This document shows, piece by piece, positions 1-64,000 of a DNA stretch of 64,000 nt. The DNA is taken from the IMG/VR virus record IMGVR_UViG_3300030406_000618; one strand, given 5' to 3'. Source of the stretch: an uncultured virus (IMG/VR IMGVR_UViG_3300030406_000618). Taxonomy: Duplodnaviria > Heunggongvirae > Uroviricota > Caudoviricetes. Position numbers and translations under genes: made by a program. The notes under the pieces were generated by a model. The model saw nothing but the letters and a program-made list of their open reading frames with translations. It made no database searches and was not told where the DNA came from. The first letter of the stretch is position 1. The number at the start of each line of letters is the position of its first letter.

Positions 1-590
1 ACCTGTTACATTACCAGTAAGATTGCCTTCTACTGTGCCTGCAACAAAAGTCTCACTACCAATAGTCCACTTGTCTGTACTTTCATCCCACTGAAAAGTT
101 TTGTTAGAGGAACTTCCTCGACTTATTTCAATACCACCATTTTCTGTAGGTGAGCCAGTAGCATTACTGTTTAATAAAATTTTGTTATCTGCAAGTTCGA
201 TTGTCTCGGTATTTACAGTAGTTGTAGTTCCGCTTACAGTTAAATTACCACCAATAACTGCATTACCAGTTGTAGTTATAGAAGGTAAACTACCGCCTGA
301 AAGTCTCGCATCAACTCTTGCGTCTGTATAATAAAGATTTGTAGAACCTTCAGATAAGTCATCTGTAGTAGATGAAGCTAAACCAGTTGTAGATAATACA
401 CCAGTAGATGAGTTATAACTTAAGTCACCTGATACTGATATAGAACCTCTTGCTCTTGCTTGAGTAAAGTATTGATTAGTTGAACCTTCAGATAAAGAAT
501 CTGTGTCAGGATTAGCAGTAGCACTTGTAGCTATGCCTGATAATTTTGTTTGTTCAGCATCAGTAAAAGCATTCGTATTAGAATTATTTT
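1..590. repeat. Direct repeat copy 1 of shared tail-fibre segment
   Basis: Matches 36647-~37240; first 77 nt identical, about 23 mismatches in the first 540 nt by eye. Confidence 0.95.
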
Positions 591-2307
591 CATATAAAGT
601 TTTTATAGAAGCACTATCAGCTAAGGCTACTTCCTGCCATGCACTTCCTGTGTATGCTTTTAATTTGTTAGAAGAAGTATTAAAAACAAGGTCTCCTGCA
701 TCTAAACTTGTAGAAGGGTCACTAGAAGCAACACGATATCTGTCTGCAAACGAATTTACACCAGTCACGTTAGAAGCTACTGTGTTAACATTAGCTATAG
801 AACCTGCAACTGTATTGACGTTTGCAATGTCTGTAGCGACAGTGCCAATATCTGTTCCGTCATTAGCGACAGTAGTTACATTCGAACTAATACCTGCAAC
901 TGTATTTATATTTGTATTGTTACCTGCAACGGTATTAACACTTGCTATATTAGTAGCAACAGTGCCGATATCTGTGCCGTCATTAGCTACTGTTGTAACG
1001 TCTGAACTAATACCTGCTACTGTAGTTATGTTAGCATTATTGCCTGCTACAGTATTAATATTAGAACTATTAGAATTTACTGCATTTATATTTGTTTCAT
1101 TAGATGCAACAGAATTTACATTAGCTATATTAGAAGATACTGTATTTACATTTGCTATAGAGCCTGCAACTGTTCCTATTGTATCTGAGCCTGCTAAATC
1201 AGTTGCTACCGTACCAATATCTGTAGCATCTCCTGCAACTGCGGTAACATCAGCATTGATGCCTGCTACTGTAGTTACATTTGCATTGTTACCTGCTACA
1301 GTGTTTATGTTAGCACTGTTTGCATTTACTGCATTTATATTTGTTGCGTTAGCATTTACGGCATTAATATTAGTAGAGTTTGCATTTACTGCCGTTACGT
1401 CACTAGATATTCCTGCTACACTAGTTACATCACTAGAAATACCTGCAACAGTTGTTACATTGGCATTTATACCTGCAACTGTATTTACATTAGAAATAGA
1501 ACCACTAACTGTGTTGACGTTAGCTATGTCTGTAGCAACGGTATTTACGTTAGCTATCGCATTACCAACTGTGTCTACGTTGGTTATTGAATTTGCTACT
1601 GTATCTATTTCAGATACACTTTCATTTAAATCGTTAGCTACAGTATCAATTTCTGATACTGCTTCTGCTAAATCATTAGCTACAGAAATGACATCATTAA
1701 TATTTGTAGCTACTGTGTTTACTGAACCTATGTTAGAAGCAACAGTTGTGACGTTTGCATTATTGCCTGCAACTGTGTTTATGTTTGTTGAATTATTATT
1801 TACTGCATTAACATTAGCTATATTTGCATTTAGATTTAATAAAGATGCTTTGTTTGCAGAAGTAAGCCAAGTATTTTCTAGATAGTTTTTCGTTGTTGCA
1901 TCTTGTGGATTTGTTGGGTCTGCAACATTTTTAATAACTTTTGATTGCGCATTAAATTTATCATCATTGTCAATACGCATATTATTTGCTTGGTCATCTG
2001 CGGTTTCTTGTGCAATGAAAAAGTTTTGGTCTGCTGATTTATCTAAGTCTGCTTCTGTTAAAACACTACCGTCAGTAAAATCAACAAGTCTTGCGTTGAT
2101 TGGAGTATTTCTAGATATCTTAATAACTGCTAGATTAGCAGGTGCAGAATTAAAAGTTAGTGTACTTGTACTTATAGTAAATGCAGTTGTTTCTACATTA
2201 TCAATAAATGCTTTAATGTGTGTAGGGTCTAAGAAACTAAAAGGTATACTAAACCCTGTAGTGTTACCGTCTCCTGTATAGAGAACTTGTGAGTTAAGTG
2301 CTGTCAT
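1..2307 (-). CDS. Tail fibre (T7 gp17-type N-terminus), runs off window edge; not in ORF track
   Basis: Manual translation from ATG 2307: MTALNSQVLYTGDGNTTGFSIPF...RLVDFTDGSVLTEADLD, then many VNTVA-type repeats and TDDLSEGSTNLYYT repeats. Confidence 0.9.
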   Translation of the reverse strand, partial: MTALNSQVLYTGDGNTTGFSIPFSFLDPTHIKAFIDNVETTAFTISTSTLTFNSAPANLAVIKISRNTPINARLVDFTDGSVLTEADLDKSADQNFFIAQETADDQANNMRIDNDDKFNAQSKVIKNVADPTNPQDATTKNYLENTWLTSANKASLLNLNANIANVNAVNNNSTNINTVAGNNANVTTVASNIGSVNTVATNINDVISVANDLAEAVSEIDTVANDLNESVSEIDTVANSITNVDTVGNAIANVNTVATDIANVNTVSGSISNVNTVAGINANVTTVAGISSDVTSVAGISSDVTAVNANSTNINAVNANATNINAVNANSANINTVAGNNANVTTVAGINADVTAVAGDATDIGTVATDLAGSDTIGTVAGSIANVNTVSSNIANVNSVASNETNINAVNSNSSNINTVAGNNANITTVAGISSDVTTVANDGTDIGTVATNIASVNTVAGNNTNINTVAGISSNVTTVANDGTDIGTVATDIANVNTVAGSIANVNTVASNVTGVNSFADRYRVASSDPSTSLDAGDLVFNTSSNKLKAYTGSAWQEVALADSASIKTLYENNSNTNAFTDAEQTKLSGIATSATANPDTDSLSEGSTNQYFTQARARGSISVSGDLSYNSSTGVLSTTGLASSTTDDLSEGSTNLYYTDARVDARLSGGSLPSITTTGNAVIGGNLTVSGTTTTVNTETIELADNKILLNSNATGSPTENGGIEISRGSSSNKTFQWDESTDKWTIGSETFVAGTVEGNLTGNVTG

Positions 2308-2310
2308 GTT

Positions 2311-5300
2311 TTATAAATTATTACTGAATTGATATAATGATTTGATGTCATCATTATCTATCGGCCTTCCTGTATTTAGTTTTCCTTTGTTACGTTTCTG
2401 TACCTTTAAACTATCAATAAGAGTAAAGTCTCCTTTCTTATTCACTGTGCTTTTAAATAATTTAGCTTCCCTGATAAGTTGTATCTCAGCTAATTCGTGG
2501 TACTTCTTTACTATTTTTTTGATAGCTTTTATTTTACCACCGTCTGTTTTGTTTAAGTCGTCAATAACTATAGGTTCAGATAGCTTATCATAAGACTTAG
2601 AATTTATTAATTTTAGTAAAGCTTGGTCTAAAGTTTTACCACCTATTTTTGTTTCTCTTAATATTTCTTGTAGTCTATTGTAACCAGTCTGACCTTTATC
2701 ATTGACAAACAATGTTAAATCTATGTTGCCTTGTAGCTTTTCATTCATCTTAGGCACATTTACACCAAGACTTAATATCTCAGACGCAACAGGGTCTTTG
2801 GATTGTTCAGAGTATGCGAAAGGATTAAACATACCATTAATAAGTCTATCAGTTTCATCACCCTGTATTTTTAAAGGTTGACCTCGAAAGTCATACTTTA
2901 GTTCTACTTCACCTGTACCAGTACGTTTCTTTGCTTCATCAAGGATGCTACGGACATCTCGGTAGAAAGGGTCGTTGACTAGCTTGGTGTAAATGTTCGG
3001 TATAAAAGAACCCACTTTAGAGTTCACATATCTTGCTAATTTGTTTGGATTATCTTCAGTCAGCACTTGCATAAAATCTGCAAGACCTTTTAAGTATGTT
3101 TTACTAAATAAGTTTCTTGATATGCTTGATGAACCTGCTTGTAGTGCATTACTTATTTTTGCCGTTGGACTAATGTAATCTGATACATCACCGCCTTGTT
3201 GGGCCAACATAAGTAAAATATCACCACCTACTCTCTTAGCTTCTTCTTCAGTTAGTTTTGTGTAGACTTCGTTATAATCTGCAACAACTCCAAAGAATGC
3301 ACCAAAGGGGTCTGCTCTTCCAAATTGTATATATTTATATGTTCCACTTTTCTCGTCAAAGTATCTAAATGCGTATGGTAATGTACCACCGCTTTTTCGT
3401 AATTCTGCTAGGTCTCTTGATGTTGTTGTTTTTTCACCGACAACAGTTCCTTGTACTCCAGTAATATAACCTTCTCTATATAGCATAGATGCGTAGACCA
3501 TAAGACTAGTACCAACTGCTAGTTGTCCTCTTGCTTGAGCCATAAGTTCAGGCCCATTTCTACCTAAGAAATTTTCTCTTACTTGTTTTCTAATTAAACC
3601 TAGTGGTGTTCTATCTACAATGTTTAACATCAAGTTTACAGGTGTTCTAACAAACGGAACAACCTGACGAAGTATTGGATATTCATTTACAATGTCTTGC
3701 ATTCTTTTAAATATACCAGTTAAATCTTGTGTATATGTACTTTCTTGTGCATAGCGCATTGCATTCTTATTGATACCTCTATCAAATTCATCAAAACCTC
3801 TACCAATATATTCTAAGACATGTGCATCAAATTCAGATATTGGTCTTCTCTTTAGTGTTGAACCAACAATTTTATTTTTGTCTTTTCCTAATCTGATAGC
3901 ATCCATAACTGCATCAGCTTTTAATTTACTTCTATAATTTATTTGTTTGAAAAATTCGTCAGCACTATTTAGAAATCTTGTAGGCACTCTAACAACACTA
4001 CCTAAAGCACCACCGACAGATTTAGGGCCGTCTATTTTTGTAAGACCACCTTTACCGCCAATAATTGTATCTTCTTTTCTAAAAGCCATTGCCATGTATT
4101 TTATGGCATCACTTAAATATTCTCTAAATCCTATATAAGTTCTTATTGCTCTAACACCTTCTGAACGTAATGCTCTTGCTTTTGCACCTACACCTATAGT
4201 TAGCTGACTACCAATAAGTTGCTCTAGTGGTTTTAATATTGTGTTGGCAATGTTTGATGAAATATTAATGATGTGTGTTTTAGGATTAGATAATAGTGCA
4301 TTAATCCATATCTCGTTTAGTACATTCCATGATTTATTTTTGATTGCAAAACTTAATACTTTACTTAAATCTGCATCTCCTGTTTTTGCTATCTTATTAA
4401 TAAAATCATCAAAGTTACCACCATATTCGTCAAATTCTTTTATAACAGTGTCTAATTCTTGTCTTATAGGATTTTCAGGAACTTTACCGCTTACTCTTAA
4501 TGACCTACCTAAACTAGATGATATTGACCTTTTATTTTCAATAGCAAATTTATAGTTAGGTATTAATACTTTTTTTAAAAATTCTTTACCTTTTGGTTCT
4601 CTTCTTGAAACTATTGACAGTCTTTTTATAGCAGAAGCCATTGTTTCTATGTAACTATTTAGGGCAACAATTTTTTGTGGTGCTTTTCTAATTACTTGTT
4701 CAAGTTCTTTTACATCTATCTCTAATCTACCTGCATTATTTTCGTATAATCTTTTTGCAGAATTTTCTACTTGTTCATCAGTAATAATTACTTTTCTACT
4801 TTTTACTAATTTATCAAATGCTTTTTCAAACGCATCTATTGTAAGTAATCCTTGTTTATCTAGGTTAGTAAATTGTCTTAGATTAAAACTAGAACTTAAA
4901 TCAATATTAAATAAACCTTCGTCAAATACTTCTCTAGCTGATTGATTTCTGTTACCTCTTGCAGTTGCTTGCAAGAATTGAAACTGTTGAAAAATTGAAT
5001 CTTCTAAATCTTTTTCTAAGTTTTTAGATACTTCATCAGCAAATTCTTTTTCTTGTTGTGATTGTTTTATTTCACTTACATCTAGCCCTTCTTCATTTTT
5101 ACCTGCATTTGGACTAGCAGTATCAGCTTCATCAGTTTGATTTTTTAAAAATTGTTCGTCTTCTAAAATCTGTTCTTTACTATACTTCTCACCATTTCTT
5201 TCTGCATTTCTATTTTTAATTAATCTAAAAGTTCTAAATGCAGTTTCTAACGCACCACCAATAAGTGAACCTTCTAGTGCATTTTTAAATCTTGCTTCAT

Positions 5301-6024
5301 AAAAAGTATCATCAGGGTCAGAAGATAAATAATCAAATAATGGATTTTGTAAGTGTGGTGCATGTTCATTAATAATATCTACAAGTCTGCCTGTCTCTTC
5401 ATCAAATGCAGTAAAGTCAGCAATAGCACCTATAGTTGTTACTTTAGCAATCTTACCTGCGTTTGATATTGGATTTACTAACTTAAGTGGTTTTGTACTA
5501 TTAAATAATTTACTTGTTAGGTTTGCGCCACCCTTCAAGGCTTTGCCACCAAAGAAATATCCTGATACGAATTGTGTTACACCTCTAGTTACTTCACCTG
5601 CTACTGTATCAGCATCATCTACTTCAGGTAATTGTATAGCATCATCTACACTAAATTTACCAAATATAGGATTAGACCTTCCTTCTGATACAAGTTCATC
5701 ATATCTTTTGTATTGCATGATGCCGTTGTCAGCATCTTCACCAAATACAAATCCACCTATATTTGTTTTTTCTCCTAAAGTGTCACCTAATTTTTCTACT
5801 AATCCTATCGAAGATTGAACTGCATCTCTTACACCGCCTAATGCTTGTAATCCCATATCACCAATAACACTTCTATCTGTAGTTTTTGTTTGCTCTACAT
5901 TCTCTACTGGTTCTTGTTCTACTTGAAATCTTGGTAATGCTAAATATTTTTGTATTGTAGCTTCATCTGTTCCGTCAGGAAAAGATACTTTTTTACCGTT
6001 TGGTGCTTCTCTTACTATTGCCAT
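2311..6024 (-). CDS. Internal virion (ejection) protein, gp16-like
   Basis: 1237 aa; last of three internal proteins before the tail fibre; PFVRTPVN-type motif. Confidence 0.75.
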   Translation of the reverse strand: MAIVREAPNGKKVSFPDGTDEATIQKYLALPRFQVEQEPVENVEQTKTTDRSVIGDMGLQALGGVRDAVQSSIGLVEKLGDTLGEKTNIGGFVFGEDADNGIMQYKRYDELVSEGRSNPIFGKFSVDDAIQLPEVDDADTVAGEVTRGVTQFVSGYFFGGKALKGGANLTSKLFNSTKPLKLVNPISNAGKIAKVTTIGAIADFTAFDEETGRLVDIINEHAPHLQNPLFDYLSSDPDDTFYEARFKNALEGSLIGGALETAFRTFRLIKNRNAERNGEKYSKEQILEDEQFLKNQTDEADTASPNAGKNEEGLDVSEIKQSQQEKEFADEVSKNLEKDLEDSIFQQFQFLQATARGNRNQSAREVFDEGLFNIDLSSSFNLRQFTNLDKQGLLTIDAFEKAFDKLVKSRKVIITDEQVENSAKRLYENNAGRLEIDVKELEQVIRKAPQKIVALNSYIETMASAIKRLSIVSRREPKGKEFLKKVLIPNYKFAIENKRSISSSLGRSLRVSGKVPENPIRQELDTVIKEFDEYGGNFDDFINKIAKTGDADLSKVLSFAIKNKSWNVLNEIWINALLSNPKTHIINISSNIANTILKPLEQLIGSQLTIGVGAKARALRSEGVRAIRTYIGFREYLSDAIKYMAMAFRKEDTIIGGKGGLTKIDGPKSVGGALGSVVRVPTRFLNSADEFFKQINYRSKLKADAVMDAIRLGKDKNKIVGSTLKRRPISEFDAHVLEYIGRGFDEFDRGINKNAMRYAQESTYTQDLTGIFKRMQDIVNEYPILRQVVPFVRTPVNLMLNIVDRTPLGLIRKQVRENFLGRNGPELMAQARGQLAVGTSLMVYASMLYREGYITGVQGTVVGEKTTTSRDLAELRKSGGTLPYAFRYFDEKSGTYKYIQFGRADPFGAFFGVVADYNEVYTKLTEEEAKRVGGDILLMLAQQGGDVSDYISPTAKISNALQAGSSSISRNLFSKTYLKGLADFMQVLTEDNPNKLARYVNSKVGSFIPNIYTKLVNDPFYRDVRSILDEAKKRTGTGEVELKYDFRGQPLKIQGDETDRLINGMFNPFAYSEQSKDPVASEILSLGVNVPKMNEKLQGNIDLTLFVNDKGQTGYNRLQEILRETKIGGKTLDQALLKLINSKSYDKLSEPIVIDDLNKTDGGKIKAIKKIVKKYHELAEIQLIREAKLFKSTVNKKGDFTLIDSLKVQKRNKGKLNTGRPIDNDDIKSLYQFSNNL
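5772..5791 (-). promoter_or_regulatory. Phage RNAP promoter, SP6-like (ATTAGGTGACACTTTAGGAG)
   Basis: One of five copies of the motif; lies inside the gp16-like CDS. Confidence 0.65.
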
Positions 6025-7976
6025 TATTCCATACCTTCTAATAGTGTTTCAATTTCTTTTATTCTTTCTCTTACTTTTTTTGTTTTCTTCTGTGCTTTAA
6101 GGTTAGCCAACTCCTCTTCTAATTCTTCTTTATTTGGTGGTTGTGGATTATCTGCTTCTCTTTGTTTATTTAAATTTTCTTCAAATTCTTCAAAGGTTAT
6201 TGCGTCAGGATATTTTCTTTTAAACTTTCTTCGATTAACTGCACTTAAATCAGGCGGTATAAATATTACAGGTTTATTATTTTCATCTAGATAGTTTGAG
6301 TTTTGGTCTATCTCTTCGTCATCTGCACCAACACCAATATTATCTAAAGCTTCATCTAATTCATCTCCACTTTCACCTTCACCTTCATCTTCTAATAATG
6401 AAGGGTCAAACTCTTCAGTTTCAAATTTAGGTGCTTCTAATAATCTGTCGTTTTCAACATAATTTTCTGTCAGTATATTTATAAATTGTTGACTTCTTGC
6501 ATTTGACCATTCTATAAATGCATCTTTTCTTGCACTTGCATCACCGTCAAATTTTTCTAGTGGATGAAATTTCAACCACTCATTTATGTCTTCTTTAAAC
6601 TCTGCAATGACTACTGCATCTACAACAATTTCAAACTGTGCTTTAGAATTAATATCGTCAACTAATGTTTGTACTTTATTTATAACAGTATTGTATTGAA
6701 AGTTACCTATAAATGGGTCGCCTTTTGTATCTATGTATGCTTGTACTTTAGCATCAAAATCGAACCATTGTTCTTGTTGAAACAAAGTTCTATTGTTATC
6801 TAAATATTCTTTTGCTTCGTCAAACTTTTGCTGATTAATTAAATCTTTTAATGTATCAACTGCATCAGGGTCGTTAAATGTACCAAAACCAATTCTTCTA
6901 TTTTCATATATTGTTAATGCTTCTTGTTTTTGTCTATTATTTAATATAAAAAATTCATCACTGTTTTTCAAATCTGTATATGTATCATATTTATTAGTTA
7001 GGTCATTAACGACAAAGTTTTCTTTTTTTATTTGTATTTCTTGTTTTGTAATCTCGTCTAGTTCTTCTTGATTACGTCTAGTCTCTAAATCATCTTCTAA
7101 AAAACTAAAATCATCTTTTAATGAGTTTATATTACCTAATACATCAGTTCCTAATTTTATATGTTTAGGCAATTCATTTATAAGTTTACTTGCAAATTCT
7201 AAATCGCCTGTTAGTTCTACATATTCTTTTAAACTTTCCATATACAAGTCTCTTGCTTTTGTTTTAGACATACCACTCTCAACTGCTTCTTTTATAAAAG
7301 TAGATATGTCTTGACCCATTTTTACGAAATCATTACTGTCAGGGTCAAAAAACTCTTGTACTCCAGTTTTATAATTTTTATCAAATTGTTCTCTTATCTT
7401 TACAAGTTGATTATTAATATGTTCATTTTCTGTATTGTTTCTAAAGTTTGTAGTTTTAGAAAAGAAATTTTTTTCTAAAGTTATTGCATCATATAAACCA
7501 AGATTATTTTGTTTTATAAATTTTTTTAATTCTTCTTCATAAATTAAGTTAAATGCGTTAGGGTCTGTGTTCTCTCCTAAGTTTTCTTCTGCGTATCTTT
7601 TTGCAAATATACCTTTGAACTCTTGTACTTTAGTTCCTAATTCTAACTCTTGTAACTTTTCAATATAATATGGATTTGCTTCTCTAGGTATTTCACCTTT
7701 ATCTACTGCACTGTTAAAACCTTTTTTATTTTGTACTTGTTGGTTATAAAATTTAACGGCTTCAGCTTCACTAGTTTCTTTTTGTTTTTGCTCAGCTACT
7801 AAATTTCCTGTAGTTAATGCACCTTCCATAAAATTACTAAGAGAATTTGTAAAATTTTTTAATCCTGCAATTTCAGGCTCAGCTTCAGGTTTATAAAATA
7901 AATTAAAATCTCTAGAAACTACGTCTGGTAACTCTCTTTTTAAATCAAGTTGTGGTGTGTTAAATCCCTTAGCCAT
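6024..7976 (-). CDS. Internal virion protein, gp15-like
   Basis: 650 aa helical protein in syntenic position. Confidence 0.65.
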   Translation of the reverse strand: MAKGFNTPQLDLKRELPDVVSRDFNLFYKPEAEPEIAGLKNFTNSLSNFMEGALTTGNLVAEQKQKETSEAEAVKFYNQQVQNKKGFNSAVDKGEIPREANPYYIEKLQELELGTKVQEFKGIFAKRYAEENLGENTDPNAFNLIYEEELKKFIKQNNLGLYDAITLEKNFFSKTTNFRNNTENEHINNQLVKIREQFDKNYKTGVQEFFDPDSNDFVKMGQDISTFIKEAVESGMSKTKARDLYMESLKEYVELTGDLEFASKLINELPKHIKLGTDVLGNINSLKDDFSFLEDDLETRRNQEELDEITKQEIQIKKENFVVNDLTNKYDTYTDLKNSDEFFILNNRQKQEALTIYENRRIGFGTFNDPDAVDTLKDLINQQKFDEAKEYLDNNRTLFQQEQWFDFDAKVQAYIDTKGDPFIGNFQYNTVINKVQTLVDDINSKAQFEIVVDAVVIAEFKEDINEWLKFHPLEKFDGDASARKDAFIEWSNARSQQFINILTENYVENDRLLEAPKFETEEFDPSLLEDEGEGESGDELDEALDNIGVGADDEEIDQNSNYLDENNKPVIFIPPDLSAVNRRKFKRKYPDAITFEEFEENLNKQREADNPQPPNKEELEEELANLKAQKKTKKVRERIKEIETLLEGME

Positions 7977-8542
7977 TACACTGTGTCCTCTAAATCATAT
8001 TTAAATTCTTTTTCATATTTTCTACCGTAGTGTGAGTTAGCAACATTCATTGCACTAGAAGCAAAATTCAATATTGGATTAGGTGGTGATACATAAGTAG
8101 ATTGACTTTCTTGGCCAAATTGTATCGCATCTAGATTACGTTTATATTGTGCAACATTGATGTTCATATTTCTTTCTAATGATGCAACATAATTACCTTG
8201 TGTTCTATAATAATCTTCTAGCAATCTATTAGTTGAACCTGTTAATGCTAATCCTCTAGCACCTGCTTGTGTAACAAATTCTGCTTCTTTTTTTCTAGTT
8301 AGTAGTACACCTTCTAATTCTTTTTGAGCAGATTGTTCTTGTACTTGTCTAATACGTAAGCTTTCACTGGCATATCTTTTGATAGCATTGTTTCTAGCTA
8401 TTTCATTTTGTTGTTGTTGTCTTTTATATTCTGCTCTTTCTGCTCTCTGTCTTTGCACAAATCCGATTGCTGAAGTTGCTAAGCTAATCGCTGTAAGTGT
8501 TTGAGCAGAAGTAAGACCTGCTAAAGCTAGTGGTACGCACAT
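7976..8542 (-). CDS. Internal virion protein, gp14-like
   Basis: 188 aa, MC- start, Ala/Gln-rich, syntenic position. Confidence 0.7.
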   Translation of the reverse strand: MCVPLALAGLTSAQTLTAISLATSAIGFVQRQRAERAEYKRQQQQNEIARNNAIKRYASESLRIRQVQEQSAQKELEGVLLTRKKEAEFVTQAGARGLALTGSTNRLLEDYYRTQGNYVASLERNMNINVAQYKRNLDAIQFGQESQSTYVSPPNPILNFASSAMNVANSHYGRKYEKEFKYDLEDTV

Positions 8543-9018
8543 AATTTTACAAACTCATAAAAATCTTTATTGAGAACTCCTATTTTTCTTTTTGATATAA
8601 ATGTAAATCCACACCAATCTAACCATTTGATGTGAAGCTTATTTCTACAATCAACAACATTCCATAAAAGAGGATGTTTTTTATTATAAAAATTTACAAT
8701 GTCTCTACATTGTTTTAAAAATGCTATTTGTATTTCAACAATATCGTTTGTTGCTAACATCCATATAGCACCATTACTGGTTACTCCAAATGCACCAACA
8801 GGCACATCTTTAGGATTAAAAATAGTGTAACAAGTTTCTGAAGTTTTATACGACAGTAACATTGCTTGTAGTGGCGCAAGGCCAACTAGTGATAATATTT
8901 CTTGTTTGTCTTCGTATCGTAAACGAGGTGCAAGAAATCGCATATCATCTAACGTACTACTTTTAAAATAACTAAATCCGTTGTGTTGGGGTAACATAAT
9001 ATCCTTCCCAGTTTGCAT
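8527..9018 (-). CDS. gp13-like / DUF2833 acetyltransferase-fold protein (true start probably downstream)
   Basis: LRxEDxxE, IWML and HIKWLxWCGF motifs; follows tail tube B. Confidence 0.7.
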   Translation of the reverse strand: MQTGKDIMLPQHNGFSYFKSSTLDDMRFLAPRLRYEDKQEILSLVGLAPLQAMLLSYKTSETCYTIFNPKDVPVGAFGVTSNGAIWMLATNDIVEIQIAFLKQCRDIVNFYNKKHPLLWNVVDCRNKLHIKWLDWCGFTFISKRKIGVLNKDFYEFVKLCAYH

Positions 9019-11341
9019 TTATAAAATTGCAAGGAAGGTGACTATCGTTAAGTAACTTAATAGTTAGCTTGTCATTTTCGGACTGAACCGCAAAAGCATA
9101 ATCACCGTCTTCTAGATTAACAGTACCCAGTAATCCTGTACCTGTTATTGTTCCTGTAAATGTTGTTGTAGAAGTATCTCTACCTACTGGTGTAACTTGT
9201 GTTTTAAAGAAACCTGTATCATTAAATGACACTGACCAGTTTCTTATTTGCAACCTACCTTCTTTTACAGAAATTCTAGAACCTTGACTATCTGCTATCT
9301 GTACGAATTGTTGTGAGAACTGAAATAAAAATTCATACTGTTCTCCTATAAAATAATTAAATGATGTTATATCTCCAGTAACAACAATACTTGTACCTGA
9401 TTGTGATACTGTATTTATTTCTCTACCTGCTTTGTTTGTTGCACCTGAACGGCCAACAACTTTCATAGTGTTTGTTATTGTATAAGGTAGTGTGATTGTT
9501 GTTTGATTTGTATTTGCATCATAACTTTCAGTAATCTGTGTGTTATCTAATTTTCTATCTAAGTGTGTTAGATAGTTAGAACCTGTGTCAACAACCGCAG
9601 GTGAAATGTCTAGTGTTTCTAAATATACACCGTCACTTCTTTCATTCACTAAATATAAAATATTTTCAACAAACTCTGCACTTAGTATTGTATCAGTTGT
9701 GCTAGTTCCGTATGTCCATTTGTGCCATGCAGATTGTAGTCTTTTGTTTTGTGCAACGTAACTTTGGAAAACATACAATGCATTTGGCTCGTCATCTGAC
9801 AATGCTATCAGCATATTTTCGTTTGTTGCAGTAGTTAATTTAGATACGTTAGCAGGAATAAATTTAGGTACGTTAGCAGTTATGTCGTCTGCTTTTTTTG
9901 TATCAGTATCACTTGCTATAAAAAATTCTCTTACACCTGAGAAGTTACCTTTTTTAAATATAAAGAATACGTTAGAGCCTGCTCCTACAGGCTTAACAGT
10001 TTTAGAAGATTCAAACTCAGTAGTAACATTTATTGATACATTACCTGCCGTTAGTGTTGCACCACCTTGTATCATAAATTGTGTTTGGTCTGAGAACACT
10101 AATAGTTGTTCGTCAAAAGATATTGCATGTCTTAATATAGAAACTTTAGTATGAGTTGATGCTATGTCTATAGGGTCAGTGTCTAATATTTGTGTTACTG
10201 TCTCAGGAAAATAATTAAAAAATTCACCTGCTCTTGACATAACAACATTCTCGTCTGTTAAAAATCCAAGTCTGTTTCTATGAAAAAACATGTCATTAAT
10301 TTTTCTGTCAATAAAACTAGGATTAGGTGAACTTTCTAAATCACCTGCAACTCTATTACCAAAAGCAGGCACACTATAATTTGTTGCATTGATTGTATAG
10401 TTTGTGCCGTCTACTTGTGTAAATCTAAAATTACCGTCAGCAGTTCTAATAAGAACATGTGGCATAGTCTGTTCGTCTATTTCAATTAATGTATTAGGTT
10501 CTACAGTTTCTTTCCATACTCGATTGTCTTCTTCATATTTTACATAATAATTATCAAAAGCATTTTGTGCATCACCAACAACAGAAACAACCATGTTATT
10601 AATAGCAGGCAATGGTAAGTCAGAAAAACTTTGTACTTCATCTTTTACTACCTGTGATGCTTGGTCACCAAAACCGTCAGAAGCAGAAGTAGTTAATGTG
10701 CCTGAAGATTTTATTATAGAAAATGAACTATCTCCTATATTAGCTACAGAAATATTTGGTAAACTTATTGCACTTCTTAATGCATCTCTAATACCTTTTG
10801 TTGATATTGTTCCGCTAGATGAAGTTGTGTGAGTAAATGTAGTGCCGTCAATAGTTATAGAATATTCAGTGCTATTGACACCTTGTAAAACTGTATAAAC
10901 TGCTTGCTCTATTTTAGCAGGTGATGTTGAAGTTTTCATTGTTACTGTCTTTGATTTATTTAAGACAAAAGTAAAATCAGCAACAGTAACACAAACAAAG
11001 TCTTGTCTTGGATTTGTTGAATTTAAATAAGTATTTGCTCCTGTTTGTGAAACAACTGTCTTTTCTGTGCCGTCAACTTCGAATGCTCGTATAGAACCAT
11101 TTTCAATAACAACAACATATCTTTCTGTTGTATCTCTATTAATCGTATGTAGGAAAGGATTAGTAAAAGAAGTATTACTAATTTTTGCTATGTGATTTGT
11201 TGGTGGTCTTTTCTTTAGACCTTCAACAACTGAACTGAAACCGTTGATTTGCTCAGAAGCTTGAGAACTTAATCTAAGTATCTCAGGTTGTTGAGAAACA
11301 CCTTGAACTAAGTTTGGTATAGTTCTCGATACTAGTGGCAT
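8972..11341 (-). CDS. Tail tubular protein B (gp12-like nozzle)
   Basis: MPLVSRTIPNLVQGVSQQP...GLKKRPPT N-terminus typical of gp12; 789 aa. Confidence 0.92.
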   Translation of the reverse strand: MPLVSRTIPNLVQGVSQQPEILRLSSQASEQINGFSSVVEGLKKRPPTNHIAKISNTSFTNPFLHTINRDTTERYVVVIENGSIRAFEVDGTEKTVVSQTGANTYLNSTNPRQDFVCVTVADFTFVLNKSKTVTMKTSTSPAKIEQAVYTVLQGVNSTEYSITIDGTTFTHTTSSSGTISTKGIRDALRSAISLPNISVANIGDSSFSIIKSSGTLTTSASDGFGDQASQVVKDEVQSFSDLPLPAINNMVVSVVGDAQNAFDNYYVKYEEDNRVWKETVEPNTLIEIDEQTMPHVLIRTADGNFRFTQVDGTNYTINATNYSVPAFGNRVAGDLESSPNPSFIDRKINDMFFHRNRLGFLTDENVVMSRAGEFFNYFPETVTQILDTDPIDIASTHTKVSILRHAISFDEQLLVFSDQTQFMIQGGATLTAGNVSINVTTEFESSKTVKPVGAGSNVFFIFKKGNFSGVREFFIASDTDTKKADDITANVPKFIPANVSKLTTATNENMLIALSDDEPNALYVFQSYVAQNKRLQSAWHKWTYGTSTTDTILSAEFVENILYLVNERSDGVYLETLDISPAVVDTGSNYLTHLDRKLDNTQITESYDANTNQTTITLPYTITNTMKVVGRSGATNKAGREINTVSQSGTSIVVTGDITSFNYFIGEQYEFLFQFSQQFVQIADSQGSRISVKEGRLQIRNWSVSFNDTGFFKTQVTPVGRDTSTTTFTGTITGTGLLGTVNLEDGDYAFAVQSENDKLTIKLLNDSHLPCNFINANWEGYYVTPTQRI

Positions 11342-11946
11342 TAATAGACCCTATTATTTCTTGTTATTGTATATGCTTGGTCAGGAGTATCGAAAATAGA
11401 ATAATCTCCTGTAGTTGCTTCTGCTTGCTTAAGAACAATTAATGCTCTTGCTTCGTCTTCTGTAGAAAATTTGTGTAATGCGTTTGCACCAAGTGTTCTA
11501 TCGTGGAACACTCTAGCACTTCTTATTGTGATGTATCTTTTTGCTTGCTCAGGTATTTCGTTAAAAGGTAACAAATATACAATTACTACATCCTCAAAGT
11601 TAGTATCAAATATGTCTGTATTTTTTGCTAAGTTATATAAATAGTTATCTCTTTGTACTATATCGTATTGTACTCTTGAGTATTTATTATTATCTAATTC
11701 TACACGTAATATGTTTGTAGCTAGTGGTATCTTATTAGAAGTATCTCTAGATAAGGTAACTTTATAATGTGTATTAAAATGCCACCCTGCACTTTGTACT
11801 TCTCTTGTTATCTCAGATAAAATATTAATAGCTACTGTACCGTCAACTGGTAAAGACCCTGATAATGTGTTCAGTGGTGCTTCACCAATAGTTGATAAAA
11901 TAGTATTTACGGCTTCAAGCTCCGTTGTTCTTGTTGTTGTTGTCAT
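11341..11946 (-). CDS. Tail tubular protein A (gp11-like)
   Basis: TELEAVNTILSTIGEAP...GWHFN motif. Confidence 0.92.
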   Translation of the reverse strand: MTTTTRTTELEAVNTILSTIGEAPLNTLSGSLPVDGTVAINILSEITREVQSAGWHFNTHYKVTLSRDTSNKIPLATNILRVELDNNKYSRVQYDIVQRDNYLYNLAKNTDIFDTNFEDVVIVYLLPFNEIPEQAKRYITIRSARVFHDRTLGANALHKFSTEDEARALIVLKQAEATTGDYSIFDTPDQAYTITRNNRVY

Positions 11947-12127
11947 ATTCTACACACTTAAAATGATAATCTCTTATTCCTTCGTCTTTTAAAATTTCGT
12001 CTAGGTCGTTTCCTTGTTTAATACATTTAGCAACAGTTTCGTGTTGTTGTTTTAAAGGAGTACATGTTAGTTCGTTATATGCATCAGGCGGAAAGCACAT
12101 AAAACCAATTAAATAAATAAGTTTCAT
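11915..12127 (-). CDS. Hypothetical protein (70 aa, four Cys)
   Basis: ORF fills the gap between the terminator and tail tube A. Confidence 0.55.
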   Translation of the reverse strand: MKLIYLIGFMCFPPDAYNELTCTPLKQQHETVAKCIKQGNDLDEILKDEGIRDYHFKCVEYDNNNKNNGA

Positions 12128-12130
12128 AAA

Positions 12131-12160
12131 TAAAAAAGGGGGGAACTAAATCCCCCCATT
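12131..12160 (-). terminator. Intrinsic terminator after capsid gene (T-phi position)
   Basis: Minus strand GGGGGG-ATTTAGTT-CCCCCC followed by a T run. Confidence 0.85.
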
Positions 12161-12167
12161 GTGGTTA

Positions 12168-13121
12168 TTATTGTGTTTTGATAGACACTGCACTCTCAGG
12201 TCTTAATACGTTTGAGCCTACTGCCATTCTTGCAGTCATTAATGTACCAAGTCTTCTTGGGTCATAAGTTGTCTCAAGCACTAAGTCTTTAAGTTTTACA
12301 GTACCAATCGCTGATGAATGGAATAAAGTAGCCACGTGATATTGGCCGTCAACATTATATGTGTTGTTTGTTCCACTCACTGCTGATGAGTTATCAGCAA
12401 ATGCAGTTACCGCAGTGTTTGATTTCACTACAGGCACACCACCGATTGCTACCACTGTACCTTTACCAAAGTCACCATTGTTAGATGAGAAGTCACGTGA
12501 GACTAGCTTATCTACGTTTGCTAACTTGTAGTAAATGTCAGGGTTTACAACAATGTATCTACCTGCATCTGGAACGTCATTCTCGTCAAGTCTTTGAATA
12601 CCTTCAAAGATAGATGCGATAAGACTATCCATGTTTGTGTTTGCGTCTGCATCAGTAATTTCTAAACCGCCATTTAAGTCAGTTGTAATATTTGCAGATG
12701 CTTGTGAAGCCAAGATAGCTAACTGTAGTAAGTTTTGGTCTACAGTCTTTGCTAATGCACTTCCCATTTCTTTTGAGTAAATTGAACGCACATCATAGTG
12801 ATTTTTCAATTCATCCATTTCAGCAACAAATGCTGATGCTACGAGCATGTCATCAATGTTGATGATTTTCTCGTTGTGTTTCACTGCTGAACCAGTGATT
12901 TCATTTCCTACTGTATGATAACCTGCGCTTATCTTTCCAGTTACAGGGAATTGAGCAGACTTTCCGTTTGCAATAGTTCTAACGGTGGTCATACCTAACA
13001 TGAGGTTCTCACGTTGAAAACTTGCAAGAACTTCACCACTGAAAACTTTCAAGAATAATGCGTCAAAGGCCGTACCAGTATTGTTGACTAAACCTAGTCT
13101 ACTTGGGGTTGCGTTTGCCAT
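12168..13121 (-). CDS. Major capsid protein (gp10-like)
   Basis: ALFLKVFSGEVL...RTIANGKSAQFP...LRPESAV; strong AAGGAG RBS. Confidence 0.95.
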   Translation of the reverse strand: MANATPSRLGLVNNTGTAFDALFLKVFSGEVLASFQRENLMLGMTTVRTIANGKSAQFPVTGKISAGYHTVGNEITGSAVKHNEKIINIDDMLVASAFVAEMDELKNHYDVRSIYSKEMGSALAKTVDQNLLQLAILASQASANITTDLNGGLEITDADANTNMDSLIASIFEGIQRLDENDVPDAGRYIVVNPDIYYKLANVDKLVSRDFSSNNGDFGKGTVVAIGGVPVVKSNTAVTAFADNSSAVSGTNNTYNVDGQYHVATLFHSSAIGTVKLKDLVLETTYDPRRLGTLMTARMAVGSNVLRPESAVSIKTQ

Positions 13122-13243
13122 AATTATTCTCCTTTATGGTTATTGTTATGTATTTCCTATCTACTTTCTTAGTGGGTTTGTTGTCTGTCGTAACAGGCAA
13201 ACTGTTGGGGTTTCAATAAGCATCTCTCTAATGAGGGATGATG

Positions 13244-13513
13244 CTATGCTAGTTTAGTTCCTTTTTTCCAAGATTTAACGGCCCAATATGCAGGTGACAA
13301 ATTCTTTTGACCGTCTACTTTTTTTAATACTGCACCCATTCGTGCTAAGAAACTTTTTTGTCTTTCAGGATTATTTCTTTTTATACTGAGATTAGGGTCA
13401 CCAAACGATACTTTCTTAATATTTCCTGATGATTTATCTCTTACATAAACCATATATTTTTTATTTTTATTAGGATTTCTTAAGATTTTATTTAGTGGCT
13501 TGTCAGTCGACAT
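13244..13513 (-). CDS. Small basic protein (DUF6321/DUF5754-like)
   Basis: KKVSFGDP...RQKSFLAR...SPAYWA; homologous to 56256-56537. Confidence 0.7.
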   Translation of the reverse strand: MSTDKPLNKILRNPNKNKKYMVYVRDKSSGNIKKVSFGDPNLSIKRNNPERQKSFLARMGAVLKKVDGQKNLSPAYWAVKSWKKGTKLA

Positions 13514-13653
13514 TACTTCTTCTTTTTAATTTTAGCTTTGTCTTTCCATTTGTTTTGCATATCTCTATATGCTTCAGGTGAAATGGTAGAGTTCTTTTTA
13601 GAACGTGAGATACCCTTTTTCTTTCTTCTGTTAATATTTTCTACTAATGACAT
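13513..13653 (-). CDS. Basic micro-protein, 46 aa
   Basis: MSLVENINRRKKKGISRSKKNSTISPEAYRDMQNKWKDKAKIKKKK; TAATG-coupled on both sides. Confidence 0.75.
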   Translation of the reverse strand: MSLVENINRRKKKGISRSKKNSTISPEAYRDMQNKWKDKAKIKKKK

Positions 13654-13793
13654 TATACTACTACCTTCTTTTTCTTTTTAATTTTTAGCTTTGCAAAATC
13701 TTCGCCAGTAATTTTTTGAAAAGGCGGTGCTTGCTTAGCAATTTTCATTTGTTTAGGTGATAACTTAACCTTCTTACCGTAATGACTTGGCAT
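13653..13793 (-). CDS. Basic micro-protein, 46 aa
   Basis: MPSHYGKKVKLSPKQMKIAKQAPPFQKITGEDFAKLKIKKKKKVVV. Confidence 0.75.
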   Translation of the reverse strand: MPSHYGKKVKLSPKQMKIAKQAPPFQKITGEDFAKLKIKKKKKVVV

Positions 13794-13795
13794 AA

Positions 13796-13915
13796 CTATT
13801 TCTTCTTTTTAATCATAAGCATCATCTTAGCTTTTTTATCCATAGCTGATTTTGCTTTTTTCTTTTTAGGTGGTCTTCCTTTTTTTGAACCATAAGTTCC
13901 TTTTCCCATAGGCAT
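13796..13915 (-). CDS. Basic micro-protein, 39 aa, AT-hook-like KKGRPPKK
   Basis: MPMGKGTYGSKKGRPPKKKKAKSAMDKKAKMMLMIKKKK; AAGGAG RBS upstream. Confidence 0.75.
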   Translation of the reverse strand: MPMGKGTYGSKKGRPPKKKKAKSAMDKKAKMMLMIKKKK

Positions 13916-13916
13916 A

Positions 13917-14327
13917 TTAATTATTCTCCTTCTTTAATTTTCCTGCTACTTTCTCAGCACTCCTACCTACCGTATATCCACCGACACCGATAGTTAGTAA
14001 TGTCCATAATGCGTCAGGAAGTTCTAATAATATTCCCCAACCAAAAAATGCGTTGGCATAGGGAACAAGTAAATAGTTGTTAGCTATAATCAAAACCACT
14101 ATTAACATTAATAATGGTCTCCAATTTCTAGCTAGCCAACTTTCGCTTTTAGCTTCTGCTAAAATTATATTACTAGCAGTAGTAAGTTCTTTCATCTCAC
14201 CTGCTAAAACTTGTTGTTGTATAGTTTGTTTTATTTTTTCACGTTCTTCTTTACTATCTATGGCTTTATCTACAGTTTTAAATAAAGCAGATACCATAGG
14301 TGTAACTGCGCCTAATAACTGTATCAT
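13917..14327 (-). CDS. Holin (3TM, GTA-holin-like)
   Basis: AEAKSESWLARNWRP, hydrophobic helices, GYTVGRSAEK C-terminus. Confidence 0.8.
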   Translation of the reverse strand: MIQLLGAVTPMVSALFKTVDKAIDSKEEREKIKQTIQQQVLAGEMKELTTASNIILAEAKSESWLARNWRPLLMLIVVLIIANNYLLVPYANAFFGWGILLELPDALWTLLTIGVGGYTVGRSAEKVAGKLKKENN

Positions 14328-15133
14328 AGGACACTAGACCTTGCGATTTTTTCTGACACTGATTTTCTATATGCAGGGTCTTTTTCATAACGTGGGTCAC
14401 TCATAGCTTCTGTTACTTGTGCTACAGAAGAAAACACATCATTATTACTTAGGTTTGTTTCACCTTGTAAAATTTGTGTATTAGTATCAGTGCCAACAAT
14501 ACCTGCTTTTGCCATTAATCCTTGTAATGCAAAATCCATTTGTTGTTGTGAGCCATTATCAATAGTCTCATTAAATGCATTTTGTTCGTCTTCACTTAAA
14601 TTATTAGAAGCCCATTCCATAAGTTCTTTGTAGTTTTCTTCACCACCAACAGTATCATACATTCTGCCTATAGACTGGTCTGCTAATGCTTTTTGTCCTT
14701 CAATATATCCGTCAACTAATTCTTTTGGTAATCCTGCATTTTCTAATTCAGTATAACTTTGTTCAGATAAACTTCCTTCTCCTACCCATTCATCATAATA
14801 CTTTTCTAAAGTTAGACCTTCTTGTGGTGCTTCTTCAGTAGTATTTTGTTGAGGTGTTTCTTCTTGTTGTTGTGGGCTAGATTGTTTCTTTTCTAATTCT
14901 GAATAAGCCTTTGCCATATCTTCAGCAGTTTTAAATTTTTCAGGTAACCACTCAGGTCTATCTTCTGAAGATTGTATATCAGTATCAGGTTGTGAAACTG
15001 TTGTAGAAGTTTCTTTGTCAGATAACGTACCTGTTTCTGTAATACCAAAACCTTCTTTTTGTAAGTTTTGTGCTGATTGTTCTAGACTTTCATTTGTATT
15101 ATCAGGATTGATTTCTACTCTTTCTGTACTCAT
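14324..15133 (-). CDS. Capsid assembly scaffolding protein (gp9-like)
   Basis: Acidic; RPEWLPEKF, VGGEENY and AMSDPRY motifs. Confidence 0.9.
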   Translation of the reverse strand: MSTERVEINPDNTNESLEQSAQNLQKEGFGITETGTLSDKETSTTVSQPDTDIQSSEDRPEWLPEKFKTAEDMAKAYSELEKKQSSPQQQEETPQQNTTEEAPQEGLTLEKYYDEWVGEGSLSEQSYTELENAGLPKELVDGYIEGQKALADQSIGRMYDTVGGEENYKELMEWASNNLSEDEQNAFNETIDNGSQQQMDFALQGLMAKAGIVGTDTNTQILQGETNLSNNDVFSSVAQVTEAMSDPRYEKDPAYRKSVSEKIARSSVL

Positions 15134-15135
15134 TA

Positions 15136-16740
15136 TTACTCCTTATTAGCAATAGTAGGTTGACCTTGTTCATCTACAGTTAAGGTCTGATTATTATTGT
15201 TTAGTAGTTCACCTGCTTTAGTAATAACTCTAGGGTCTAAGAATTGTTGACCTGCTTGAGATGCTTGTTGTTGTTGCATCTCTTGTTCTACTTGCTCAGG
15301 TGATTTTATTAAACCTTGTGTGTCTATTCCGTTTGCTACTGCAAACTTCTTAATAGCATCATTTAGGTTTACATATTTAGCTAATGTTTCCGCACCTAAT
15401 GTAGATGCTAAATCAGACATAAATTGTAAAAGTTTTATTCTGTCACTAGCCCTACCTAATGCTTCCATTCCTACTATTATTTTTGTTTTAACAATATCTT
15501 TTGGAAGTTCAGGTAGTAGTTTCTGTCTCCTTAACAAAGCTATTTTTGCTTGTAAATAAGGCAACTGAAATTCTGTTGTTAGTATGCCATAGACACCACC
15601 AAGAGCATCTTGTAATTCGTTAGCAACTAGTTGTACTTCTGTTGCCGTAACTCTCTCAGCTTGTCTTTGTACTGATGCATTTAATAAAAATGCAAATTGT
15701 AATCTTTGTTCTATTCGTTGTGAAGCTTCTAAGGCTACTCTAAAATCACCAAATTTATTAGCTTGTAATACAGAAACATCCTGTGCTTGGCCTTCAATAA
15801 TTGCACCATTTGGTGCTTTTGCTATTGATGATGCTCTTGTAGTACCGTTAGGTGATACCATAAATAACATTTTAGATGATGCAGATGAGCCTTCTAATAT
15901 AGACCTTGTTAGTCCTTCTAATGATTTTAAATCACCAATATAACTTTCTACATGTCCTCTACCATAATCACTACCGTCTACTCTATTAAATCGTAGTGGT
16001 ATGTATGGCATATTTTCTTCTGTAAATTTTTGTTTTAATACTTCTACTTTTTTTATTTCTTGCATTAACTCGTAACCATTTTTTGCTTTTTTAATGCATG
16101 TATATAAGTGCAAGAATTGATTGTCTTCCATATCTTGTGGAATAACATTTTGTAATTTAGGGGGAATAGATGCTCTAGAAATATGCTCTTTGATTATGAT
16201 AGTAAGTATCTTGCCTTCAGGGTCACGTTTAACTACGTAGTTTTCTAATCTAATTACACGTAATCCTTGTTCGCCTAATTTTAATAATACATTACCTGAT
16301 ATGATTAATTGTTTTAATGCTTCGTATACTGCAACTCTATCATTGTTGCTTTCAATATTGTCCATGATAGATTTTTCTATCTTGGCTAAACCTTGTTCTA
16401 TTGTAGCTTTTTGTTCAGGATTACCTTCTAATTGTTTATAAATTAAATCATCAATATCTAATCTAAAAAATGGTGCTTGAGGTGGAAACAAAGCTAACAT
16501 TAATTTAGATGCTAGATTAGTAACACCTCTACTACCTACTGATTGATATGGTGTAGGATATGTTGTTGCTTCGTTTGCTCCTTTTGGCGGAAATAAATGT
16601 GGTATAGTTAGTTCAGATGCTTCTCTTGCTCTCTCAATATATGTCTCTCTATTGATGCTCAGCTTTTCGTACTGACTTTCAATATTAGATTTATCATCTT
16701 TATTGGCAGTAGTTCCTAAGCTATAAGTCTCTGTAGCCAT
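15136..16740 (-). CDS. Portal / head-tail connector (gp8-like)
   Basis: PYQSVGSRGVTNLASKLMLALFP, YGRG and ERVTATEV motifs. Confidence 0.95.
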   Translation of the reverse strand: MATETYSLGTTANKDDKSNIESQYEKLSINRETYIERAREASELTIPHLFPPKGANEATTYPTPYQSVGSRGVTNLASKLMLALFPPQAPFFRLDIDDLIYKQLEGNPEQKATIEQGLAKIEKSIMDNIESNNDRVAVYEALKQLIISGNVLLKLGEQGLRVIRLENYVVKRDPEGKILTIIIKEHISRASIPPKLQNVIPQDMEDNQFLHLYTCIKKAKNGYELMQEIKKVEVLKQKFTEENMPYIPLRFNRVDGSDYGRGHVESYIGDLKSLEGLTRSILEGSSASSKMLFMVSPNGTTRASSIAKAPNGAIIEGQAQDVSVLQANKFGDFRVALEASQRIEQRLQFAFLLNASVQRQAERVTATEVQLVANELQDALGGVYGILTTEFQLPYLQAKIALLRRQKLLPELPKDIVKTKIIVGMEALGRASDRIKLLQFMSDLASTLGAETLAKYVNLNDAIKKFAVANGIDTQGLIKSPEQVEQEMQQQQASQAGQQFLDPRVITKAGELLNNNNQTLTVDEQGQPTIANKE

Positions 16741-16976
16741 TAACTAGTTGGAAAATTTACTCCACTTGCAACTAATCCTGATGTAGCTAGAGGTATTCTA
16801 AGTTCTCCTCTACCTAATCTTTTATTACCTTTACCGCTACCTATCTTTAAGTTTCTTCCTTCAGCAGAAGCAGGTGCATTTTGCACGTCTCCTGTTGTAG
16901 CAGTTTTCACTACTGGTGGTGTTGGTGGGGTAGGTTCAGGTGCAGGTGGTGGGCTTGGGTTTCCGCCTAAACACAT
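16740..16976 (-). CDS. Small virion protein before portal
   Basis: MC- start, Pro-rich, GRGELRI; syntenic with the small genes before T7 gp8. Confidence 0.6.
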   Translation of the reverse strand: MCLGGNPSPPPAPEPTPPTPPVVKTATTGDVQNAPASAEGRNLKIGSGKGNKRLGRGELRIPLATSGLVASGVNFPTS

Positions 16977-17158
16977 TATTCCGTCTCCTCGTATTCTGTT
17001 TGTTTTTTATATTCTTCTCGAAGGTGATTAACAACAGACCTTTGGCCTGATTTATAGAAAATTGTCCTCTCATTGTCATTAATATCAGCACATCTATCAG
17101 GAAATAACTCCTCTAAATATGCTATTAACTCCTCTGTGAGTAAGGGTTTACTGGCCAT
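16976..17158 (-). CDS. Hypothetical protein, 60 aa
   Basis: LEELFPD...GQRSVV motif; GGAG RBS; coupled to neighbours. Confidence 0.65.
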   Translation of the reverse strand: MASKPLLTEELIAYLEELFPDRCADINDNERTIFYKSGQRSVVNHLREEYKKQTEYEETE

Positions 17159-17480
17159 TACTATTGTTATTTTCTCCTAAAGTGTCACTTAATTTATCTA
17201 AGGCTTCTTTTAGTTCACCTGCAATACCACCGTAACCACATATATCTACGTAATCATCTTCATTAAACTTACCATGTTGCGTTCTTGCAACCTTTAACAA
17301 TACCATAAGTAATGCTACATCAGCAGTATTTAATATTATATTTGCTCTAAATTTATTAGTTAAATAACCTGACCACAATCTTGCTATGTTATCGTGATTG
17401 ACTATTTTATCTCCGTTTTGTTTTGCTCTGTCACCATTAACTAGTTCCAGTGCGTTTTGTAGTGTCTTTGTAGTGTCCAT
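17148..17480 (-). CDS. DUF6378-like protein
   Basis: DRAKQNG...IARLWS...MVLLKVAR...DDYVDICGY. Confidence 0.75.
   Translation of the reverse strand: MDTTKTLQNALELVNGDRAKQNGDKIVNHDNIARLWSGYLTNKFRANIILNTADVALLMVLLKVARTQHGKFNEDDYVDICGYGGIAGELKEALDKLSDTLGENNNSNGQ
17174..17193 (-). promoter_or_regulatory. Phage RNAP promoter for late genes (ATTAAGTGACACTTTAGGAG)
   Basis: Motif copy just upstream of the head-gene cluster. Confidence 0.8.
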
Positions 17481-18222
17481 ATTTATAACTCCATTGTTTG
17501 ACTACACCATTTTGTAAATCGTATTCATCATTATGTAGTATTCTTGCTAAGGTTGCTTGACGGTAGGCATCATCAACTGTTAATCCTTGTTTAATATACT
17601 CATTGATGACAATATCCCAGTTGTCTTCAAAATTATTTGTAGGATTTAGTAGTCTACTAGCTTTTACCTGACCGACAGACGGACAACCTTTATATCCGTC
17701 AGCAATATCACCAACCAAAACTTGTACCATAAAATTATAATCTGCCATGTGTTTAGGTACGATATCTATATTTTCATCAAAGTCACAATGTATTGCAGGT
17801 ATTGTCTTCATATCTTTATCACCTGATAAAATTACGCATCTATCTTTGTAGTCACCTGTAGCTAATATACCAATAACATCATCACCTTCTAACATAGGAT
17901 ATAATTCACTGTCATGTGTTTGCATGACATAATCTTTTAATGGTTTATAACAAACAGGTTTTCTTACAGTCTTTCTGTGTGCCTTGTAATCTTTATCAAA
18001 TATCTTTCTAAAATTTTGTTTACCGTCAGTAAAACAATGTATTGCTCTGTCTGTCTCTGTAAACTCTAGATAGTTTTTAGTTTGATAATCGTATAATCTT
18101 TTTGCTTCTTTGAAGTCACTGTGTAACGACCATTCATCATTACCCCAATCAACAGGTATTTCTAATGCTGAGGATATACGATATGCTAACATATCGGCAT
18201 CTACTAATAATACTTTAGGCAT
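17437..18222 (-). CDS. 5'-3' exonuclease (gp6-like)
   Basis: LLVDAD, YKAHR, EGDDVIG, DKDM and GDIADGYKGCP motifs. Confidence 0.92.
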   Translation of the reverse strand: MPKVLLVDADMLAYRISSALEIPVDWGNDEWSLHSDFKEAKRLYDYQTKNYLEFTETDRAIHCFTDGKQNFRKIFDKDYKAHRKTVRKPVCYKPLKDYVMQTHDSELYPMLEGDDVIGILATGDYKDRCVILSGDKDMKTIPAIHCDFDENIDIVPKHMADYNFMVQVLVGDIADGYKGCPSVGQVKASRLLNPTNNFEDNWDIVINEYIKQGLTVDDAYRQATLARILHNDEYDLQNGVVKQWSYKYGHYKDTTKRTGTS

Positions 18223-18506
18223 TCCTTTATCTCCACTAATTCAATTATATTAGATGCAGGTATCACCGTTGAATTACCTGCTTGTGTTATTGTACCGTCA
18301 TCATTAATTATGATGTCACCTACAAACTTGTATTTCTTTTTTGTCTTGGATATTAACCACCCTGAAGTAACACAGTTACCTACGTCTTGCTTTTTGATTT
18401 CTTCTATGTCTTGCCATGCACTATCACTTGCAGGGTCTATCCACCAACATAAGTAAAATTTATATGGAAAATTATCTTTGTTTATTTTCTTCCGAGTATT
18501 TTTCAT
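18204..18506 (-). CDS. Hypothetical protein with WxDP..DSAW motif
   Basis: Homologous by eye to 49473-49727. Confidence 0.6.
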   Translation of the reverse strand: MKNTRKKINKDNFPYKFYLCWWIDPASDSAWQDIEEIKKQDVGNCVTSGWLISKTKKKYKFVGDIIINDDGTITQAGNSTVIPASNIIELVEIKECLKYY

Positions 18507-18945
18507 TTACCATTTCCTGTATTTCAATTTGTATTGCGTAATCATTGATTACTTCTAACGGTATAAGAACAAGCTTTGATGTATTAGCATCACCGCCCAT
18601 AACTACTTTCTTTTTTCTTTGATAATATCCTGTAATAGTTTGTAGCCTATCTATAGGTATTAGAATTATGTTAGGTTTTTCTTGTTTTTGCCAAAGTATA
18701 AAAGCCCAGTAGTCAGATTTTGTTGTAGATAAACCTGACGGTTTACCACGACTTTCTATTTCGACTGCTATATTGCCAGTCTTACTCCACTTCTTATCTG
18801 TCTTTACTTCCAACTTTTTATTACCTAATATTTTTTTCAATTCGTTTTCCCACTGAAGACCAAACTTTAAATCTTTTTTAAAATCAATGTCATATTCTTT
18901 AGTGTGTTTCACTCCAATCTCTGCCAACTTTGATTTCACCGTCAA
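18472..18945 (-). CDS. Putative PD-(D/E)XK-fold nuclease-like protein
   Basis: EVKTD...TGNIAVE...KPSGLSTT..DYW. Confidence 0.55.
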   Translation of the reverse strand: MTVKSKLAEIGVKHTKEYDIDFKKDLKFGLQWENELKKILGNKKLEVKTDKKWSKTGNIAVEIESRGKPSGLSTTKSDYWAFILWQKQEKPNIILIPIDRLQTITGYYQRKKKVVMGGDANTSKLVLIPLEVINDYAIQIEIQEMVNEKYSEENKQR

Positions 18946-20668
18946 GCCTACATCTAAATTTCATAGCTTGACGTGTGTCCTCAAAAATACTTTCTGCAAT
19001 AGTTTTAAATTCATCAACACGATTTTTCTTTACAATAAATTGCATCTCGTCATGGACATGAAGAACCATTGCGTAGTCTTCACCCCATACAAAATTATTC
19101 TTTTGTAATTTTTCATTAAGAATGATTGTTCCCTTCTTAACTATTATTGCTCCTGCTGATTGAATAAGTGTGTTTAGAGCCGAATGCTCACTACGACACA
19201 TTAACTTGCGATTGTCTAATCCTCTCAAAAATTTTTTGTTGTGGTATGCATCACTGACTGCTTGCTTTAGATATTTAAGAGCAGGTAATTTTTTCTCAAA
19301 GTTATCTCTTAATCGTTTTCCTTCTCTACTGTTTCCCTCAGTAATGAGACCGAGTTTTTCATTTCCTGCACCGTATATGTAAGCATAGATGAAAGTCTTA
19401 GCTTGATTTCTTGTACTAAGCCCAACTGCTTGTTGGTTAACGGTGTGGATATCTCCTTCCAATAACTCCTTAATGAATTTGCCACTGTCAAAACTGTGAA
19501 GATAGTGGCCCAAAACACGAAGTTCCAAACCGCTAAAATCAATACCAAGCATGGCAAAACCACTAGGAGCAGTAAAGAGACTACGTAGTTCTTTACCGTA
19601 TGGGCTTGAGGAACTGACAACTTGTTGAAGGTTAGGTGAGTTCGCAGTACATCTACCTGTGACCGCACCATTTGTAATAATTTTTCCATGTATTTTATTC
19701 TCCTTTGTAACTAATTTTAAGTATGATTGTTCTCCGTCAGATAGCTGACCTAATCTTTTCTGTAACATAAAATGCTCAGCTAAAAGTTTTGCTTCAGGAT
19801 ATTCTAATTTTTTTAATATCCGTTCATTTATTTCAGGCTTACCAGTTGGTGTAAACTCTGTTGGTTTCCATTTATAATTAAGTATTAATCGTTCAGCTAT
19901 ATGGTCTCTACTGTTTGGATTAAACTCAACCATTTTAAATTTTTTTACAGGTACACCTTTTTTGTAACCTAATCTTTTATTGTCTCTTTTTGGTACTAAT
20001 GTATCTGTATGTTTTTCTATTGGCGGAAAAGCCTTTGTTAATTTATTTTCTAACTCAAGCCTTTGTTTAGTTAAGAAAACAAATAACTTTTCAGCAGAAG
20101 TTAAATCAAAATTTACTCCTTGACGTTCTTGTTTTCTAATCCAATGAGCAAACTTATGTTCTAGTTCTATAGCTTCTGAGGAATATCTTTGTTGTAATAT
20201 TTTTACATACAGTAAGTAAGTTACTTCAACATCATTCTCACAATATGATTGCATGTCAGGTGTCCAGTTTTCAAAGCCATATTTTTTTATGTAGTCACCT
20301 TTTCGTTGGCCTAATCTATAACCCCATGCATCTAGTGAATGCTTACCTATTAACTGACTAGGTACAATTTTTTCTCTAAAGTCTTTGTCTTTTATGTCAG
20401 TCCATATTAATCTTGTAATTAGTAATGTATCTATAAGTTTGTTATTAAATTTTACTTTAAAAACTTTTTCTATAGCAGGTATGTCAAAGTCTTGTATGTT
20501 ATGACCTATTAATTCTTTTGCGTTTATTAGTAAGTCAACACCTTCTTTTACTTTGTCAGGTGTAAAAGAATAGACTTCTTTTGTATCTATATCTTTTGCT
20601 ACAATGCAATGCACCTTTGTCATTACATCTACTAATCCGTCTGTCTCTATATCAAATACTAATCTCAT
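18899..20668 (-). CDS. polA: DNA polymerase family A with 3'-5' exonuclease (gp5-like)
   Basis: FDIETDG, DFSGLELR, AKTFIYAYIYG and HVHDE motifs. Confidence 0.95.
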   Translation of the reverse strand: MRLVFDIETDGLVDVMTKVHCIVAKDIDTKEVYSFTPDKVKEGVDLLINAKELIGHNIQDFDIPAIEKVFKVKFNNKLIDTLLITRLIWTDIKDKDFREKIVPSQLIGKHSLDAWGYRLGQRKGDYIKKYGFENWTPDMQSYCENDVEVTYLLYVKILQQRYSSEAIELEHKFAHWIRKQERQGVNFDLTSAEKLFVFLTKQRLELENKLTKAFPPIEKHTDTLVPKRDNKRLGYKKGVPVKKFKMVEFNPNSRDHIAERLILNYKWKPTEFTPTGKPEINERILKKLEYPEAKLLAEHFMLQKRLGQLSDGEQSYLKLVTKENKIHGKIITNGAVTGRCTANSPNLQQVVSSSSPYGKELRSLFTAPSGFAMLGIDFSGLELRVLGHYLHSFDSGKFIKELLEGDIHTVNQQAVGLSTRNQAKTFIYAYIYGAGNEKLGLITEGNSREGKRLRDNFEKKLPALKYLKQAVSDAYHNKKFLRGLDNRKLMCRSEHSALNTLIQSAGAIIVKKGTIILNEKLQKNNFVWGEDYAMVLHVHDEMQFIVKKNRVDEFKTIAESIFEDTRQAMKFRCRLDGEIKVGRDWSETH

Positions 20669-20934
20669 TGCACCAATACCACCTTTATTCTTTTTGTTGC
20701 AGGTAATGCTTCATGTATTACCGTTAATGCTTTGTTAATTACTTCTTTTGCTTCATAGTCACCACATAAAACAATCGGTATTACATTCTGATATTTCACA
20801 GAATGATAAATAGCTTTCATAATTGTTCTACAAGTTTGAAAAACTAATTGTTGTTCCTCTTCTGTAAATGTTAAGTAGTCTTCTTTCTCTACAAGATAAG
20901 ATAAAATAAATTTTGTTAGACTTCTTTCGTTCAT
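20665..20934 (-). CDS. Hypothetical protein
   Basis: ATGA-overlapped with both neighbours. Confidence 0.6.
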   Translation of the reverse strand: MNERSLTKFILSYLVEKEDYLTFTEEEQQLVFQTCRTIMKAIYHSVKYQNVIPIVLCGDYEAKEVINKALTVIHEALPATKRIKVVLVQ

Positions 20935-22535
20935 GCTATGTTGTTTTCTAACAATCTGCCTGTATCTTTTTCGTAACGCAGTAGTGTGGCTACTCCTGTT
21001 TCGCCACTAAATCTATTTTTTAAAACTCTTACAGTCATAAGATTATTAGCTTCACTATCTTGTTGATTTCTTTCAAAACCTATTACTGCATCTGATAACT
21101 GTGCTAGTGAATGCGAACCACGTAAATGAGATAAGGAAGTTTGTACTCCTTCTTCATGTCCTAGTTTACCTTCAGGTCTTTTCAAATGAGATACAACAAA
21201 CATACCAATCTTTAACTCTTCGACTAACTTTCTTAGTTCAGTCATAGTGTTATCTAATAGTCTTCGTTCATCACCTTCATGTAATCCTGATATGACTATA
21301 GATATGTGGTCTAAGATTATATATTCACAACCTAATGCATGAACCATATATCTTATTCTGTTCATCAAGTCTTGACTATCTGTACTACCCCAATGGTCAT
21401 AGAAGACAACTCTATCTTTGATGTCTTGCCAAACTTTTAACAGTTCCGTATCGTCAGTTAATTTTTTTACTTCAGGTAAATGTATAGGTAAGTTAATACC
21501 AATAGAAACTAAACCACGTATACTTCTTTTGACACTTTCTTCCAATGCTATGTAACCTACTTTATGTTTCTTTTGTATAAGGTCATAAGCTATCTCTCTA
21601 CATACTTGTGATTTGCCTGTGCCTGAACCTGCACATAATAAAACTATCTCATTCTTTCTTATGCCTTTTAGTTTTTCATTCAGTCCATTCCAATGATATT
21701 CTATTGACGGCTCTTCTTCATCATTAATGAGTAAATCAAAAGTTTGGTCACCTGTAACAATACCTTGTGGTGTATAAGTTTTTGCTTCAAAGATAGCATC
21801 AATAATTTTATTTGCTTTACCTGCAACTAATAACTCGTTGGCATCCTTACCTTGTAGTTTTGCTATCTTAGCTTTACCAATAGGTAATACTTCAGCGCAT
21901 TCAACAGAAGCTTTTAATCCTGCTTCGTCATTATCAAAACATAATATAACTTCTTCAAATTTTTGTAGCCATTCTAATTCTTTGACTATAAATTTTTTAG
22001 CTGAACTAGCACCTGAAGGAACACTTACAACTGGATATTTATTTTGTTGTACTAATGAGATTGACATTGCATCTATCTCACCTTCAGTAATAACTAATTT
22101 TTTACCACCGTCTCTCCAGTTTTGCTGACCGAATAATGTTATGTCATTAAAATTACCGACCCAACGAAAGTCCTTATTAGGATATCTTATGTGTTGCGCT
22201 ACCACTTCATACTTTTTGTTGTAGTAGTTTGCTATTTGTACTGGTGATTTATTGTGGTGACCTATTTGATAATTAAAAAATTTACATGTGTGTTCGTCTA
22301 TTTTTCTTTTTGTAAGTCTGTCAAAATTTCCTTTCAACATATCCCCTTTCTTATTTTTTATTTGTAGATTTTGTTTTTGTTCGTCTGTGAATTTGTAGTT
22401 GTGGCAACCGAAACAGTAGGTGTGGTTGGTGTATATTGCCAGATTGTCTCGGCTACCACAATCAGGACAGGGAGCATGTCTTACAAAGTCCGAGCCTTTT
22501 TGGGGAAAGGAGGAAAGTAAGGATTTACTCGGCAC
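20931..22535 (-). CDS. DNA primase/helicase (gp4-like)
   Basis: CPDC..CFGC zinc finger, TOPRIM EGEID/FDND, Walker A GSGTGKS, LRGS motif. Confidence 0.95.
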   Translation of the reverse strand: MPSKSLLSSFPQKGSDFVRHAPCPDCGSRDNLAIYTNHTYCFGCHNYKFTDEQKQNLQIKNKKGDMLKGNFDRLTKRKIDEHTCKFFNYQIGHHNKSPVQIANYYNKKYEVVAQHIRYPNKDFRWVGNFNDITLFGQQNWRDGGKKLVITEGEIDAMSISLVQQNKYPVVSVPSGASSAKKFIVKELEWLQKFEEVILCFDNDEAGLKASVECAEVLPIGKAKIAKLQGKDANELLVAGKANKIIDAIFEAKTYTPQGIVTGDQTFDLLINDEEEPSIEYHWNGLNEKLKGIRKNEIVLLCAGSGTGKSQVCREIAYDLIQKKHKVGYIALEESVKRSIRGLVSIGINLPIHLPEVKKLTDDTELLKVWQDIKDRVVFYDHWGSTDSQDLMNRIRYMVHALGCEYIILDHISIVISGLHEGDERRLLDNTMTELRKLVEELKIGMFVVSHLKRPEGKLGHEEGVQTSLSHLRGSHSLAQLSDAVIGFERNQQDSEANNLMTVRVLKNRFSGETGVATLLRYEKDTGRLLENNIA

Positions 22536-22546
22536 TTAGTAACTTC

Positions 22547-22996
22547 CTATTCTGAAACTTGTTGGTCTGTAAAACCTTCATTAAATAAATATTCATCAAC
22601 GTCAAAGTTAGGGCAGGTTTTTGCATCATCTAATGCAGTGTGGCCTACTATCTTTGCGTCAGGATATTTTTCTAATAATTCTTTTAATACTCTTTTTAAT
22701 GTTTCCCATTGTTCAGCAGTAAAATTATCTTCAGGTTCAGTCCAGTCATCTTCTTTTGCACCACCGACTACACACACTGAAGTGCTGATATGATTATAAT
22801 TTTTTACATGGGCCTGCATTGCGTCATCATCTCTTCCACGTTCCTCTACCCCATTTCTTCTGATAACTCTTGCGTAGCCACATCCAAGCCACCCCCTCTG
22901 TCTATGCCAACGGTCTATTTCTTTGACACCAATATCTTGAGACGGTCTTGTTTGCGAACAATGTATTACTATATATTCTGTTTTATTTCTCGACAT
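22547..22996 (-). CDS. N-acetylmuramoyl-L-alanine amidase (T7 lysozyme gp3.5-like)
   Basis: IVIHCS...IDRWHRQRGW...GH..KTCPNF. Confidence 0.93.
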   Translation of the reverse strand: MSRNKTEYIVIHCSQTRPSQDIGVKEIDRWHRQRGWLGCGYARVIRRNGVEERGRDDDAMQAHVKNYNHISTSVCVVGGAKEDDWTEPEDNFTAEQWETLKRVLKELLEKYPDAKIVGHTALDDAKTCPNFDVDEYLFNEGFTDQQVSE

Positions 22997-23412
22997 TCTT
23001 TTATCTCCTTAAGCCATTCTTTAGGGAAAGGCTCTTTGCTAGTTCTTACACAATGGTATTTAAATCCATGTAATTCACACCACTTGCCATAAGTTGTTTT
23101 AGATTTCTTACCAATCTTTGTTCTTGCGTTAGAAAAAATAAATCTAATATCTAACTCAGGATATTGTTCCTTAATTATTTTATGTTTCTTTCTGTCAGCA
23201 GTTACAAACTGTCCTTTAGTTTCCACAATGAATGCATCATCAATAGGAAAGTCAGGCTTGTAATATCTTTTTTGAGCAGGTTGTTGAAAGTCAATACGTG
23301 TTCCTTCGTAAGTAAATTTAATTTTTTTCTTACAAAGAAAATCATATACAACTTTCTCCAACCCACTCTTAAGTTTAGGCTTAGTAGTTTTACTAGAAAT
23401 CACCTTTAGCAC
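22969..23412 (-). CDS. Endonuclease I (gp3-like resolvase)
   Basis: SGLE, YKPDF, VETKG, DRKKH and LDIRFIF motifs. Confidence 0.93.
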   Translation of the reverse strand: MLKVISSKTTKPKLKSGLEKVVYDFLCKKKIKFTYEGTRIDFQQPAQKRYYKPDFPIDDAFIVETKGQFVTADRKKHKIIKEQYPELDIRFIFSNARTKIGKKSKTTYGKWCELHGFKYHCVRTSKEPFPKEWLKEIKECREIKQNI

Positions 23413-23986
23413 TATCTATTAGTTCTTGGTCATCTAGTTCATCTTGTGAAAATCCGTCTGTCTCTTCAAACAAATCTGACAATGATGAATTTTTATTTGT
23501 ATCTGAAGTAACTAGTTTAATTACTTGCACTGCTTTTGGTTGTAGTTGTATGCCTACTCCTTGTGCATCAGTAGCCCACTCTCGCATAATGTATGCAATC
23601 TTAAGTGTTGAACCACTCCATATTCTAGTCTCTTCACTCAAAGGTTTTTTGTTACTATCCATAACAACAATCCTTCTGTGAAATACTTCTTGTGTGGTAT
23701 TATTTTTACCACTTGCTTTTACTTTAAATGTAAATGTTACATAACCGTCATTATTATTTTCATACGGTAAATGTTTTTTTACATTTTTATTTTTTTGTTT
23801 GGCAATACGTGTAGCTAGTTCGTTACATGCATTCTCGATATCAGCAATCATCTGTGTTGCGTCTTCTATCTTAACCATAAGCTTACAGTTATACACACCG
23901 TCACTGTCAAATTTAGTATCAGGCACTTGTAGATGCGGATAAACTGCTTGACCTATAGCACTAACCTTTAGGTTATTTGTACTCAT
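23393..23986 (-). CDS. ssDNA-binding protein (gp2.5-like)
   Basis: PDTKF, AVQVIKL, acidic tail ending in Phe. Confidence 0.88.
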   Translation of the reverse strand: MSTNNLKVSAIGQAVYPHLQVPDTKFDSDGVYNCKLMVKIEDATQMIADIENACNELATRIAKQKNKNVKKHLPYENNNDGYVTFTFKVKASGKNNTTQEVFHRRIVVMDSNKKPLSEETRIWSGSTLKIAYIMREWATDAQGVGIQLQPKAVQVIKLVTSDTNKNSSLSDLFEETDGFSQDELDDQELIDSAKGDF

Positions 23987-24010
23987 AAGTTTTTCTCCTT
24001 AGTAGGTGTT

Positions 24011-24030
24011 TACCTAAAGTGTCACCTAAT
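24011..24030 (-). promoter_or_regulatory. Phage RNAP promoter for replication genes (ATTAGGTGACACTTTAGGTA)
   Basis: Intergenic, directly after the RNAP stop and before SSB. Confidence 0.85.
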
Positions 24031-25695
24031 CTATATACAGAAAAATACACTATCTTTTACCTGCTCTAGATTTAGATTACCCTTAGGTGGTAATTTAGGG
24101 AACTTGTTTTGATTTTTAGTAGACAACATAGCATACATTTGGTCTGACCATTTCTGTAGTACATCATCTTGGTAAATATCAAAGAAGGCTTCCCTTATAG
24201 CCTTTGACATAATGTCTGTTTCAGGTGCGACTACACCAAAACTATCATGTATCATACTAAAACTATCAACACCTGCTTCGTGTGCTTTTACTACTGCTAG
24301 TTGTAGACATGATGCATCTAGACTATGTATAAAATTAGGCGCAACTGATTGTGATATTTTTCTACTGTCAATGTTATCTGTTTCTGATTGCACAGTTAGT
24401 TTTATTATACTGTCACCCATTTTTGTTTTCACTCTCTTGTGTTCCATTTTGTAATTCATCATCTGCACTGGCGCATTCAATGGTGTTGTCCAAGATACAG
24501 GTAAATTTTCTGACGCAACAAGACGAGATACTTCTTGTAAAAATGCCATAATATTTTTTGCACCAACAACTACATCACCTATGCTATCCCAAACAACAGG
24601 TGTTAAATATTGTGTTGCTCTAAATAAATCGTCACCAAAATTGTGTTGCTTTCCTCTGTCTTGTAATTCTTTTACTACATGCTCTTCTATATATTCTCTA
24701 CATGAATATCTTGTCAGGCCGTATGGCAAACACATTGTAGGTTTCTTACATATTTTTCTATCTATGCCATAGTCAATCCATTGCATAGCTATCTTATCTC
24801 TACGTTGATTTAACTTTTCTAATACCTTAGTTGCAATGATGCCGTATATGTCTTGTGGTTTATTACTTGGTATTAAATTAGTAGCCTTACCACCATGTTC
24901 ATCTCGCATCATAGCTGAATAATGTTGTAAGCCTGAGTTACTACAATCTGTCTGTACTGGTAATGAAGTTAAAAATTTATTACTAAATCTTGTACTAGCA
25001 AACTCTTCATACTCTTTACAAAATGCATAGAATGCAAACGGTTTGTCTGCGCTATTCCACCATGTATCTCTCAATGGGTCTTTTGCAGTAGATAATATTC
25101 TATCATGGTTTGCTTGCACCCATTTTATCCTTGTGTTGATATCTTCTTTGTCAACTTCACCAAAACAATTTGCACCATATATAAATAAATGATGTTCACT
25201 ATCGCCTATAGGTTTTCCATATTTAAAAGTAAGTAAAGTCCTTGACCAGTCAGCACCTTGTGGATTTAACAATGCAGGCTTAGGATATATTCTCCACCTA
25301 AAATCATACTGATGTGGAAAGAACATTGACTTACCACCATATAATTTAGCTATGTTTAGCACCTGATTACATTGTATAAATTTAGATTTTTGTTGGTGTC
25401 TAAGGTCATAAACTTTATTTGCTCTACGTTTATAATCTCTTAGACTTTCTTTGTTTGTTGCAATATCGTATGGCTTAGGTGGTAGTTCTATAGTCTCAGG
25501 ATTTACAGGTAGCTTACCTAATGCATAGTTATTATCTAAACAAGTCTGTATAAGTTTGTATACGTGGTCGTTTCTAACCCATTCTGTTTCTTGTATACAA
25601 TCTATAGCCTTATATACATAAGGCATGTCATTAACTATATTATTTAACTCTTCTAAGTATTGTCTATTTCTTTGTTTTTGTAGATTGTAATGCAT
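24031..25695 (-). CDS. T7-type RNA polymerase, C-terminal catalytic part
   Basis: Motif A DCSNSGLQH, motif B RKICKKPTMCLPYG, motif C IHDSF; own RBS GGAAGGGGT. Confidence 0.93.
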   Translation of the reverse strand: MHYNLQKQRNRQYLEELNNIVNDMPYVYKAIDCIQETEWVRNDHVYKLIQTCLDNNYALGKLPVNPETIELPPKPYDIATNKESLRDYKRRANKVYDLRHQQKSKFIQCNQVLNIAKLYGGKSMFFPHQYDFRWRIYPKPALLNPQGADWSRTLLTFKYGKPIGDSEHHLFIYGANCFGEVDKEDINTRIKWVQANHDRILSTAKDPLRDTWWNSADKPFAFYAFCKEYEEFASTRFSNKFLTSLPVQTDCSNSGLQHYSAMMRDEHGGKATNLIPSNKPQDIYGIIATKVLEKLNQRRDKIAMQWIDYGIDRKICKKPTMCLPYGLTRYSCREYIEEHVVKELQDRGKQHNFGDDLFRATQYLTPVVWDSIGDVVVGAKNIMAFLQEVSRLVASENLPVSWTTPLNAPVQMMNYKMEHKRVKTKMGDSIIKLTVQSETDNIDSRKISQSVAPNFIHSLDASCLQLAVVKAHEAGVDSFSMIHDSFGVVAPETDIMSKAIREAFFDIYQDDVLQKWSDQMYAMLSTKNQNKFPKLPPKGNLNLEQVKDSVFFCI

Positions 25696-26632
25696 TCTTT
25701 ACCCCTTCCACTGTATTTTCCTCGTTATATTTTTTGCCATAGTAACCACCAACAAAAGGATTTTCCCACTTGCGAGGTGGCATAATCATAGGCATAAAAT
25801 CAGGATGTAAAGCTTCGTTAGATATATTAAAATTTTTTATTTCTTCTATCGTTTTATCTGTAGCTTCAACATATCTTATAGATTTATTCTTATATATTTT
25901 CTTTAGCGGTATATTTATTAACCCAACTATTTTTAAAAAATAAATCATCTTTGTACCTAAATGCACTTTGTCTGTCTTGTTCCATTTAATAAAATCTACG
26001 TTGTTTTTATTCATAAAATAAACCCACACGTTTTTCTTATACATGTATTTGTTTTCTGTTTGAGGTATAGATTTACTAGAATTTAATTTATTAGAAACTC
26101 TAGCATACAATGATTTATCAGTTGCCATAAACTGTGTAATCCTTGCTTCCATTTCTAACGCATTACCAATTTTTATACTTAATCTATTCAGTGTTTGTCT
26201 GTTTGATATACCGTCTATACTATTTTTTATAATAATTAAACTAGCCTTATCCCATATAATCGGTATGTCATTTTTTAATTCAGCATTATTAAAATGCTTT
26301 TGTTCTAGACATTGACATATAAGTTTAATTGCAGTTTGGTGTCTGCCTGCCAAACCTTGTAAGGATTTAGTTACCCATTCGTGTATCATCTTAGATAAGA
26401 TTGATACATACTTCTGCTGAAATACTATTCCATGTAACGTAGTGCTTTCTTGACCCTTGGCCATAGCATTGTTGACTTGTTTGTTAAACTTCTCAATACC
26501 ACCACGCATCATCATTTGTTCTAACTCTAGTTCTTCTTCTATTTTTTTGGAATAATTTTCATCATCACGAAATTTACCGCCAACACCTACACGCATAAGT
26601 TCCTGTAGTTGCTCTTGGATAAGTCTATCCAT
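25664..26632 (-). CDS. T7-type RNA polymerase, N-terminal part
   Basis: IGNALEMEAR, KVHLG and PMIMPPRKW...GGYY motifs; stops after a 32-nt overlap with the next ORF. Confidence 0.88.
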   Translation of the reverse strand: MDRLIQEQLQELMRVGVGGKFRDDENYSKKIEEELELEQMMMRGGIEKFNKQVNNAMAKGQESTTLHGIVFQQKYVSILSKMIHEWVTKSLQGLAGRHQTAIKLICQCLEQKHFNNAELKNDIPIIWDKASLIIIKNSIDGISNRQTLNRLSIKIGNALEMEARITQFMATDKSLYARVSNKLNSSKSIPQTENKYMYKKNVWVYFMNKNNVDFIKWNKTDKVHLGTKMIYFLKIVGLINIPLKKIYKNKSIRYVEATDKTIEEIKNFNISNEALHPDFMPMIMPPRKWENPFVGGYYGKKYNEENTVEGVKNALQSTKTKK

Positions 26633-26642
26633 ATATGTCTCC

Positions 26643-27764
26643 TTAGTTTATATTATTAATGGTGTCAGCTATCTTAGATTTCATACTATCAGTAGGCTTA
26701 GCATAATAGGTCAAGGTAGTTTTAATATCCTTGTGGCCTAAATAATATTGTACTGATTTTATATCTAAGTTTGCTTCAACTAATCTAGTAGCAGTTGTGT
26801 GTCTCGTAGTATATGGCACATAGTCTGCTGATAAATTAGCTTGCTTACGGTAAAAATCCCACTTATGTCTGATTGTATTTTTGTTATATAAAAATAATTT
26901 TTGGTCTTGTCTTTGTGAAGCACTTAACTTTTTGCGTTCAAATATTTCAATCATGCAATGAGTTAGTTGAATTTCTGTCCATACTCCTGTCTTGGTACGA
27001 TAAAATCGTAGCCAATAATTATTGTTTTTCTGTGTCACGTTATTGAGGGTCAAAGCAAATATTTCACTATGTCTTTGACCCCCTTCAATAGCCCAATTAA
27101 TAAAGTCTGCAAAATCTTGGTCATTATTCTTTAAACAAGCTTGAACTAAATCAGCTTGTTGGTCAAGATATAACACAGGTTTTGGCTTACTCTCACTAAC
27201 AGGTAGGTTTCTGATAGTAGGAATATTATGACCGTCTATTAATCGTCTATCGCAGGCATACTCAAACATGACCCTGAGTAAACCTAACCTTTTATTGACA
27301 GAAGAGTTATGAGATGTACCGACATTGCTTCTGTCTTTGATATAACTAGCGCAGGCAATTTTAAAGTCTTCGACCTGCTCAAACCTTATCTGATTTATTT
27401 TAATGTTACCAAAAAATTTTAATAAATCTTTGTAGTATATTTCTTGAGCATCTTGGCTTGTAAGTTTACTAAACCTTGTCATGTTTAACTGTGAAAATAT
27501 TTCTGACAGTGTTTGTTTATTATACTTATCATCATTGCCTAAACTTACTTTTGTTTTTAAGTTTGCTTTTATGTTAACTGCTTCTTGTAATGCTTTGTAA
27601 AACTCCTGCTCATATTCTTGACTAGAATAGTTGTCAGGCAAGTCCAGTTTTACTGTAGCAAACTGCCTTGATATCTTACCGTTATGTATTTTTGATTGAT
27701 TAATTTGTAATGTCTTCTCGTCTCTCAATCGTATACCTTTTGGAAGTGCCTTACTTATCATCAT
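26643..27764 (-). CDS. int: Tyrosine recombinase/integrase
   Basis: GQRHSE, RTKT, YTTRHT and LGHKDIKTTLTYY catalytic pattern. Confidence 0.9.
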   Translation of the reverse strand: MMISKALPKGIRLRDEKTLQINQSKIHNGKISRQFATVKLDLPDNYSSQEYEQEFYKALQEAVNIKANLKTKVSLGNDDKYNKQTLSEIFSQLNMTRFSKLTSQDAQEIYYKDLLKFFGNIKINQIRFEQVEDFKIACASYIKDRSNVGTSHNSSVNKRLGLLRVMFEYACDRRLIDGHNIPTIRNLPVSESKPKPVLYLDQQADLVQACLKNNDQDFADFINWAIEGGQRHSEIFALTLNNVTQKNNNYWLRFYRTKTGVWTEIQLTHCMIEIFERKKLSASQRQDQKLFLYNKNTIRHKWDFYRKQANLSADYVPYTTRHTTATRLVEANLDIKSVQYYLGHKDIKTTLTYYAKPTDSMKSKIADTINNIN

Positions 27765-27906
27765 TAATCTCGCTTTTTGGGTTAGTAAAATAATGTGGAT
27801 GCAATTTATTTTCCACCCTTTTCTTTTCTTTTTTTCTGTTCTTACTTTCTTTTTGCAGTTGCCTAAATGTTTTAAAATTTAAGTCTTTAGTCCATGTTGT
27901 TCTCAT
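27751..27906 (-). CDS. Basic hypothetical protein, 51 aa
   Basis: MRTTWTKDLNFKTFRQLQKK...; AGGTAGGT RBS; overlaps integrase start. Confidence 0.5.
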   Translation of the reverse strand: MRTTWTKDLNFKTFRQLQKESKNRKKEKKRVENKLHPHYFTNPKSEINDDK

Positions 27907-28053
27907 TTTAACCTACCTTTTGAGATGCAATGAGTAGCAGGAATTTTACGGAGATTATATACACTTACTTGGTTTCTTCCTTTCTTAATAATTTACTATA
28001 GTTATTAATCATTCCTGCCACATCATTGCGCTATAGTCTCAATATAAGACTAT

Positions 28054-28089
28054 AAAAAAACCCAACCATGCAATGAGTTGGGCTTTCTT
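28054..28089 (-). terminator. Intrinsic terminator in early region
   Basis: Minus strand GCCCAAC-loop-GTTGGGT followed by a T run. Confidence 0.75.
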
Positions 28090-28095
28090 ATATCC

Positions 28096-28392
28096 TTATA
28101 AACTGGCCAAAATATCATCAGCAAATTTTTTTGGTTTTATTCGTTCAACCATTTTTTTGACTATGTAATCACGTGCCATAGTCTCAAATCTATTGAGTGA
28201 CCCTGCAAAATCATGCACTGCTATTAACTCTTCGATCATGGTTTGCTCTTCAAGTGTTCCATAATTTTTAGCAATTAGCATTGCGTTGGTCGTATGGTTG
28301 TTTGTTGCAGTATTTTCTTTAATCTTAAAAACAAAACTTACTGCCGTTGTTTCTAAGTACCTGCCTTGTTTATCAATTTGCCATATTGTCAT
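28096..28392 (-). CDS. Early hypothetical protein
   Basis: Start moved to ATG 28392, which follows an AGTAGGT RBS. Confidence 0.6.
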   Translation of the reverse strand: MTIWQIDKQGRYLETTAVSFVFKIKENTATNNHTTNAMLIAKNYGTLEEQTMIEELIAVHDFAGSLNRFETMARDYIVKKMVERIKPKKFADDILASL

Positions 28393-28467
28393 TTTTACAC
28401 CTACTTTTTTACTTTCTCTCAAGCTTATAAGCTTAAGCCTAAGCCCTGCATGGGCTTAAGTTTAAGT

Positions 28468-28566
28468 TTATCTGATTGCAACAACGTAAAATATTACTGC
28501 AAACATAAAGCCGTATGCTATAGAACAAAAAATTGTTTCAGCATGTTTGTTTAATAGTTTTTTCAT
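28468..28566 (-). CDS. Small membrane protein, 32 aa
   Basis: MKKLLNKHAETIFCSIAYGFMFAVIFYVVAIR; ATGA-coupled. Confidence 0.5.
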   Translation of the reverse strand: MKKLLNKHAETIFCSIAYGFMFAVIFYVVAIR

Positions 28567-28739
28567 ATTACCGCCTTCTCACCTTCATGCGCTAAGTAAA
28601 TACCGTAAAAAAATACTGCGGTAAGTAACCAGTCTAACAATAAAGGTAATTCTAGTTGTTGAGTTACACTGCCTAGCAGTTGCAGGAGTAACCCTGCAAC
28701 GCAAATTAAAAATAAAAATAGTCTTAATGCATATATCAT
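28563..28739 (-). CDS. Small two-TM membrane protein, 58 aa
   Basis: MIYALRLFLFLICVAGLLLQLLG...; TAATG-coupled to the ArdC-like gene. Confidence 0.55.
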   Translation of the reverse strand: MIYALRLFLFLICVAGLLLQLLGSVTQQLELPLLLDWLLTAVFFYGIYLAHEGEKAVI

Positions 28740-29659
28740 TACGCAACCGCCTTTACATCTTGGCTTTCTGCCTTAGGTTGTAACTCATCAATAAAATTGA
28801 TTGCTTTTTGAGCATGGGCCATTGCAGTGAATAAAGCTTTTGGTTTGTCTTTAATATCTGCAATCCAACCATTAAGATATTTTGCGTGTTGGTCGCTTGG
28901 CTTTTTAGCTATCTGCAAAATATTAGATAATATTGCACTGCCTAATTCTGCAACCAACTCTTCCTGCGCATAACTTAGACACTTCTTAGACCCATTATCA
29001 AGTCTATCTATGCGTGATTTGTGGCCAGTCCAGTGAACCAATTCATGCAAGATAGTTGAGTAGTAAGCTTCTTGCTTTGTTTGGTCTGCTGTACTCTTCC
29101 AAGTGTCAAGCGGTGACATGTTAATATAATCCATAGACGGCACGTAGTAACAACGGCCCGCCTCAGTATGCTTAATAATTGCCTTAGTGTTTTTGATGTA
29201 CTCATCAACACCTGCAATTTTTTCTACTAAGCTTTTTGGCTTGTTGTTTTTTTGTTTGAAGTCTTCAGCATTAAGTGTTGTTTGCTCAAGATTAAAAACA
29301 TTATAAGACTTTAAGAATTTATAACCTTCATTAAACTTCTTACCGTCTTCACCTTCCTTGGTTGTTATATGCGTACCGTAATAAAATACTGGTGTAGCAG
29401 TCTCACCTTTAAGAACCCTGCCACCTGCACCGTTTATTTGTTTAAACGTGGCCCATGTATTACAAGGATATGGATTAAACATTTGCAACCAAAATAAATT
29501 GATACCGCTATAATTACGGCCCTGCAAATTATGAGGAAGTGAATAGTTACCTTGTTTGGTATGACCACCAAACGGCTTAAGCCAGTCAGTTCCAACGTCT
29601 TCCATGCGCTTAATAACTAAGTTCGCAACTTGTTGGACTTTTTGATTTGTTAAAGTCAT
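28739..29659 (-). CDS. ardC: ArdC-like antirestriction protein (ssDNA-binding plus zincin-like domain)
   Basis: YSGIN, WATFKQ, VLKGE, VFNLEQT, HELVHWTGH and YAQEELVAE motifs. Confidence 0.85.
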   Translation of the reverse strand: MTLTNQKVQQVANLVIKRMEDVGTDWLKPFGGHTKQGNYSLPHNLQGRNYSGINLFWLQMFNPYPCNTWATFKQINGAGGRVLKGETATPVFYYGTHITTKEGEDGKKFNEGYKFLKSYNVFNLEQTTLNAEDFKQKNNKPKSLVEKIAGVDEYIKNTKAIIKHTEAGRCYYVPSMDYINMSPLDTWKSTADQTKQEAYYSTILHELVHWTGHKSRIDRLDNGSKKCLSYAQEELVAELGSAILSNILQIAKKPSDQHAKYLNGWIADIKDKPKALFTAMAHAQKAINFIDELQPKAESQDVKAVA

Positions 29660-29696
29660 GTTTACCTACTTTCTTTTTTAACAATATACAAATCTG

Positions 29697-29724
29697 AGTA
29701 TGACCATTTTTGACTTAGTGTCAA
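29697..29724 (-). promoter_or_regulatory. Host sigma70-type early promoter
   Basis: TTGACA-16 nt-CATACT upstream of ardC; the -35 lies within the palindrome TTGAC-ttagt-GTCAA. Confidence 0.55.
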
Positions 29725-29775
29725 ACATAAAAATTATTTTTTATTGTGAATAACTATAAAATAATTGTGGATAAC

Positions 29776-29795
29776 TTCTTAAAGTGTCACTTATT
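29776..29795 (-). promoter_or_regulatory. Phage RNAP promoter near genome start (phiOL-like position)
   Basis: AATAAGTGACACTTTAAGAA. Confidence 0.7.
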
Positions 29796-30119
29796 ATATG
29801 ACTGCATTATCTTGGCCAAGTGTTGCAAAATTACAACACTATATGCGTGCCTTGTTGTTGGTGTCATATATAAATATAAAAATGAAAAAACAGATAATGA
29901 GAAACATGAACGGCAAACAAAAAAAATTGAAAATATGTCTTTTTGTTTTGCATTAGATTTATAATCCTGCGCATAATAATATTTTGCAATGCTTTTTGCT
30001 AGATTGTTACATTTATTTGTTGCAGGGCCACCGCCTACCCTTGTTTTTTCTGACCGAGGGCCATGGGGAAAAATAAAAATTTAGCCATATACGTAAGGTT
30101 GTCACATTTTTGACCCAAA

Positions 30120-30389
30120 TTATTTCTCGTTCACATCTCGCCAAGACAATATGTCAGCAAACGTAACCGATAGTATATAGGTCATAAACTCATCTAGATT
30201 ATTCTCGATAAATACTCTAGTTGTCTGTATGTTTTTCTTATTGATAGCTTTTAGTGGTTGTTCTTCTGTGTCCTCAAAGCTTATCTTCAAATCCTTCATA
30301 GCCTGTATCATTGTATTTCTGATAGCTTGTTTTGGCTTATACTTAGAATATATAGAACTAAGGTATAATACTTTCTCTCGTTCTTTCAT
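30120..30389 (-). CDS. Hypothetical protein after terminase
   Basis: 89 aa ORF with AGGT RBS. Confidence 0.55.
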   Translation of the reverse strand: MKEREKVLYLSSIYSKYKPKQAIRNTMIQAMKDLKISFEDTEEQPLKAINKKNIQTTRVFIENNLDEFMTYILSVTFADILSWRDVNEK

Positions 30390-30563
30390 AATGTAGTTTA
30401 CCTAGAGTTATACTTAGATTTCTTACATGTAATTATGATACATCATCATCATAACACTAGGGTTTAGAGTTTAATTCTACATATTGCTATAGTAATAATT
30501 GTACTTGTTACCTATCAATATGGTCTATTAGTCAGAATACGTCATAACTTAAAGTTATTATTA

Positions 30564-30583
30564 CTCCTATAGTGGCACTTATT
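30564..30583 (-). promoter_or_regulatory. Phage RNAP promoter near genome end (phiOR-like position)
   Basis: AATAAGTGCCACTATAGGAG just after terL. Confidence 0.7.
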
Positions 30584-30624
30584 TATTTTTTATCATAGAG
30601 ACTGTCTTTAATAAAAATATCTTA

Positions 30625-32292
30625 TTAATAACTTATCCATGATTTAGTGTTTCCGACACCCCAATACTTTTCTAACTCCTCGTTTAACATCTCTTCTCTA
30701 CGATTTTTAAAAGCCGTATCTTGGTCTTTACTTAATTGTTGTAACCAATAGTGACAACATAACTGTAAGGCATCTATTCTATCGTCATTAGCTAGTGTGT
30801 TTGCTCCTTTTTGTAGTCTAGAGCATTGATAAAATAGCTGATATCTAAGGGCCTGCTCAGCAGAATATATACTATTAGTGCTTTCGTAGTCTTCTTTTAT
30901 TACATTTCTATCAACAATAATTCTATGCTGAGAGAATAACGGCTCTAGTGTGTCTAGTATTCTACGGTGCTTATTAGCCGTTTGACGTACATTTTCTGTA
31001 GTACAAGGATATTCTTTAGATAAATATGGTTTGAGTAAGGCTTCAAACATACCTTGACCAAAGTTTTCTTCTATCAGTATTTTCTTAACGGAATGCTTCT
31101 TAGCTATCTTTGTCAGCTTGTCTAATACATATTCTGTATATCCTGCATTAAATCCACCGATATCTACTAAAAATATATTACCGTTTAGAAACTTTGTAAC
31201 ACAATATGCGGTCTCGTCTCTGCCTTTACCTGAAGGGTCTATAGACATTACACAACCTTGATACGGCAACCATTCGCCTTGTATCTGCATAGGTCTAAAA
31301 TAGGCATCTCCCATTAACCCTACATTCGGCAAATCATTATGTTGTAACTCAGGGGAAGAAGCCCATATTACTTTCTCAGGTGCATTATCAGGGTTCAGGT
31401 TCATAACGACCAAATCGGATAACTTAAGAGGATATTTATGTAAATCAGATAGAGTAGTGTCTAACTGAAATTGCATGTTAAAACCTAGTCTTCCGTAACT
31501 AGCTTCTCTCTCAAGTAAATCTTTATCGTCAAATCTAGAAGGTTCTGTAGATTTACCTACTTCTTCTGTAGACCATGTATTTTGTATGATAGGTGCTAGG
31601 TTAGAGCCATAACTCTTTAGTTGTTCTTCACTAGGATATCTAGCAGTCCAATACCTAACTTTATAACCACGTTCTTGTAACTTATTGTAAATACTTTGCT
31701 CACACTGAGGTGTGCCTAAAAACACGATTTTAGACGTTTCTAAGGGCTTTATAATAGCTTCGAACTCTTTGATAGCTTCTGATAGCTTATCTCGCATAAA
31801 CTGCGTCTGTGTATTACCTGACGTTTCAATATCATCAGCAACAATCAAATCTGCTCTACTACCAGTTAACTGTGATGTAATACCTAGAGATTTTACACTT
31901 GGTTGGTGAGATGCTAAAGCAGGTGCAACATCAAAAGAAATCTTAGATTGTCGTTGATTTTCAGTAGGTTTTAGATGTAGTAACAACGGCATCTCAGACA
32001 ATAGTCTTAGACAAAATGTACTAAAATCGTCTGCTCTATTTTTACTAGCTGATACAACTAAGATATTTAACTTAGGGTCTAATAATAATCTCCACAATAC
32101 GTATGCAGAAGTTATCCAAGATTTACCTACACCTCTAAATGCAGATATAATCTGTCTGCTTTCTTCACTGGCTATATAATCAGCTATGTCAAACTGTATA
32201 GTTGTTGGCTCAGGTAGATTTAGATGTTTCCATACTAAGTATAAAAAATTTCTAAAATCTCTTAGAGCATCAGGTATTTGATGCGGTTGCAT
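30625..32292 (-). CDS. terL: Terminase large subunit (gp19-like)
   Basis: AFRGVGKSWITS, IVADD, IDPSGKGRDET and DDRIDAL motifs. Confidence 0.95.
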   Translation of the reverse strand: MQPHQIPDALRDFRNFLYLVWKHLNLPEPTTIQFDIADYIASEESRQIISAFRGVGKSWITSAYVLWRLLLDPKLNILVVSASKNRADDFSTFCLRLLSEMPLLLHLKPTENQRQSKISFDVAPALASHQPSVKSLGITSQLTGSRADLIVADDIETSGNTQTQFMRDKLSEAIKEFEAIIKPLETSKIVFLGTPQCEQSIYNKLQERGYKVRYWTARYPSEEQLKSYGSNLAPIIQNTWSTEEVGKSTEPSRFDDKDLLEREASYGRLGFNMQFQLDTTLSDLHKYPLKLSDLVVMNLNPDNAPEKVIWASSPELQHNDLPNVGLMGDAYFRPMQIQGEWLPYQGCVMSIDPSGKGRDETAYCVTKFLNGNIFLVDIGGFNAGYTEYVLDKLTKIAKKHSVKKILIEENFGQGMFEALLKPYLSKEYPCTTENVRQTANKHRRILDTLEPLFSQHRIIVDRNVIKEDYESTNSIYSAEQALRYQLFYQCSRLQKGANTLANDDRIDALQLCCHYWLQQLSKDQDTAFKNRREEMLNEELEKYWGVGNTKSWISY

Positions 32293-32491
32293 TAATTTTA
32301 AACGGTAGTTCTTTCATTAAGTCCTTAAGAGGGCTTTCATCATTTGGTATAGCTTCTATGCCATTATCTTTTAGAAACTGTCTAGCAACATTAAGGTCAC
32401 TAGCTTTACAGTCAGGGTCACGTACTTTCTCTAGTAACTTTTGCGTTAGTTCACTATGCAACTGATTAAGTTGTTCTTCTTTATTACTCAT
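32270..32491 (-). CDS. terS: Terminase small subunit (gp18-like)
   Basis: LH..LT..LL...ASDLNVARQFLKDNGI. Confidence 0.85.
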   Translation of the reverse strand: MSNKEEQLNQLHSELTQKLLEKVRDPDCKASDLNVARQFLKDNGIEAIPNDESPLKDLMKELPFKINATASNT

Positions 32492-32703
32492 TGTTGTCCT
32501 GCAAATATTTTAAATAATGTAACAATAGCAGTAGCTAGGCCACCCATAATTATTAATGTACGGATTGACCCTCTACCCATATTTACTGACTTTTTTAAAT
32601 CTTCTATATCCTTAGAATTTTTGTCTACTTTTTTGTCAAGTAACTCTAGTTTATTTAGTAGTTTATCTACTTTAAAATCTAGAGTTATATTATTACTTGG
32701 CAT
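32488..32703 (-). CDS. Small coiled-coil protein with C-terminal TM
   Basis: Heptad region followed by a hydrophobic helix. Confidence 0.55.
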   Translation of the reverse strand: MPSNNITLDFKVDKLLNKLELLDKKVDKNSKDIEDLKKSVNMGRGSIRTLIIMGGLATAIVTLFKIFAGQQ

Positions 32704-32863
32704 GACTTTTTAATTCTTCTTTTAATTCGTGTATTTCTTTTCGATAGTCTTTTAGTTTCTCATTTGCTTTTTCTAGTAAGTCTAGGGCGGTGTTTAGACC
32801 TATACCCCTTTCATCATACTTTTTTTGTAAACTGTGGTATTGCGATATATCTGCTTCTTGCAT
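32693..32863 (-). CDS. Coiled-coil hypothetical protein, 56 aa
   Basis: MQEADISQYHSLQKKYDE...; AAAGGA RBS. Confidence 0.55.
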   Translation of the reverse strand: MQEADISQYHSLQKKYDERGIGLNTALDLLEKANEKLKDYRKEIHELKEELKSHAK

Positions 32864-32881
32864 AGTGTTTTCCTTTCGTTG

Positions 32882-33328
32882 TTATTTAATCCCTGATAGT
32901 GGATTATTTAGTGCTTTATTTATTTTTAAATCTAGTTCTTCCTCTAGAATTTTAAAATCTTGTGATATTTCTCTTTCGTTTGCTTTTACTCTATCTTCAA
33001 TGTCATTAACAATTTTGTCTATTGACCTTACGTCTTGCTTAATATCTTTTATATCATCTCTAATTGTTATCTGCATTTGGCTAGCTACATCATTGACTAA
33101 GCTAACTTCTTCTAAAACTGTTGATATTTCTGACTTTAACACTGCTATTTGCTCGTCATACTTGCTCAGGTCAGGGCTAACAAATTCTGTAATAGCCTTT
33201 TCCATATCTAAAAATTTCTGATAATAAGTAAAAGCAGTCCAAGAAAAACCACCAAGAGTTCCTATTAAAGAGATAATGATGAAGAGTTTTCCACCCTTCA
33301 TAGATATTCCTTTGTATTCTACTTCCAT
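32882..33328 (-). CDS. Membrane-anchored coiled-coil protein
   Basis: N-terminal TM followed by a long heptad repeat. Confidence 0.65.
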   Translation of the reverse strand: MEVEYKGISMKGGKLFIIISLIGTLGGFSWTAFTYYQKFLDMEKAITEFVSPDLSKYDEQIAVLKSEISTVLEEVSLVNDVASQMQITIRDDIKDIKQDVRSIDKIVNDIEDRVKANEREISQDFKILEEELDLKINKALNNPLSGIK

Positions 33329-34506
33329 TGTAAATCTAATAATTCATTCATTGATAAATAATCCATATATAACATCCCTTGATTAACGTCTTCTATACTT
33401 TGATTTATATATAAATCTACTTCTTGATAAACTTGTGTGTCGGTAATTTGCTGACTTGTATAGCTACTAAAATCATTGTCAGCTAATATAACCATAAGTG
33501 CAATACCTGTAGTTTGTGCTTCGTTAGACATTTTATCTTTCTGACTAGCCATTAATTTGTTAGCAACCTTTTGTTTTATTTCTTTTGGTTTAGGTGCTTC
33601 TTGTTCTTCAACTTCATCAGTTGTTTCTTCTACAGGCTCTTCTACTTCTTCTGCCATTTCTTCCATTATCTCAGCTTCAATTTCCATTTCTATTTCAGCT
33701 TCAACAGTCTCTACTTCCATGACCTCAATCTCTTCTACAGGCTCTAGGTCAATCTCAAAACTTAAATCTTCTGCATAAAAATCTTCGACAACAATGTCAA
33801 ACGATACTTGTTCTATTTGTATGTCTTCAGATAAAATATCATCTACAACATCTAAAATAATATCAGTAATAATATCTACTGTTTGATATTGTATACTTAG
33901 AAAAGGGTCACTAATAATTCCGCCAAACATACCGCTAGTGTAACCTGCATCAACAGACCAAATATCCATTTTAAATACTACATCTTCGTATGTATTTTCT
34001 GACAAAGATTGTGAGTATGTATAATCTTGAACACCTACATAGTTCATTTCTACTAGATGTTCGTATTTATTTATTAGTGTTCCTGTATCATCATTAAGAA
34101 ATAATGTGATACTAAAATAATCTTTACAATCTCCGTTAGTATTAGCGCAAGAAGGCACAGTTAAATTAGACCTATGACTTTCTATAGATGCACCATATTG
34201 AAAATCAAAACCCTGTTGTATTTCTGCAACACTTAGACCTTGTTCAATAAGCGAGTATTCTTCACTAATAATACCGCCACCGTCTGTTTCGTTATATGAA
34301 CCACGTACACTTGAGTTACCAGTACAAACTTCACCGTCTAACAAAGGATTAGAATAACTACAATTAGTAGTAGATGCTTCATCATACAATGTCCATTCGT
34401 CAGCAGGAGTTACTATGTTGCCAGTATCTATTTCTTCTGCTTTAGAATAAAAGCAAACCAGTAGTAATAAGAAACAAAGTCTTATACAACGCAATGTGGT
34501 CAGCAT
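33319..34506 (-). CDS. Exported acidic protein (start uncertain)
   Basis: Signal-peptide-like CFLLLLVCFYSKA/EE, Cys pairs, Glu-rich tract. Confidence 0.65.
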   Translation of the reverse strand: MLTTLRCIRLCFLLLLVCFYSKAEEIDTGNIVTPADEWTLYDEASTTNCSYSNPLLDGEVCTGNSSVRGSYNETDGGGIISEEYSLIEQGLSVAEIQQGFDFQYGASIESHRSNLTVPSCANTNGDCKDYFSITLFLNDDTGTLINKYEHLVEMNYVGVQDYTYSQSLSENTYEDVVFKMDIWSVDAGYTSGMFGGIISDPFLSIQYQTVDIITDIILDVVDDILSEDIQIEQVSFDIVVEDFYAEDLSFEIDLEPVEEIEVMEVETVEAEIEMEIEAEIMEEMAEEVEEPVEETTDEVEEQEAPKPKEIKQKVANKLMASQKDKMSNEAQTTGIALMVILADNDFSSYTSQQITDTQVYQEVDLYINQSIEDVNQGMLYMDYLSMNELLDLQWK

Positions 34507-34996
34507 CCGAAAACTCCTGTTGTGGTTCTTCTAGTTCTAAATCTTCAAAATCAGGCCGTAACTCAGGTGATGCAAGCCACAACTCTTTGGCTTCTTCACC
34601 AATTTTTCCGTCTATCGGACACCATGTGCCTGCATTTTTCATTGCGACCCAGACACGTTTATCCTGACATAACACAGAAACACTGGCGATTTTAAGCCCT
34701 TGCTGATAAAGCATGCGAGATAATTTAAGCATTTCGCAATTCTTGTCTCTTATAGTTAAGCCACTACTTATTCCTAAGACTTGCGTTTGTACTGCTCCTG
34801 CTACTCCTGTTTTACAAATATCACTATTGACTGTATTCATGCTAGGGCTTGAAGCCGTAGGCGGAGTTTTATCAATAGTTGTTACAGTGTTTGATGAACT
34901 AACTGTATTTGTGTTTGCAAAAGCAGTACCAACAAATAAAAATAGAATGACTGTAAGAAGTCTACTTACAGATACACTCACCATTACAAAACTCAC
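34442..34996 (-). CDS. Exported Cys-containing protein with C-terminal hydrophobic anchor (start uncertain)
   Basis: Signal LLTVILFLFVGTAFA/N, four Cys, C-terminal LFLITTGLLLF. Confidence 0.65.
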   Translation of the reverse strand: MSFVMVSVSVSRLLTVILFLFVGTAFANTNTVSSSNTVTTIDKTPPTASSPSMNTVNSDICKTGVAGAVQTQVLGISSGLTIRDKNCEMLKLSRMLYQQGLKIASVSVLCQDKRVWVAMKNAGTWCPIDGKIGEEAKELWLASPELRPDFEDLELEEPQQEFSDADHIALYKTLFLITTGLLLF

Positions 34997-34999
34997 ACA

Positions 35000-35137
35000 T
35001 TAGTATTTCGCTACGAGTTTTAACTCTTCGTGGCCTGTGTTTGTTTCTTCATTGTCGATTACATTAACAACTTCTATTACTAAGTCACCGTCTGCAATCA
35101 TTTGCTTGATTAGTGCTTTAACTTGTTCTTCAGTCAT
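35000..35137 (-). CDS. Small acidic protein, 45 aa (possible tail-fibre chaperone)
   Basis: MTEEQVKALIKQMIADGDLVIEVV...; TAATG-coupled to the upstream gene. Confidence 0.6.
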   Translation of the reverse strand: MTEEQVKALIKQMIADGDLVIEVVNVIDNEETNTGHEELKLVAKY

Positions 35138-35976
35138 TATTCAGTCCTTCCATACCATTTTAATCTTCCGTAGTTCCAAGGAACTTGAGAAGATGTATAA
35201 CCTTGCACTTGTGGCGCAAGAATAAGTGTATCGACACCAAATATATTAGTCTGAGTTCCTTGTGAATATGCACTATAACCAGTCACATATACTTGACTTG
35301 AACTTGTATTGCCTGACCAAGCATGATGCTCAATCTTTGCTGACCAAAAATTACTTGGTCCACCATAGTTATTTGTGTATCTACATATCATTTCAAACCA
35401 AAGATGTTTTCTGAAATCTCTTACAATACAATTACCACCACCAAAAGGATAATAAGTAGATCCACTTCCGTTGTTGTATGAACCACCAATACCTCTAGTG
35501 TACCATGTTGAGCCTGTATCTCTGTTATTACTAGATGAGTTTAATAACTGAACACATCCCCATGAGGTTGTATGAGTAATACCACTTGATGCATAACCGA
35601 AATCATCCATTACAAGTTTCCATGTATTGTATGTACTGCTATCCATAGGTAAATGTAATTCTAAAGGATATTGACCGCCAGTTTGGTAATGACTTGTGGA
35701 AGAAATGTCATCTATTTCAGTAACGACAGTCCATTCACCACCGCCACCTCCACCGCCACCGCCTGAGCCTGCGCCTTTAGCCATGAACGACCAGTAACTT
35801 CCGTTTATTGTTCCACCTGTTGAAGGTGCTTGGTTTGTGGAATTGGCTACTGCAATATAGGTAGAAAGTGTACCTGCATCATCATACTGTACGACATCCT
35901 TCTCCGTATAGGCAGTAGAACTAGACCAAGTACCTTTATCGACAAATGCTATTTTGCCTAAGTCTATTGTAGCCAT
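35137..35976 (-). CDS. Distal tail-fibre / receptor-binding protein
   Basis: MATIDLGKI..KGTWSSSTAY..DVV adaptor, poly-Gly hinge, aromatic/Gly-rich C-terminal domain. Confidence 0.7.
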   Translation of the reverse strand: MATIDLGKIAFVDKGTWSSSTAYTEKDVVQYDDAGTLSTYIAVANSTNQAPSTGGTINGSYWSFMAKGAGSGGGGGGGGGEWTVVTEIDDISSTSHYQTGGQYPLELHLPMDSSTYNTWKLVMDDFGYASSGITHTTSWGCVQLLNSSSNNRDTGSTWYTRGIGGSYNNGSGSTYYPFGGGNCIVRDFRKHLWFEMICRYTNNYGGPSNFWSAKIEHHAWSGNTSSSQVYVTGYSAYSQGTQTNIFGVDTLILAPQVQGYTSSQVPWNYGRLKWYGRTE

Positions 35977-35992
35977 ATATTTTTCTCCATTA

Positions 35993-38815
35993 TTATATTG
36001 TTGCTCTTAATTCACCTGTCGTTGTTATCGACCAAGTAAAACCTGTTGATGCGTACACAACATCATCAAATGTTGCATATGTTGATGAACTGATATTATC
36101 TTGTCCACCATTTGTTGTAGTAACTTGTAAAACACCAGTTCCTACATTGTAATTAAATCCATAAATTTCAGGACTTGCAGTTGTACTACTACCAGTTGAA
36201 CTAATTGTTAAAGTATTAGCATTGTCATCATAAGCTAAGTTTATATTTGTACCTGCTTGTAATAAGCCATTAACTCTGTCATCAACTCTTTCATCAGTAA
36301 AATAAAGATTAGAACCTTCACTTAAAGCACTTGTGCTAGAAGGAACATCAGTAGCATTAGCTAATTCTATCCAGTTACCACCATGTGCATAGTAACCTTT
36401 ACCTGTTGCATGAACGTGTGCAAACATACCATGATATGTAGTAGCACTAGGTAAATCACTAAGTTGTGCATACATATTTGCAAACTTAATTTTACCAGTG
36501 GTAGTAATATCGTTACTACCCATATCAAGATTAGAACCTGTAATAGCACTGGTTGCTCTTGCGTTAGTAAAGTATAAATTTGATGAACCTTCAGATAATG
36601 CATCAGTATTATGATTTGATATGTCTGAAGTTTGTCCTGTAACATTACCTGTTACATTACCAGTAAGATTGCCTTCTACTGTGCCTGCAACAAAAGTCTC
36701 ACTACCAATAGTCCACTTGTCTGCGCTTTCATCCCACTGAAAAGTTTTGTTAGAGGAACTTCCTCGACTTACTTCAATACCAACATTTTCTGTAGGTGTG
36801 CCAGTAGCATTACTGTTTAATAAAATTTTGTTATCTGCAAGTTCGATTGTTTCGGTATTTACAGTAGTTGTAGTTCCGCTTACAGTTAAATTACCACCAA
36901 TAACTGCATTACCAGTTGTAGTTATAGAAGGTAAATTACCGCTTGAAAGTCTTGCATCAACTCTTGCATCTGTATAATAAAGATTTGTAGAGCCTTCAGA
37001 TAAGTCATCTGTAGTAGATGAATTTAAACCTTGTGTAGATATTACACCAGTAGATGAATTATAATTTAAATCACCTGATACTGATATAGAACCTCTTGCT
37101 CTTGCTTGAGTAAAGTATTGGTTAGTTGAACCTTCAGATAAAGAATCTGTATCAGGATTAGCAGTAGCACTTGCAGCTATGCCTGATAATTTTGTTTTCT
37201 CAGCATCAGTGAAAGCATTAGTATCATTATTGTTTTCATAAGCTGTTTTAATTTCAGCATCAGATTGATCTGCAGTTGCACCTGTTTCAATACCACTTAA
37301 TTTTGTATTTAAAGCTGTAGTATAAGAAGCAGTAGTTGCATCTAATACTGAACTGTGAGCCTGGACATCAGATCCAATAGCAACACCCATGTTAGTTCTA
37401 GCAGTTCCTGCATTTGGTAAATCAGATAAATTATTTGACTTTTGTAAAAAAGTAGTTCCTGAACTATAAGCATCTACCCATGCACTTCCTGTGTAAACTT
37501 TCATAGCTCCAGAGCTAGAATTAAAATATAAAGCACCAGCAACTAAAGCATTTCCGTCATTATCTACACTAGGATCTGAACTTTTTGGTCCTAAATATCT
37601 GTCGTCAAAACTATCAAAAGAAGCTAAAGCACTATCCCTTGCAGATTCAGCAGCTGTTTGTGCTGAAGCAGCAGCACTTTGACTCGAGGCTGCAGCAGTA
37701 GCTGAGTTATTTGCGTTTGTAGCTTGTGTAGTAGCAGTTGTTGCTGAATTACTTGCGTTAGTTTCAGATGTTGCAGCAGCTGTCGCTGAGTTTGCTGAAG
37801 CAGTAGCACTATTAGCAGCATTGGTTTCTGAAGTAGCAGCTGCACTTGCACTATTGGTTGCACTAGTCGCTTGAGTAGATGCTGTAGTAGCACTAGTTGC
37901 TGCGTTTGTTTCTGAAGTAGCAGCATTATTCGCTGATGTAACACTTTCTGCTGCTTTGGTTGTTGCTGTGGTTGCAGATGTTGCTGCATTTGTTTCGGAT
38001 GTTGCTGCGTTAGTCGCTGATGTAGCAGCTTCAGTTGCTTTAGTTGTAGCAGTTGTAGCTGATGCCGCTGCGTTACTTTCTGAAGTAGAGGCTGCAGATG
38101 CCGAACTAGCAGCATTTGTAGCTGACGTAGTAGCTGTTGCAGCGTCTACTACTAATTCATATTTTGCACTATTTGCATTTGTAGTAAGAGGCTGAGAACC
38201 AGATGATGTGTGCGATTCTAATACAATAAATACATTATTTGTAGATGTGTCTTTAACTAAATCTCTTTTGTTATAACTTGTACTTGCAGCCCAGTTACCT
38301 CTAAATACACCTAATTCTTGAGTAGCATCAAATCCATCACCAGAACTATTAATAGCAAGAACTTTGTTTGCTATCAGTTCTCCAGGTAAATCTGCATTAA
38401 AGGTTGTAGTACTAGTTACAGGATATTGTAATGTTCTTAAAAATTTTTCTTCTAACTGTTGCATCATAGCAACAATCTTGTCTAATTCTGTATTTAGAGT
38501 CTGTATTGGAAAATTACCAGATACTGGAAAGTCAGAAGTTCTAGCAATAGCTACATCTCTAATAATAGTAATAACATCATTTAGGGTAGCACCTGATCCA
38601 CCTAGTGTTATAGATCCCCCACCTGTAACACCTGCACCAATTACACTGTATTGTGATGCAGATGAAGGTGAGTTGCTGTAAGTAAGGAGTGTCGTACCAT
38701 TGAAAACTTTTAAATCTGCTACGTCAAAAAATTCAAAACTAACAGCAAATGTAGTTTGTCCAGACGTAGCTGTATATTGATTTTTGGGTGTTGTATCACT
38801 TATTTGTAATGCCAT
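35993..38815 (-). CDS. Tail fibre spanning the A/B join (phage B N-terminus, shared or phage A C-terminus)
   Basis: gp17-like N-terminus, ATSETNAA repeats, LSEGSxNxYxT repeats; contains repeat copy 2. Confidence 0.85.
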   Translation of the reverse strand: MALQISDTTPKNQYTATSGQTTFAVSFEFFDVADLKVFNGTTLLTYSNSPSSASQYSVIGAGVTGGGSITLGGSGATLNDVITIIRDVAIARTSDFPVSGNFPIQTLNTELDKIVAMMQQLEEKFLRTLQYPVTSTTTFNADLPGELIANKVLAINSSGDGFDATQELGVFRGNWAASTSYNKRDLVKDTSTNNVFIVLESHTSSGSQPLTTNANSAKYELVVDAATATTSATNAASSASAASTSESNAAASATTATTKATEAATSATNAATSETNAATSATTATTKAAESVTSANNAATSETNAATSATTASTQATSATNSASAAATSETNAANSATASANSATAAATSETNASNSATTATTQATNANNSATAAASSQSAAASAQTAAESARDSALASFDSFDDRYLGPKSSDPSVDNDGNALVAGALYFNSSSGAMKVYTGSAWVDAYSSGTTFLQKSNNLSDLPNAGTARTNMGVAIGSDVQAHSSVLDATTASYTTALNTKLSGIETGATADQSDAEIKTAYENNNDTNAFTDAEKTKLSGIAASATANPDTDSLSEGSTNQYFTQARARGSISVSGDLNYNSSTGVISTQGLNSSTTDDLSEGSTNLYYTDARVDARLSSGNLPSITTTGNAVIGGNLTVSGTTTTVNTETIELADNKILLNSNATGTPTENVGIEVSRGSSSNKTFQWDESADKWTIGSETFVAGTVEGNLTGNVTGNVTGQTSDISNHNTDALSEGSSNLYFTNARATSAITGSNLDMGSNDITTTGKIKFANMYAQLSDLPSATTYHGMFAHVHATGKGYYAHGGNWIELANATDVPSSTSALSEGSNLYFTDERVDDRVNGLLQAGTNINLAYDDNANTLTISSTGSSTTASPEIYGFNYNVGTGVLQVTTTNGGQDNISSSTYATFDDVVYASTGFTWSITTTGELRATI
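36647..37240. repeat. Direct repeat copy 2 of shared tail-fibre segment
   Basis: Matches window positions 1-~590. Confidence 0.95.
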
Positions 38816-41800
38816 TATCTTATACTTTTTTCTAACCTATCAAAGATACCATCTAAATACCATATATTTTGCAAAGGTAAAGACCTTCGTATTGCTCTGG
38901 CTGTAGTGTAATCATAATTACCACTACCTGTATCTAACATTATTTCATATAAATTAGCTGCTAAACTACCAGTTGGTCCAGCTAATCCCATTTTTTGTTT
39001 ATATGTTGAATCGTAAGGTTTACCTGCACCTAATGCAGGAGCTATACCATATTCATTATTACTTGCTACTTCTATCATTCTGTTTACATCACTAAATATG
39101 CCAATAACTGCAGATCTATCAATCGCACTAGCTATTTTATCACCTAGTTTCTTTTTGCTGTAATCTCTATCAAATGCTCTTGTTCTTAACATATCAACCA
39201 TAGCTCCTAACCCTACTAAGAATATAACTCCAGTAAAGAAATTTTGATCTCTTTCTTGTAAACCTCTCATCAAAATAGCTTGTGTAGCAGCCATACCAAA
39301 TTTTTTAAATTGTGATAACACACTACCTACTTGTGTATTCATCCACAATGGTACATCTGCTTTATCAGGAGTAACAATAGTAGTTCTTATTTCTTGTCTA
39401 AGTGCATTACTAAAAGCAGTAGCAGCTTCTCTATCTGCCCAAGTATCTGATCTAGCTATTCTATTTATTCTCATACCACCAGTTTCTTTTGCTTTTACAC
39501 CTAAACCAAACTCTTTGTATTGTTCAAATATTCTTTTAGCCATATCTCTATTTATTCCAACTTTTGTAAGTTTAGCTAATTCTCTTTTGCCTATAGTACC
39601 TTTCACATATTTTTCTGATAATTGTAATATTTTGGTGCTTCCTATGAATGCAGAACCTCTTTTTACTCCTGTATTCCAAACATTCATCATGTTAATAAAG
39701 GTGAAATATAACGAGTTGGCACTGGATGTTGCTCTTTCAACAGCATTCATTCCAAAAACCATATCATCTACATTACCAATAATAGATGCCCTACCTGCAA
39801 ATAATAAATCTAATGCTTCACCTGCCATTTCAGCTTCTTTTTTTGATAGCTTCATAACTTGTCTATACATTCCAGAAAAACCTGTATCTAATATTTGACC
39901 AAAAGTATTTTTCAAACCATTTTGCATAATTAATCTTGCCATGTCAGGAACAGCTGATAATGCTCCTTGTAAAAAAATCATGTTTTGAACATTTTTTAAT
40001 GTTCTGATAGCAGCTGGTAATGCAGCACTTGGATCTGATGGCAATCCATATGTACCTCTAAGTAAATCTCTAAGTGCTTCTATATCTCTTAAATCTTGAT
40101 CTCTTTCACCAATTAATTTTTTTCTTAATTCTGGTTTTGTTTTTGCTGGTGCAGTTTTATTTATAAAATTATCCCACTCTACTCTTAATTGTGCTATGCC
40201 TGGTTTATATCCAGGTCCTCTAATACCCATCATAGCAACATCACCAAATACTTTAGCTATTTCAATATCAGGCATAATAGAATTAAAATACTGTTTCATA
40301 ATCAAACTAATATCATCTTCCATATATCCTCTTGCTAATAGATGTTCATCATCAAAATTCCAAACTCTATTTCTTAAATGTTTAGATATACCTGATGCTT
40401 GGAAAGCAAACTCTAAATCAAATGTATCATCTCTACCTATTGGATTTTTTGGTAATTTATTAAATGGCATAGATGTTAGTATGTCATCTACTACCTCATC
40501 CAACTCTTTAGATGTCATTTGTATACCTTTGTTTTTAAATGCAATAAGTAAATCTTTTTTAAACTGATTTATATCTTTTCTAATTAAATCCCTTCTCCAG
40601 TATCTAGGTAAAAAATCTTTTCTCAAAGGACCAGTTGCATTTATTGTGTCTAATCTCGCTTGTTCATCATCTATTCTTTTTAATATATCTTGTAATGAGT
40701 ATTCTTTATTTTTTTGAACTATTTTTGTTTCACCTCTACTTCTCATTCCATCTCTTGTTTTTTTCAAACCTGCTATAATAAGTTTTGAATATAAACTAAA
40801 TAATTCTTCTGCATCTGCTTCTCTACCAATTAATGTAAAGAAATTTTGTCTTATTGTTCTAGCTACATTTACTGCTTCTGGTAAAAATCTACCTTGCCCA
40901 AAATTACTAGCTATCAAAGATCTAGATACTTGTTTTCTAAATTGTACCTCTGACATAATATTATTTTTCTTAAAAAAGTTCTTAGCTCTATTTTTTAAGT
41001 TTGGTGTACCGAGGTTGTTTTCTTCATAAACTCTTTTTAAATATTGTTTATATGCATCTTTAACTGCTCTAATATTATCTACTACATATAAATTTTTTCT
41101 TGCAATATTTGATTCTATAGATCTTGTTGTTTCTATACCTTTTAAATTTTTATTTTGTATTAACTTTGTATCCATCATATCCGTAGCTATTTGTCTAACT
41201 GATAATAGTTTAGATTGTATGGCTCTAAACATAGGTGTAATAGGAGTATCTTCTAATCCTGTATATGTTTTAACAAAAGACTCATCCCATAAATCATCAT
41301 TATAAGATACACCTTTTGATTCAGCGGAAGCACTAGCTCCTACAGACTGTGGTTTAACTTTTTTGTTAGGATCAAAAATTCTACTATCTATATCATCTTG
41401 ATCTACAATTTTTGTACTGGCAACTTCAGTTTCTTTTCTATCAAGTCTATCCATATCTCTATTGTATCTAGCAATAGCTTCACCACCTTCTCTGTTTCTA
41501 AGTCTTGATATACCACTAAGTAATCCTGTTGTTATGAATGTACCAAAAGGAACTATATATGTTAGTTCTTGTTCTCTTGTTTTATCTATTGTTTGTTTAT
41601 ATAGCTCCTCAGCTGCCATAACTCCTGTTACTTTTTTTACATTTAAAGCACCTTGCGTTGTTCTAAATGCTTTTGCACTAAAAGCAAATAAACTAATAGG
41701 ATCTAATATAGCACCTGTTAATCTTCCAATAAAATATGCTCCAGGGTTTACTTGTATAATGTCATTTTCTTCTTTCAGTTTAGTCATTAAATATTTGGTT

Positions 41801-42078
41801 TCTTCTGCACTTTCTGAAAATTGGAAATAGTCCATATTGTTTACAAATGGAGCTAAACTCTGATCATAAAATGGGTTGTACTCTGGATCAGGTTTAAAAT
41901 TCTTTCTATTTCTTTCTGTAAATGTTGTGTATGATAGAGCTACACTATTTTCATCAACAAATCCTTTTTGGATTCCTTGCATTTTTGGTCTAGAAAAAAA
42001 CTTATCTAAACTAGATTCATTATCTACTGTTCTTGAAACGTGTTTCTTATGAAAACCTTTGTATACTACATTTGCCAT
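38815..42078 (-). CDS. Large internal virion protein
   Basis: 1087 aa directly before the tail fibre; QFKxF and LPLQN motifs. Confidence 0.7.
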   Translation of the reverse strand: MANVVYKGFHKKHVSRTVDNESSLDKFFSRPKMQGIQKGFVDENSVALSYTTFTERNRKNFKPDPEYNPFYDQSLAPFVNNMDYFQFSESAEETKYLMTKLKEENDIIQVNPGAYFIGRLTGAILDPISLFAFSAKAFRTTQGALNVKKVTGVMAAEELYKQTIDKTREQELTYIVPFGTFITTGLLSGISRLRNREGGEAIARYNRDMDRLDRKETEVASTKIVDQDDIDSRIFDPNKKVKPQSVGASASAESKGVSYNDDLWDESFVKTYTGLEDTPITPMFRAIQSKLLSVRQIATDMMDTKLIQNKNLKGIETTRSIESNIARKNLYVVDNIRAVKDAYKQYLKRVYEENNLGTPNLKNRAKNFFKKNNIMSEVQFRKQVSRSLIASNFGQGRFLPEAVNVARTIRQNFFTLIGREADAEELFSLYSKLIIAGLKKTRDGMRSRGETKIVQKNKEYSLQDILKRIDDEQARLDTINATGPLRKDFLPRYWRRDLIRKDINQFKKDLLIAFKNKGIQMTSKELDEVVDDILTSMPFNKLPKNPIGRDDTFDLEFAFQASGISKHLRNRVWNFDDEHLLARGYMEDDISLIMKQYFNSIMPDIEIAKVFGDVAMMGIRGPGYKPGIAQLRVEWDNFINKTAPAKTKPELRKKLIGERDQDLRDIEALRDLLRGTYGLPSDPSAALPAAIRTLKNVQNMIFLQGALSAVPDMARLIMQNGLKNTFGQILDTGFSGMYRQVMKLSKKEAEMAGEALDLLFAGRASIIGNVDDMVFGMNAVERATSSANSLYFTFINMMNVWNTGVKRGSAFIGSTKILQLSEKYVKGTIGKRELAKLTKVGINRDMAKRIFEQYKEFGLGVKAKETGGMRINRIARSDTWADREAATAFSNALRQEIRTTIVTPDKADVPLWMNTQVGSVLSQFKKFGMAATQAILMRGLQERDQNFFTGVIFLVGLGAMVDMLRTRAFDRDYSKKKLGDKIASAIDRSAVIGIFSDVNRMIEVASNNEYGIAPALGAGKPYDSTYKQKMGLAGPTGSLAANLYEIMLDTGSGNYDYTTARAIRRSLPLQNIWYLDGIFDRLEKSIR

Positions 42079-44921
42079 TACTGTATATTAAAAGTATGAA
42101 CACTTTGTTTATCAATGTAGTTCATAATTTCTTCTTCACTAGTCATAAATTTAACACCTGGATACATAACCTTTGTAAAAATAGATTCTAAAGTTTCTTG
42201 GTCAATACCAAGATCTTTTGCAAAATCTAATGGGTTTTCATCTAGGTATCTTTTTATTGCATTACTTATAATATTTGCATTACTGATTATTTCTCCTTCT
42301 TCAGTAACTAGTGTTCCTGTTGGACTAAAGTATTGTGCTTCATCAATATCTCCATCTAACTCAAGTCTTTGGTTTTGTGCATAAAAATAATTAGGATCTA
42401 AGTTATATCTGTATACATCAGTGCCAGGTACTCTTTCTAAAAATACTCCATCTTTTTCAATAGCTATTTCATATGCTCTTGCTAAATCAAATTCAACTTT
42501 GTTTTCTTGATCAGTTCCAAAATTATTAATATAAAACTGAGGATAGTTTTCCAACATATAATTATAATCCTCTGTATTATATTTTGCTTCCATATCTTTT
42601 ACACGATTGTAAAAATGCACTGCTATGTACATATCTTTATCTTCTAATCTTTCATAAATAATTTTATCGTCTACAGGCTGATATGCTAATGTTAAACCTG
42701 GACCTGATGCTTCATACTTACTAACTCCAAAACCTTCATCTCTTAATTTTCTTATGGTCATATCCATAGCTAGTTTTTGATTATTCTCTATATCTTTTCT
42801 TAATTTATCAGGATTACTATCTATCAAACTAAAGTCTACTAACTTATTTAAAGAGGTTGTATATATAGAATTTAACTGTGCTTCTATATCTGGAGGTAAG
42901 TTTATAAGTCTTGATTCTGCTGCTTCTGCCGCATCGCTTTTAAAAAAGATTGGTTGTGTTATTGCTAGTGATAATTTTTCAAACTCTGATAATCCAAACA
43001 AATCTGTATAACTACTAGTCTTTTGTTTTTTATCATCTTCATCTAGACCAAAAGGTAAATAACTTGGTATTTTATTTCTTACCCAGTTAAATAATGCAAT
43101 TGGACCATATTGTGTTTGTGCATCATCAATAACTCTACTTTCTATAAAACTTGCGTTCATAGCATCTAATCCACTTTTGTTTACAAATTCATTTGCTTTA
43201 TCAAAGTCAAATCCTTTTTTTACATTATCTCTATATTCTGTGTACAACTTTCTAATATTTTCAATATCTGTAATGTTTACATTTAAATATGGCTCACCTC
43301 TTGTTTTATCTAAATACAAAAAGAAATCACTTACTTCACCATATCCTGCTTCATAGAAAGCTAGTGCATTTAAACTTTTAGATAGTCTGTAAAATTCAAA
43401 TGTATTTTGTAATTGTGCTGCATCTGTACTGCTAATACCATCACCACTTGCACTTATGATAGCATCTACCTTAGCAAAGACATCTCTGCCATCTAAGGGC
43501 ATATTTCCCATCTTCATATTGTATTCAAATGCTTTTATTTGATATAAATTTTCTTTTTCTAAATTTAACTGATCTACAGTTTTTCCTGCCATAGGTTCAC
43601 CATACCCAGGAGTAGTTTTTACTTGTTGTACCATCATCATATATTCGTTAGTAGTTTTTGATGGAACACCTATCATAGTATTTCTGTATTGGATTAATTG
43701 TTTATCTGTTAGTTCAATATCAGTATCATTTTTAATAAGTTCTTTTAGAGTAGTTGCTTCTGGAAAAACACCATCATACCTGTCATAAATAGATTGTAGT
43801 GATTTATGAATACTTATTGCATTAAGTGATTCTTGTATTGTAGCTAAAGCTGTAGTTGGATCTTGAAATAAATAATCATCATTTGCTACTATTTCTAATA
43901 CATCTGATATACTAGAGTTTAATGCTTTCTGAGGATCATTAATATATGTATCTATTACAAACTGTGATTTTTCAGCTATAATAGTGTTTGTTGCTATTTC
44001 AGCCATTTTGATTCTTTTATTATTAAAGTTTAAAAGTTGTTCTTTTTGATCTACATAATTTTTCCTAATAGACTCAACCTCTGAATCAGATAAATTATTT
44101 ATATCTCTAGATTCTGGATTAGTAACAAAGTTTTCAATCATATCATCAATAACATCATTAGCTTCAATAAGTTGTCTTGATAAACTTTCTGTTGTTGAGT
44201 TGTCAAAATCAATTGCACCAATAATACTTTTCATTTTTGAATAAAATTTTTGTGATGAATAATCTATTTGTAATGCTCTTACATTAGATTCTATATCTGT
44301 TGGTGTAATCTTTAATGGTTTAAGTTGATTTAATGTTTCGTAGTTTTTAGCTATTCTATTTATAGCAGGAGTGACAACATTTGTATAATGTGTTTCAATT
44401 AACATATTTTGTTTTTCAATATCTCCAGGATTATTTTTTATAACCTGATCTATGTAATTAGTAGTTAATGCTATATTGCTAGTTTCTAGTTCTTGTGTTT
44501 TTGTAAGTAAATTTGTGTATTTCAAATCATTTGCATAATCTGTAACTAAGTTAATATTTTCAGAAAACGCTACATCAAGTTTATTTGTAATGTAGTTTGC
44601 AAACCTTTGTGGTGCTTCTCCTAATACTTTATCTTTGTATGATAATAATTTTTGTTGTAATCCTACTAAATCTGGATTTGTGCTTTGTAATTCTTTTCTA
44701 GTTTCTTCTACTATAAAAGCACTAGAGCTTGTATCAAAATCATTTTGCCATTCTTTATCCATTATATCAGCTTGGAATAAAGTTATCTTTTCAGCTGTTT
44801 CTGCTAACTTACCACCTATAGTTCCAAGACTGGCTGTATTAGTTTGTACAACTCCAAAAGGATTCTCAAGAAGCGTTCTTCTTTTTCCTCTATTAAGTTC
44901 TGCTCCTCTTTGTAAAACCAT
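42078..44921 (-). CDS. Internal virion protein (putative)
   Basis: 947 aa in syntenic position; coupled to neighbours. Confidence 0.6.
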   Translation of the reverse strand: MVLQRGAELNRGKRRTLLENPFGVVQTNTASLGTIGGKLAETAEKITLFQADIMDKEWQNDFDTSSSAFIVEETRKELQSTNPDLVGLQQKLLSYKDKVLGEAPQRFANYITNKLDVAFSENINLVTDYANDLKYTNLLTKTQELETSNIALTTNYIDQVIKNNPGDIEKQNMLIETHYTNVVTPAINRIAKNYETLNQLKPLKITPTDIESNVRALQIDYSSQKFYSKMKSIIGAIDFDNSTTESLSRQLIEANDVIDDMIENFVTNPESRDINNLSDSEVESIRKNYVDQKEQLLNFNNKRIKMAEIATNTIIAEKSQFVIDTYINDPQKALNSSISDVLEIVANDDYLFQDPTTALATIQESLNAISIHKSLQSIYDRYDGVFPEATTLKELIKNDTDIELTDKQLIQYRNTMIGVPSKTTNEYMMMVQQVKTTPGYGEPMAGKTVDQLNLEKENLYQIKAFEYNMKMGNMPLDGRDVFAKVDAIISASGDGISSTDAAQLQNTFEFYRLSKSLNALAFYEAGYGEVSDFFLYLDKTRGEPYLNVNITDIENIRKLYTEYRDNVKKGFDFDKANEFVNKSGLDAMNASFIESRVIDDAQTQYGPIALFNWVRNKIPSYLPFGLDEDDKKQKTSSYTDLFGLSEFEKLSLAITQPIFFKSDAAEAAESRLINLPPDIEAQLNSIYTTSLNKLVDFSLIDSNPDKLRKDIENNQKLAMDMTIRKLRDEGFGVSKYEASGPGLTLAYQPVDDKIIYERLEDKDMYIAVHFYNRVKDMEAKYNTEDYNYMLENYPQFYINNFGTDQENKVEFDLARAYEIAIEKDGVFLERVPGTDVYRYNLDPNYFYAQNQRLELDGDIDEAQYFSPTGTLVTEEGEIISNANIISNAIKRYLDENPLDFAKDLGIDQETLESIFTKVMYPGVKFMTSEEEIMNYIDKQSVHTFNIQ

Positions 44922-45451
44922 TATCTTTGCATCCCTGCTGCTAGAGTAGTTCCAAATCTAGCTTGACTTTCTCCTGGACCAATACCTTGTGTTTTAGTTT
45001 TTGGTGCTGGATTATAATATTTATAGTAATTCCATCCATTTGCAGCATAGCTAGATACATCAGCTATTGCATTATATGCTACTTGTTGTTTTTCAATTTT
45101 AGAATTAATTATAGCTTGATCATATTTTGAATTAGCTATCTTTGCATTTAATCTAATTGACTGTATATCTTTTACTGCATTTGATACTACATCTTCTTGT
45201 ATAGATAAAAATGATCTACTATCATCTAATATACCAGCAGCTCCAGCAATAGCTCTATTAGCAGCAAGTGTTTCATCCATTACACGTCTACGTGCATTTT
45301 CATCTTGTAAAGCTCTAAGCTCTGCATATTTTTTTTCATCTTTATATCTTGCTATATCATTATTTAAAGCAACATTTGCAGCTTGTGCATTAGCTACACT
45401 ACTTACTGCTCCTACTGTTGCTGATATTAATAATGCTGTTTCTACGCCCAT
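44921..45451 (-). CDS. Internal virion protein, gp14-like
   Basis: Ala-rich, hydrophobic N-terminus, follows tail tube B. Confidence 0.6.
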   Translation of the reverse strand: MGVETALLISATVGAVSSVANAQAANVALNNDIARYKDEKKYAELRALQDENARRRVMDETLAANRAIAGAAGILDDSRSFLSIQEDVVSNAVKDIQSIRLNAKIANSKYDQAIINSKIEKQQVAYNAIADVSSYAANGWNYYKYYNPAPKTKTQGIGPGESQARFGTTLAAGMQR

Positions 45452-45452
45452 T

Positions 45453-47645
45453 TTAGTATACTACCTCTAATGCTACACCTAAAACCTTCAAAGGCAAGGG
45501 TGCTGTTTGTGTTATTTTTAATGTTGGTTGTCTGTTATATCCCAAAAAGAAAAACTCCTTTTTACCAGTAACAGGTGTGACTGGATTATCAATACTAAAA
45601 TCAACCTGTCTTATAACTAAACTTTTAGCAGTATTATCTGATGCTTGTAAAGCTACATTTAGTGTATCTGATACATCTATAACTGCTCTAGATATTCTTT
45701 TTATTTCACCAGTTAATGGACCAGTAGCAACTTCTCTATCTATAGGCATTGTTTCTAAACTAGGATCATAATTAAATCCTACTATAACACCTGCATTATG
45801 GGCTTCTTCAAATGTAATAGTATCACTTCCAGATGTTGTAAAACTACCTAAAGAAAATGTACCATCAACAGCATTAACTGTTTCCCCAGTTAAATGAGAT
45901 GGACTGTTATGGACACGACCTGATATAATTGTAATTGGAGCGTTATCAGCAGGTGAGGAATCTAGTGCTTGATCTAAAACTAATGTATGTCCAGTAGATG
46001 TAGCAGTAACTGTTTGTATTTCATATATTCCAGTAACTCCATTAATAGTAATTCTATCTCCTGTATTTGGACTACTAGTATATCCATCAACATTTAATGT
46101 TGAACCTGACTGAGAAGCACCATTGACTAATGGAGTGCCTTGTTGATTAACTGTAGTTGTTCCAGAACAATCTAATGTTAAATCATCTTGTTCAGCAAAT
46201 TTTTCTAAAGTATACTGTATAGATCCTTCTAAATTTCTTTCAACAACACAAAATAAATTTTCATTGATTGCAGTTATACTAGTATACTTATCTCCTGTTT
46301 TTGTTTCCCATTGTGTCCAACCTGCTATCTTTTCTGCTCTAACACTATGGAATAATGCAAGTGTTCCATCATTGTTAGTAAAAAAAGCAAACTGTTCTGG
46401 TCTAGTTGTTGAACCAGTTATCATAGTCATATCTACTGGTGATTTAATTAACTGTGATGCTAATATAGAAATAGATGTAGATGCATAAGCATTTTCAACA
46501 TCGCTAAATAAATATTCACGAATAGATTTACCATTTTTTTGTGCATATAAAGTTGCACCATCAAATACTATTGGCTTTGCTCTGCTACATCCATATGGTG
46601 TTTGTCTTAAAAATGTTATATTAGCTGGTGTTACAGCAGAAGTATCTGTAGATGTCGGTACAAAGTATTCACCACCATCTGTTAATACTTGTAAGTTTCT
46701 TGAAGATACTAAATGTCTAATTTCGTTTACTCTATCACCAGACACAAATACATTTAGGGCTTCATCAGAATTACCTGATCCTACATCAAAATTAAAATAT
46801 CCACCTACTTGTGATCCTATTACAGCAGCAGGAGCATCTCTTACTCCAGCAAAGTATAATCTATTATCATGGAAGGTAACTGCTTGTGGAAAACCTCTAA
46901 CAGCAGATATTAATTGTTCTTCCCAATCTGCTTCAGCACTAGTTCCAGCTAATGTTTCTAATATTGTAATAGTAACTACAGTTGCACTTGTATATCCAGT
47001 TATCTTTGCTTGTTTACCACCAATTTTTAAATACGTGCCATTATGATTTACATCCCAAGTATTAGCACTAGCTGTAAGTGTAACACCTGTTCCACTTGTA
47101 GCAGAAGGAGTAACTGTTACTGATGTAGGTGCATATTTGTAAAAAGGCTGTGTAGTTTTATTAATACCACCTACTTGAACTGTATCATCATCTTCAAACT
47201 CAAATAAAGAAACATTAAAATTACTAGCACTAGTTCTTTTGATTTCAATAATAGGATTATTTCTATGTGTGAGAAATACCGTATCGCCAAACTGTGCAAA
47301 GTTTAATTCAAATAATTGAGCTGTAGTCCAATTACAATTAGATGTTATATTAGCTTGTATACTTGCACCTGAACTATCAAATACATCTAATCTATTATTT
47401 GATAATGCAAAAACTGCTAGTTCATCATTAGAAAAAATAAAAGGTATGATTCTTGATTTGCCTGGTAATACAGATTTAAATGTAGTTCCAGGTCTACGCA
47501 TAATACCACCTTCATCTAATAAATACCAATTACGCAAAGTTTTAGCACCATTAAAGTATGCATTAGCATCTGTTCTAGTAACAAGTGAGGAGTTAAGTTC
47601 ACCACTTGAAAAGTTGGTGTATACTGTTCTTAGTACACTAGCCAC
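45453..47645 (-). CDS. Tail tubular protein B / stabilisation protein
   Basis: NFSSGEL...GGIMRRPGT, GFPQAVTFHDNRL and PLPLKVL motifs. Confidence 0.88.
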   Translation of the reverse strand: MASVLRTVYTNFSSGELNSSLVTRTDANAYFNGAKTLRNWYLLDEGGIMRRPGTTFKSVLPGKSRIIPFIFSNDELAVFALSNNRLDVFDSSGASIQANITSNCNWTTAQLFELNFAQFGDTVFLTHRNNPIIEIKRTSASNFNVSLFEFEDDDTVQVGGINKTTQPFYKYAPTSVTVTPSATSGTGVTLTASANTWDVNHNGTYLKIGGKQAKITGYTSATVVTITILETLAGTSAEADWEEQLISAVRGFPQAVTFHDNRLYFAGVRDAPAAVIGSQVGGYFNFDVGSGNSDEALNVFVSGDRVNEIRHLVSSRNLQVLTDGGEYFVPTSTDTSAVTPANITFLRQTPYGCSRAKPIVFDGATLYAQKNGKSIREYLFSDVENAYASTSISILASQLIKSPVDMTMITGSTTRPEQFAFFTNNDGTLALFHSVRAEKIAGWTQWETKTGDKYTSITAINENLFCVVERNLEGSIQYTLEKFAEQDDLTLDCSGTTTVNQQGTPLVNGASQSGSTLNVDGYTSSPNTGDRITINGVTGIYEIQTVTATSTGHTLVLDQALDSSPADNAPITIISGRVHNSPSHLTGETVNAVDGTFSLGSFTTSGSDTITFEEAHNAGVIVGFNYDPSLETMPIDREVATGPLTGEIKRISRAVIDVSDTLNVALQASDNTAKSLVIRQVDFSIDNPVTPVTGKKEFFFLGYNRQPTLKITQTAPLPLKVLGVALEVVY

Positions 47646-48241
47646 TAGTACCCCCTAGTCGTTAATCTATTTGTTATAAATCTTTTTGAGTTTAATCTCT
47701 TTGTAGAAACTTCTTGGCTTTCAATATTCTTTGATATTAATATTTGTCTTTCTGCTAAATCAGAAAACTGTTTTATCATAGCTGCATCTCTTGCTACTGA
47801 TCCTGCAAAAATAGATGCTAATTGATATTCTAAACATAGTTGAAAGTATGCTGGAAACTGTGATTCATCTTGTCTGAATACATAATCAGCAATAACTGCA
47901 GAAGAAGAACCATATCCATTTAAAAAAACTTTATCACCATATCTTGCATATTGAATAGGTACATCAGCAACAGTTAAAGTATTTAGTTGTAGTAAATCTG
48001 GTGATGTTGGTAACTGATAAGCATATTCATATCTACCAGTTGGTGTTGCTGTTAATAAACTTAATTGTTGTTGTTCTGTGGCAAAGGTCCATCTATGTCT
48101 AGATAGTGTAGACTCTACAATATTCTCATAGATGTTTGATGCTACTAGAGCCTCAGTGCTTCCATCTGAGAATGAAGATATTGGTTGAGCACCAATCATA
48201 ATCAATGCTCTTGCACATATGTCTACTTTAGTACTTGCCAT
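47645..48241 (-). CDS. Tail tubular protein A / adaptor
   Basis: VDICARALIMIGAQPISSF...HRWTFA...YAYQLP. Confidence 0.88.
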   Translation of the reverse strand: MASTKVDICARALIMIGAQPISSFSDGSTEALVASNIYENIVESTLSRHRWTFATEQQQLSLLTATPTGRYEYAYQLPTSPDLLQLNTLTVADVPIQYARYGDKVFLNGYGSSSAVIADYVFRQDESQFPAYFQLCLEYQLASIFAGSVARDAAMIKQFSDLAERQILISKNIESQEVSTKRLNSKRFITNRLTTRGY

Positions 48242-48245
48242 AGTT

Positions 48246-48270
48246 AAAGGGGGGAATAAATCCCCCCAAT
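48246..48270 (-). terminator. Hairpin / weak terminator after head genes
   Basis: G6/C6 stem with a short T tract. Confidence 0.55.
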
Positions 48271-48274
48271 ATCA

Positions 48275-48523
48275 TTATGATAATAATGCAGTTGTTACTG
48301 TAGAGGATGTTGCAGCTGATACGATTAAGATATCTACTACACCATTTGATCCACCACTGTTTACAATGATTACATCACCAGCGTTCAGATCGCCTGTCGC
48401 TGATAAAAAGTAATCTGCATCATCAATAGTTCCTATAGCATCTCCGTCAGAGTAGTACCATAAGGAATTGCTATCTCCCATTTGAGAGATCTTCTTAATT
48501 GGATTTGAAGTTGCGTATGCCAT
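48275..48523 (-). CDS. Small virion (capsid decoration-like) protein
   Basis: 82 aa directly after the capsid gene; AGGAG RBS. Confidence 0.6.
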   Translation of the reverse strand: MAYATSNPIKKISQMGDSNSLWYYSDGDAIGTIDDADYFLSATGDLNAGDVIIVNSGGSNGVVDILIVSAATSSTVTTALLS

Positions 48524-48532
48524 TATTTACTC

Positions 48533-49366
48533 CTACTCTGCACACTTCTGGATTCTTACACCATCACCATCAATTAGGACTGCTCCCATTGACATATATG
48601 AAGTTGTAAGGTGTGCTACTTTCTCAGGGATATAGTTTACTTCAGTTCTTACGTCTGAACCTACGCCCATACCTAGAGATGATTTATGGAAAGCAATAGT
48701 GTGTCTATCTGTTGAACCAGATGTTGGTAGACCACTAAAACCCATCCACATGAAAGACAACCATCTTTTAGCTGTCATTCCACCTTTGTAAGGTAGATCT
48801 GCTTCACCGATATATTCAGCTCTTGAGAACTGATCTATATCTAATAGGTCAGACCACTGTTTTGGACCGACTACCCAGTATCTTTGTCCATCATCTGGCA
48901 CATCATTGTTACCAAAGATTTCAAAAACATTCTGAGCTTTGTCTAAGTTCATACCAGTAGTACTACCAGCAGAGTTATTTGCTAGTGCAGTTGCACCTGA
49001 ATTGTAAGTATCTGTGATGATTTCATCAGTCTTACGACCTAGAGCATATGCAGCATTTTGTGCTACAATATTTCTCTCATCAATATTTACTTTCAATTCG
49101 TCTAGTTTGTCTACGTAATCAGCAGCATAAAAGTCTGATAGTGTTGCAGTTACATTTGAGTGTACTGAGTTCATAGCGACAACCTCAGCGTGTCTTGCTT
49201 TAGTTGAAGCAGAACCTTTCGCTACTTTTTGGAACTGAACAGTATTTCCCTTTACACCATTGACATTACGTACCATGGACTTCAATTTTGAGCCCATACG
49301 TTGATAAGCCATGTGAACTTCAGCTTCAAACTGTTTCACAAATGCTTGATCTATTGTTGCTGTCAT
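48533..49366 (-). CDS. Major capsid protein (BPP-1-like)
   Basis: IDQAFVKQFEAEVHMAYQRMGSKL...DKLDELK..AAYALGRKTD. Confidence 0.88.
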   Translation of the reverse strand: MTATIDQAFVKQFEAEVHMAYQRMGSKLKSMVRNVNGVKGNTVQFQKVAKGSASTKARHAEVVAMNSVHSNVTATLSDFYAADYVDKLDELKVNIDERNIVAQNAAYALGRKTDEIITDTYNSGATALANNSAGSTTGMNLDKAQNVFEIFGNNDVPDDGQRYWVVGPKQWSDLLDIDQFSRAEYIGEADLPYKGGMTAKRWLSFMWMGFSGLPTSGSTDRHTIAFHKSSLGMGVGSDVRTEVNYIPEKVAHLTTSYMSMGAVLIDGDGVRIQKCAE

Positions 49367-49472
49367 TGTGTTTTACCTTTCATTGTTAAATCCAAGTTGT
49401 CGTCATAAACATTTCTAAGTTATCCATCACTGGGCAAAGTCCAGTTTAAATCGGCTTGTTAGTTGAGATATA

Positions 49473-49727
49473 TTATATTTTCGTCATCTTTACAAGACAA
49501 GATGCAGGAAAAACATTGACATCAGCGTATGTGTATGATCCATCGCTTTCCTTGATATAACTTGCAAATGTCTTGATATACTTCTTATTCTTTGAATAAA
49601 TGTATGCTTCTGTAGTAATAATAGCTGGAGATAGATTTTCCATATCTTTATCAGACAACCATGCACTATCTCCAGTAGGATCTTCCCATATAAGTACGTA
49701 TTTCTTATATGGAAACTTTTTAGCCAT
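49473..49727 (-). CDS. Hypothetical protein with WxDP..DSAW motif
   Basis: Homologous by eye to 18204-18506. Confidence 0.6.
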   Translation of the reverse strand: MAKKFPYKKYVLIWEDPTGDSAWLSDKDMENLSPAIITTEAYIYSKNKKYIKTFASYIKESDGSYTYADVNVFPASCLVKMTKI

Positions 49728-50469
49728 ACTTTTTCTGATATAGATCAGTTACTTTTCTAATATATGCAGGATCTTTTGTACCTTCTTTCCAGTACCTTGG
49801 ATCTTGCATCATAGATTGTAAATCTCTTTCATCTAGTTCTACATCTACTACAGTATTAGTATTAGGTAATGCTTTGTTTTTAGACAAAGACATTATCTCT
49901 TCTAAAGCTTTAATCCCTTCAGCAGTACTAGCCATATTGGCAATAGCATTATAGGCATCAGTAGATAAATACTTTTTGCTCCAAAGATCAGCAGCTTCGA
50001 TACGCTCTTTGGCATTATCTCCCAGTTTGCCCATTTCTTCTTGTAAATTTGGCAAACCAGCAATCTCATTATTAACAAAAGCCTCCACTCCCTGGTTGAA
50101 TACATCCTGTGATAATCCATTATCTCTACAAATTTGTTCCCAAGACTTAACAAGTGCTTGTTCTGGATCAACGGATATTTCAACATCTTTTGGTATTTCT
50201 GGTAGCTTTATTTCATATGATTCAGGAACGCTAGACTTTCTTTCTGCTTCCAGATCTTCACGTAATTGTTTCGTAAGATCTTCAGTTCGCATTCCAAGTT
50301 TTTGCTCCAATGCTTTGTATGATGCACCCAGTTCTTCAACTTTAATTTCATTTCTATCTGTATCCCAAAACTTCTCTGGAATATACTCAGGTATTTGAAC
50401 TTCAGTAGTGTTTTCTTGAGATACCTGTTGTGTTGTTTCTTGTGTTTCTTGTACTTGTTCTTCTGACAT
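49720..50469 (-). CDS. Scaffolding protein
   Basis: Acidic; PEYIPEKFW, SYKALEQKLG and MQDPRYW motifs. Confidence 0.8.
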   Translation of the reverse strand: MSEEQVQETQETTQQVSQENTTEVQIPEYIPEKFWDTDRNEIKVEELGASYKALEQKLGMRTEDLTKQLREDLEAERKSSVPESYEIKLPEIPKDVEISVDPEQALVKSWEQICRDNGLSQDVFNQGVEAFVNNEIAGLPNLQEEMGKLGDNAKERIEAADLWSKKYLSTDAYNAIANMASTAEGIKALEEIMSLSKNKALPNTNTVVDVELDERDLQSMMQDPRYWKEGTKDPAYIRKVTDLYQKKYG

Positions 50470-50744
50470 TATGCCTCCTTATCAGATTCAATTCTTTTCT
50501 TGATGATGAAATATAAATATCTCATGCCTTCAAGATGTCGTAGATGTTCATTGCTAATATCTTTACCTGCAACTGCATCTACTGTTATGGATCTTAAATA
50601 ATCCAAAATCTTTGCACCAACAACGGTGCTAAAAACTGCATTCATTTCTGAATTAAGTTCTCTTTCTTTTTCTTCTGTTCGATAAAATCCATCAATAGAT
50701 AGATGGCTTCCTTTAGGTTTGTTCTGGAGCTGCTCCCAACTCAT
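50469..50744 (-). CDS. Bbp19-like protein
   Basis: VFST..GAKILDYLRSIT...LRHLEGMR; between portal and scaffold. Confidence 0.7.
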   Translation of the reverse strand: MSWEQLQNKPKGSHLSIDGFYRTEEKERELNSEMNAVFSTVVGAKILDYLRSITVDAVAGKDISNEHLRHLEGMRYLYFIIKKRIESDKEA

Positions 50745-52290
50745 TTGTTCCTCCTTGTTGTTGCATTACTTGTTGCATTTGCTGTACTACTTGTTGTTGT
50801 TCAGCTGCATCTCTAATTAGTTTTTCAGGAAGGTTCATTTTCTCTGCCAAGTACCTAGCTACTTCTTCTTGTTTTACAATAAGATTTAGTACTTGTGGTC
50901 CAAATGTTTGACCTAGCGTTGCGTTGAATCTATTTACATCTGCAATATCTTGCTCGTTTTGTGCTCTAGACAATGGTGATTCTGGAACAATTTTTATTTC
51001 TTTGTTATTCAAAGAAGGTAACTCTATTCTGCCTTGTTTCTTTAAAATATAAATAACACGTCTAATTAATGGCATAATAAATTCTGATTGTAATCTTCCA
51101 AATGAAGATCCAATTTGTCTAGATAAATCTGCCATTCTTTCTGCTACTTCAGTAGCTGACATTGGTGTACCTTTGGTTGGACCTAATGTTTCCATGTATA
51201 ATGCTTTACGAATATTTTGCCTCATATCATCTAATACTAACTGTGCAACATCAAATCTACCTGCTCCATTAATAGGAACTAGTCCTCTAGATCCAGGAGC
51301 TACTGGAATAATTGTTCCAGGCACTAATTGAATGTTATCTGGATTAATAACTCCATCATCTTCTAATTGATAAATACCAGATATATTCATCTGTGCATTT
51401 TCTAAAATTAATTCAATAGTTAAGTTTGTAGTCTTGATAGCAGACATAGCATTAAATACTGGACCACGACCATATACTTCACCACTAGCTTTATTCCATC
51501 TAAATGTAATAAATGGATTAGAACCTTGTCCTTCAAAAGTATCTTCAAGAATAATCGTTTCAAAATCTTTTACACATACTACATAATCATAAACTTCTTT
51601 ATTTGGATCTTTATAATTTCTCATTGTACCTTCGATTACAGTACACTTGACATCTGGATCATTTAAAATCTTATCTTCTATATCTTCAAAGTTTCCATCT
51701 GGATATAAAACTTTTAAATCACCTAATCTAATATTTCTTTTTCTATAAATACAATCTACTCTATTATCTGGACCTGCATTTAAATATACATGAGGTAATG
51801 GTATAGAATTAAATACTACTGGATTAGTTGATGTACCTTCATTCACTAACATTACACCTGTACCAATAGCTAAATCCATAAATGATTCATGCACTTCTTG
51901 ATTAAAGTTAGATGAATGTAATATTTCAAATATATAATTAGTTATTTCATCTAACTGTGCATCTATCTGTGGTGCTATATTTGGAGGTATCTCTATACCT
52001 GCTTTTAAATTAATCCATCTTCCAAATGTAGGAGTGATACCTGCTTGTAGTCTTGAAGCAAACTCTTGAATACCTACAACAGCTGTTTCATCAAAGATTC
52101 TATCTGTCCTTTTTTCTCCAGGAGCTTCTTCATAAAATGCTTCTCTACCTGGCATAGTATATTCATATGCTTCTTCAAACTTTGGAATCCAATGAGATTT
52201 TAATTGTTCTGATTGTGCAAACTTTTTTAAAAAAGATTTAGGATTCATTACTCCAGTATTTGGAGAAGATCTATAATTAAAACTGTACAT
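50713..52290 (-). CDS. Portal / head-tail connector
   Basis: IFDETAV, GEVYGRGP, MSATEV and FGRLQSE motifs. Confidence 0.93.
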   Translation of the reverse strand: MYSFNYRSSPNTGVMNPKSFLKKFAQSEQLKSHWIPKFEEAYEYTMPGREAFYEEAPGEKRTDRIFDETAVVGIQEFASRLQAGITPTFGRWINLKAGIEIPPNIAPQIDAQLDEITNYIFEILHSSNFNQEVHESFMDLAIGTGVMLVNEGTSTNPVVFNSIPLPHVYLNAGPDNRVDCIYRKRNIRLGDLKVLYPDGNFEDIEDKILNDPDVKCTVIEGTMRNYKDPNKEVYDYVVCVKDFETIILEDTFEGQGSNPFITFRWNKASGEVYGRGPVFNAMSAIKTTNLTIELILENAQMNISGIYQLEDDGVINPDNIQLVPGTIIPVAPGSRGLVPINGAGRFDVAQLVLDDMRQNIRKALYMETLGPTKGTPMSATEVAERMADLSRQIGSSFGRLQSEFIMPLIRRVIYILKKQGRIELPSLNNKEIKIVPESPLSRAQNEQDIADVNRFNATLGQTFGPQVLNLIVKQEEVARYLAEKMNLPEKLIRDAAEQQQVVQQMQQVMQQQGGTNELGAAPEQT

Positions 52291-53045
52291 TACTTAAATG
52301 TTCCACCAAATCCTCTACCCTTAACTGTAAGAAATGGTCTTTCATTATTAGATACGTTTCCAATACCGTATCCAGCTAAAACTTTTTCTATTTTTCTTTT
52401 TCTTTCATTTTCTCTTATATTGCTTTCACTTTGTTCTATTGGTGTTTTAGTTGTATTTGTATTATTACTACTATCATTTTTAAAAAAACTAGTTCCTCTT
52501 ATCGCATTAAAAATAGCACCAACAGGTGATGATTCTATTAATCCTGCTTTTCTAACCATGGTTGGTGTATTAGATCCATCTATATATTCTAAAGTATTAT
52601 ATCCAGTTACAGCTCTAGAAATATCACCACCTAATTGTTTTAGCGTAGGAGCATTTGCAGTTAGTTGTGGTGTTTGTTTTGAAAGTATAGTTTCACCTTT
52701 TTCGTTTTTCATTCCTGTTCCAACAAAACTCATTCTTTCTACTCCATCAGAACCAGTAAATTTCTTACCACCTAACATTTCTCCTACTTCTTGAGTACGT
52801 AAATCGTTTGCATATTTTTCTACATTAGCTGGTCTACGATATTTAGAACCTATTTCACCGATATTTTTACTAATAGCATTAAAAGATTTTCCTGTAGTTC
52901 TTTTAATTGTTTCTGCTTGTTGTGTTGTAGCAGTAGCTAATCCAGTAGTTCCAGACATAGCCAAAGATTGACCTGGACCCATTCCAGATACTTTTTTTTT
53001 ATTATTTCCTCCTCCACCTCCAGATGTTGGTTTACTTGATCCCAT
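52290..53045 (-). CDS. Hypothetical Gly/Thr-rich probable virion protein
   Basis: 251 aa, TAATG-coupled, directly before the portal. Confidence 0.6.
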   Translation of the reverse strand: MGSSKPTSGGGGGNNKKKVSGMGPGQSLAMSGTTGLATATTQQAETIKRTTGKSFNAISKNIGEIGSKYRRPANVEKYANDLRTQEVGEMLGGKKFTGSDGVERMSFVGTGMKNEKGETILSKQTPQLTANAPTLKQLGGDISRAVTGYNTLEYIDGSNTPTMVRKAGLIESSPVGAIFNAIRGTSFFKNDSSNNTNTTKTPIEQSESNIRENERKRKIEKVLAGYGIGNVSNNERPFLTVKGRGFGGTFK

Positions 53046-53257
53046 TATGTTTCTTGTCCTTCTGTAAAAAATCCAGCTCCACCAGCTCTTGTAAACAATG
53101 ATCTATTACCGAGCTTACCTTCGATAAATCTTTTTTTTCTTTTAGCCATAGCTTCTTCTTGTTCTTTTTTTATACGTTCTTCCTCCATACGCTTTTCTTT
53201 TAATTGTCTTTCTAGCTCTGGATCAGGCTTATATTTTGGTGTTCTTAAAAATCCCAT
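53045..53257 (-). CDS. Small charged hypothetical protein
   Basis: 70 aa, G.RSLF motif, coupled. Confidence 0.6.
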   Translation of the reverse strand: MGFLRTPKYKPDPELERQLKEKRMEEERIKKEQEEAMAKRKKRFIEGKLGNRSLFTRAGGAGFFTEGQET

Positions 53258-53652
53258 TGTTCACAACCATGTTTCTTTAAGTATTTATATAACTGAAAAG
53301 GGGTAATAATCAATCTATTTATTCCTAGCACTCTCATAATGACAGTTACACAAGAATGTTCTCTCAACCATGCAGCTTGAAATAATCTCCACTTATGGCG
53401 AAATGTCTTGCATTTTAAAATAATACCATCATGTTGTTTTATATAGACCATCATCTGATCTACTTCTGTACCATCTATAATATTTAAGTCTAATCTTCTG
53501 TGTATATGTTCTACTACCATCCATTTATCTTTTTTTGGAAAGTATGCAAAAGCACCACAATGTGCCATCCCATTTTTTCTGAACCTGTGATACCACTCAT
53601 GGTTTGGTGGATCATAAAAAAATACTAGCCATTCCTTCGGAAAATATCCCAC
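53245..53652 (-). CDS. Putative permuted papain-like (NlpC/P60-type) protein
   Basis: His (HCG) before Cys (SCV), C-terminal TPFQLY. Confidence 0.45.
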   Translation of the reverse strand: MGYFPKEWLVFFYDPPNHEWYHRFRKNGMAHCGAFAYFPKKDKWMVVEHIHRRLDLNIIDGTEVDQMMVYIKQHDGIILKCKTFRHKWRLFQAAWLREHSCVTVIMRVLGINRLIITPFQLYKYLKKHGCEQWDF

Positions 53653-55148
53653 TTTTTCCTCCTGTTCATAGAACTACGATCAAATATATTCCAGTTCTTA
53701 TAAGCATTAGATACTTGTGGTTTTGCTGGACCTATAGTTAATGATCTACCTTCTCCTGCACCTAACATTAAATATTGTAGTGCATCATGTACGTGTGAAA
53801 ATTTATTTTTATTAGGTTTATCCTCATATCTTTCTCCAGAAGTTTGTATTCTTCTATAGTGGTATCCACCAAGAAAACCTTTTCTTAGTTGTTTACAGGA
53901 TGGCGATAGTAAGAAACCAGACTTACCATCAACCATCCTATTTAATGCAGCTTCTACTGATTCTATTCGTAGAGATACATCATTTGATGGAGCTGGAAAG
54001 GCTTGGATACCTTGTTGTCTTAGTATCTGAAAAGGAGTAGTTTCATCTGTCTGTGCCCTAAAATCTCCAGCTGGATCACCAAATATTTTTAAATCTTTAT
54101 CTGCACAATGTTTAATAATCTCATGTTTTAGTAATTCACTAAATTTAACTGTGCCTATATCAAAACAAACTAATTCATGAAGTATCAACCATCTACCATC
54201 TGGTAGCTTTTGACCAAATACTGCAGAAGGTGTTAAGCCAAAGTCTAATCCAATATATACTGTAGTAGGTGCAAAAGGTATTTCTTCATCTGCTATATGG
54301 ACATCTTCTCTAAATGATCCATATACCAGTTTACCATCTTCTATAGTTCCTAATCTATTTAAAACATAAACATCAATCCAACTTTTAGATTTTCCTCTGA
54401 TAATATTTGGATAGTAATCTGGGGTAACATTTCTGATATTTTCTGCTGTATCATTAAGTACATAACCTTTAATTTTATCATCTTCTTTTTTTTCAATCAT
54501 TCCTGGAGGCTGTACAAAAAACTTCCAGTTATCTGGTTTAACTAACATTACAGATTCTTCTTGACTCATATGATCTGGAAAAGGAACTTCTCCAGACATA
54601 ATAGACCACCAATGATCTTCATCAGGTGCGTTAGTATCTGCTATTACACCATACCATGATGGTCCACCATCTTTCATAGAAGGATATCTACCTACACGCA
54701 TTGTACACGCATCTACAATAGATTTAGGAATCTCTCTTGCTTCATTTATCCATACACCAGTTAATTCTAAAGACAAGAGTTTCTTGACATCTTCAGGTCT
54801 ATCTAGTGCTAAAAAAATAACTTCTAGTTCTACATCACCTACATGAATGTTATGTGTATACGGAACTGAATATGTAAAGTTTCCAAATGAGTTTTCTGGA
54901 AACCAATCTAACCATGTTTTGATTGTTGTAGTCTTTAACTGTGGGTTAGTATTTCTTATAACTGCCCATCTAGATTTACGTTTACCATCTGGACTAGGTG
55001 TTTGTTTTAATGCACGTCTAAATAATTCAATACAGCAGGATACAGATTTACCAGATCCTACTGGACCACGTACACCTCTAAAGAAAGATTCATCCTTCAT
55101 AAAGGATTTAATAACCTCTCCAGGTGCTTTATAATTTAATTCTGTCAA
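53625..55148 (-). CDS. terL: Terminase large subunit
   Basis: GPVGSGKS, VWINEARE, GLDFG and HVHDALQY motifs. Confidence 0.93.
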   Translation of the reverse strand: MTELNYKAPGEVIKSFMKDESFFRGVRGPVGSGKSVSCCIELFRRALKQTPSPDGKRKSRWAVIRNTNPQLKTTTIKTWLDWFPENSFGNFTYSVPYTHNIHVGDVELEVIFLALDRPEDVKKLLSLELTGVWINEAREIPKSIVDACTMRVGRYPSMKDGGPSWYGVIADTNAPDEDHWWSIMSGEVPFPDHMSQEESVMLVKPDNWKFFVQPPGMIEKKEDDKIKGYVLNDTAENIRNVTPDYYPNIIRGKSKSWIDVYVLNRLGTIEDGKLVYGSFREDVHIADEEIPFAPTTVYIGLDFGLTPSAVFGQKLPDGRWLILHELVCFDIGTVKFSELLKHEIIKHCADKDLKIFGDPAGDFRAQTDETTPFQILRQQGIQAFPAPSNDVSLRIESVEAALNRMVDGKSGFLLSPSCKQLRKGFLGGYHYRRIQTSGERYEDKPNKNKFSHVHDALQYLMLGAGEGRSLTIGPAKPQVSNAYKNWNIFDRSSMNRRKKWDIFRRNG

Positions 55149-55336
55149 GCAATACCATTATCTACAGATTTTTTAATTAATTTGTAGATAGTTTCTGGTA
55201 GTAAAGATTCGATAAACTTATCAGCTTCTTTATCAGAGAATCGTAAGTCATCAGGATAATGTTTGAAATGTTCTTTCTTCACTATCTTACGAAGTCTTTG
55301 ACGATCCTCGTAAGATAGCTCCTCTGCGTACCTCAT
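55145..55336 (-). CDS. Hypothetical protein
   Basis: 63 aa overlapping the terL start. Confidence 0.6.
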   Translation of the reverse strand: MRYAEELSYEDRQRLRKIVKKEHFKHYPDDLRFSDKEADKFIESLLPETIYKLIKKSVDNGIA

Positions 55337-55338
55337 GT

Positions 55339-55449
55339 TTAATTAAATATTAATCCTAAGATTATTAAAGTAGGAATAGCACATACAAATATTTTTCCTT
55401 TGTAATTAAGTCTATCCCACTTTCTTTGTATTTTTACTATTAAATCCAT
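55339..55449 (-). CDS. Micro-protein with C-terminal TM, 36 aa
   Basis: MDLIVKIQRKWDRLNYKGKIFVCAIPTLIILGLIFN; TAATG-coupled. Confidence 0.6.
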   Translation of the reverse strand: MDLIVKIQRKWDRLNYKGKIFVCAIPTLIILGLIFN

Positions 55450-55619
55450 TATGCTCTCGCTTTCTTTTTAGCTGTTGCTGATAGATCTTTGAAATGTACT
55501 AAAGGTTTACTAGATGCAGTATGAGTCTTGCCTGAATGTAATTTACCATTAGGCATTTTATGATATGCACCTTTGTGTTCAGTACCATTTTTAAAATAAT
55601 GTTTTACGCCTTTGCCCAT
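55449..55619 (-). CDS. His/Lys-rich micro-protein, 56 aa
   Basis: MGKGVKHYFKNGTEHKGAYHKMPNGKLHSGKTHTASSKPLVHFKDLSATAKKKARA. Confidence 0.75.
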   Translation of the reverse strand: MGKGVKHYFKNGTEHKGAYHKMPNGKLHSGKTHTASSKPLVHFKDLSATAKKKARA

Positions 55620-55729
55620 TACTTTTTCTTCTTACTAGCCATAATCTTTTTCTTCAAAGCAGGTGGAAGTTTGTTCTGTTTTCCTTTTAGCTTTTTAGAT
55701 CCAGCAGCTGGTTTTTTCATTCCATACAT
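55619..55729 (-). CDS. Basic micro-protein, 36 aa
   Basis: MYGMKKPAAGSKKLKGKQNKLPPALKKKIMASKKKK; AGGAGG RBS. Confidence 0.75.
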   Translation of the reverse strand: MYGMKKPAAGSKKLKGKQNKLPPALKKKIMASKKKK

Positions 55730-55977
55730 TATGATACCCTCCTAAACGGTTTTGTTTTGGCAGATATAGATTTGGGTTGTCTTACAAACTGTTTCCCTTT
55801 CTTACTGCCTTTTCTCTTAGCTCTAGTTGTAGCTGCATACTCTGCAGGAGTCAATGCTTTGATCGCAGCTTCTGGTAAGTAGCGTTCACCAGTTTTGGCA
55901 GATGGCTTTCCAGATTTGGTTCTCCATTTCTGGTTAGTCCATGCTTTCAAACTTTTTTGAGATTTAGATAAAGCCAC
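55729..55977 (-). CDS. Basic protein, DUF5872-like C-terminal half
   Basis: QKSLKAWTNQKWRTKSG...RYLP...KKGKQFV. Confidence 0.75.
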   Translation of the reverse strand: MALSKSQKSLKAWTNQKWRTKSGKPSAKTGERYLPEAAIKALTPAEYAATTRAKRKGSKKGKQFVRQPKSISAKTKPFRRVS

Positions 55978-55978
55978 T

Positions 55979-56089
55979 TTATTTTCCTTTTATTACTTTA
56001 CTTAAAGTCTGTGCTTGTTTTTTATGTGAATTAGAAGCTTTCTTTAAACCTTTAATTACTTTTTTTATTGTCTTAATTTTCTTTTTCAT
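55979..56089 (-). CDS. Basic amphipathic micro-protein, 36 aa
   Basis: MKKKIKTIKKVIKGLKKASNSHKKQAQTLSKVIKGK; GGAGG RBS. Confidence 0.7.
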   Translation of the reverse strand: MKKKIKTIKKVIKGLKKASNSHKKQAQTLSKVIKGK

Positions 56090-56262
56090 TATCTATATCC
56101 TCCACCTTTTGCTTTATATTGTTTAGCTAACATCTGAGCCTTCCTTGCTGACCATTGCCCAGGCTTTCCTCCTTTTCCTCCAGCTTTAATACGATTAAAT
56201 AAACTTTTTCTCATTCCAGGCTTGGTATAATTACCTGCCTCATTGACTTTACTCTTTACCAT
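56089..56262 (-). CDS. Basic protein, DUF5872-like N-terminal half, 57 aa
   Basis: YTKPGMRKSLFNRIKAGGKGGKPGQWSARKAQMLAKQYKAKGGGY. Confidence 0.78.
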   Translation of the reverse strand: MVKSKVNEAGNYTKPGMRKSLFNRIKAGGKGGKPGQWSARKAQMLAKQYKAKGGGYR

Positions 56263-56537
56263 TTTGATTTATTAGCCCAAAACGCAGCTGACATCTTGCC
56301 TTTGGCTATATTTTTTCGATGTCTAGCTTTAAATGATTTTCTTTTCATTTTCATTCTCTTAGACTCTCCTGCTTTTGGTTTACCAGCTGTACTAGCTCCC
56401 TGTTCACCATATCTAATAGTTTTTATTTTATTGCCTTCTTTGGCGACTACGACATGAGATTTTTTAGGATGATTAGGGGTACGTTTAGGTTTGTTATATC
56501 CAGATACACCTATCCTTTTTAAAAGGCTTTGGCTCAT
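56256..56537 (-). CDS. Small basic protein (DUF6321/DUF5754-like)
   Basis: KTIRYGEQG...RKSFKARH...SAAFWA; homologous to 13244-13513. Confidence 0.7.
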   Translation of the reverse strand: MSQSLLKRIGVSGYNKPKRTPNHPKKSHVVVAKEGNKIKTIRYGEQGASTAGKPKAGESKRMKMKRKSFKARHRKNIAKGKMSAAFWANKSKW

Positions 56538-56884
56538 TTTATACTAATCAATAAATTACTAGGATCTTTTATTGCAGATAATAAACCATTAGCAAACTTT
56601 TTATAACTATTAGTCATTTTTTTTACACCAATAGTATTAAAGTTATCTACATTGTTCATCATAGCTTTAAAACCTAAAGCACCAGTATCTTTAAGAAATG
56701 AATTCTTTAATGTAGATTTATTATAACCTATCTCTTTAAATGTATTAACTTGTTTATCAGATAAACCAGACCAATACTTATTAAAAACGTCATTATCTTC
56801 CATTAACCTTATTAATTCTTTCTCTTTTATCTTTTTTGATGTGTTTTTTGCACCAGGCAACATTGATTGTCTTGTTTTAACCAT
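56534..56884 (-). CDS. Hypothetical protein
   Basis: 116 aa, ATGA-coupled. Confidence 0.55.
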   Translation of the reverse strand: MVKTRQSMLPGAKNTSKKIKEKELIRLMEDNDVFNKYWSGLSDKQVNTFKEIGYNKSTLKNSFLKDTGALGFKAMMNNVDNFNTIGVKKMTNSYKKFANGLLSAIKDPSNLLISIK

Positions 56885-56914
56885 AAACGTACTTTACCCA
56901 AAAAAAAAATATAT

Positions 56915-57142
56915 TCAACGCTGTTTGTAGTGTTCATAACATAGAAAATAATAACTACCTACCTCGTTCTTGATATGAAACGGAGCAAATTCTCCACACT
57001 CACAACAACGACAATACTTAATGTGTTCTTTATGTGTCCATTTTAGTATTTGTAACAGATTGTAACACGGACCTTTTTCGCTATTAATGTGAGTAGAGGA
57101 CCTTTCTCTGTGCTGTCGCTCCTGTTTTCTAACCCCCCTCAT
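56915..57142 (-). CDS. Small Cys-rich hypothetical protein (start uncertain)
   Basis: CCEC...CYEH zinc-ribbon-like pattern. Confidence 0.45.
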   Translation of the reverse strand: MRGVRKQERQHRERSSTHINSEKGPCYNLLQILKWTHKEHIKYCRCCECGEFAPFHIKNEVGSYYFLCYEHYKQR

Positions 57143-57526
57143 CTAATCTAGGTCTATCTTGATAGAGAGATTTCCTCCTACACTGTGCTGTACCTTATCA
57201 GGAGCTTTGAACCCACTCCTATCTAGGATGTCCTTCGACGCCTCTAGCTTCACGTAATCAGACTTCGCATCTTGTGCGAGTCTTACGATAGTCTTGACTG
57301 CTGGGATAGCTCCCACCAGACCTATCTCTGCTATACGTGAGCGGTAGTACTCTTGTACCTTTGGAAGTCGTAGCGTCTTACTAGCAGTAACTCTACCAGC
57401 TTCTCCCTTTGCATATCCTGCTATTTGACTAGCTTTTGCTACGGAGCAACCTTCTGCTACGAGGGTATCAATTAGCTTACGTTGTTTGTTTGTAAGACCA
57501 TCAGGTCCTTTTATGTGACTGCCCAT
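57143..57526 (-). CDS. terS: Terminase small subunit
   Basis: LTNKQRKL...ASQIAGY...LRLPKV...ILDRSG; start moved to ATG 57526. Confidence 0.8.
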   Translation of the reverse strand: MGSHIKGPDGLTNKQRKLIDTLVAEGCSVAKASQIAGYAKGEAGRVTASKTLRLPKVQEYYRSRIAEIGLVGAIPAVKTIVRLAQDAKSDYVKLEASKDILDRSGFKAPDKVQHSVGGNLSIKIDLD

Positions 57527-57797
57527 AACGATAGATACCTTGCTACGGTTTATGTTGTCAAGTGAAAAATTGTAAACAAACGAGAGATGTTCCCTCTCTC
57601 GTGCTCTCTCCCTAGTGGGATGATCTAGGATCATCAGTTTAAAAGGTAAATAAAATTGACTTATTAGCGTAATAGCCATGACTAGTTGTCATGTCTATCA
57701 GTACGCCCATGTATCTCTAGTTCGCTCTGCTCCCAAGAGCTACTATGTTTCTCAGTCGAGCTGAGAATAACAAGCAATCCAATTTTATTTTTACTCT

Positions 57798-58022
57798 CTC
57801 TCGATAATGCTCCATTCGTGGCGACAGAGTTAGGGGGGGTATCAGCTATGTACACGCCACGAACTACCAGTAGATTCTTTCACCAGTCAAGCCATAAAGG
57901 CTCTCGGTGCAACAAGTTGCTTGACGTTTATATCACTTCGTGAAGCGATCAAACAACTGGTCGCACTGACTGTCTTAGAATCTATGGTTGCTAAAGTGGG
58001 CATTAACGAGAGATCGACTCTC
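57798..58022 (+). ncRNA. Candidate multi-branched structured RNA / leader
   Basis: Nested complementary stems (detailed in findings); G-T pairs favour the plus strand. Confidence 0.5.
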
Positions 58023-58044
58023 ATCATATCAAAGGAGATATACA

Positions 58045-58404
58045 ATGAAGATAACAAGTAACAAAATATATGTAGTTCACACACAATACTATGAGGATTA
58101 CAATATGGAGGCTTCATCATGGAATGAAGGATATTACAAATTTAAAGGAGGAGATACATACTTCCTCTTTGGATTTGACAAAATGGCTACAGCAGTAGCA
58201 TTTGTACATAAGGAATTATGTTATCCAACTGAGTTTCCATCTGGCTACGATGAAATGACATATGATGAAGCAGAAAAATTATATGCTGAGTACACGGAGC
58301 ATGGAGGTGAGGTAAAGAAAATAGACTTACATCAGTGGATGGAGTTGAATGATGGAGGAAGAACGCATAGCGTATCAAAAGATGAAGGAGGCAGAAATGC
58401 ATAA
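58045..58404 (+). CDS. Early hypothetical protein
   Basis: ATG 58045 after AAAGGAG; TQY.E.Y...YYKFKGG.TY. Confidence 0.7.
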   Translation: MKITSNKIYVVHTQYYEDYNMEASSWNEGYYKFKGGDTYFLFGFDKMATAVAFVHKELCYPTEFPSGYDEMTYDEAEKLYAEYTEHGGEVKKIDLHQWMELNDGGRTHSVSKDEGGRNA

Positions 58405-58576
58405 TCCATTGGAAAAAGAAGCATGTGATATCATAGATAGAATTAGATATCTTGAGGAATCAGGTGCACCTAAGGATGAAATTGATCTTGAAAGACAAAG
58501 ACTTCAAGGAACAATGTATGGTAAAGAACTAGAATACAATGATGTAGAGGAGGTAAATTATGTCATACACAAATAA
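58397..58576 (+). CDS. Hypothetical protein
   Basis: ATG after AAGGAGG. Confidence 0.6.
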   Translation: MHNPLEKEACDIIDRIRYLEESGAPKDEIDLERQRLQGTMYGKELEYNDVEEVNYVIHK

Positions 58577-59072
58577 ACCAAGACACCTAGATACGGATGA
58601 AGCTAACATCCAAGCCATTACTATGGTAGCTAACCAAGATTGGTATCAGATACTAGGACATCTTGTTGATGAAACATCTGATGTAGATGTCAATTACTCA
58701 CAGTTATTATTGTGGCAGATATACAATTCATCCAAACGATCTGTGTTTTCATTCAGCTTCAATGCACAGTATTACAAAGATAAACAGATGAATAGTTATC
58801 AGGTTGATAGGGAGTCCACATCAGGACAAGAGATAGCTGAAACCAATGCAAACTACATGGTTTTACAAGGTAAAACATGGAACGCATTGGCTGAGAAATA
58901 CAAAGCTATCAATGAAGCTAGTATCAAACTATATGAAATGTTGTACCAACAACATCCAAAAGATAGGAAGATCACCAAAGTAAGTAAAGGTGAAATGAGA
59001 ACACTAGCTGACATGACACCAGAGGAAGTCAAAAGAATTACTGAGGTGAATAATCAGATGTTCGGATACTAA
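58560..59072 (+). CDS. Hypothetical protein
   Basis: 170 aa, GGAGGT RBS. Confidence 0.7.
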   Translation: MSYTNKPRHLDTDEANIQAITMVANQDWYQILGHLVDETSDVDVNYSQLLLWQIYNSSKRSVFSFSFNAQYYKDKQMNSYQVDRESTSGQEIAETNANYMVLQGKTWNALAEKYKAINEASIKLYEMLYQQHPKDRKITKVSKGEMRTLADMTPEEVKRITEVNNQMFGY

Positions 59073-59089
59073 TCTGAAATAATATTTCA

Positions 59090-59129
59090 GCTAGTGGGGT
59101 TTATACCCCATTAGCAAAAATTTTTTTTT
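59090..59129 (+). terminator. Hairpin / probable terminator
   Basis: GCTAGTGGGGT-ttat-ACCCCATTAGC followed by A5 and T9. Confidence 0.6.
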
Positions 59130-59149
59130 CAGCGAGGACCAGGGGTATG

Positions 59150-59178
59150 TTGAATATACCGAGCACTCGTGTTACAAT
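59150..59178 (+). promoter_or_regulatory. sigma70-type promoter
   Basis: TTGAAT-17 nt-TACAAT with TGn extension. Confidence 0.6.
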
Positions 59179-59195
59179 AAAAAGAAGGAGATAAG

Positions 59196-59504
59196 ATGAT
59201 CAAATCAAAAGTAGCATTTGATGCAGCAGAACGTGCAGCATCATGGGGGGTAAAAAAAATAACAGGTGGTAAATTTTCTGCCTATGCTGAGTATATCGGA
59301 ACATTCTTTCTGATCTACTGTGGCTTAGGTGGTGGCTTTATTGCTATGTGTTTATTCCTTGGTATCAATCCAACATTAGTTGTGTCAGTAGTAGCTGCAC
59401 CAATATGGATTGGTATTGTATTTCTAACTAACAATCTAACTAAGATAGCAGTACATCTAAAGGATGTTGATAGTAATCCAACATCTAAAAGAAAGAAGAA
59501 GTAA
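59196..59504 (+). CDS. Two-TM membrane protein
   Basis: Two hydrophobic helices; AAGGAG RBS. Confidence 0.65.
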   Translation: MIKSKVAFDAAERAASWGVKKITGGKFSAYAEYIGTFFLIYCGLGGGFIAMCLFLGINPTLVVSVVAAPIWIGIVFLTNNLTKIAVHLKDVDSNPTSKRKKK

Positions 59505-59794
59505 TGTCCTTGTTAAGGAAAATACAAGACAGTGATATACCACCATCAGATTATGAAGGTGATACTCTAGATGATGTAGCACTAGATTATCTGATGAAGG
59601 TATATGATGAGAATAAATTTGTAGGATTTGATACATGGGAAGAACTAAAAGAAAACTGCTATATATCAATGTTGCAAGGAGGATATCCATTTAGACTAAA
59701 AGATGAAATCTATGAAGTTGTTGATGATGCAATCAGAGATGACTATCCAGATCCAGGCTATGAGGATATACCGAAGGAGGAAGATGATGACTAA
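59504..59794 (+). CDS. Acidic hypothetical protein
   Basis: 96 aa, TAATG-coupled, Asp/Glu-rich. Confidence 0.65.
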   Translation: MSLLRKIQDSDIPPSDYEGDTLDDVALDYLMKVYDENKFVGFDTWEELKENCYISMLQGGYPFRLKDEIYEVVDDAIRDDYPDPGYEDIPKEEDDD

Positions 59795-60002
59795 TCTGTT
59801 AGATAGGAATGTCATAGAAAATATACTGACTGATCTTGGTAAATGTCAGGAGGAGTCAGGTGTTATCATGACTGATGCTAAGTATGTGTTTGAAGCATCA
59901 CAAAATTTAGAGGATCGTATCAAAGATATAAGTGATCGTTTAAATAAACTAATTGAAACTTGGGAGGAACGAGATGACTACAAGAAAGCAAATGCACGTT
60001 GA
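59787..60002 (+). CDS. Hypothetical protein
   Basis: ATG after AAGGAGG. Confidence 0.6.
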   Translation: MTNLLDRNVIENILTDLGKCQEESGVIMTDAKYVFEASQNLEDRIKDISDRLNKLIETWEERDDYKKANAR

Positions 60003-60153
60003 ATTAAGTGTATCAGTACCTTGCTTCAGATGTAATGGACTAGGTGTGATACCATGGGGTGATGCTCCTGATGAATGTGATCAATGTGAAGAATGTGAAG
60101 GACATGGTGAATGGCTGGAAAAAGTAGACATGAAGGAGGAAAATAATGAGTGA
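59974..60153 (+). CDS. DnaJ-type zinc-finger micro-protein
   Basis: CFRCNGLG and CEECEGHG; GGAGG RBS. Confidence 0.65.
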   Translation: MTTRKQMHVELSVSVPCFRCNGLGVIPWGDAPDECDQCEECEGHGEWLEKVDMKEENNE

Positions 60154-60400
60154 TTCTATGAAAGTATTACAACTTAGATGGATTGAATCAGTACAAAAGA
60201 TGTATGATGCTCTTGATAAAGATGTAGTAAAGTATGGTAAATATAAATTTGATGAGGTTGTATTAGTACATAACGAAATGATAACACAACTCTGTTCTAC
60301 TATAGATAATATAGAAGAAGAATTAATTAAGACAACTCATACGATTAAGTATTTGAATGAAGCAGCAGTAAAACTAAAGGAGGCTATCAAAAATGGGTAG
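60146..60400 (+). CDS. Hypothetical protein
   Basis: AAGGAGG RBS, overlapping neighbours. Confidence 0.6.
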   Translation: MSDSMKVLQLRWIESVQKMYDALDKDVVKYGKYKFDEVVLVHNEMITQLCSTIDNIEEELIKTTHTIKYLNEAAVKLKEAIKNG

Positions 60401-60803
60401 ATATTACGAAGGCGATATAGAAGGTAAGTTCTGGTTTGGTGTACAATCTAGTGATGATGCAGATTTTTTTGGACAACAAGGATTTCAACCAGAGTGGCTT
60501 GAATATTTCTTTGATGAAAAAGACTTGGAAAAAATACAGAAAGGTGTAGATACTTGTCTAACAAAACTTGGTGATAAGAAAAAATTATTAGATGATTTCT
60601 TTGAAAGAGTAGAAGGTTATACAAGAGAAGAAGTATGTAAGGTATTAGATGTACCAGTACCAAAAGTAGGTATGTCAATACAAGATCATAACAAAAGTAA
60701 ATACCATTATTATTTAGAATGGTATGCACGATATGAACTAGGTAAGAAGATACTAGATCGTGTTAAATCAAATGGTTTCTGTTCGTTTAGAGCAGAAATA
60801 TAA
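60393..60803 (+). CDS. Hypothetical phage protein
   Basis: MGRYYEGDIEGKFWFGVQSSDDA; AAGGAGG RBS. Confidence 0.7.
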   Translation: MGRYYEGDIEGKFWFGVQSSDDADFFGQQGFQPEWLEYFFDEKDLEKIQKGVDTCLTKLGDKKKLLDDFFERVEGYTREEVCKVLDVPVPKVGMSIQDHNKSKYHYYLEWYARYELGKKILDRVKSNGFCSFRAEI

Positions 60804-60808
60804 GTTTA

Positions 60809-61183
60809 ACTGGGTGCATTGGTCTTTGTAGCAGTGAGTGAAAGAAAGCTGATAGGCTTGGTAAGACAAGTTAGCGTAAAGAGGGTGAGACCTACCTCTG
60901 CCCAGTAAAAAGTTTCCGTATGGAACTGTGTAGGAAAGACATAAGGTAGTAAGCGTAAAGCTAAAGCTGGTGGCTACACGCCTACACAGAAAGTTTCGTG
61001 ATACTGAGTAGCTCTCGGTATCGGCTGACTGAACAACTCTTTAACAGAGGGGTAAGGTACACTTGAGATGAAGTATGGGCAAATGCCTGAGGTACTCGAA
61101 GGTGGTTGTAAGTAGGCAAATGATGAATGTATATCTGTAGCTGAAAGCATGAGGGTAATAACACTAATCCCTCGCCCTTGGCG
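60809..61183 (+). ncRNA. Candidate structured non-coding RNA(s)
   Basis: About 400-nt gap without a long plus-strand ORF, packed with nested stems (detailed in findings). Confidence 0.5.
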
Positions 61184-61203
61184 AATGTAACAAAGGAGGA
61201 AAT

Positions 61204-62007
61204 ATGTTACCACAAGAACTAATGTTTCAGGTACGTGAAGAACCTGTATATAACCAACATGGCTCAAGGCTAGATGGCTACAAGCAGTTGGTTAAAGACG
61301 AGAACAACGAACTGATTGCAGTTCACAAGAACACATACCGAGTCATATCACATGACACAGTATATGATAAAGCTAAAGATTTTCTAACAGATAACTTTAA
61401 CACCAATGGTATGACTGAGGAACACAAATGGTCTAACCATGGTGCTGTAATGGCTACTAGATTCTCTTTACCAGAGTATCAGATACCATTCAAAGATACT
61501 TCTATTGGTCTAGAAGCTGTAGTATGGAACAGCTACAATGGTATGCGTTCATTTAGATTTGATCTAGGTTTCTACCTGTGGTTATGTCTTAATGGACTCA
61601 AGAATTCGGTATGGGATATCAGTTTGAATACTGCACACAAAGGTAGTGGTGAGATTAAACTAGCATTACCTGGTGGTTATGCAGCTCTTGATGGACTACA
61701 AACTGTATATAACTACATGACTAACTGGTTAGAAACACCAGTACAAGACTATGAATTATATAGTGAAATAGATAGATTGTGCTATCAGCCAACACGTACT
61801 GACAAGAGTCATGTCAATCAACAACATAGAAATTATATTGTAGATCAGTATGAAAACAATTATGCAAAGACATATGGACCTAATAAATTCAGTGCATATC
61901 AAGCAATTACACACTGGAGTACACATTATCCTAGCGATTCCGTAAATACTCGTTATGATAGAGAAAGGAAAGTGTCTAACATGGCTTGGTTTAGCCAAGC
62001 AGCGTAG
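61204..62007 (+). CDS. DUF932/DUF945-like protein
   Basis: VH...Y..I.H, NSYNG, CLNG, H and N.FSAYQAITHWSTH pattern. Confidence 0.75.
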   Translation: MLPQELMFQVREEPVYNQHGSRLDGYKQLVKDENNELIAVHKNTYRVISHDTVYDKAKDFLTDNFNTNGMTEEHKWSNHGAVMATRFSLPEYQIPFKDTSIGLEAVVWNSYNGMRSFRFDLGFYLWLCLNGLKNSVWDISLNTAHKGSGEIKLALPGGYAALDGLQTVYNYMTNWLETPVQDYELYSEIDRLCYQPTRTDKSHVNQQHRNYIVDQYENNYAKTYGPNKFSAYQAITHWSTHYPSDSVNTRYDRERKVSNMAWFSQAA

Positions 62008-62013
62008 AGATTA

Positions 62014-62058
62014 GATGGGAGTGCACTTCTTCATCTTATTCCTCCTCGTACTCCCATC
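62014..62058 (+). other. 11-bp hairpin with anti-Shine-Dalgarno loop
   Basis: GATGGGAGTGC / GTACTCCCATC; loop ACTTCTTCATCTTATTCCTCCTC. Confidence 0.6.
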
Positions 62059-62103
62059 CTTCAATCAATGAATCATGTAACTAAATTAACAAAGGAGAGC
62101 TTT

Positions 62104-62232
62104 GTGATAGAAAAATGTAAATCATGTAATAGAAAGTATACAAGGGCTATGCTTATAGATTTTCAACAAGCTAGATTTTGTATAAAATGTTTTAATAGGA
62201 GAGGATATGAAAACAAAAACAAGAATAGTTAA
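62104..62232 (+). CDS. Zinc-finger micro-protein, 42 aa
   Basis: GTG after AAGGAG; CKSC...CIKC. Confidence 0.55.
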   Translation: MIEKCKSCNRKYTRAMLIDFQQARFCIKCFNRRGYENKNKNS

Positions 62233-62491
62233 GAAACTATGGAAGGGTATGTATATTTCACTTAGAGATTACGAAATCCAACAAGCTATTGATAAGAACT
62301 ACACTATCCAGGCAGTTCATAAAGGTGAAGTAATGATGCTTACACCATCAAGATTAAAAGATATTGATTTATCTATAGGAACTCCACAGAAATCAGTGTA
62401 TAGTGGTAAGTCTTATAGACTAATAGATGTGAGGTGGAATCCATATGACAGATCAGATAAATCCGAGTCATTACAAGCAAGGAACAATTGA
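62207..62491 (+). CDS. Hypothetical protein
   Basis: 94 aa, AGGAG RBS. Confidence 0.65.
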   Translation: MKTKTRIVKKLWKGMYISLRDYEIQQAIDKNYTIQAVHKGEVMMLTPSRLKDIDLSIGTPQKSVYSGKSYRLIDVRWNPYDRSDKSESLQARNN

Positions 62492-62645
62492 AACATATGA
62501 TTTTATAATGGACAAAGAACTATCGTATCCTCTGGGTAATGTTGTGAAATATATTATAAGGCACAAACATAAAGGAGGAGTTGTAGATCTACAAAAAGCT
62601 ATGTGGTATCTACAACGAGCAATAGATGACTACGATAGACGTTAA
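62445..62645 (+). CDS. DUF3310 / T7 gp1.7-like protein
   Basis: INPSHY...GNVVKY..R...K....DLQKAMWYL. Confidence 0.85.
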   Translation: MTDQINPSHYKQGTIETYDFIMDKELSYPLGNVVKYIIRHKHKGGVVDLQKAMWYLQRAIDDYDRR

Positions 62646-62967
62646 ACTTTTAGTAAGAAAATTTGCAAGTGATAGTAAGCTACGTAATAGACCGAAGAAA
62701 AATTATAATATGTCCGATCCAATGCAACGTAAGCAGTGGTGGATTGATAAGGTTTGTTACTTTTGTTATCTCAAGCATGATAAAGAAACTGCCCAGGCAT
62801 TACATATTGAGCTTACTAAACCGTATGTACATCCAACAGCCAAAGCTATGGCAAAAGAACTTTGGTCTGATAAGAAAAGATTTGACGAAATAATAACGAG
62901 GAGGACAAATGAATATACACAAGCAAAAGAAAGTTATAGACAGAAGTCAAGGAATCGGAGGAAGTGA
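62626..62967 (+). CDS. Hypothetical protein
   Basis: 113 aa overlapping neighbours. Confidence 0.55.
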   Translation: MTTIDVKLLVRKFASDSKLRNRPKKNYNMSDPMQRKQWWIDKVCYFCYLKHDKETAQALHIELTKPYVHPTAKAMAKELWSDKKRFDEIITRRTNEYTQAKESYRQKSRNRRK

Positions 62968-63520
62968 TGCTACTAAGATAGTAGCTGGTGATTGGAAAGA
63001 TCTATACCTAGAAAAGAAAGGTCTAAAAGAAAATGAAGATCTATCTTTTGTACTACCAGTACAGCTAGGTATATATACCGAAGATTTCAATAGAGATTGG
63101 TTTGCTGCACAAACAGATATGCCAGTTAAAGAATGTGATTGGACACTCTTACACAATCCAGTAGATAAGAATGGAAGTAAGTGGATGATGGCTAATCTGG
63201 ATGGTTTTGTATTAAACCAAGATCTTAAAACAATAGGTGTCTTTGAAGCAAAGCACGTACACGCATTTACTAAAGATGATTCTATACTAGAAAAATACTA
63301 TGCACAGATACAGCACTATATGATTGTATCTAATTTACCACAAGCATGGTTATCTATTATCTTTGGTAATAATAAATGGAAGTCATTTCATGTACAAGCT
63401 GACAAGAAGTTTCAAAAGAAACTAATCAAAGCAGAGGAAATGTTTTGGCAACATATTATTAATGATGAAGAACCTGCTGATTATGTAGAGTTCAGTTCGA
63501 TAGGAGGAACTAATGACTAA
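62909..63520 (+). CDS. YqaJ-like viral recombination exonuclease
   Basis: R..GIGGSD, ANLDG, EAK and YYAQIQHYM motifs. Confidence 0.9.
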   Translation: MNIHKQKKVIDRSQGIGGSDATKIVAGDWKDLYLEKKGLKENEDLSFVLPVQLGIYTEDFNRDWFAAQTDMPVKECDWTLLHNPVDKNGSKWMMANLDGFVLNQDLKTIGVFEAKHVHAFTKDDSILEKYYAQIQHYMIVSNLPQAWLSIIFGNNKWKSFHVQADKKFQKKLIKAEEMFWQHIINDEEPADYVEFSSIGGTND

Positions 63521-63971
63521 CAAAAGATATTGGGATCAACTAAAAACTACTGATCCTAGATTTACTAAGAAGATTAACAAAGGCTTTGGTGAACTAACTA
63601 CCATTGATCCAATGTACCAGATTATGAAGATGACTGAAGTATTCGGTCCATGTGGTATTGGATGGGGATGGGATTGTAAATACACGTACACAGATAGTAT
63701 GGTATTTGCAGAGGTAACTATTTGGTTAGATTGTAAATCACAAAACTACGGACCTGTATCTTCTGTTCAATCATTACACAAAAGTAATGGTAAACTAGAT
63801 GATGAATGTACTAAGAAAGCTATGACTGATGCACTCACTAAAGCATTATCTCATGTTGGTGTAAGTGCAGATGTATTCTTAGGTATGCATGACAACAGTA
63901 AGTATGTTGAAAAAGTCAAAGCAGATATAAAATCTAATGTAGATAAATCGAAAGTTAAGGAGGTTATATGA
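63513..63971 (+). CDS. Rad52/Sak-like ssDNA-annealing protein
   Basis: TEVFGPCGIGWG...KKAMTDALTKALS..GV.AD; follows YqaJ. Confidence 0.75.
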   Translation: MTNKRYWDQLKTTDPRFTKKINKGFGELTTIDPMYQIMKMTEVFGPCGIGWGWDCKYTYTDSMVFAEVTIWLDCKSQNYGPVSSVQSLHKSNGKLDDECTKKAMTDALTKALSHVGVSADVFLGMHDNSKYVEKVKADIKSNVDKSKVKEVI

Positions 63972-64000
63972 AGTGTATAAGAGCTGGACATTATCAAACA

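Follow-up and report, generated by a model that had tools for sequence, protein, structure and literature searches.

A conserved two-gene T7-type RNA polymerase in an uncultured phage related to pelagiphages

Introduction

T7-type RNA polymerases are the standard textbook example of a single-subunit enzyme and are heavily used in biotechnology. The T7 RNA polymerase (RNAP) is a single chain of 883 aa (PDB 1aro, 1cez, 1qln). This chain can be divided in the laboratory: T7 RNAP cut in two after residue 301 or 302 stays active (793 and 530 AU; PMC4299498, supplement sd3), at a level below that reported for the seams at 179 (2488 AU) and 601 (1115 AU) (PMC4299498). In that study, the two 301/302 fragments need no added zippers for activity (Segall-Shapiro et al. 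2014, PMC4299498). A natural example is N4 RNAPII (gp15 and gp16), described as a T7-like heterodimer in which each subunit aligns to a different stretch of T7 RNAP, with no overlap between the two (PMC4496689), as the initial annotation of the DNA studied here had also held.

The closest described systems are found in marine phages. Split polymerase genes have been noted for the HTVC019Pvirus group III pelagiphages, with HTVC011P given as the sole exception in the clade; the available text devotes three sentences to the split and gives no mechanism (Chen et al. 2019, mSystems, PMC6811365). In the openly accessible literature that was searched, we found no other mention of it. By text search, the available text of Zhao et al. 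2018 (bioRxiv 10.1101/410191) does not mention a polymerase split, and that of Buchholz et al. 2021 (PMC8163748) does not mention RNA polymerase.

Here, we describe a locus in an uncultured phage (IMG/VR record IMGVR_UViG_3300030406_000618); the whole stretch of 64,000 nt that was analysed is referred to as the window. The window carries a genuine two-gene T7-type polymerase and is an added member of the group already described, which answers the question raised by the initial annotation of whether such a split was known in relatives.

Gene organization of the locus

The initial annotation had proposed two minus-strand ORFs of 322 and 554 aa with a 32-nt overlap, the second in the +1 frame, preceded by its own ribosome-binding site and, two codons upstream in its frame, by a TAA. 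The ORF coordinates were reproduced exactly and both signals were found. The features of the locus are as follows.

26643..27764, minus strand: tyrosine integrase gene (PHROG integrase, 2.8e-39), ending 10 nt upstream of the N gene
25664..26632, minus strand: ORF of the N-subunit gene, 322 aa plus stop, Pfam RPOL_N
25701..25709, minus strand: Shine-Dalgarno-like GGAAGGGGT, 5 nt (AAAGA) before the ATG of the C gene
25701-25699, minus strand: TAA in the C frame, two codons before the C-gene ATG
25695-25693, minus strand: ATG start codon of the C gene, in the junction sequence
25664..25695, minus strand: 32-nt overlap of the N and C genes, with the N stop downstream of the C start and the C frame at +1
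24031..25695, minus strand: ORF of the C (catalytic) subunit gene, 554 aa plus stop, Pfam RNA_pol, starting MHYNLQK
23393..23986, minus strand: gene for a Gp2.5-like ssDNA-binding protein (SSB), directly downstream of the polymerase genes

The first base of the TAA is also the last base of the Shine-Dalgarno-like GGAAGGGGT. Gene order in the window is int-RNAP-SSB-endonuclease-amidase, and its int-RNAP-SSB-endonuclease part is common to Pelagibacter podophages. The split-RNAP pelagiphages HTVC041P, HTVC025P, Gjalp EXVC020P, MedDCM-OCT-S30-C28 and uv-Fonsiphage-EPL have this synteny in common with the window, together with the break position, the MHYN start of the C part and an N part that ends in GGYYGK..N.... 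In the window the integrase gene abuts the N gene, and a search for tRNA genes across the window returned none, hence none beside the integrase, whereas in HTVC011P and HTVC025P a tRNA-Leu separates the integrase from the polymerase (Zhao et al., bioRxiv 10.1101/410191).

Protein domains and position of the break

Both parts are homologous to T7 RNAP. The N part matches Pfam RPOL_N (PF14700; 4.4e-13, 49.8 bits against a cut-off of 30.1) over profile positions 4-296 of 334. It aligns to T7 residues 118-288, and its C-terminal end lies 23 residues past GGYYG, a tail that has no T7 counterpart. The C part matches Pfam RNA_pol (PF00940, 1.2e-97) and T7 RNAP itself (3.6e-98, covering T7 residues 313-880), and comprises thumb, palm and fingers; motifs A, B and C lie in it, as does a DxxGR-type motif of which the D and R are kept. 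As in T7 RNAP, a promoter-binding N-terminal domain is present, and the equivalents of T7 D421, R425, D537, R627, K631, Y639, H811 and D812 are all kept, the first two being D131 and R135 of DxxGR in the window. The position of T7 G424 is occupied by W; it is variable within the clade, where 30 relatives have G (17), S (7), W (5) or T (1). Unlike T7 RNAP, the window encodes two chains, with a break that aligns to T7 residue ~291/292 and an added tail on the N part, which measures 10-27 residues across the clade. The alignment thus sustains what had been read from the locus at the outset: motifs A, B and C are intact, the junction carries extra residues relative to T7, and the cut falls near the boundary between the N-terminal and polymerase domains, more precisely late in the N-terminal domain and just before the thumb. 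With two ORFs, each with its own stop and start, the enzyme departs from the one-chain organization of the 'single-subunit' family; on sequence grounds, it belongs to the T7-like family by homology, yet is not single-subunit.

The two known split enzymes differ from the window in different ways. N4 RNAPII is broken between the thumb/DX2GR block and the palm, that is, between gp15 and gp16 (PMC4496689), whereas in the window the DxxGR block belongs to the C part, at residues 131-135, and the chain is broken ~130 residues before it. N4 RNAPII is also described as minimal, at 673 aa, having a truncated N-terminal domain and gp1/gp2 cofactors, of which gp2 is needed (PMC4496689), whereas the pair in the window totals 876 aa with a full RPOL_N match. 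The engineered 301/302 split of T7 RNAP likewise has two fragments with their own stop, RBS and start, and its cut may fall in the same surface region. It is man-made and its seam residue differs: in the alignment, C-part residues 10 and 11 are the counterparts of T7 S301 and K302, which places the natural break ~10 residues upstream of the engineered seam.

Conservation of the split among relatives

The initial annotation had suggested looking for the same split in related genomes, and it was found in all 113 junctions (84 distinct) that could be resolved from 125 sources, every one at the homologous position. The sources were IMG/VR, GenBank phages, fosmids and single-cell genomes. A first survey of 86 sources had given 78 split loci, one fused locus (HTVC011P) and seven that were not assessable. 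As a first single-protein scan of IMG/VR gave only three close loci, the scan was redone with an alignment and two patterns, an MHYN start, which favours split forms, and LQHYSAM, which does not; many MHYNLVK or MHFNLVK loci could enter only via the latter. Among 27 genome_contigs loci, 13 were split (56-64% identity), eight were fused (29-38% identity) and six had no visible junction; 12 of the 13 split loci are titled Pelagibacteraceae or Pelagibacter. The search for related proteins gave 1856 at E<=1e-30, and the best 120 protein clusters (59-100% identity) are all 553-577 aa long and contain PF00940 only. A query with the N part found no protein longer than the split form at E 1e-10 among 2033 candidates, a weak search that missed the fused HTVC011P too. 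The split also occurs in the cultured phages HTVC041P, HTVC025P and Gjalp EXVC020P and in Chosvirus KM23C739, at 42% identity. From these sequence comparisons, the split is judged ancient, predating divergence down to 42% identity.

In a tree of 82 C-part rows (quick search, LG+G4), the window falls inside a 79-row clade (SH-aLRT 100) and groups with L006-L008 in a four-row group (SH-aLRT 99). Its proteins are 50-60% identical to those of cultured clade members and 85-89% identical to those of three IMG/VR contigs, and the break has the form typical of the clade, with an N part ending in GGYY plus a tail and a C part starting (M/V)H(Y/F)N. By its sequence, the phage is assigned to the T7-like podoviruses of the Pelagibacter-phage group, among relatives of Stopavirus, Fussvirus and Chosvirus, the members of HTVC019Pvirus group III. 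Pelagibacteraceae contigs from single cells or MAGs, up to 325 kb long, carry relatives at 56-64% identity. The window phage itself has no host sequence joined to it; it is predicted to be a marine phage of the SAR11-infecting kind. The clade is abundant in the sea, and the two-piece enzyme has been retained in it down to 42% identity.

A possible short duplication at the break was considered and set aside: the N tail HSYKLT and C head HYNLF of Chosvirus resemble HSKQLTLV of the fused CRP-125, a likeness that rests on six residues.

A predicted two-subunit enzyme

We consider that the two genes most probably yield separate subunits that form a natural two-part phage RNA polymerase, with a probability of about 90%. 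Comparative support for the natural two-subunit enzyme put forward in the initial annotation is strong and comes from the conserved split, the varied junctions, purifying selection, the cultured phages and contigs without an indel. The upstream gene would give a 322-aa subunit with the promoter-binding N-terminal domain and a strand ending in GGYY, and the downstream gene a 554-aa subunit with thumb, palm, fingers and all catalytic residues. The C gene would be initiated at its own ATG behind the Shine-Dalgarno-like motif, and its translation is probably coupled to termination of the N gene, given that the genes overlap or lie end to end. Both chains would then assemble without a covalent link into the T7 RNAP architecture, and the assembled enzyme may read five SP6-like phage promoters.

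The complex of N and C parts was predicted with an ipSAE of 0.79 (runs 0.78, 0.80 and 0.79), against 0.00 for the best control. The ipSAE mark of the complex-prediction tool is passed by 116 of 157 solved complexes and by two of 215 mismatched pairs. Runs agreed in at least 73% of contacts, partner pLDDT was 62, and the predicted interface has 180-199 contacts, in which C-part residues 1-6 touch N-part residues 291-297. Since T7 RNAP has been solved as one chain, the pass of the model may stem from likeness to that structure; the modelled complex is accordingly read as likeness to T7 RNAP, not as binding.

The break could also have a regulatory role, in which a separate, dissociable promoter-binding subunit sets a concentration threshold that keeps a temperate phage silent, or in which the N part cycles like an initiation factor. 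The promoter-binding domain does sit in the N part, engineered T7 fragments are reported as concentration-dependent parts (PMC4299498), the split has persisted for long, and these phages carry an integrase. However, an integrase gene lies directly upstream of the polymerase gene in CRP-125 and MedDCM-OCT-S28-C10 too, both of which are fused relatives; integrase presence therefore does not track with the split, and the control point that the initial annotation had tied to the integrase could not be upheld. The overlap or abutment of the genes suggests that their products are made together and in roughly equal amounts, not under independent control, the large modelled interface includes the strand beside the break, as would be expected for a stable complex, and the data are accounted for just as well if a tolerated break was fixed neutrally. 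A regulatory role is thus unlikely. Slightly less probable again is that the N domain is a dissociable, sigma-like initiation subunit, with activity following the product of both concentrations and the N part leaving or being exchanged at promoter escape. If true, the synthetic 'resource allocator' would have its counterpart in nature, and these temperate SAR11 phages would possess a threshold switch for their whole transcription programme.

Random bisection by engineers had led to a site no more than ~10 residues from the natural break. Because of this proximity to the engineered seam, the locus may offer a ready-made natural split pair, tested over a long time and with its own promoter, as a candidate orthogonal two-part expression switch.

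Variation at the junction

Ten stop/start arrangements were seen among the relatives, with overlaps of 44, 32, 29, 20, 11 and 1 nt and gaps of 1, 3, 5 and 9 nt, and these cover all three relative frames, in-frame stops included. The 32-nt arrangement of the window is present in 30 of the 113 junctions. Such an overlap, which leaves both frames open for 32 nt with the C frame at +1 relative to the N frame, could serve as a recoding device, with a programmed +1 ribosomal frameshift producing a full-length single chain. The 29- and 32-nt +1 overlaps are the commonest arrangements (61/113 junctions), and a minor fused product is conceivable there. Elsewhere in the clade the geometry speaks against recoding: 17 junctions have a 1-nt overlap in the +2 frame, four have an in-frame stop with a 3- or 9-nt gap, 12 have a 1-nt gap and two a 5-nt gap, the gapped ones having no overlap at all. 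In HTVC025P, a stretch of 497 nt separates the halves and contains two small ORFs, neither with a Pfam match above cut-off (best DUF5098, 19.3 bits against a cut-off of 27). The upstream C-frame stop, the Shine-Dalgarno-like motif and the start codon are kept everywhere; among the 84 distinct junctions the start is ATG in 77 and GTG in seven, and a Shine-Dalgarno-like 4-mer lies within 20 nt upstream in 84/84. The C-frame peptide MHYN(L/F)(I/V/Q)K is conserved, whereas the overlapping N-frame tail is variable in sequence and in length (10-27 residues after GGYYx), and a conserved slippery site is absent from the aligned overlaps. Frameshifting as the explanation of the two ORFs is very improbable, and separate initiation of two subunits is preferred.

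In the deposited genome of the cultured phage HTVC011P, the polymerase is a single 880-aa ORF that lacks one A present in its 98-99% identical environmental relatives, so that a single missing base sets the published exception apart from its natural near-twins. A secondary re-fusion, suggested by its nesting among split rows in the tree, was considered and rejected, as its 85-99% identical relatives are split in 22 of 22 assessable cases (25 HTVC011P-like IMG/VR loci: 22 split, none fused, three not assessable). Because these relatives are all split, the HTVC011P record is treated as a one-base exception; if the record is correct, the fused form would also be viable and the split not obligatory for function.

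The two ORFs of the window could also be a sequencing or assembly artefact of a truly single ORF: the overlap has short A runs, and the loss of one base there would join the frames, which is how the HTVC011P record reads. Contigs of other runs cover the junction without insertion or deletion, a contig-level observation in which rare variants would be missed: one (X3 record 13) spans 25466-26158 at depth 21, and another (X5 record 22), from another study, spans 25671-25867. In addition, the 113 related junctions are split at the same residue, many with gaps or in-frame stops beyond repair by a single indel, and for uv-Fonsiphage-EPL no mapped reads with an unsplit polymerase gene are reported by Chen et al. 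2019 (PMC6811365). An artefact is therefore hardly credible.

Promoters and selection on both halves

A search for the promoter-like 16-mer TAGGTGACACTTTAGG with up to three mismatches gave six matches in the window against 0.66 expected, and six or more were obtained in none of 100 shuffles. Five sites on the minus strand were counted, in agreement with the five cognate promoters of the initial annotation.

24013..24028, minus strand: promoter-like 16-mer TAGGTGACACTTTAGG, immediately after the polymerase genes and before the SSB gene
5774-5789, 17176-17191, 29778-29793 and 30566-30581, minus strand: other copies of TAGGTGACACTTTAGG from the 16-mer search

Over 16 pairs, the N part had a dN/dS of 0.036-0.114 and the C part one of 0.056-0.168 (0.04-0.17 for both halves); for the window against L006 and L007, the values were 0.044-0.073 and 0.060-0.061, respectively. 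Neither a dN/dS near 1, as relaxed selection would give, nor additional frame breaks in relatives were seen. A broken, decaying polymerase gene in a phage or prophage that is defective or dependent on the host RNA polymerase, as might be supposed from the interrupted gene, from the integrase of a possible prophage remnant and from the composite assembly of the window, has next to nothing to recommend it against this purifying selection, the retention of all catalytic residues and five cognate promoter copies, the same split in lytically propagated isolates and an age of the split greater than the divergence down to 42% identity. The argument against decay first drawn from intact motifs and promoters is thereby joined by selection on both halves.

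Sequence words of the window were nearly absent from both RNA runs listed. The TAGGTGACACTTTAGG promoter-like sites were also picked up as families D7 and D8.

Two polymerase genes in the window phage

The T7-type RNA polymerase is encoded by separate genes for a 322-aa N-terminal protein (N part) and a 554-aa catalytic protein (C part). The initial annotation's description of ORF coordinates, overlap, frame, junction, family matches, catalytic residues and promoters was confirmed in every detail.

Polymerase genes, their junction and promoter-like copies in the window
25664..26632, minus: N part gene, 322 aa (ORF; Pfam RPOL_N, 4.4e-13)
24031..25695, minus: C part gene, 554 aa (ORF; Pfam RNA_pol, 1.2e-97)
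25709-25701, coding strand of the junction: GGAAGGGGT, then AAAGA, then the C-gene ATG at 25695-25693
5774, 17176, 24013, 29778 and 30566, minus: five copies of the promoter-like 16-mer TAGGTGACACTTTAGG (motif count)

The genes overlap by 32 nt, with the C gene in the +1 frame relative to the N gene, and a TAA at 25701-25699 closes the C-gene frame two codons upstream of its ATG. In a search of solved structures, the N part aligned to T7 RNAP 118-288 and the C part to 313-880 (3.6e-98); the N part ends 23 residues past GGYYG. Equivalents of T7 D421, R425, D537, R627, K631, Y639, H811 and D812 are all kept in the C part. The 16-mer, which we take to resemble the SP6 promoter, has 6 matches in the window at up to three mismatches against 0.66 expected, a count that none of 100 shuffles attained.

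In the DxxGR motif of the window C part, G is replaced by W (residue 134, codon ~25294-25296). This position holds G in 17, S in 7, W in 5 and T in 1 of 30 relatives, with W common to the window and its four nearest alignment relatives and F in HTVC011P (KC465900); judging from these sequences, it is unusually free in the split clade.

The integrase gene ends 10 nt before the N gene starts (26633-26642), and no tRNA gene was found in the whole window, so the attachment site of the window phage must be elsewhere. In HTVC011P and HTVC025P, tRNA-Leu and attP are placed between integrase and polymerase in the available text of Zhao et al. (2018; bioRxiv 10.1101/410191).

Distribution and age of the split

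The split polymerase of this clade, the pelagiphages of HTVC019Pvirus group III, is already in print (Chen et al., 2019, mSystems, PMC6811365), which answers the earlier question of whether it had been described in relatives. Our literature search found no other paper mentioning the split and no biochemical study of the enzyme; the available text of Zhao et al. (2018; bioRxiv 10.1101/410191) and Buchholz et al. (2021; PMC8163748) does not mention it. To this known group the window phage adds a new and rather distant member. New here are the extent and depth of the split clade, its diverse junctions as evidence against recoding as a general mechanism, the dN/dS estimates, the location of the break close to the engineered 301/302 seam of T7 RNAP, and the finding that the published exception, HTVC011P, is one base off its natural near-twins.

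Among named relatives, podoviruses of Candidatus Pelagibacter come closest (58-60% identity in the C part, 50-53% in the N part).

Named relatives with a split polymerase
HTVC041P: gp8 + gp9, overlap 32 nt (deposited annotation)
Gjalp EXVC020P: two polymerase genes, overlap 20 nt (deposited annotation)
Fosmid MedDCM-OCT-S30-C28: two polymerase genes, overlap 29 nt (deposited annotation)
HTVC025P: gp09 + gp12, 497 nt apart, with 48-aa and 85-aa ORFs between them at 3931-4331 (deposited annotation)
Deep-sea Chosvirus KM23C739: 42% identical, gap 1 nt, homologous break position (deposited annotation)

Neither intervening ORF of HTVC025P had a family match above the cut-off, and the insertion looks recent because the halves are only 9 nt apart in a sister contig (L030). 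The outer relatives CRP-125 (Roseobacter phage), HTVC142P (Pelagibacter phage) and MedDCM-OCT-S28-C10 have single ORFs at 37-39% identity.

IMG/VR was scanned with the C-part alignment, and the best 80 of 384 relatives were used. Among 86 sources (85 loci and the window), 78 are split, one is fused (HTVC011P) and seven are not judgeable, the N part running past the contig edge. The same split, which the initial annotation had suggested looking for in related genomes, was resolved at 113 junctions among 125 sources; among the remaining 12 are HTVC011P, HTVC025P and truncated loci. Since L066 and L005 are one and the same fosmid and further loci may repeat one population, distinct junction sequences were also tallied (84). 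The resolved junctions fall into ten arrangements in which all three relative frames are represented.

Junction arrangements (number of loci)
Overlap 29 nt: 31
Overlap 32 nt: 30
Overlap 1 nt: 17
Gap 1 nt: 12
Overlap 11 nt: 11
Overlap 44 nt: 4
Gap 3 nt, in-frame stop before it: 3
Overlap 20 nt: 2
Gap 5 nt: 2
Gap 9 nt, in frame: 1

In a large protein collection, the best 120 clusters for the C part (59-100% identity) are all 553-577 aa and carry PF00940 only. CRP-125 and HTVC142P, both fused, rooted a quick tree of 82 C-part rows. In it, Chosvirus is the first branch, the remaining rows form one clade (SH-aLRT 100), and HTVC011P lies within a 71-row subclade (98), with a long-branch warning that includes HTVC011P's own branch. 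Taken together, this tree and the relatives of HTVC011P trace the split back to the base of this clade.

Split-clade phages also occur on 85-325-kb contigs of Pelagibacteraceae single-cell genomes (L116-L128, genome_contigs), a placement consistent with prophages integrated in SAR11 cells.

The fused exception

The polymerase gene of HTVC011P is not split according to the available text of Chen et al. (2019; PMC6811365), and its record holds a single 880-aa ORF. An IMG/VR search with this protein gave 25 loci at 85-99% identity: 22 carry the split, three are not judgeable and no fused form appears. Where five contigs (L091-L094, L098; 99% protein identity) have AGCAAGTAACAGAAG, the HTVC011P record has AGCAAGTACAGAAG, lacking one A at locus position ~3455 (GTAC vs GTAAC). 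Four contigs compared over the 2,643-nt gene by blastn are 98.4-99.2% identical to HTVC011P, and in three of them the missing A is the sole gap. A relic TAA-TCA-ATG-CAC-TAC-AAT persists in the +1 frame of the record. By this comparison the fusion is a one-base difference in one record, and the missing A is either a 2013 sequence error or a laboratory-stock mutation.

Translation of the two halves

Fusion of the two frames by frameshifting was rejected as a general mechanism, as many relatives lack the overlap, use a different frame, carry an in-frame stop or have 497 nt of intervening genes; this junction variety rules out recoding in general. Throughout the clade the C-frame start peptide is kept as (M/V)H(Y/F)N(L/F/M)(I/V/Q/L/F)K, and the N-frame tail over the overlap is variable both in sequence and in length (10-27 residues past GGYYx). 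In HTVC025P, whose halves do not overlap, MHYNLIKQTNRRYLEEL is retained and the N tail has drifted (AKSLYKNL). Across the 84 distinct junctions the C gene starts with ATG in 77 and GTG in 7, and all 84 have an SD-like 4-mer in the 20 nt before the start.

Decay of the polymerase gene was rejected on the low dN/dS of both parts (Nei-Gojobori, 16 pairs; N part 0.036-0.114, C part 0.056-0.168). The split is present in three cultured, propagating phages.

Assembly error was likewise rejected: 20 public runs from 9 studies contain part of the window, and in contigs from four of them, used in place of the raw reads proposed initially and blind to rare variants, no insertion or deletion is listed across the 2.6-kb polymerase region, with zero differences from the window in a 693-nt contig of run X3 (depth 21, 25466-26158) and a contig of run X5, from a different study (25671-25867).

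Position of the break and the proposed two-part enzyme

Both parts were aligned with T7 RNAP and fused relatives. C-part L5, N10, R11 and M24 correspond to T7 L296, S301, K302 and M313, M1 by extension to about R292, and N-part GGYYG to 284-288, which puts the cut late in the N-terminal domain, ahead of the thumb; the N-part tail beyond GGYYG is without counterpart in T7 RNAP. Random bisection of T7 RNAP gave active in-frame splits after 301 and 302 (mean 793 and 530 AU), alongside seams at 179 (2488 AU), 601 (1115) and 67 (778), all described as surface-exposed (PMC4299498 and its supplement sd3). By alignment, the natural break falls about 10 residues before the engineered 301/302 seam. In the known natural heterodimer, N4 RNAPII, the cut is elsewhere, with palm on one side and the thumb/DX2GR block on the other (gp15 | gp16; PMC4496689). 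In the window enzyme DxxGR lies in the C part.

The heterodimer was modelled, as initially proposed, from 30-row alignments of the window and IMG/VR loci only. The N/C complex scored ipSAE 0.79 (runs 0.78, 0.80 and 0.79) against 0.00 for the best of three controls; of 157 solved complexes, 116 pass the tool's mark, as do 2 of 215 mismatched pairs. Contact agreement between runs was at least 73%, and partner pLDDT was 62. C-part residues 1-6 contact N-part residues 291-297, and as the confident interface names no N-part residue past 297, the N tail is unplaced. Because the solved T7 RNAP is a single chain, the pass can stem from likeness to that structure; the model shows the fit of both halves to the T7 fold, and binding is not implied.

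The comparisons show two genes with their own translation signals, both under selection and cut near a T7 site that tolerates bisection. Translation of the C gene would begin at its own start and is probably coupled to that of the N gene, because the two genes either overlap or abut at each of the 113 resolved junctions (HTVC025P, the exception, is not among them). The 37-kDa and 64-kDa products may then assemble into a T7-shaped enzyme that would read the five promoter copies. Neutral fixation of a tolerated break accounts for the data. The analysis gave no evidence for a regulatory role, and the earlier suggestion of a control point tied to the integrase is not supported, as the fused CRP-125 and S28-C10 likewise have an integrase immediately upstream.

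Architecture of the window

The window looks, from its gene content, like a composite of two phages.

Features of the putative composite
about 30590 down to 1, minus: T7-like phage with the split polymerase
30625-32292: TerL, 76-81% identical to HTVC011P-group TerL, directly upstream of the split-polymerase phage
from about 37.2 kb on: genes of a different podovirus
50713-52290: portal, 55% identical to that of Pelagibacter phage EXVC031P Hodr
1-300 vs 36647-36946 and 435-513 vs 37081-37159: 97%-identical tail-fibre stretches at the junction of the two phages

The TerL placement is as in a circular ~36.6-kb genome, and the join, which lies inside tail-fibre genes, could be an assembly mis-join or a fibre module that both phages genuinely share. 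A long stretch of degenerate 30-nt (10-residue) repeats occupies 746-1836 of the tail-fibre gene (1-2307, minus), and this repeat run has a 98-nt unit in 16 copies at 61-73% identity.

In T7, a terminator follows the capsid gene. A G6...C6 hairpin, AAGGGGGGAACTAAATCCCCCCAT, lies at 12136-12171, just past the first phage's major capsid gene and overlapping its stop, with a 78% similar copy at 48246-48281, about 250 nt past that of the second phage; it looks like a terminator following the capsid gene.

Follow-up and report, generated by a model that had tools for sequence, protein, structure and literature searches.

A chain of translationally coupled micro-genes, six of them strongly basic, between the terminase genes of a Hodr-like pelagiphage

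Organization of the locus

The window, a stretch of 64,000 nucleotides from an uncultured virus (IMG/VR record IMGVR_UViG_3300030406_000618), carries nine small open reading frames (ORFs) of 36-116 aa on its minus strand (55145-56884), lying end to end in the interval between the genes of the small and large terminase subunits, terS and terL. The nine coupled genes that a previous sequence-only reading had described in this interval were re-found and are given below in order as M1 to M9, together with M0, which stands outside the interval then considered and belongs to the same coupled chain. Homologues were counted in a survey of the 80 highest-scoring IMG/VR loci out of at least 585, a sample biased to two phage types.

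57143..57679, minus strand: terS (small terminase subunit), 178 aa, opening the late operon on the 5' side of the array; PF03592 Terminase_2 E 3e-7, 31.5 bits (cut-off 26.1); phrog_2538 5e-12
56915..57142, minus strand: M0, 75 aa, Cys/His-rich, adjoining terS; homologue in locus L015 with 93% aa identity, dN/dS 0.12
56534..56884, minus strand: M1, 116 aa, moderately basic (pI 9.9); homologues in 2 of the best 80 of at least 585 loci
56256..56537, minus strand: M2, 93 aa, Tlr6F/DUF5754-type protein, net charge +24; phrog_7595 1e-40; phrog_220 'minor head protein and DNA pilot' 3e-5
56089..56262, minus strand: M3, 57 aa, DUF5872 N-terminal half; motif GNYTKP...WSARKAQ...GGGY; phrog_17747 4e-34
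55979..56089, minus strand: M4, 36 aa, Lys-rich, KKVIKGLKKAS family, between M3 and M5
55729..55977, minus strand: M5, 82 aa, GTG start, DUF5872 C-terminal half; motif SLKxWTxQKWRTKSGKPS..TGERYLP; phrog_14910 9e-38
55619..55729, minus strand: M6, 36 aa, Lys-rich (39% K); homologues in 11 of the best 80 of at least 585 loci
55449..55619, minus strand: M7, 56 aa, His- and Lys-rich (11% His), carrying HKMPNGKLHSGKTH; homologues in 8 of the best 80 of at least 585 loci
55339..55449, minus strand: M8, 36 aa, with the C-terminal hydrophobic stretch IFVCAIPTLIILGLIF; homologues in 8 of the best 80 of at least 585 loci
55145..55336, minus strand: M9, 63 aa, pI 8.0 (not basic); found beside terL in phage Hodr and in 12 of the best 80 of at least 585 loci
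53625..55148, minus strand: terL, large terminase subunit, 507 aa; phrog_2 9e-20, phrog_10250 7e-12

The junctions are mostly of the TAATG or ATGA type. A 1-nt TAATG overlap occurs four times, a 4-nt ATGA overlap joins M1 to M2 and a 7-nt overlap M2 to M3, gaps of 1 nt and 2 nt complete the chain, and M9 overlaps the TTG start of terL, as given in the ORF list, by 4 nt. Five of the nine ORFs are shorter than 60 aa, which would account for the five that are missing from the default ORF list. No terminator-like sites were found on scanning the interior of the array, and promoter-like sites were not in excess. The gene order in phage B, the bearer of this array, is terS, array, terL, portal, capsid, tail tube and internal virion proteins. 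These data, together with the selection analysis below, show nine real, translationally coupled small genes at the variable head of a late operon, that for packaging and structure, in a Hodr-like pelagiphage.

No family match was obtained for M1 or M7 in Pfam, PHROG or NCBIfam, or for M0 in Pfam or PHROG. Homologues of M6 are also present, as judged by eye, in Hodr and HTVC033P, M8 is probably a membrane anchor as read from its sequence, and M9 is always located immediately 5' of terL within the phage type of the window.

Basicity and selection

The six consecutive ORFs M2 to M7, which had been singled out as Lys-rich and one of them, M7, as His-rich too, contain 23-39% K+R, the baseline being 11.3% (mean of 40 window ORFs of at least 150 aa), with pI values of 10.4-11.5 and net charges, in order, of +24, +14, +14, +20, +14 and +11. 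The minus strand is A-rich, and 7.8% of its 116 ORFs of 30-100 aa reach a K+R content of at least 28%. The array goes beyond chance.

The dN/dS ratios of the array genes against their relatives, calculated by the Nei-Gojobori method, were 0.06 for M2, 0.05-0.13 for M3, 0.08-0.26 for M5, 0.02 for M6 (9 synonymous changes and 1 non-synonymous with respect to L015) and 0.03-0.19 for M7, as compared with 0.07-0.09 for terL. For M9, the ratio was 0.06-0.15 against close relatives, with values as high as 0.42 for the two remotest ones, L013 among them. Such low values (0.02-0.26) indicate that M2, M3, M5, M6, M7 and M9 are real genes. Constraint was weaker on M4 (0.24-0.73), M8 (0.40-0.73) and M1 (0.45-0.46).

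M2 and its homologue in phage A

The homology that had been proposed between the 93-aa protein, M2, and a protein of phage A was borne out by BLASTP (E 3e-5, 34% identity) and by phrog_7595, common to both, with phrog_220 matched by the two proteins over the same stretch. The phage A genes concerned are the following.

13244..13513, minus strand: 89-aa DUF5754/Tlr6F protein, homologue of M2; PF19058 8.5e-7, 29.4 bits (cut-off 27.4); phrog_7595 7e-12
13513..13915, minus strand: three Lys-rich micro-ORFs (46, 46 and 39 aa) flanked by the holin and DUF5754 genes, the first matching phrog_25774 at 4e-18
13917..14327, minus strand: holin, 136 aa, directly upstream of the basic array; phrog_3427 'holin' 6e-34

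M2 itself gave no Pfam match at E<=10, the PF19058 cut-off (27.4 bits) not being reached, whereas its phage A homologue passes that model; it is through this homology that M2 is classed, on sequence grounds, as a Tlr6F/DUF5754-type protein. The Pfam scan suggested by the sequence-only reading was thus productive for the phage A protein, with no direct match for M2 or for the DUF5872 halves. The AF2 model of M2 (pLDDT 85) matched BFVD structure predictions for proteins of giant viruses, a virophage and phages. Tlr6F/DUF5754 is conserved in polinton-like viruses, virophages, giant viruses and some phages (Yutin et al. 2015, PMC4642659; PMC12220804). Membership of PF19058 explains little, since the family has no known function.

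The arrays had been attributed to unrelated phages. Phages A and B do belong to different groups, yet both are pelagiphage podoviruses and so are not wholly unrelated; between the 39-aa ORF of phage A and M6, BLASTP gave no alignment.

A DUF5872 domain divided between two genes

Neither M3, M5 nor the fused 132-aa protein of phage Hodr, which carries both phrog_17747 and phrog_14910, matched PF19197 (DUF5872) at E<=10 (gathering cut-off 27.5 bits), and six-frame searches of five phage records gave no PF19197 match either. For the halves this can be understood, since neither can span more than half of the model's 116 positions, and the composition of the proteins is biased. The link was made transitively. 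A profile of M5 retrieved 1078 cluster representatives, and of 80 scanned, taken from the matches at E<=1e-25, 34 contained PF19197 at E<=1e-4 and 14 were at or above the cut-off. The PF19197 match covered profile positions 2-111 and started about 50 residues upstream of the C-half match, and in 24 aligned fused proteins the M3 motifs (WSARKAQ, GGGY) were followed by the M5 motif (TGERYLP). Bacterial DUF5872 proteins pass PF19197 with 33.5 and 27.7 bits. By this sequence comparison M3 and M5, which align over the whole domain with the single-chain bacterial and polyvalent forms, are confirmed as the predicted two DUF5872 domains on separate genes.

Hodr, many bacterial chromosomes and the polyvalent proteins have DUF5872 in one chain; the window, like most marine phages, encodes it by two genes that are read in different frames and that further genes often separate. 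The earlier description of a single cellular polypeptide is therefore supported by the bacterial chromosomal examples, but DUF5872 and DUF5754 belong to viruses no less than to cells; likewise, halves separated by a 36-aa ORF were found as described (M3/M4/M5), but marine phages normally have the split form, which is not peculiar to the window.

The co-domains in the 80 M5-profile proteins were ART-PolyVal (13), DUF5754 (11), NUDIX (2) and RadC, thioredoxin, PNK3P and adenylate kinase (1 each), with a MuF domain in none of these polyvalent-type proteins. Fusions of the C-half with M2 and of M2 with the N-half were also found. Bacterial DUF5872 proteins have Rho_N-like tails (PF07498 E 4e-4 and 1e-3, sub-threshold) and, in one Roseomonas protein, an Ala/Lys/Pro-rich tail resembling histone H1. 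Their gene neighbours are housekeeping genes, which argues that DUF5872 is not intrinsically a virion component. The domains of M2, M3 and M5 are folded and highly conserved.

Insertion between the halves and cassette exchange

In all 71 loci with both halves, among the best 80 of at least 585, the N-half lies upstream of the C-half. The gap between them ranges in these 71 loci from -7 to 2375 nt, being without insert in 12 and occupied by cargo in 59, and the cargo is of at least eight kinds, mostly micro-ORFs. This shows the DUF5872 N/C boundary to be a recurrent insertion site. Homologues of M7, in the six loci in which both halves are complete, lie between the halves in five (L013, L014, L022, L033 and L034) and downstream in L011.

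M4 is identical at 110 of 111 nt to its counterpart in HTVC115P, a pelagiphage of unrelated type, whereas the flanks agree at 95/151 and 140/219 positions (63-64%). Moreover, none of the 12 sampled loci of the phage type to which the window belongs has M4 in the gap, and joins of the DUF5872 halves without M4 occur in metagenome contigs from two runs. The near-identity as against the diverged flanks, together with the absence from own-type loci, marks M4 as a recent arrival. Its family motif is kept across at least 120 viral contigs. On one side the exchanged tract is bordered by the conserved 3' end of the N-half gene, on the other by the opening codons of the C-half gene, and across marine phages the same modules appear in varying orders, free-standing or fused. 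Cassette exchange among marine phages is shown by these observations, in agreement with the interchangeable cassettes that had been postulated, as is the membership of the six basic array proteins in families circulating in those phages. Exchange may take place by homologous recombination between co-infecting phages, the conserved flanking genes serving as homology arms; no integrase or attachment-site machinery was seen.

Phage morons, mosaic exchange and integron-like cassettes are familiar cases of small genes inserted at gene boundaries. The array resembles these in that small genes are swapped between unrelated phages, conserved flanks possibly acting as recombination arms, but differs from them in the repeated use of one boundary, that separating the two halves of a single domain family, in at least three phage types and with a cargo that consists mostly of micro-protein genes.

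Genomic neighbourhoods

Among the best 80 of at least 585 loci, the most frequent neighbouring gene clusters were terS-like (45 ORFs), terL (31 + 11), portal (16) and endolysin (23), and a 147-aa family of unannotated function, phrog_2524, followed the C-half gene in 34. In a second set, the best-scoring 25 loci, biased to few phage types, the pair is placed between major head and tail genes, or just 5' of terL and portal. The suggested linkage to packaging or head genes consequently recurs in both of these biased sets, whereas many phages have lysis-gene neighbours: a holin in phage A, a lysozyme and a holin-like gene in HMO-2011 and an amidase, at which the module cluster ends, in HTVC033P. 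In HMO-2011-type phages, two membrane-protein genes stand between the DUF5872 halves, and the holin-like gene and lysozyme follow. Phage B has no holin and no free-standing endolysin near its array, its only endolysin-type match being inside an internal virion protein 13 kb off.

Proposed function

The extreme basicity of the array proteins, the Rho_N-like and H1-like tails of bacterial DUF5872 proteins and the membership of these domains in polyvalent proteins hint at nucleic-acid binding and, possibly, at the condensation system that the sequence-only reading had in mind. The reading that we favour, though tentatively, is that the basic proteins bind nucleic acid and probably enter the capsid: they would be made late with the terminase, would coat or neutralise the phage DNA and would probably be packaged and released with it into the next host. 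Small and highly basic proteins of the virion interior, made late, are familiar from T4 (IPI-III), adenovirus (protein VII) and baculovirus (P6.9), and travel with the viral DNA, as is proposed for the array proteins; the array proteins share no sequence or fold similarity with them. No window protein had a sequence match in the PDB, and the AF2 models of fused DUF5872 (pLDDT 85) and M2 gave best Foldseek E values of 4 and 0.98 and best VIA Z values of 4.0 and 2.5 against solved folds, so that no DNA-binding fold, such as HU, H1 or HeH/Rho_N, was recognised. Weighing against the favoured reading, besides, are the lysis-gene neighbours of the modules in many phages, the housekeeping neighbours of bacterial DUF5872 genes, the lack of a MuF domain in the 80 polyvalent-type proteins and an ArfA-like module in some N-half fusion proteins, which would suggest the ribosome and not DNA as target.

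In the survey of polyvalent proteins by Iyer et al. (2017, PMC5512222), these proteins are predicted to be delivered with the DNA, and solo versions of their domains beside phage structural genes to act in early invasion. Since DUF5872 and DUF5754 are elsewhere built into polyvalent proteins, those of the window are solo forms, although neither is found by name in sections 29 and 32 of that paper. As described for polyvalent proteins (PMC5512222), the array stands among the late/virion genes of a portal-terminase phage. Polyvalent proteins, however, combine at least two disparate domains per chain, while the nine array products of 36-116 aa are all single-module, each domain being a separate micro-gene and one domain pair itself split; no enzyme domain, MuF domain or processing peptidase was found in the array.

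It is also conceivable, if rather unlikely, that the array proteins bind nucleic acid in the infected cell only, compacting or marking phage DNA for the terminase or shutting down the host nucleoid, and do not enter the virion. Their genes, flanked by terS and terL, are translated together with these two, and the housekeeping neighbours and the Rho_N-/H1-like tails of bacterial DUF5872 proteins suggest a capsid-free, nucleoid-associated role. Consistent with this, Tlr6F did not reach the significance threshold in purified particles in the PgVV study (bioRxiv 10.1101/2022.07.28.501842). A few Tlr6F peptides were reported there from the particles, and none were detected in infected cells. Capsid loading is nevertheless favoured by the recurrence of these domains in polyvalent proteins with ART-PolyVal, NUDIX and RadC, and by loci that have these genes at a distance from the terminase, among those for head and tail.

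Less probable still is a role of M4, M6 and M8 as lysis-associated membrane-active peptides, whether cationic amphipathic or small membrane proteins. The cationic 'disruptin' peptide of phage phiKT helps to breach the envelope, and the lysis-cassette location of such peptides is matched by the phage A array, beside a holin, and by HMO-2011-type loci, with the amidase of HTVC033P as a further instance, but not by the phage B array. M4 has hydrophobic residues 3-4 apart and a weak, sub-threshold Pfam antimicrobial-peptide match (E 0.02), and M8 has its hydrophobic tail; M2, M3 and M5, however, are folded, conserved domains with cellular and polyvalent relatives, and adjacency to lysis genes may only mirror shared late expression.

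Host-takeover factors aimed at the translation apparatus or RNA, mimicking small basic ribosome-binding proteins, would be similarly improbable. Size and charge resemble those of small ribosomal proteins, and the ribosome-rescue factor ArfA (PF03889) was found in 5 of 35 metagenomic N-half fusion proteins, with 25.9-31.4 bits (cut-off 25.5). Nevertheless, no window protein matches ArfA or ribosomal-protein families in Pfam or NCBIfam, the late-operon placement fits poorly, and the remaining fusion partners (ART, NUDIX, RadC, Rho_N-like) lead in other directions.

Finally, it is very improbable that the small ORFs arose by chance on an A-rich strand, or that they are selfish inserts in decay, useless to the phage: the Lys/Arg-rich ORFs of that strand and the weaker constraint on M4, M8 and M1 would agree with this view, but it is largely refuted by the strong purifying selection on M2, M3, M5, M6, M7 and M9, and is opposed by the existence of thousands of homologues, the retention of the M4 motif and the presence in a metatranscriptome library of window-identical pieces, possibly DNA carry-over.

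Genomic setting and gene layout

The window contains two pelagiphage-type podovirus genomes. Phage A, up to about 33 kb, resembles the HTVC011P-type T7-like pelagiphages, and phage B, from about 33 kb, resembles its closest isolate, Pelagibacter phage Hodr EXVC031P (72% nucleotide identity, with 42% of a 4.1-kb query aligned). The HTVC011P-like and Hodr-like genomes are joined on the same strand at about 32-35 kb, either as a natural junction or as two records placed end to end. In phage A, a 306-aa protein (28739-29659) matches phrog_7245, annotated as anti-restriction protein (1.5e-67). The late operon of phage B lies on the minus strand and comprises terS, the small-gene array, terL, three ORFs, portal, capsid, tail tube A and B, internal virion proteins and tail fibre; opposite-strand genes begin at 57988.

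Reference genes of the phage B late operon
57143-57679, minus strand: terS, first in late-operon order
53625-55148, minus strand: terL, after the array
48533-49366, minus strand: capsid gene

The interval between terS and terL (55145-56884) is tiled by nine ORFs, named M1 to M9 in that order (116, 93, 57, 36, 82, 36, 56, 36 and 63 aa), and a tenth, Cys/His-rich ORF of 75 aa adjoins terS. The ORF calls and their overlaps (four TAATG, one ATGA, one of 7 nt, gaps of 1-2 nt and a 4-nt overlap with terL) bear out the chain of nine coupled small genes proposed by the sequence-only reading. Five of the nine fall below 60 aa, a size that phage annotation routinely omits. Within the array no terminator-like site, no excess of promoter-like sites and no Rfam family match was found. 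This DNA also turns up in marine metagenome runs from 13 studies, and pieces of the region occur in three RNA libraries as contigs, which give no measure of transcription or of its level, may reflect DNA carry-over, and in which stretches without cover carry no meaning. Both sides of the array plus terL are occupied by Cys/His-rich ORFs, of 75 aa after terS (56915-57142) and of 135 aa after terL (53245-53652), neither with a family match; the former is conserved in L015, the nearest relative.

The six consecutive genes M2-M7 are as strongly basic as had been claimed, with K+R of 23-39%, pI of 10.4-11.5 and net charges adding up to +97, against a mean K+R of 11.3% in 40 long ORFs of the window. 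Nevertheless, composition alone is weak evidence for the array, since 28% K+R is reached by 7.8% of the small ORFs on the A-rich minus strand. It is the comparison with relatives that is decisive in showing that these ORFs are genes. The dN/dS values were 0.06 for M2, 0.05-0.13 for M3, 0.08-0.26 for M5, 0.02 for M6, and 0.03-0.19 for M7; M9 gave 0.06-0.15 when compared with its close relatives and as much as 0.42 with the most distant. These six share the range of terL (0.07-0.09). Constraint was weaker on M4 (0.24-0.73), M8 (0.40-0.73) and M1 (0.45-0.46), so that, among the five ORFs below 60 aa, M3, M6 and M7 are constrained like the terminase and M4 and M8 more weakly.

DUF5872 as one polypeptide and as two genes

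M3 matched phrog_17747 (4e-34) and M5 matched phrog_14910 (9e-38); in Hodr, both PHROGs fall in a single 132-aa protein. A profile of M5, the C-half, retrieved 1078 proteins (E<=1e-3) from 1.84 billion cluster representatives, many of them long (maximum 1112 aa). PF19197 (DUF5872) was matched at E<=1e-4 in 34 of 80 such proteins scanned with Pfam, 14 of the 80 being at or above the cut-off, with the match covering profile positions 2-111 and starting about 50 residues before that of the C-half. In an alignment of 24 proteins, the N-half motifs WSARKAQ and GGGY are followed by a short linker and the C-half motif TGERYLP. Moreover, with one genome per prokaryote species, at least 576 confirmed DUF5872 matches were obtained, each running unbroken over about 130 residues; the carriers include Azospirillum, Roseomonas, Methylobacterium, Sphingomonas and Pseudomonas kuykendallii. 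Ten of these loci were inspected (nine Pfam-scanned), and all but one had ordinary chromosomal neighbours, such as UvrD (two Sphingomonas), transporters and chemoreceptors, the exception being a Dehalococcoidia gene adjoining phage adaptor genes. In both Sphingomonas genomes (L289, L304; 1586-5600) the single-chain gene directly follows, on the same strand, the gene for the UvrD helicase.

M3 and M5 are therefore the two halves of a domain that elsewhere is one polypeptide, and the earlier statement of a cellular single-chain DUF5872 holds in substance, by profile, alignment and prokaryote scan. By Pfam's threshold, however, M3 and M5 are not DUF5872 members: the Pfam scan put forward as a check returned no direct match for any small protein of the array, and neither did NCBIfam or PDB-sequence searches. 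A six-frame search with PF19197 of five phage records and of G001, the nearest record, in which the array region is absent, gave no match either.

In the AlphaFold2 model of a fused bacterial-type DUF5872 (pLDDT 84.9, pTM 0.52), the N-half has two helices and the C-half four, and the low-confidence linker between them coincides exactly with the split point. PDB fold searches gave no usable match for this model, nor for that of M2 (pLDDT 85.2, pTM 0.72), and no claim of new folds is made. The predicted complex of N-half and C-half (score 0.01, mark 0.32) gave no answer and is neutral.

The junction between the halves

By tblastn, both halves were found in 15 cultured marine phages, infecting Pelagibacter, Roseobacter, Methylophilales and Puniceispirillum, in the order N then C in all; arithmetic on the tblastn tables gives about nine with abutting halves and six with inserts of about 0.1-1.8 kb. 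Among the best 80 of at least 585 IMG/VR loci with the C-half, the N-half was present in 71, always upstream and on the same strand.

Gap between N-half and C-half genes in IMG/VR loci, and its cargo
-7 to 2 nt: 12 loci; no cargo
15 nt: 2 loci; none seen
75-97 nt: 9 loci; Cys-rich ORF of 25-31 aa
141-145 nt: 6 loci; His-rich "HWM" ORF of about 47 aa
169-219 nt: 5 loci; homologues of M7
266-551 nt: 11 loci; M4-like ORFs (54-59 aa), a 46-aa ORF, or basic ORFs of 90-112 aa
624-931 nt: 25 loci, HMO-2011-like; mostly two membrane-type genes of 62 and 143 aa (one 232-aa ORF in four loci)
2375 nt: 1 locus; two membrane-type genes and a methanesulfonate-monooxygenase-like metabolic gene, as in HMO-2011 itself

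The junction is a recurrent insertion site, which could serve as a marker to track gene flow among marine phages. The methanesulfonate-monooxygenase-like auxiliary metabolic gene (360 aa) lies between the halves in L004 (phage HMO-2011; 2462-4823) and L064 (2834-5625); therefore, the junction also accepts metabolic genes. The Cys-rich micro-ORFs (M-R-R-Y-F-K-R-L-W-C-A..., 4-6 Cys) were seen in L055, L058, L065, L068, L071, L072, L074, L078 and L080.

Since the halves are in different frames or apart, they are two polypeptides in marine phages. Fusion by read-through or frameshift was considered and rejected: in the window the halves share a frame with seven stop codons between them, and where they are adjacent they lie in different frames with no evident slippery site. 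Termination-reinitiation coupling would be the preferred link.

Recent transfer of M4

The 36-aa M4 (56089..55979), which sits between the halves, has an equally placed counterpart ORF, identical in protein and in 110 of 111 nt, in HTVC115P, a 55-kb HMO-2011-type pelagiphage otherwise devoid of nucleotide similarity to the 4.1 kb queried around the array; the flanking genes are far less alike (95/151 identical in the N-half gene, 140/219 in the C-half gene). In none of twelve loci of the window's own phage type (terL 88-94% identical in amino acids) does the gap hold M4; it is empty in four, filled by the "HWM" ORF in five and by M7 in three. In L015, whose neighbouring conserved genes differ from those of the window by a synonymous divergence of 0.26-0.45, the N-half stop overlaps the C-half start. 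Furthermore, the halves are joined without M4 in contigs from an RNA-library run and from a DNA run, another contig carrying it. M4 is a recent arrival in this array, in keeping with the earlier proposal that basic micro-protein cassettes are interchangeable between phages. The HTVC115P-like tract spans the last N-half codons to about the first seven C-half codons, limits which fit an exchange by recombination within the conserved ends of both genes. A structured RNA or DNA element behind the 99% identity was rejected, there being no Rfam match and M4-like genes varying freely at synonymous sites (pS 0.40-0.75).

A degenerate search for the motif KKVIKGLKKA recovered at least 120 viral contigs, while an exact 50-nt piece of M4 had no match in IMG/VR. 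In 80 fetched loci the M4-like genes are mostly free-standing ORFs of 35-50 aa, with a downstream S-K-x-H-A-x-Q-A-K motif also kept; nine have DUF5872 halves nearby, and two form fusions with the N-half. M4 thus belongs to a real family. In L086, L094, L126, L137, L139, L160 and L161, M4-like peptides are fused to a VYPSAYAN...YKK.GG.Y module, which, from its resemblance by eye to WSARKAQ...YK..GGGY, may be a sister family of the N-half.

M2, module shuffling and neighbourhood

M2 matched phrog_7595 (1e-40) and, weakly and over one stretch, phrog_220 (minor head protein and DNA pilot). Both PHROGs are also matched by the 89-aa protein of phage A (13244-13513), which exceeds the Pfam cut-off for DUF5754 (29.4 against 27.4 bits) and aligns with M2 at E 3e-5, confirming their proposed homology. 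The suggested parallel with the basic array of phage A, placed between holin (phrog_3427, 6e-34) and capsid gene, holds for this homologue; since M6 and the 39-aa ORF of phage A gave no BLASTP alignment, their likeness is one of composition only. DUF5754 corresponds to Tlr6F, a protein conserved in some phages as well as in polinton-like viruses, virophages and giant viruses (PMC4642659, PMC12220804). In BFVD, the only matches of the M2 model were uncharacterised phage, giant-virus and virophage proteins, together with longer ones labelled ChaB and XkdF.

Fusions connect these families. M2 occurs as C-half+M2 (176 aa, many clusters), M2+N-half and C-half+110 aa+M2. The N-half was found inside 3800 longer proteins; in 18 that were read it is mostly C-terminal, behind chains of short basic modules with Gly/Lys linkers, including M4-like and M7-like ones. 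Among 35 N-half fusions scanned with Pfam, ArfA exceeded the cut-off in five and HNH_3 in one. The five (P0042, P0051, P0056, P0074 and P0118, from marine viral metagenomes) combine the N-half with an ArfA-like module (PF03889, 25.9-31.4 bits, cut-off 25.5). ArfA is an alternative ribosome-rescue factor, and phage-encoded ArfA-like peptides may be worth separate study. The 80 scanned C-half proteins contained ART-PolyVal (13), DUF5754 (11), NUDIX (2), YunG (2) and, once each, RadC, thioredoxin, PNK3P, adenylate kinase and DUF1737. By the definition of Iyer et al. 2017 (PMC5512222), such fusions count as polyvalent proteins; that paper places those of phages near late virion genes.

Within 4.5 kb of the DUF5872 pair, 80 loci yielded 532 ORFs of at least 110 aa in 146 clusters (48 representatives scanned), the largest being terS-like (45), a 178-aa family (41), phrog_2524 (34), terL (31 and 11), endolysin (23) and portal (16). 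In 25 further loci, from a polyvalent-protein query, one phage type has the pair between major head protein and tail genes, and in one locus a C-half+M2 fusion immediately precedes terL and portal. The expected linkage to packaging and head genes recurs, and lysis genes (endolysin, holin) are frequent company too; late expression is the common denominator. Three orphan families (DUF5872, DUF5754/Tlr6F and the KKVIKGLKKAS peptides) are tied together by fusion and neighbourhood.

Possible function and significance

It is quite possible, if short of probable, that these proteins are made late, bind nucleic acids and are packaged with the DNA. Binding is suggested by the extreme positive charge of the array proteins, by domain partners within the polyvalent proteins, by a Rho_N-like end motif in two of eight scanned bacterial DUF5872 proteins (PF07498, E 4e-4 and 1e-3, below cut-off) and by a long Ala/Lys/Pro-rich, histone-H1-like tail seen by eye in Roseomonas (L263, 4848-5822); that the models of DUF5872 and M2 match no solved fold is neutral or counts against it. 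DNA handling purely inside the cell is considered unlikely. On packaging itself, the PgVV-14T study (bioRxiv 10.1101/2022.07.28.501842) reports that Tlr6F mRNA is expressed and that particles held few Tlr6F peptides, below the significance threshold. Action as lysis or membrane peptides would agree with the lysis-gene neighbours and the membrane-like M8, would apply to some members only, and seems improbable; ribosome or RNA targeting, which the ArfA fusions recall in a minority of the scanned proteins, is likewise given little chance. That the array ORFs are non-functional is hardly credible beside the terminase-like constraint on six of them.

The families DUF5872 and DUF5754/Tlr6F have been described before, as have the concept of polyvalent proteins and the mosaic exchange of genes. 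In a limited search of the literature (supplements excluded), no report was found of DUF5872 as a habitual split pair in marine phages, of its junction as a recurrent dock for micro-genes and a metabolic gene, of the DUF5872-Tlr6F link by fusion or neighbourhood, or of the recent 111-bp exchange between unrelated SAR11 phages; a limited search likewise returned nothing on array micro-proteins in pelagiphages.

More speculatively, and with rather less expectation than for packaging with the DNA, the DUF5872 pair and Tlr6F/DUF5754 might form the conserved core of a virion-borne protein set that is bound to DNA and that tailed phages have in common with polinton-like and giant viruses, the split junction being a standing micro-gene dock. 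Through it, marine phages would trade a common pool of KKVIKGLKKAS peptides, His-rich, Cys-rich and ArfA-like modules and even metabolic genes. Such a putative dock would resemble an integron in exchanging cassettes, but would do so by homologous recombination alone. Should these proteins indeed accompany the DNA, they would represent a widespread, unstudied layer of marine phage-host interaction and provide a first suggested role for Tlr6F, conserved from phages to giant viruses. These functional readings are directly testable in cultured phages. SAR11 are the ocean's most abundant bacteria, and the 111-bp M4 gene, moved between unrelated phages of this group, offers a clean natural example of such exchange.

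What the first reader, a model, noticed from the sequence alone, without database searches (positions are those of the whole stretch)
57798..58022. About 215-nt multi-branched RNA-like fold with a competing hairpin beside the first early RBS
The outer stem CTCTCG-a-TAATGC-t-CCA (57798-57814) pairs with TGG-GCATTA-a-CGAGAG (57997-58012). Inside are TTCGTGGCG/CGCCACGAA (57815-57863) and TAGATTCT/AGAATCTA (57871-57984). The latter encloses CAGTCA/TGACTG, AGCC/GGCT, GCAAC/GTTGC and GCGATCA/TGGTCGC. GAGAG-atcga-CTCTC (58008-58022) competes for the 3' strand just before the RBS at 58031. It matches no RNA family I recognise and could be a new phage ncRNA or switch.
Basis: partly seen in the sequence, partly recalled or inferred. 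Interest (0 to 1): 0.75.

Follow-up and report, generated by a model that had tools for sequence, protein, structure and literature searches.

The report
Conserved folded element, pelagiphage control spacer
A roughly 220-base stretch between the packaging genes and the first early gene of a marine SAR11-type phage folds into a branched structure that related phages keep intact through paired mutations; it matches no catalogued RNA family, and it may fold on the opposite strand from the one first proposed.

Summary
The fold is real. Window 57798-58022 folds at -82 kcal/mol (z -5.5). It recurs in 29 distinct full-length sequence variants from viral and metagenome contigs. Its helices are kept by compensatory changes: 11 of 41 tested pairs, against 6.6 in shuffles, with 0 of 500 shuffles as high. 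No Rfam family matches. It is not coding, because the variants differ in length (196-243 nt). The host genome is a Hodr-like pelagiphage podovirus. The element lies in a ~520-nt structured spacer between a divergent TerS (late) gene and a hypervariable first early gene. The minus strand folds better in 26 of 26 variants and in all class consensus folds. A.C mismatches on plus (G.U on minus) outnumber G.U about 4:1 in the variable arm. Against this, the unpaired bases are A-rich on plus, and conservation runs from ~30 nt upstream exactly to the early ATG. A conserved c(GAA)g mini-hairpin on the minus strand also fits a single-stranded-DNA signal. My odds are minus-strand RNA 0.33, plus-strand early leader 0.30, and minus-strand ssDNA element 0.25. 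It is a new structured element whose function is open.

The parts
57798..57814 (.). P1, 5' arm on the plus strand (CTCTCG-a-TAATGC-t-CCA). It is preceded by the CT repeat that starts at 57794.
   Evidence: Pairs with 57997-58012. 15 pairs, of which 13 are invariant and 1 is compensatory (C-G in 6 sequences, U-A in 20).
57997..58012 (.). P1, 3' arm (TGG-GCATTA-a-CGAGAG).
   Evidence: inverted repeat I1
57815..57863 (.). P2 hairpin: 9-bp stem TTCGTGGCG/CGCCACGAA and a 31-nt loop with a G run, ATCAGC and GTACA.
   Evidence: The stem changes compensatorily in L036 and in the L021/L025 type (TTCGTTG/CAACGAA).
57866..57878 (.). P3, 5' arm (ACCAgTAGATTCT).
   Evidence: Pairs with 57977-57988. 7 of 12 pairs show changes on both sides.
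57977..57988 (.). P3, 3' arm (AGAATCTATGGT).
57884..57972 (.). Variable arm P4-P6: P4 CAGTCA/TGACTG, the P5 hairpin AGCC-ATAAA-GGCT, and the long P6 arm capped by CAC-TTC-GTG at 57934-57942 (c(GAA)g on the minus strand).
   Evidence: Four structural classes have swapped sequences but kept the helices. CACTTCG is invariant in classes A-C.
57989..57996 (.). Junction strand TGCTAAAG between P3 and P1.
   Evidence: Nearly invariant.
58008..58022 (.). Small hairpin GAGAG-atcga-CTCTC that shares GAGAG with P1.
   Evidence: Stem invariant in 26 of 26 variants. The loop is 4-6 nt in the L021/L025 type. It is flagged as terminator-like on the TerS-sense strand in L025.
58023..58047 (+). Invariant stretch holding the hairpin ATATC-AAAGGA-GATAT (58026-58041), the SD AAAGGAG (58031-58037) and the ATG (58045). 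On the minus strand, 58031->58023 reads TGATATGAT (extended -10-like).
   Evidence: one compensatory pair; promoter-like TTTTCA-17-TATGAT with TG in L031.
57770..57797 (.). Conserved block just outside P1 on the left.
   Evidence: blastn matches to relatives start at window 57770.
57648..57790 (.). Separate closed module upstream, bounded by an 11-nt perfect inverted repeat. Most relatives carry an unrelated module here.
57580..57602 (-). Hairpin CGAGAG..CTCTCG followed by TTTGTTTAC on the minus strand (terminator-like).
57524..57561 (-). TerS start (ATG at 57526) preceded on the minus strand by TTGACA (57561->57556), 18 nt, TATCTA (57537->57532) and 5 nt.
   Evidence: Read. The Pfam/PHROG TerS match starts at residue 59-62 of the long ORF. 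TerS relatives align from the Met at 57526.

Best explanation
The element is a real three-way-junction fold: P1 closes P2 and a long, class-variable P3-P6 arm. It is maintained by selection in Hodr-like pelagiphages, inside the fully structured spacer that separates the divergent TerS/late module from the early module. My best single reading is that it is RNA and that the strand under structural selection is the minus strand (TerS sense). On this reading it is a long countertranscript-type RNA that starts just outside P1, next to the early ribosome-binding site (candidate extended -10 TGATATGAT, 58031->58023). It runs antisense through the whole early leader and the variable hairpin modules, and it ends at or reads through the hairpin plus U tract at 57602->57575, in front of TerS. 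It would tune or shut off expression of the hypervariable early genes by antisense pairing and promoter interference. The plus-sense copy would be its target leader. Shown: the fold, its conservation, the covariation, the absence of an Rfam match, and the minus-strand advantage in pairing. Inferred: that it is transcribed, the start and end of the transcript, and the regulatory effect.
For: Fold: z -5.5 on plus and -6.6 on minus. Conservation: 29 distinct full-length variants, and 15 of 69 TerS-relative loci carry both anchors. Covariation on 26 sequences and 41 pairs: 97.7% of cells are paired against 93.0% in shuffles; 11 pairs have double changes against 6.6; the score is 0.148 against 0.067. 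Each of these three measures reached 0 of 500 shuffles. Slid controls gave 29-42% paired. Strand: the minus strand is more stable in 26 of 26 variants. Consensus folds, plus/minus, were A -74.0/-79.7, B -59.3/-67.0 and C+D -51.7/-76.1 kcal/mol. Shuffle-corrected strand difference was z -1.6 to -3.2 in 4 of 4 classes. In the P3-P6 arm there are 88 A.C cells (G.U on minus) against 19 G.U cells, and several sites alternate between Watson-Crick and A.C. In 14 other spacer families, the minus z-score is the more negative in 13. A minus-strand promoter-like site with TG abuts P1. A terminator-like hairpin lies on the minus strand before TerS in the window. YUNR-like UUUA loops are seen on the minus strand, read from the P5 and class-D loops.
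Against: Unpaired positions are 39.7% A and 27.7% U on the plus strand (n=1261). That is typical of an RNA on plus and atypical of one on minus. Conservation stops exactly at the early ATG, and the first gene is hypervariable. A minus-strand promoter would therefore have its -35 in non-conserved coding DNA. No sigma-70 consensus promoter passed the scan in the window spacer. The minus-strand terminator-like hairpin lacks a U tract in several relatives (read). A cruder neutral count gave only 52 A.C against 31 G.U cells, in 20 against 19 contexts. One covariation measure (further pair types) did not exceed the shuffles (16 against 17.6; 486 of 500 as high). No expression data exist.
Confidence: 0.33

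Rival explanations
1. Plus-strand RNA. The element is the structured 5' leader of the early transcript. It starts at the CT repeat just after a weak promoter in the conserved 30-nt block and ends at the RBS. It acts in cis on translation start, mRNA stability or processing of the first early gene, and it travels as a promoter-leader-SD cassette in front of exchangeable early genes.
For: The conserved block runs from 57770 to exactly the ATG, while the gene behind it falls into about six unrelated N-terminal types, judged by eye. In other spacer families the closing stem also ends 0-25 nt before the early SD. Unpaired bases are A-rich on plus. The RBS hairpin keeps pairing through ATATC/GATAT, ATACC/GGTAT and GTACC/GGTAT, the last with a G.U on plus. 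Terminator-like hairpins on the early-sense strand lie ~60 nt upstream, as if insulating a promoter. cUUCGg-like loops occur in classes B and C.
Against: The plus strand is the weaker folder in 26 of 26 variants and in all class consensus folds. Helices carry conserved A.C mismatches: two in 9 of 9 class-A sequences, two within a 6-bp apex stem in L124/L130/L036, and two within an 11-bp stem in class C. G.U, which a plus RNA would tolerate, is rarer. The UUCG is out of register with the extended helix. No consensus promoter was found. The alternative hairpin does not touch the RBS.
Confidence: 0.3
2. Single-stranded DNA element on the minus strand, which is the template strand of the early genes. 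This could be a single-strand initiation or priming signal at the phage origin. It could also be a structured-DNA promoter or loading site of the Frpo, ssi or N4-hairpin kind, exposed by unwinding or supercoil-driven extrusion.
For: This is the only reading that fits all three intrinsic features. The first is wobble pairs on the minus strand. The second is T-rich unpaired bases on that strand. The third is an invariant c(GAA)g mini-hairpin at the arm apex in classes A-C, which recurs in 8 of 25 spacers examined. One of those spacers has CCGAAGG, the RSF1010 ssiA word. Such mini-hairpins are reported at G4 and RSF1010 ssDNA initiation sites and in N4 early promoters (PMC13037366, passages read). 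No minus-strand promoter is needed. The spacer lies at the GC-skew turn. Hodr has an initiator-like protein, SSB, RecE and RusA but no polymerase, primase or helicase hits. As DNA, the z-scores are -8.5 on minus and -7.8 on plus. The folded strand being the template of hypervariable early genes parallels Frpo (PMC11541004, passages read).
Against: No ssDNA signal of this size is known in a tailed dsDNA phage (from my own knowledge). No -35/-10 pair lies in the folded minus strand. There are no DnaA boxes (0 of 21 window matches fall in the spacer) and no iterons. The GC-skew turn is confounded with the gene-orientation switch. A rich, multi-branch covariation pattern is more usual for RNA. The exact conservation boundary at the ATG points to expression rather than replication.
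Confidence: 0.25
3. Double-stranded DNA reading. The region is an array of protein-binding words (AACGAGAGAT twice, plus AACGATAGAT beside TerS; palindromes) for terminase (pac/cosB-like) or a switch regulator. The fold is then a by-product of palindromic sites.
For: The 10-nt word occurs at 57579 and 58005, with a 9-of-10 copy at 57527 next to the TerS start. CGAGAG occurs only twice in 64 kb, both times here. In lambda, cosB lies directly upstream of the small terminase gene (recalled).
Against: Binding sites do not explain long helices kept by double changes over 12-bp stems, or swapped arms that keep their pairing. They also do not explain the strand asymmetry.
Confidence: 0.07

Closest known systems
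Countertranscript antisense systems (R1 CopA/CopT, ColE1 RNA I/RNA II, pCF10 Anti-Q/prgQ leader). Recalled, not tested by sequence beyond Rfam.
   Same: A structured RNA is encoded opposite a long leader, so both senses fold as mirror images. It sits in a control region between divergent or convergent units. U-turn-like loops are present.
   Different: At ~220 nt with a three-way junction, the element is far larger than CopA or RNA I. No promoter or terminator is proven. There is no sequence or Rfam similarity. Expression is unknown.
Cis-acting 5' leaders and riboswitch-like elements of early phage genes; T4-type PeSL promoter/stem-loop cassettes that flank shuffled early genes (recalled).
   Same: It lies immediately upstream of an RBS. 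It has an invariant core with variable peripheral arms. It sits at a sharp recombination boundary in front of exchangeable early genes.
   Different: Pairing evidence favours the other strand. The alternative hairpin does not occlude the RBS or form a terminator on the plus strand. No ligand-type conserved pocket is identified.
ssDNA signals: Frpo/ssi promoters of plasmid leading regions (PMC11541004), G4 and RSF1010 ssi priming sites, and N4 early hairpin promoters (PMC13037366).
   Same: The folded strand is the template strand. The element lies upstream of early, probably anti-defence-type, genes. It has a c(GNA)g mini-hairpin, and an SSB gene lies in the same arm in Hodr.
   Different: No -35/-10 mimic lies in the stems. 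The mini-hairpin is ~100 nt from the gene start, not at -17 to -5. No virion RNA polymerase gene was seen in the window. A tailed dsDNA phage has no known single-stranded entry stage.
HK022 put RNA and the lambda qut/6S region (promoter-proximal antitermination elements). Recalled.
   Same: If it is read on the minus strand, it is a promoter-proximal structured RNA ahead of a terminator-like hairpin and a ~25-kb late operon transcribed by host polymerase.
   Different: A TTGACA-type promoter sits directly at TerS, downstream of the element. put is two ~65-nt stem-loops. There is no similarity.

Membership tests
Any Rfam 15 family | Covariance-model match | tested here: not met
   Window 56500-59500 at E<=10 gave only two chance-level snoRNA hits, neither on the fold itself (one lies at 58512-58644; the other, 58040-58098, covers only the early gene start and SD flank). 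Twenty related loci (108,981 bases) at gathering score gave 0 hits. No tRNA or tmRNA was found.
Structured functional RNA (general) | Helices kept by compensatory changes across homologues | tested here: met
   11 of 41 pairs have double changes and 61 cells against 22.2 in shuffles, with 0 of 500 shuffles as high. Slid controls gave at most 4 pairs. The arm classes are tabulated.
Riboswitch or translational leader switch | Lies on the sense strand of the regulated gene, inside its transcript | tested here: inconclusive
   Position and conservation boundaries fit, but pairing favours the antisense strand. There are no transcript data.
Riboswitch or translational leader switch | Mutually exclusive pairing that hides the RBS or forms a terminator | tested here: not met
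   GAGAG/CTCTC competes with P1 but leaves AAAGGAG free. It has no U tract on plus and is invariant, so it is untestable by covariation.
Countertranscript antisense RNA | Own promoter and terminator on the strand opposite the leader | tested here: inconclusive
   The extended -10-like TGATATGAT is invariant. The scan flags it only in L031 (9 of 12, with TG). A terminator-like hairpin is found in the window but it is not U-rich in all relatives.
Frpo-type ssDNA promoter | -35 and -10 hexamers recreated in the folded stem | tested here: not met
   No promoter-like site on the minus strand in 57300-58300.
Frpo-type ssDNA promoter | The folded strand is the template strand of downstream early or anti-defence genes | tested here: met
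   The minus strand folds better and is the template for the plus-strand early genes. The arm holds a DUF932/anti-restriction-type gene. That the first genes have an anti-defence role is inference.
ssi priming signal / replication origin | c(GNA)g or GNNA mini-hairpin on the active strand | tested here: met
   c(GAA)g on the minus strand at 57942->57934. It is invariant in classes A-C and present in 8 of 25 spacers.
ssi priming signal / replication origin | Origin context: DnaA boxes, iterons, and a skew switch independent of gene orientation | tested here: not met
   No DnaA-box-like site in the spacer and no iterons. The skew switch coincides with the strand switch of the genes.
N4-type hairpin promoter | A 5-7 bp, 3-nt-loop hairpin just upstream of the start, plus a virion RNA polymerase | tested here: not met
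   The mini-hairpin lies ~100 nt from the ATG. No RNA polymerase was found among the genes of this phage's set that I scanned or in Hodr. The genome is only partly within the window.
Protein-coding gene | Reading frame kept among homologues | tested here: not met
   Variants are 196, 198, 205, 225, 227, 228 and 243 nt between fixed anchors, and whole arms are swapped.

The most novel reading that the evidence does not exclude
The fold works as single-stranded DNA on the template strand. It would be a phage counterpart of plasmid Frpo/ssi signals or N4 hairpin promoters, nucleated by a c(GAA)g mini-hairpin. It would let host enzymes start transcription or priming in front of a slot of exchangeable early (anti-defence-like) genes in a small tailed dsDNA phage that lacks its own polymerases.
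Probability: 0.22. Interest if true: 0.9.

Novelty: new variant of a known kind. Interest (0 to 1): 0.62.

Why it matters
Hodr-like podoviruses infect SAR11, the most abundant marine bacteria, and how they control early and late genes is unknown. This element is a well-supported, uncatalogued structured motif at the exact hinge between the two programmes, in front of a slot where unrelated early genes are exchanged. If it is an RNA (either strand), it adds a large new phage regulatory RNA family with clear covariation. If it is a template-strand DNA structure, it would extend ssDNA promoter or priming signals from plasmids and N4 to ordinary tailed phages. The related spacers (300-750 nt, z down to -8) suggest a whole set of such elements.

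Tried and rejected
- **Rfam and tRNA:** Rfam with permissive and gathering thresholds gave nothing. The tRNA/tmRNA scan gave nothing.
- **Sequence searches:** blastn of 57500-58300 against the phage collection gave no match. The nearest held virus record, G001, gave no match. The window's own assembly is not held.
- **Cellular genomes:** the pattern scan gave one match, in an archaeal MAG. I did not examine it and took it as chance.
- **Expression:** six RNA-library runs were listed, all kept as contigs and with small word shares. I laid four of them. One 1181-nt contig of a relative spans TerS, the spacer and the start of the early gene. One 225-nt contig equals 57802-58028, in a run marked as probably DNA. 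Contigs give no strand, and they can break at variable flanks, so this says nothing about transcription.
- **Promoters:** sigma-70 scans found no site in the window spacer and 0 sites in L053 and L059. Promoter reading by eye on both strands stayed inconclusive.
- **Origin features:** no DnaA boxes or iterons.
- **Second copy:** none in the window.
- **Long-range pairing:** a 6-nt match between the P2 loop and the TerS start region, seen by eye, is not conserved among variants, so I dropped it. The TAGCGT/TAGCGA words in upstream hairpin loops (sso CS-6-like, recalled) were not pursued.
- **Literature:** 'pelagiphage' plus 'noncoding RNA' returned 2 papers, irrelevant by their listing. 'EXVC031P' returned 0. 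'HK022' plus 'put RNA' plus 'antitermination' returned 3 holders, of which 2 were listed, and I opened none.
- **Not done:** I built no covariance model, and R-scape is not available.

Full report
**What is there**

The 225 nt from 57798 to 58022 fold at -82.0 kcal/mol, against -56.9 +/- 4.5 for 200 dinucleotide shuffles (z -5.53). The architecture is a three-way junction:
- P1 (57798-57814 with 57997-58012) closes the fold.
- P2 is a hairpin (57815-57863).
- A long arm follows: P3 (57866-57878/57977-57988), P4, a small P5 hairpin, and an irregular P6 capped by CAC-TTC-GTG (57934-57942).

One of them, GCAAC/GTTGC, would leave a 2-nt loop. The reverse complement folds as well (-84.2 kcal/mol, z -6.63).

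**Setting**

The window holds two podovirus gene sets. The element belongs to the second set:
- On the minus strand it has tail, core, capsid, portal, TerL (53625-55148) and TerS.
- The portal is 55% identical to that of Pelagibacter phage EXVC031P Hodr.
- Early genes on the plus strand start at the ATG at 58045.

The long ORF 57143-57679 is probably over-called. Family matches start at residue ~60, and relatives align from the Met at 57526. The non-coding spacer is therefore ~520 nt (57527-58044).

In Hodr the same layout is seen. TerS is followed by a 337-nt spacer and then a 6.7-kb plus-strand arm. That arm encodes an anti-restriction-type protein, an initiator-like protein, RecE, SSB and RusA, with no polymerase, primase or helicase hits. 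The remaining 27 kb lies on the other strand.

**Conservation**

- Of 69 viral loci encoding a TerS relative, 15 carry both element anchors.
- blastn shows that window 57770-58044 is conserved at 94% down to 69% identity, while 57613-57769 is replaced by other sequence.
- Pattern scans of viral and metagenome contigs added more copies.
- In all there are 29 distinct full-length variants. Twenty-five are of the window type, including one identical to the window. Four are of a related L021/L025 type with the same architecture.
- Four loci were dropped from this count: two are truncated and two are unrelated.
- Lengths between fixed anchors are 196-243 nt, so the stretch is not coding.
- Rfam gives nothing, either in the window or in 20 related loci.

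**Covariation**

I tested P1, P2, P3 and the RBS hairpin (41 pairs) on 26 distinct sequences (alignment A2). The results are:
- 97.7% of cells pair, against 93.0 +/- 0.4% in shuffles.
- 11 pairs have changes on both sides, against 6.6 +/- 0.8.
- The covariation score is 0.148 against 0.067.
- For each of these three measures, 0 of 500 shuffles was as high.
- The count of further pair types did not exceed the shuffles (16 against 17.6).
- Sliding the partners by 1-3 columns gives 29-42% pairing.

P3 carries 7 of its 12 pairs with double changes. P1 and P2 are almost invariant. The P4-P6 arm comes in four classes with different sequences but matching helices and further double changes.

**Which strand folds**

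Evidence for the minus strand:
- It is more stable in 26 of 26 variants.
- It is more stable in the consensus fold of each class: A -74.0 against -79.7, B -59.3 against -67.0, C+D -51.7 against -76.1 kcal/mol.
- After correcting for composition with paired shuffles, the strand difference is z -1.6 to -3.2 in four classes.
- In the variable arm, A.C oppositions on plus (G.U on minus) make up 88 cells, against 19 G.U cells. Several sites alternate between a Watson-Crick pair and A.C.
- In 14 other spacer families of related phages, the minus z-score is the more negative in 13.

A cruder neutral count of single mismatches gave a weaker ratio: 52 against 31 cells, in 20 against 19 contexts.

Evidence for the plus strand:
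- Unpaired positions are 39.7% A and 27.7% U on plus.
- The conserved block runs from ~30 nt left of P1 exactly to the early ATG.
- Behind the ATG, the first gene falls into about six unrelated N-terminal types by eye.
- The small RBS hairpin covaries and once uses a plus-strand G.U.

One further feature cuts a third way. The arm apex is a c(GAA)g triloop hairpin on the minus strand. It is invariant in classes A-C and recurs in 8 of 25 spacers. Such mini-hairpins are exceptionally stable in DNA. They are reported at G4 and RSF1010 single-strand initiation sites and in N4 early promoters (PMC13037366, passages read).

**Promoters, terminators, expression**

- The consensus scan finds no sigma-70 site in the window spacer.
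- By eye, TTGACA-18-TATCTA-5-ATG precedes TerS on the minus strand.
- An invariant TGATATGAT (extended -10-like) abuts P1 on the minus strand. The scan flags it in L031.
- Terminator-like hairpins lie on the minus strand before TerS and on the plus strand ~60 nt before the element.
- Only contigs of RNA libraries were available, and they carry no strand information.
- No DnaA boxes, iterons or second copies were found.

**Reading**

The fold and its selection are shown. What molecule folds is not shown. I rank the readings as follows:
- A TerS-sense structured RNA, antisense to the early leader: 0.33.
- The plus-strand early leader: 0.30.
- A minus-strand single-stranded DNA signal: 0.25.
- A double-stranded binding-site array: 0.07.

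It would also not hide the RBS. Comparison with Frpo used passages of PMC11541004. The comparisons with CopA, RNA I, Anti-Q, put and PeSL are recalled from my own knowledge.

Noticed in passing
window 1-32300 versus 33000-64000: The window holds two different podovirus gene sets. Set A has a tail fibre, portal 15136-16740, DNA polymerase, primase/helicase, RNA polymerase, integrase 26643-27764 and TerL 30625-32292. Set B is the Hodr-like phage that carries the element. This suggests a chimeric or concatenated contig.
   Followed up: partly
window 24031-26632 (minus strand): The RNA polymerase of set A is split into two overlapping ORFs, 25664-26632 and 24031-25695. They match the N- and C-terminal parts of one PHROG family, so there may be a frameshift or a sequencing error.
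   Followed up: no
window 57524-57679: The ORF 57143-57679 is probably over-extended, and TerS most likely starts at 57526. On the minus strand, TTGACA-18 nt-TATCTA-5 nt-ATG would give a leaderless TerS mRNA. A TTGAC word at this place is conserved even in distant TerS loci.
   Followed up: partly
window 58045 onward and loci: The first early gene behind the invariant RBS is exchanged among about six unrelated types across otherwise near-identical control regions. This looks like a cargo slot, possibly for anti-defence genes.
   Followed up: partly
window 57527, 57579, 58005: The 10-nt word AACGAGAGAT occurs twice, with a 9-of-10 copy next to the TerS start. CGAGAG occurs only twice in 64 kb, both times in the spacer, and 4 of the 7 CTCTCTC words are here. 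These may be protein-binding words.
   Followed up: partly
loci L008/L016 (about 580 nt folded), L053/L059 (520-700 nt): Other TerS-to-early spacers are unrelated in sequence but very strongly structured (z about -8). L053 and L059 show a marked minus-strand advantage (+ -2.6/-3.8 against - -7.2/-7.8). These are further candidate elements.
   Followed up: partly
window 28739-29659 and 61204-62007: Both phage sets carry an anti-restriction-type or DUF932 gene. Hodr has a homologue in its early arm.
   Followed up: no
window 57648-57790: A separate module is closed by a perfect 11-nt inverted repeat just upstream of the element. Most relatives carry an unrelated module here that contains the hairpin GGCTATAGCGATAGCC.
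   Followed up: partly
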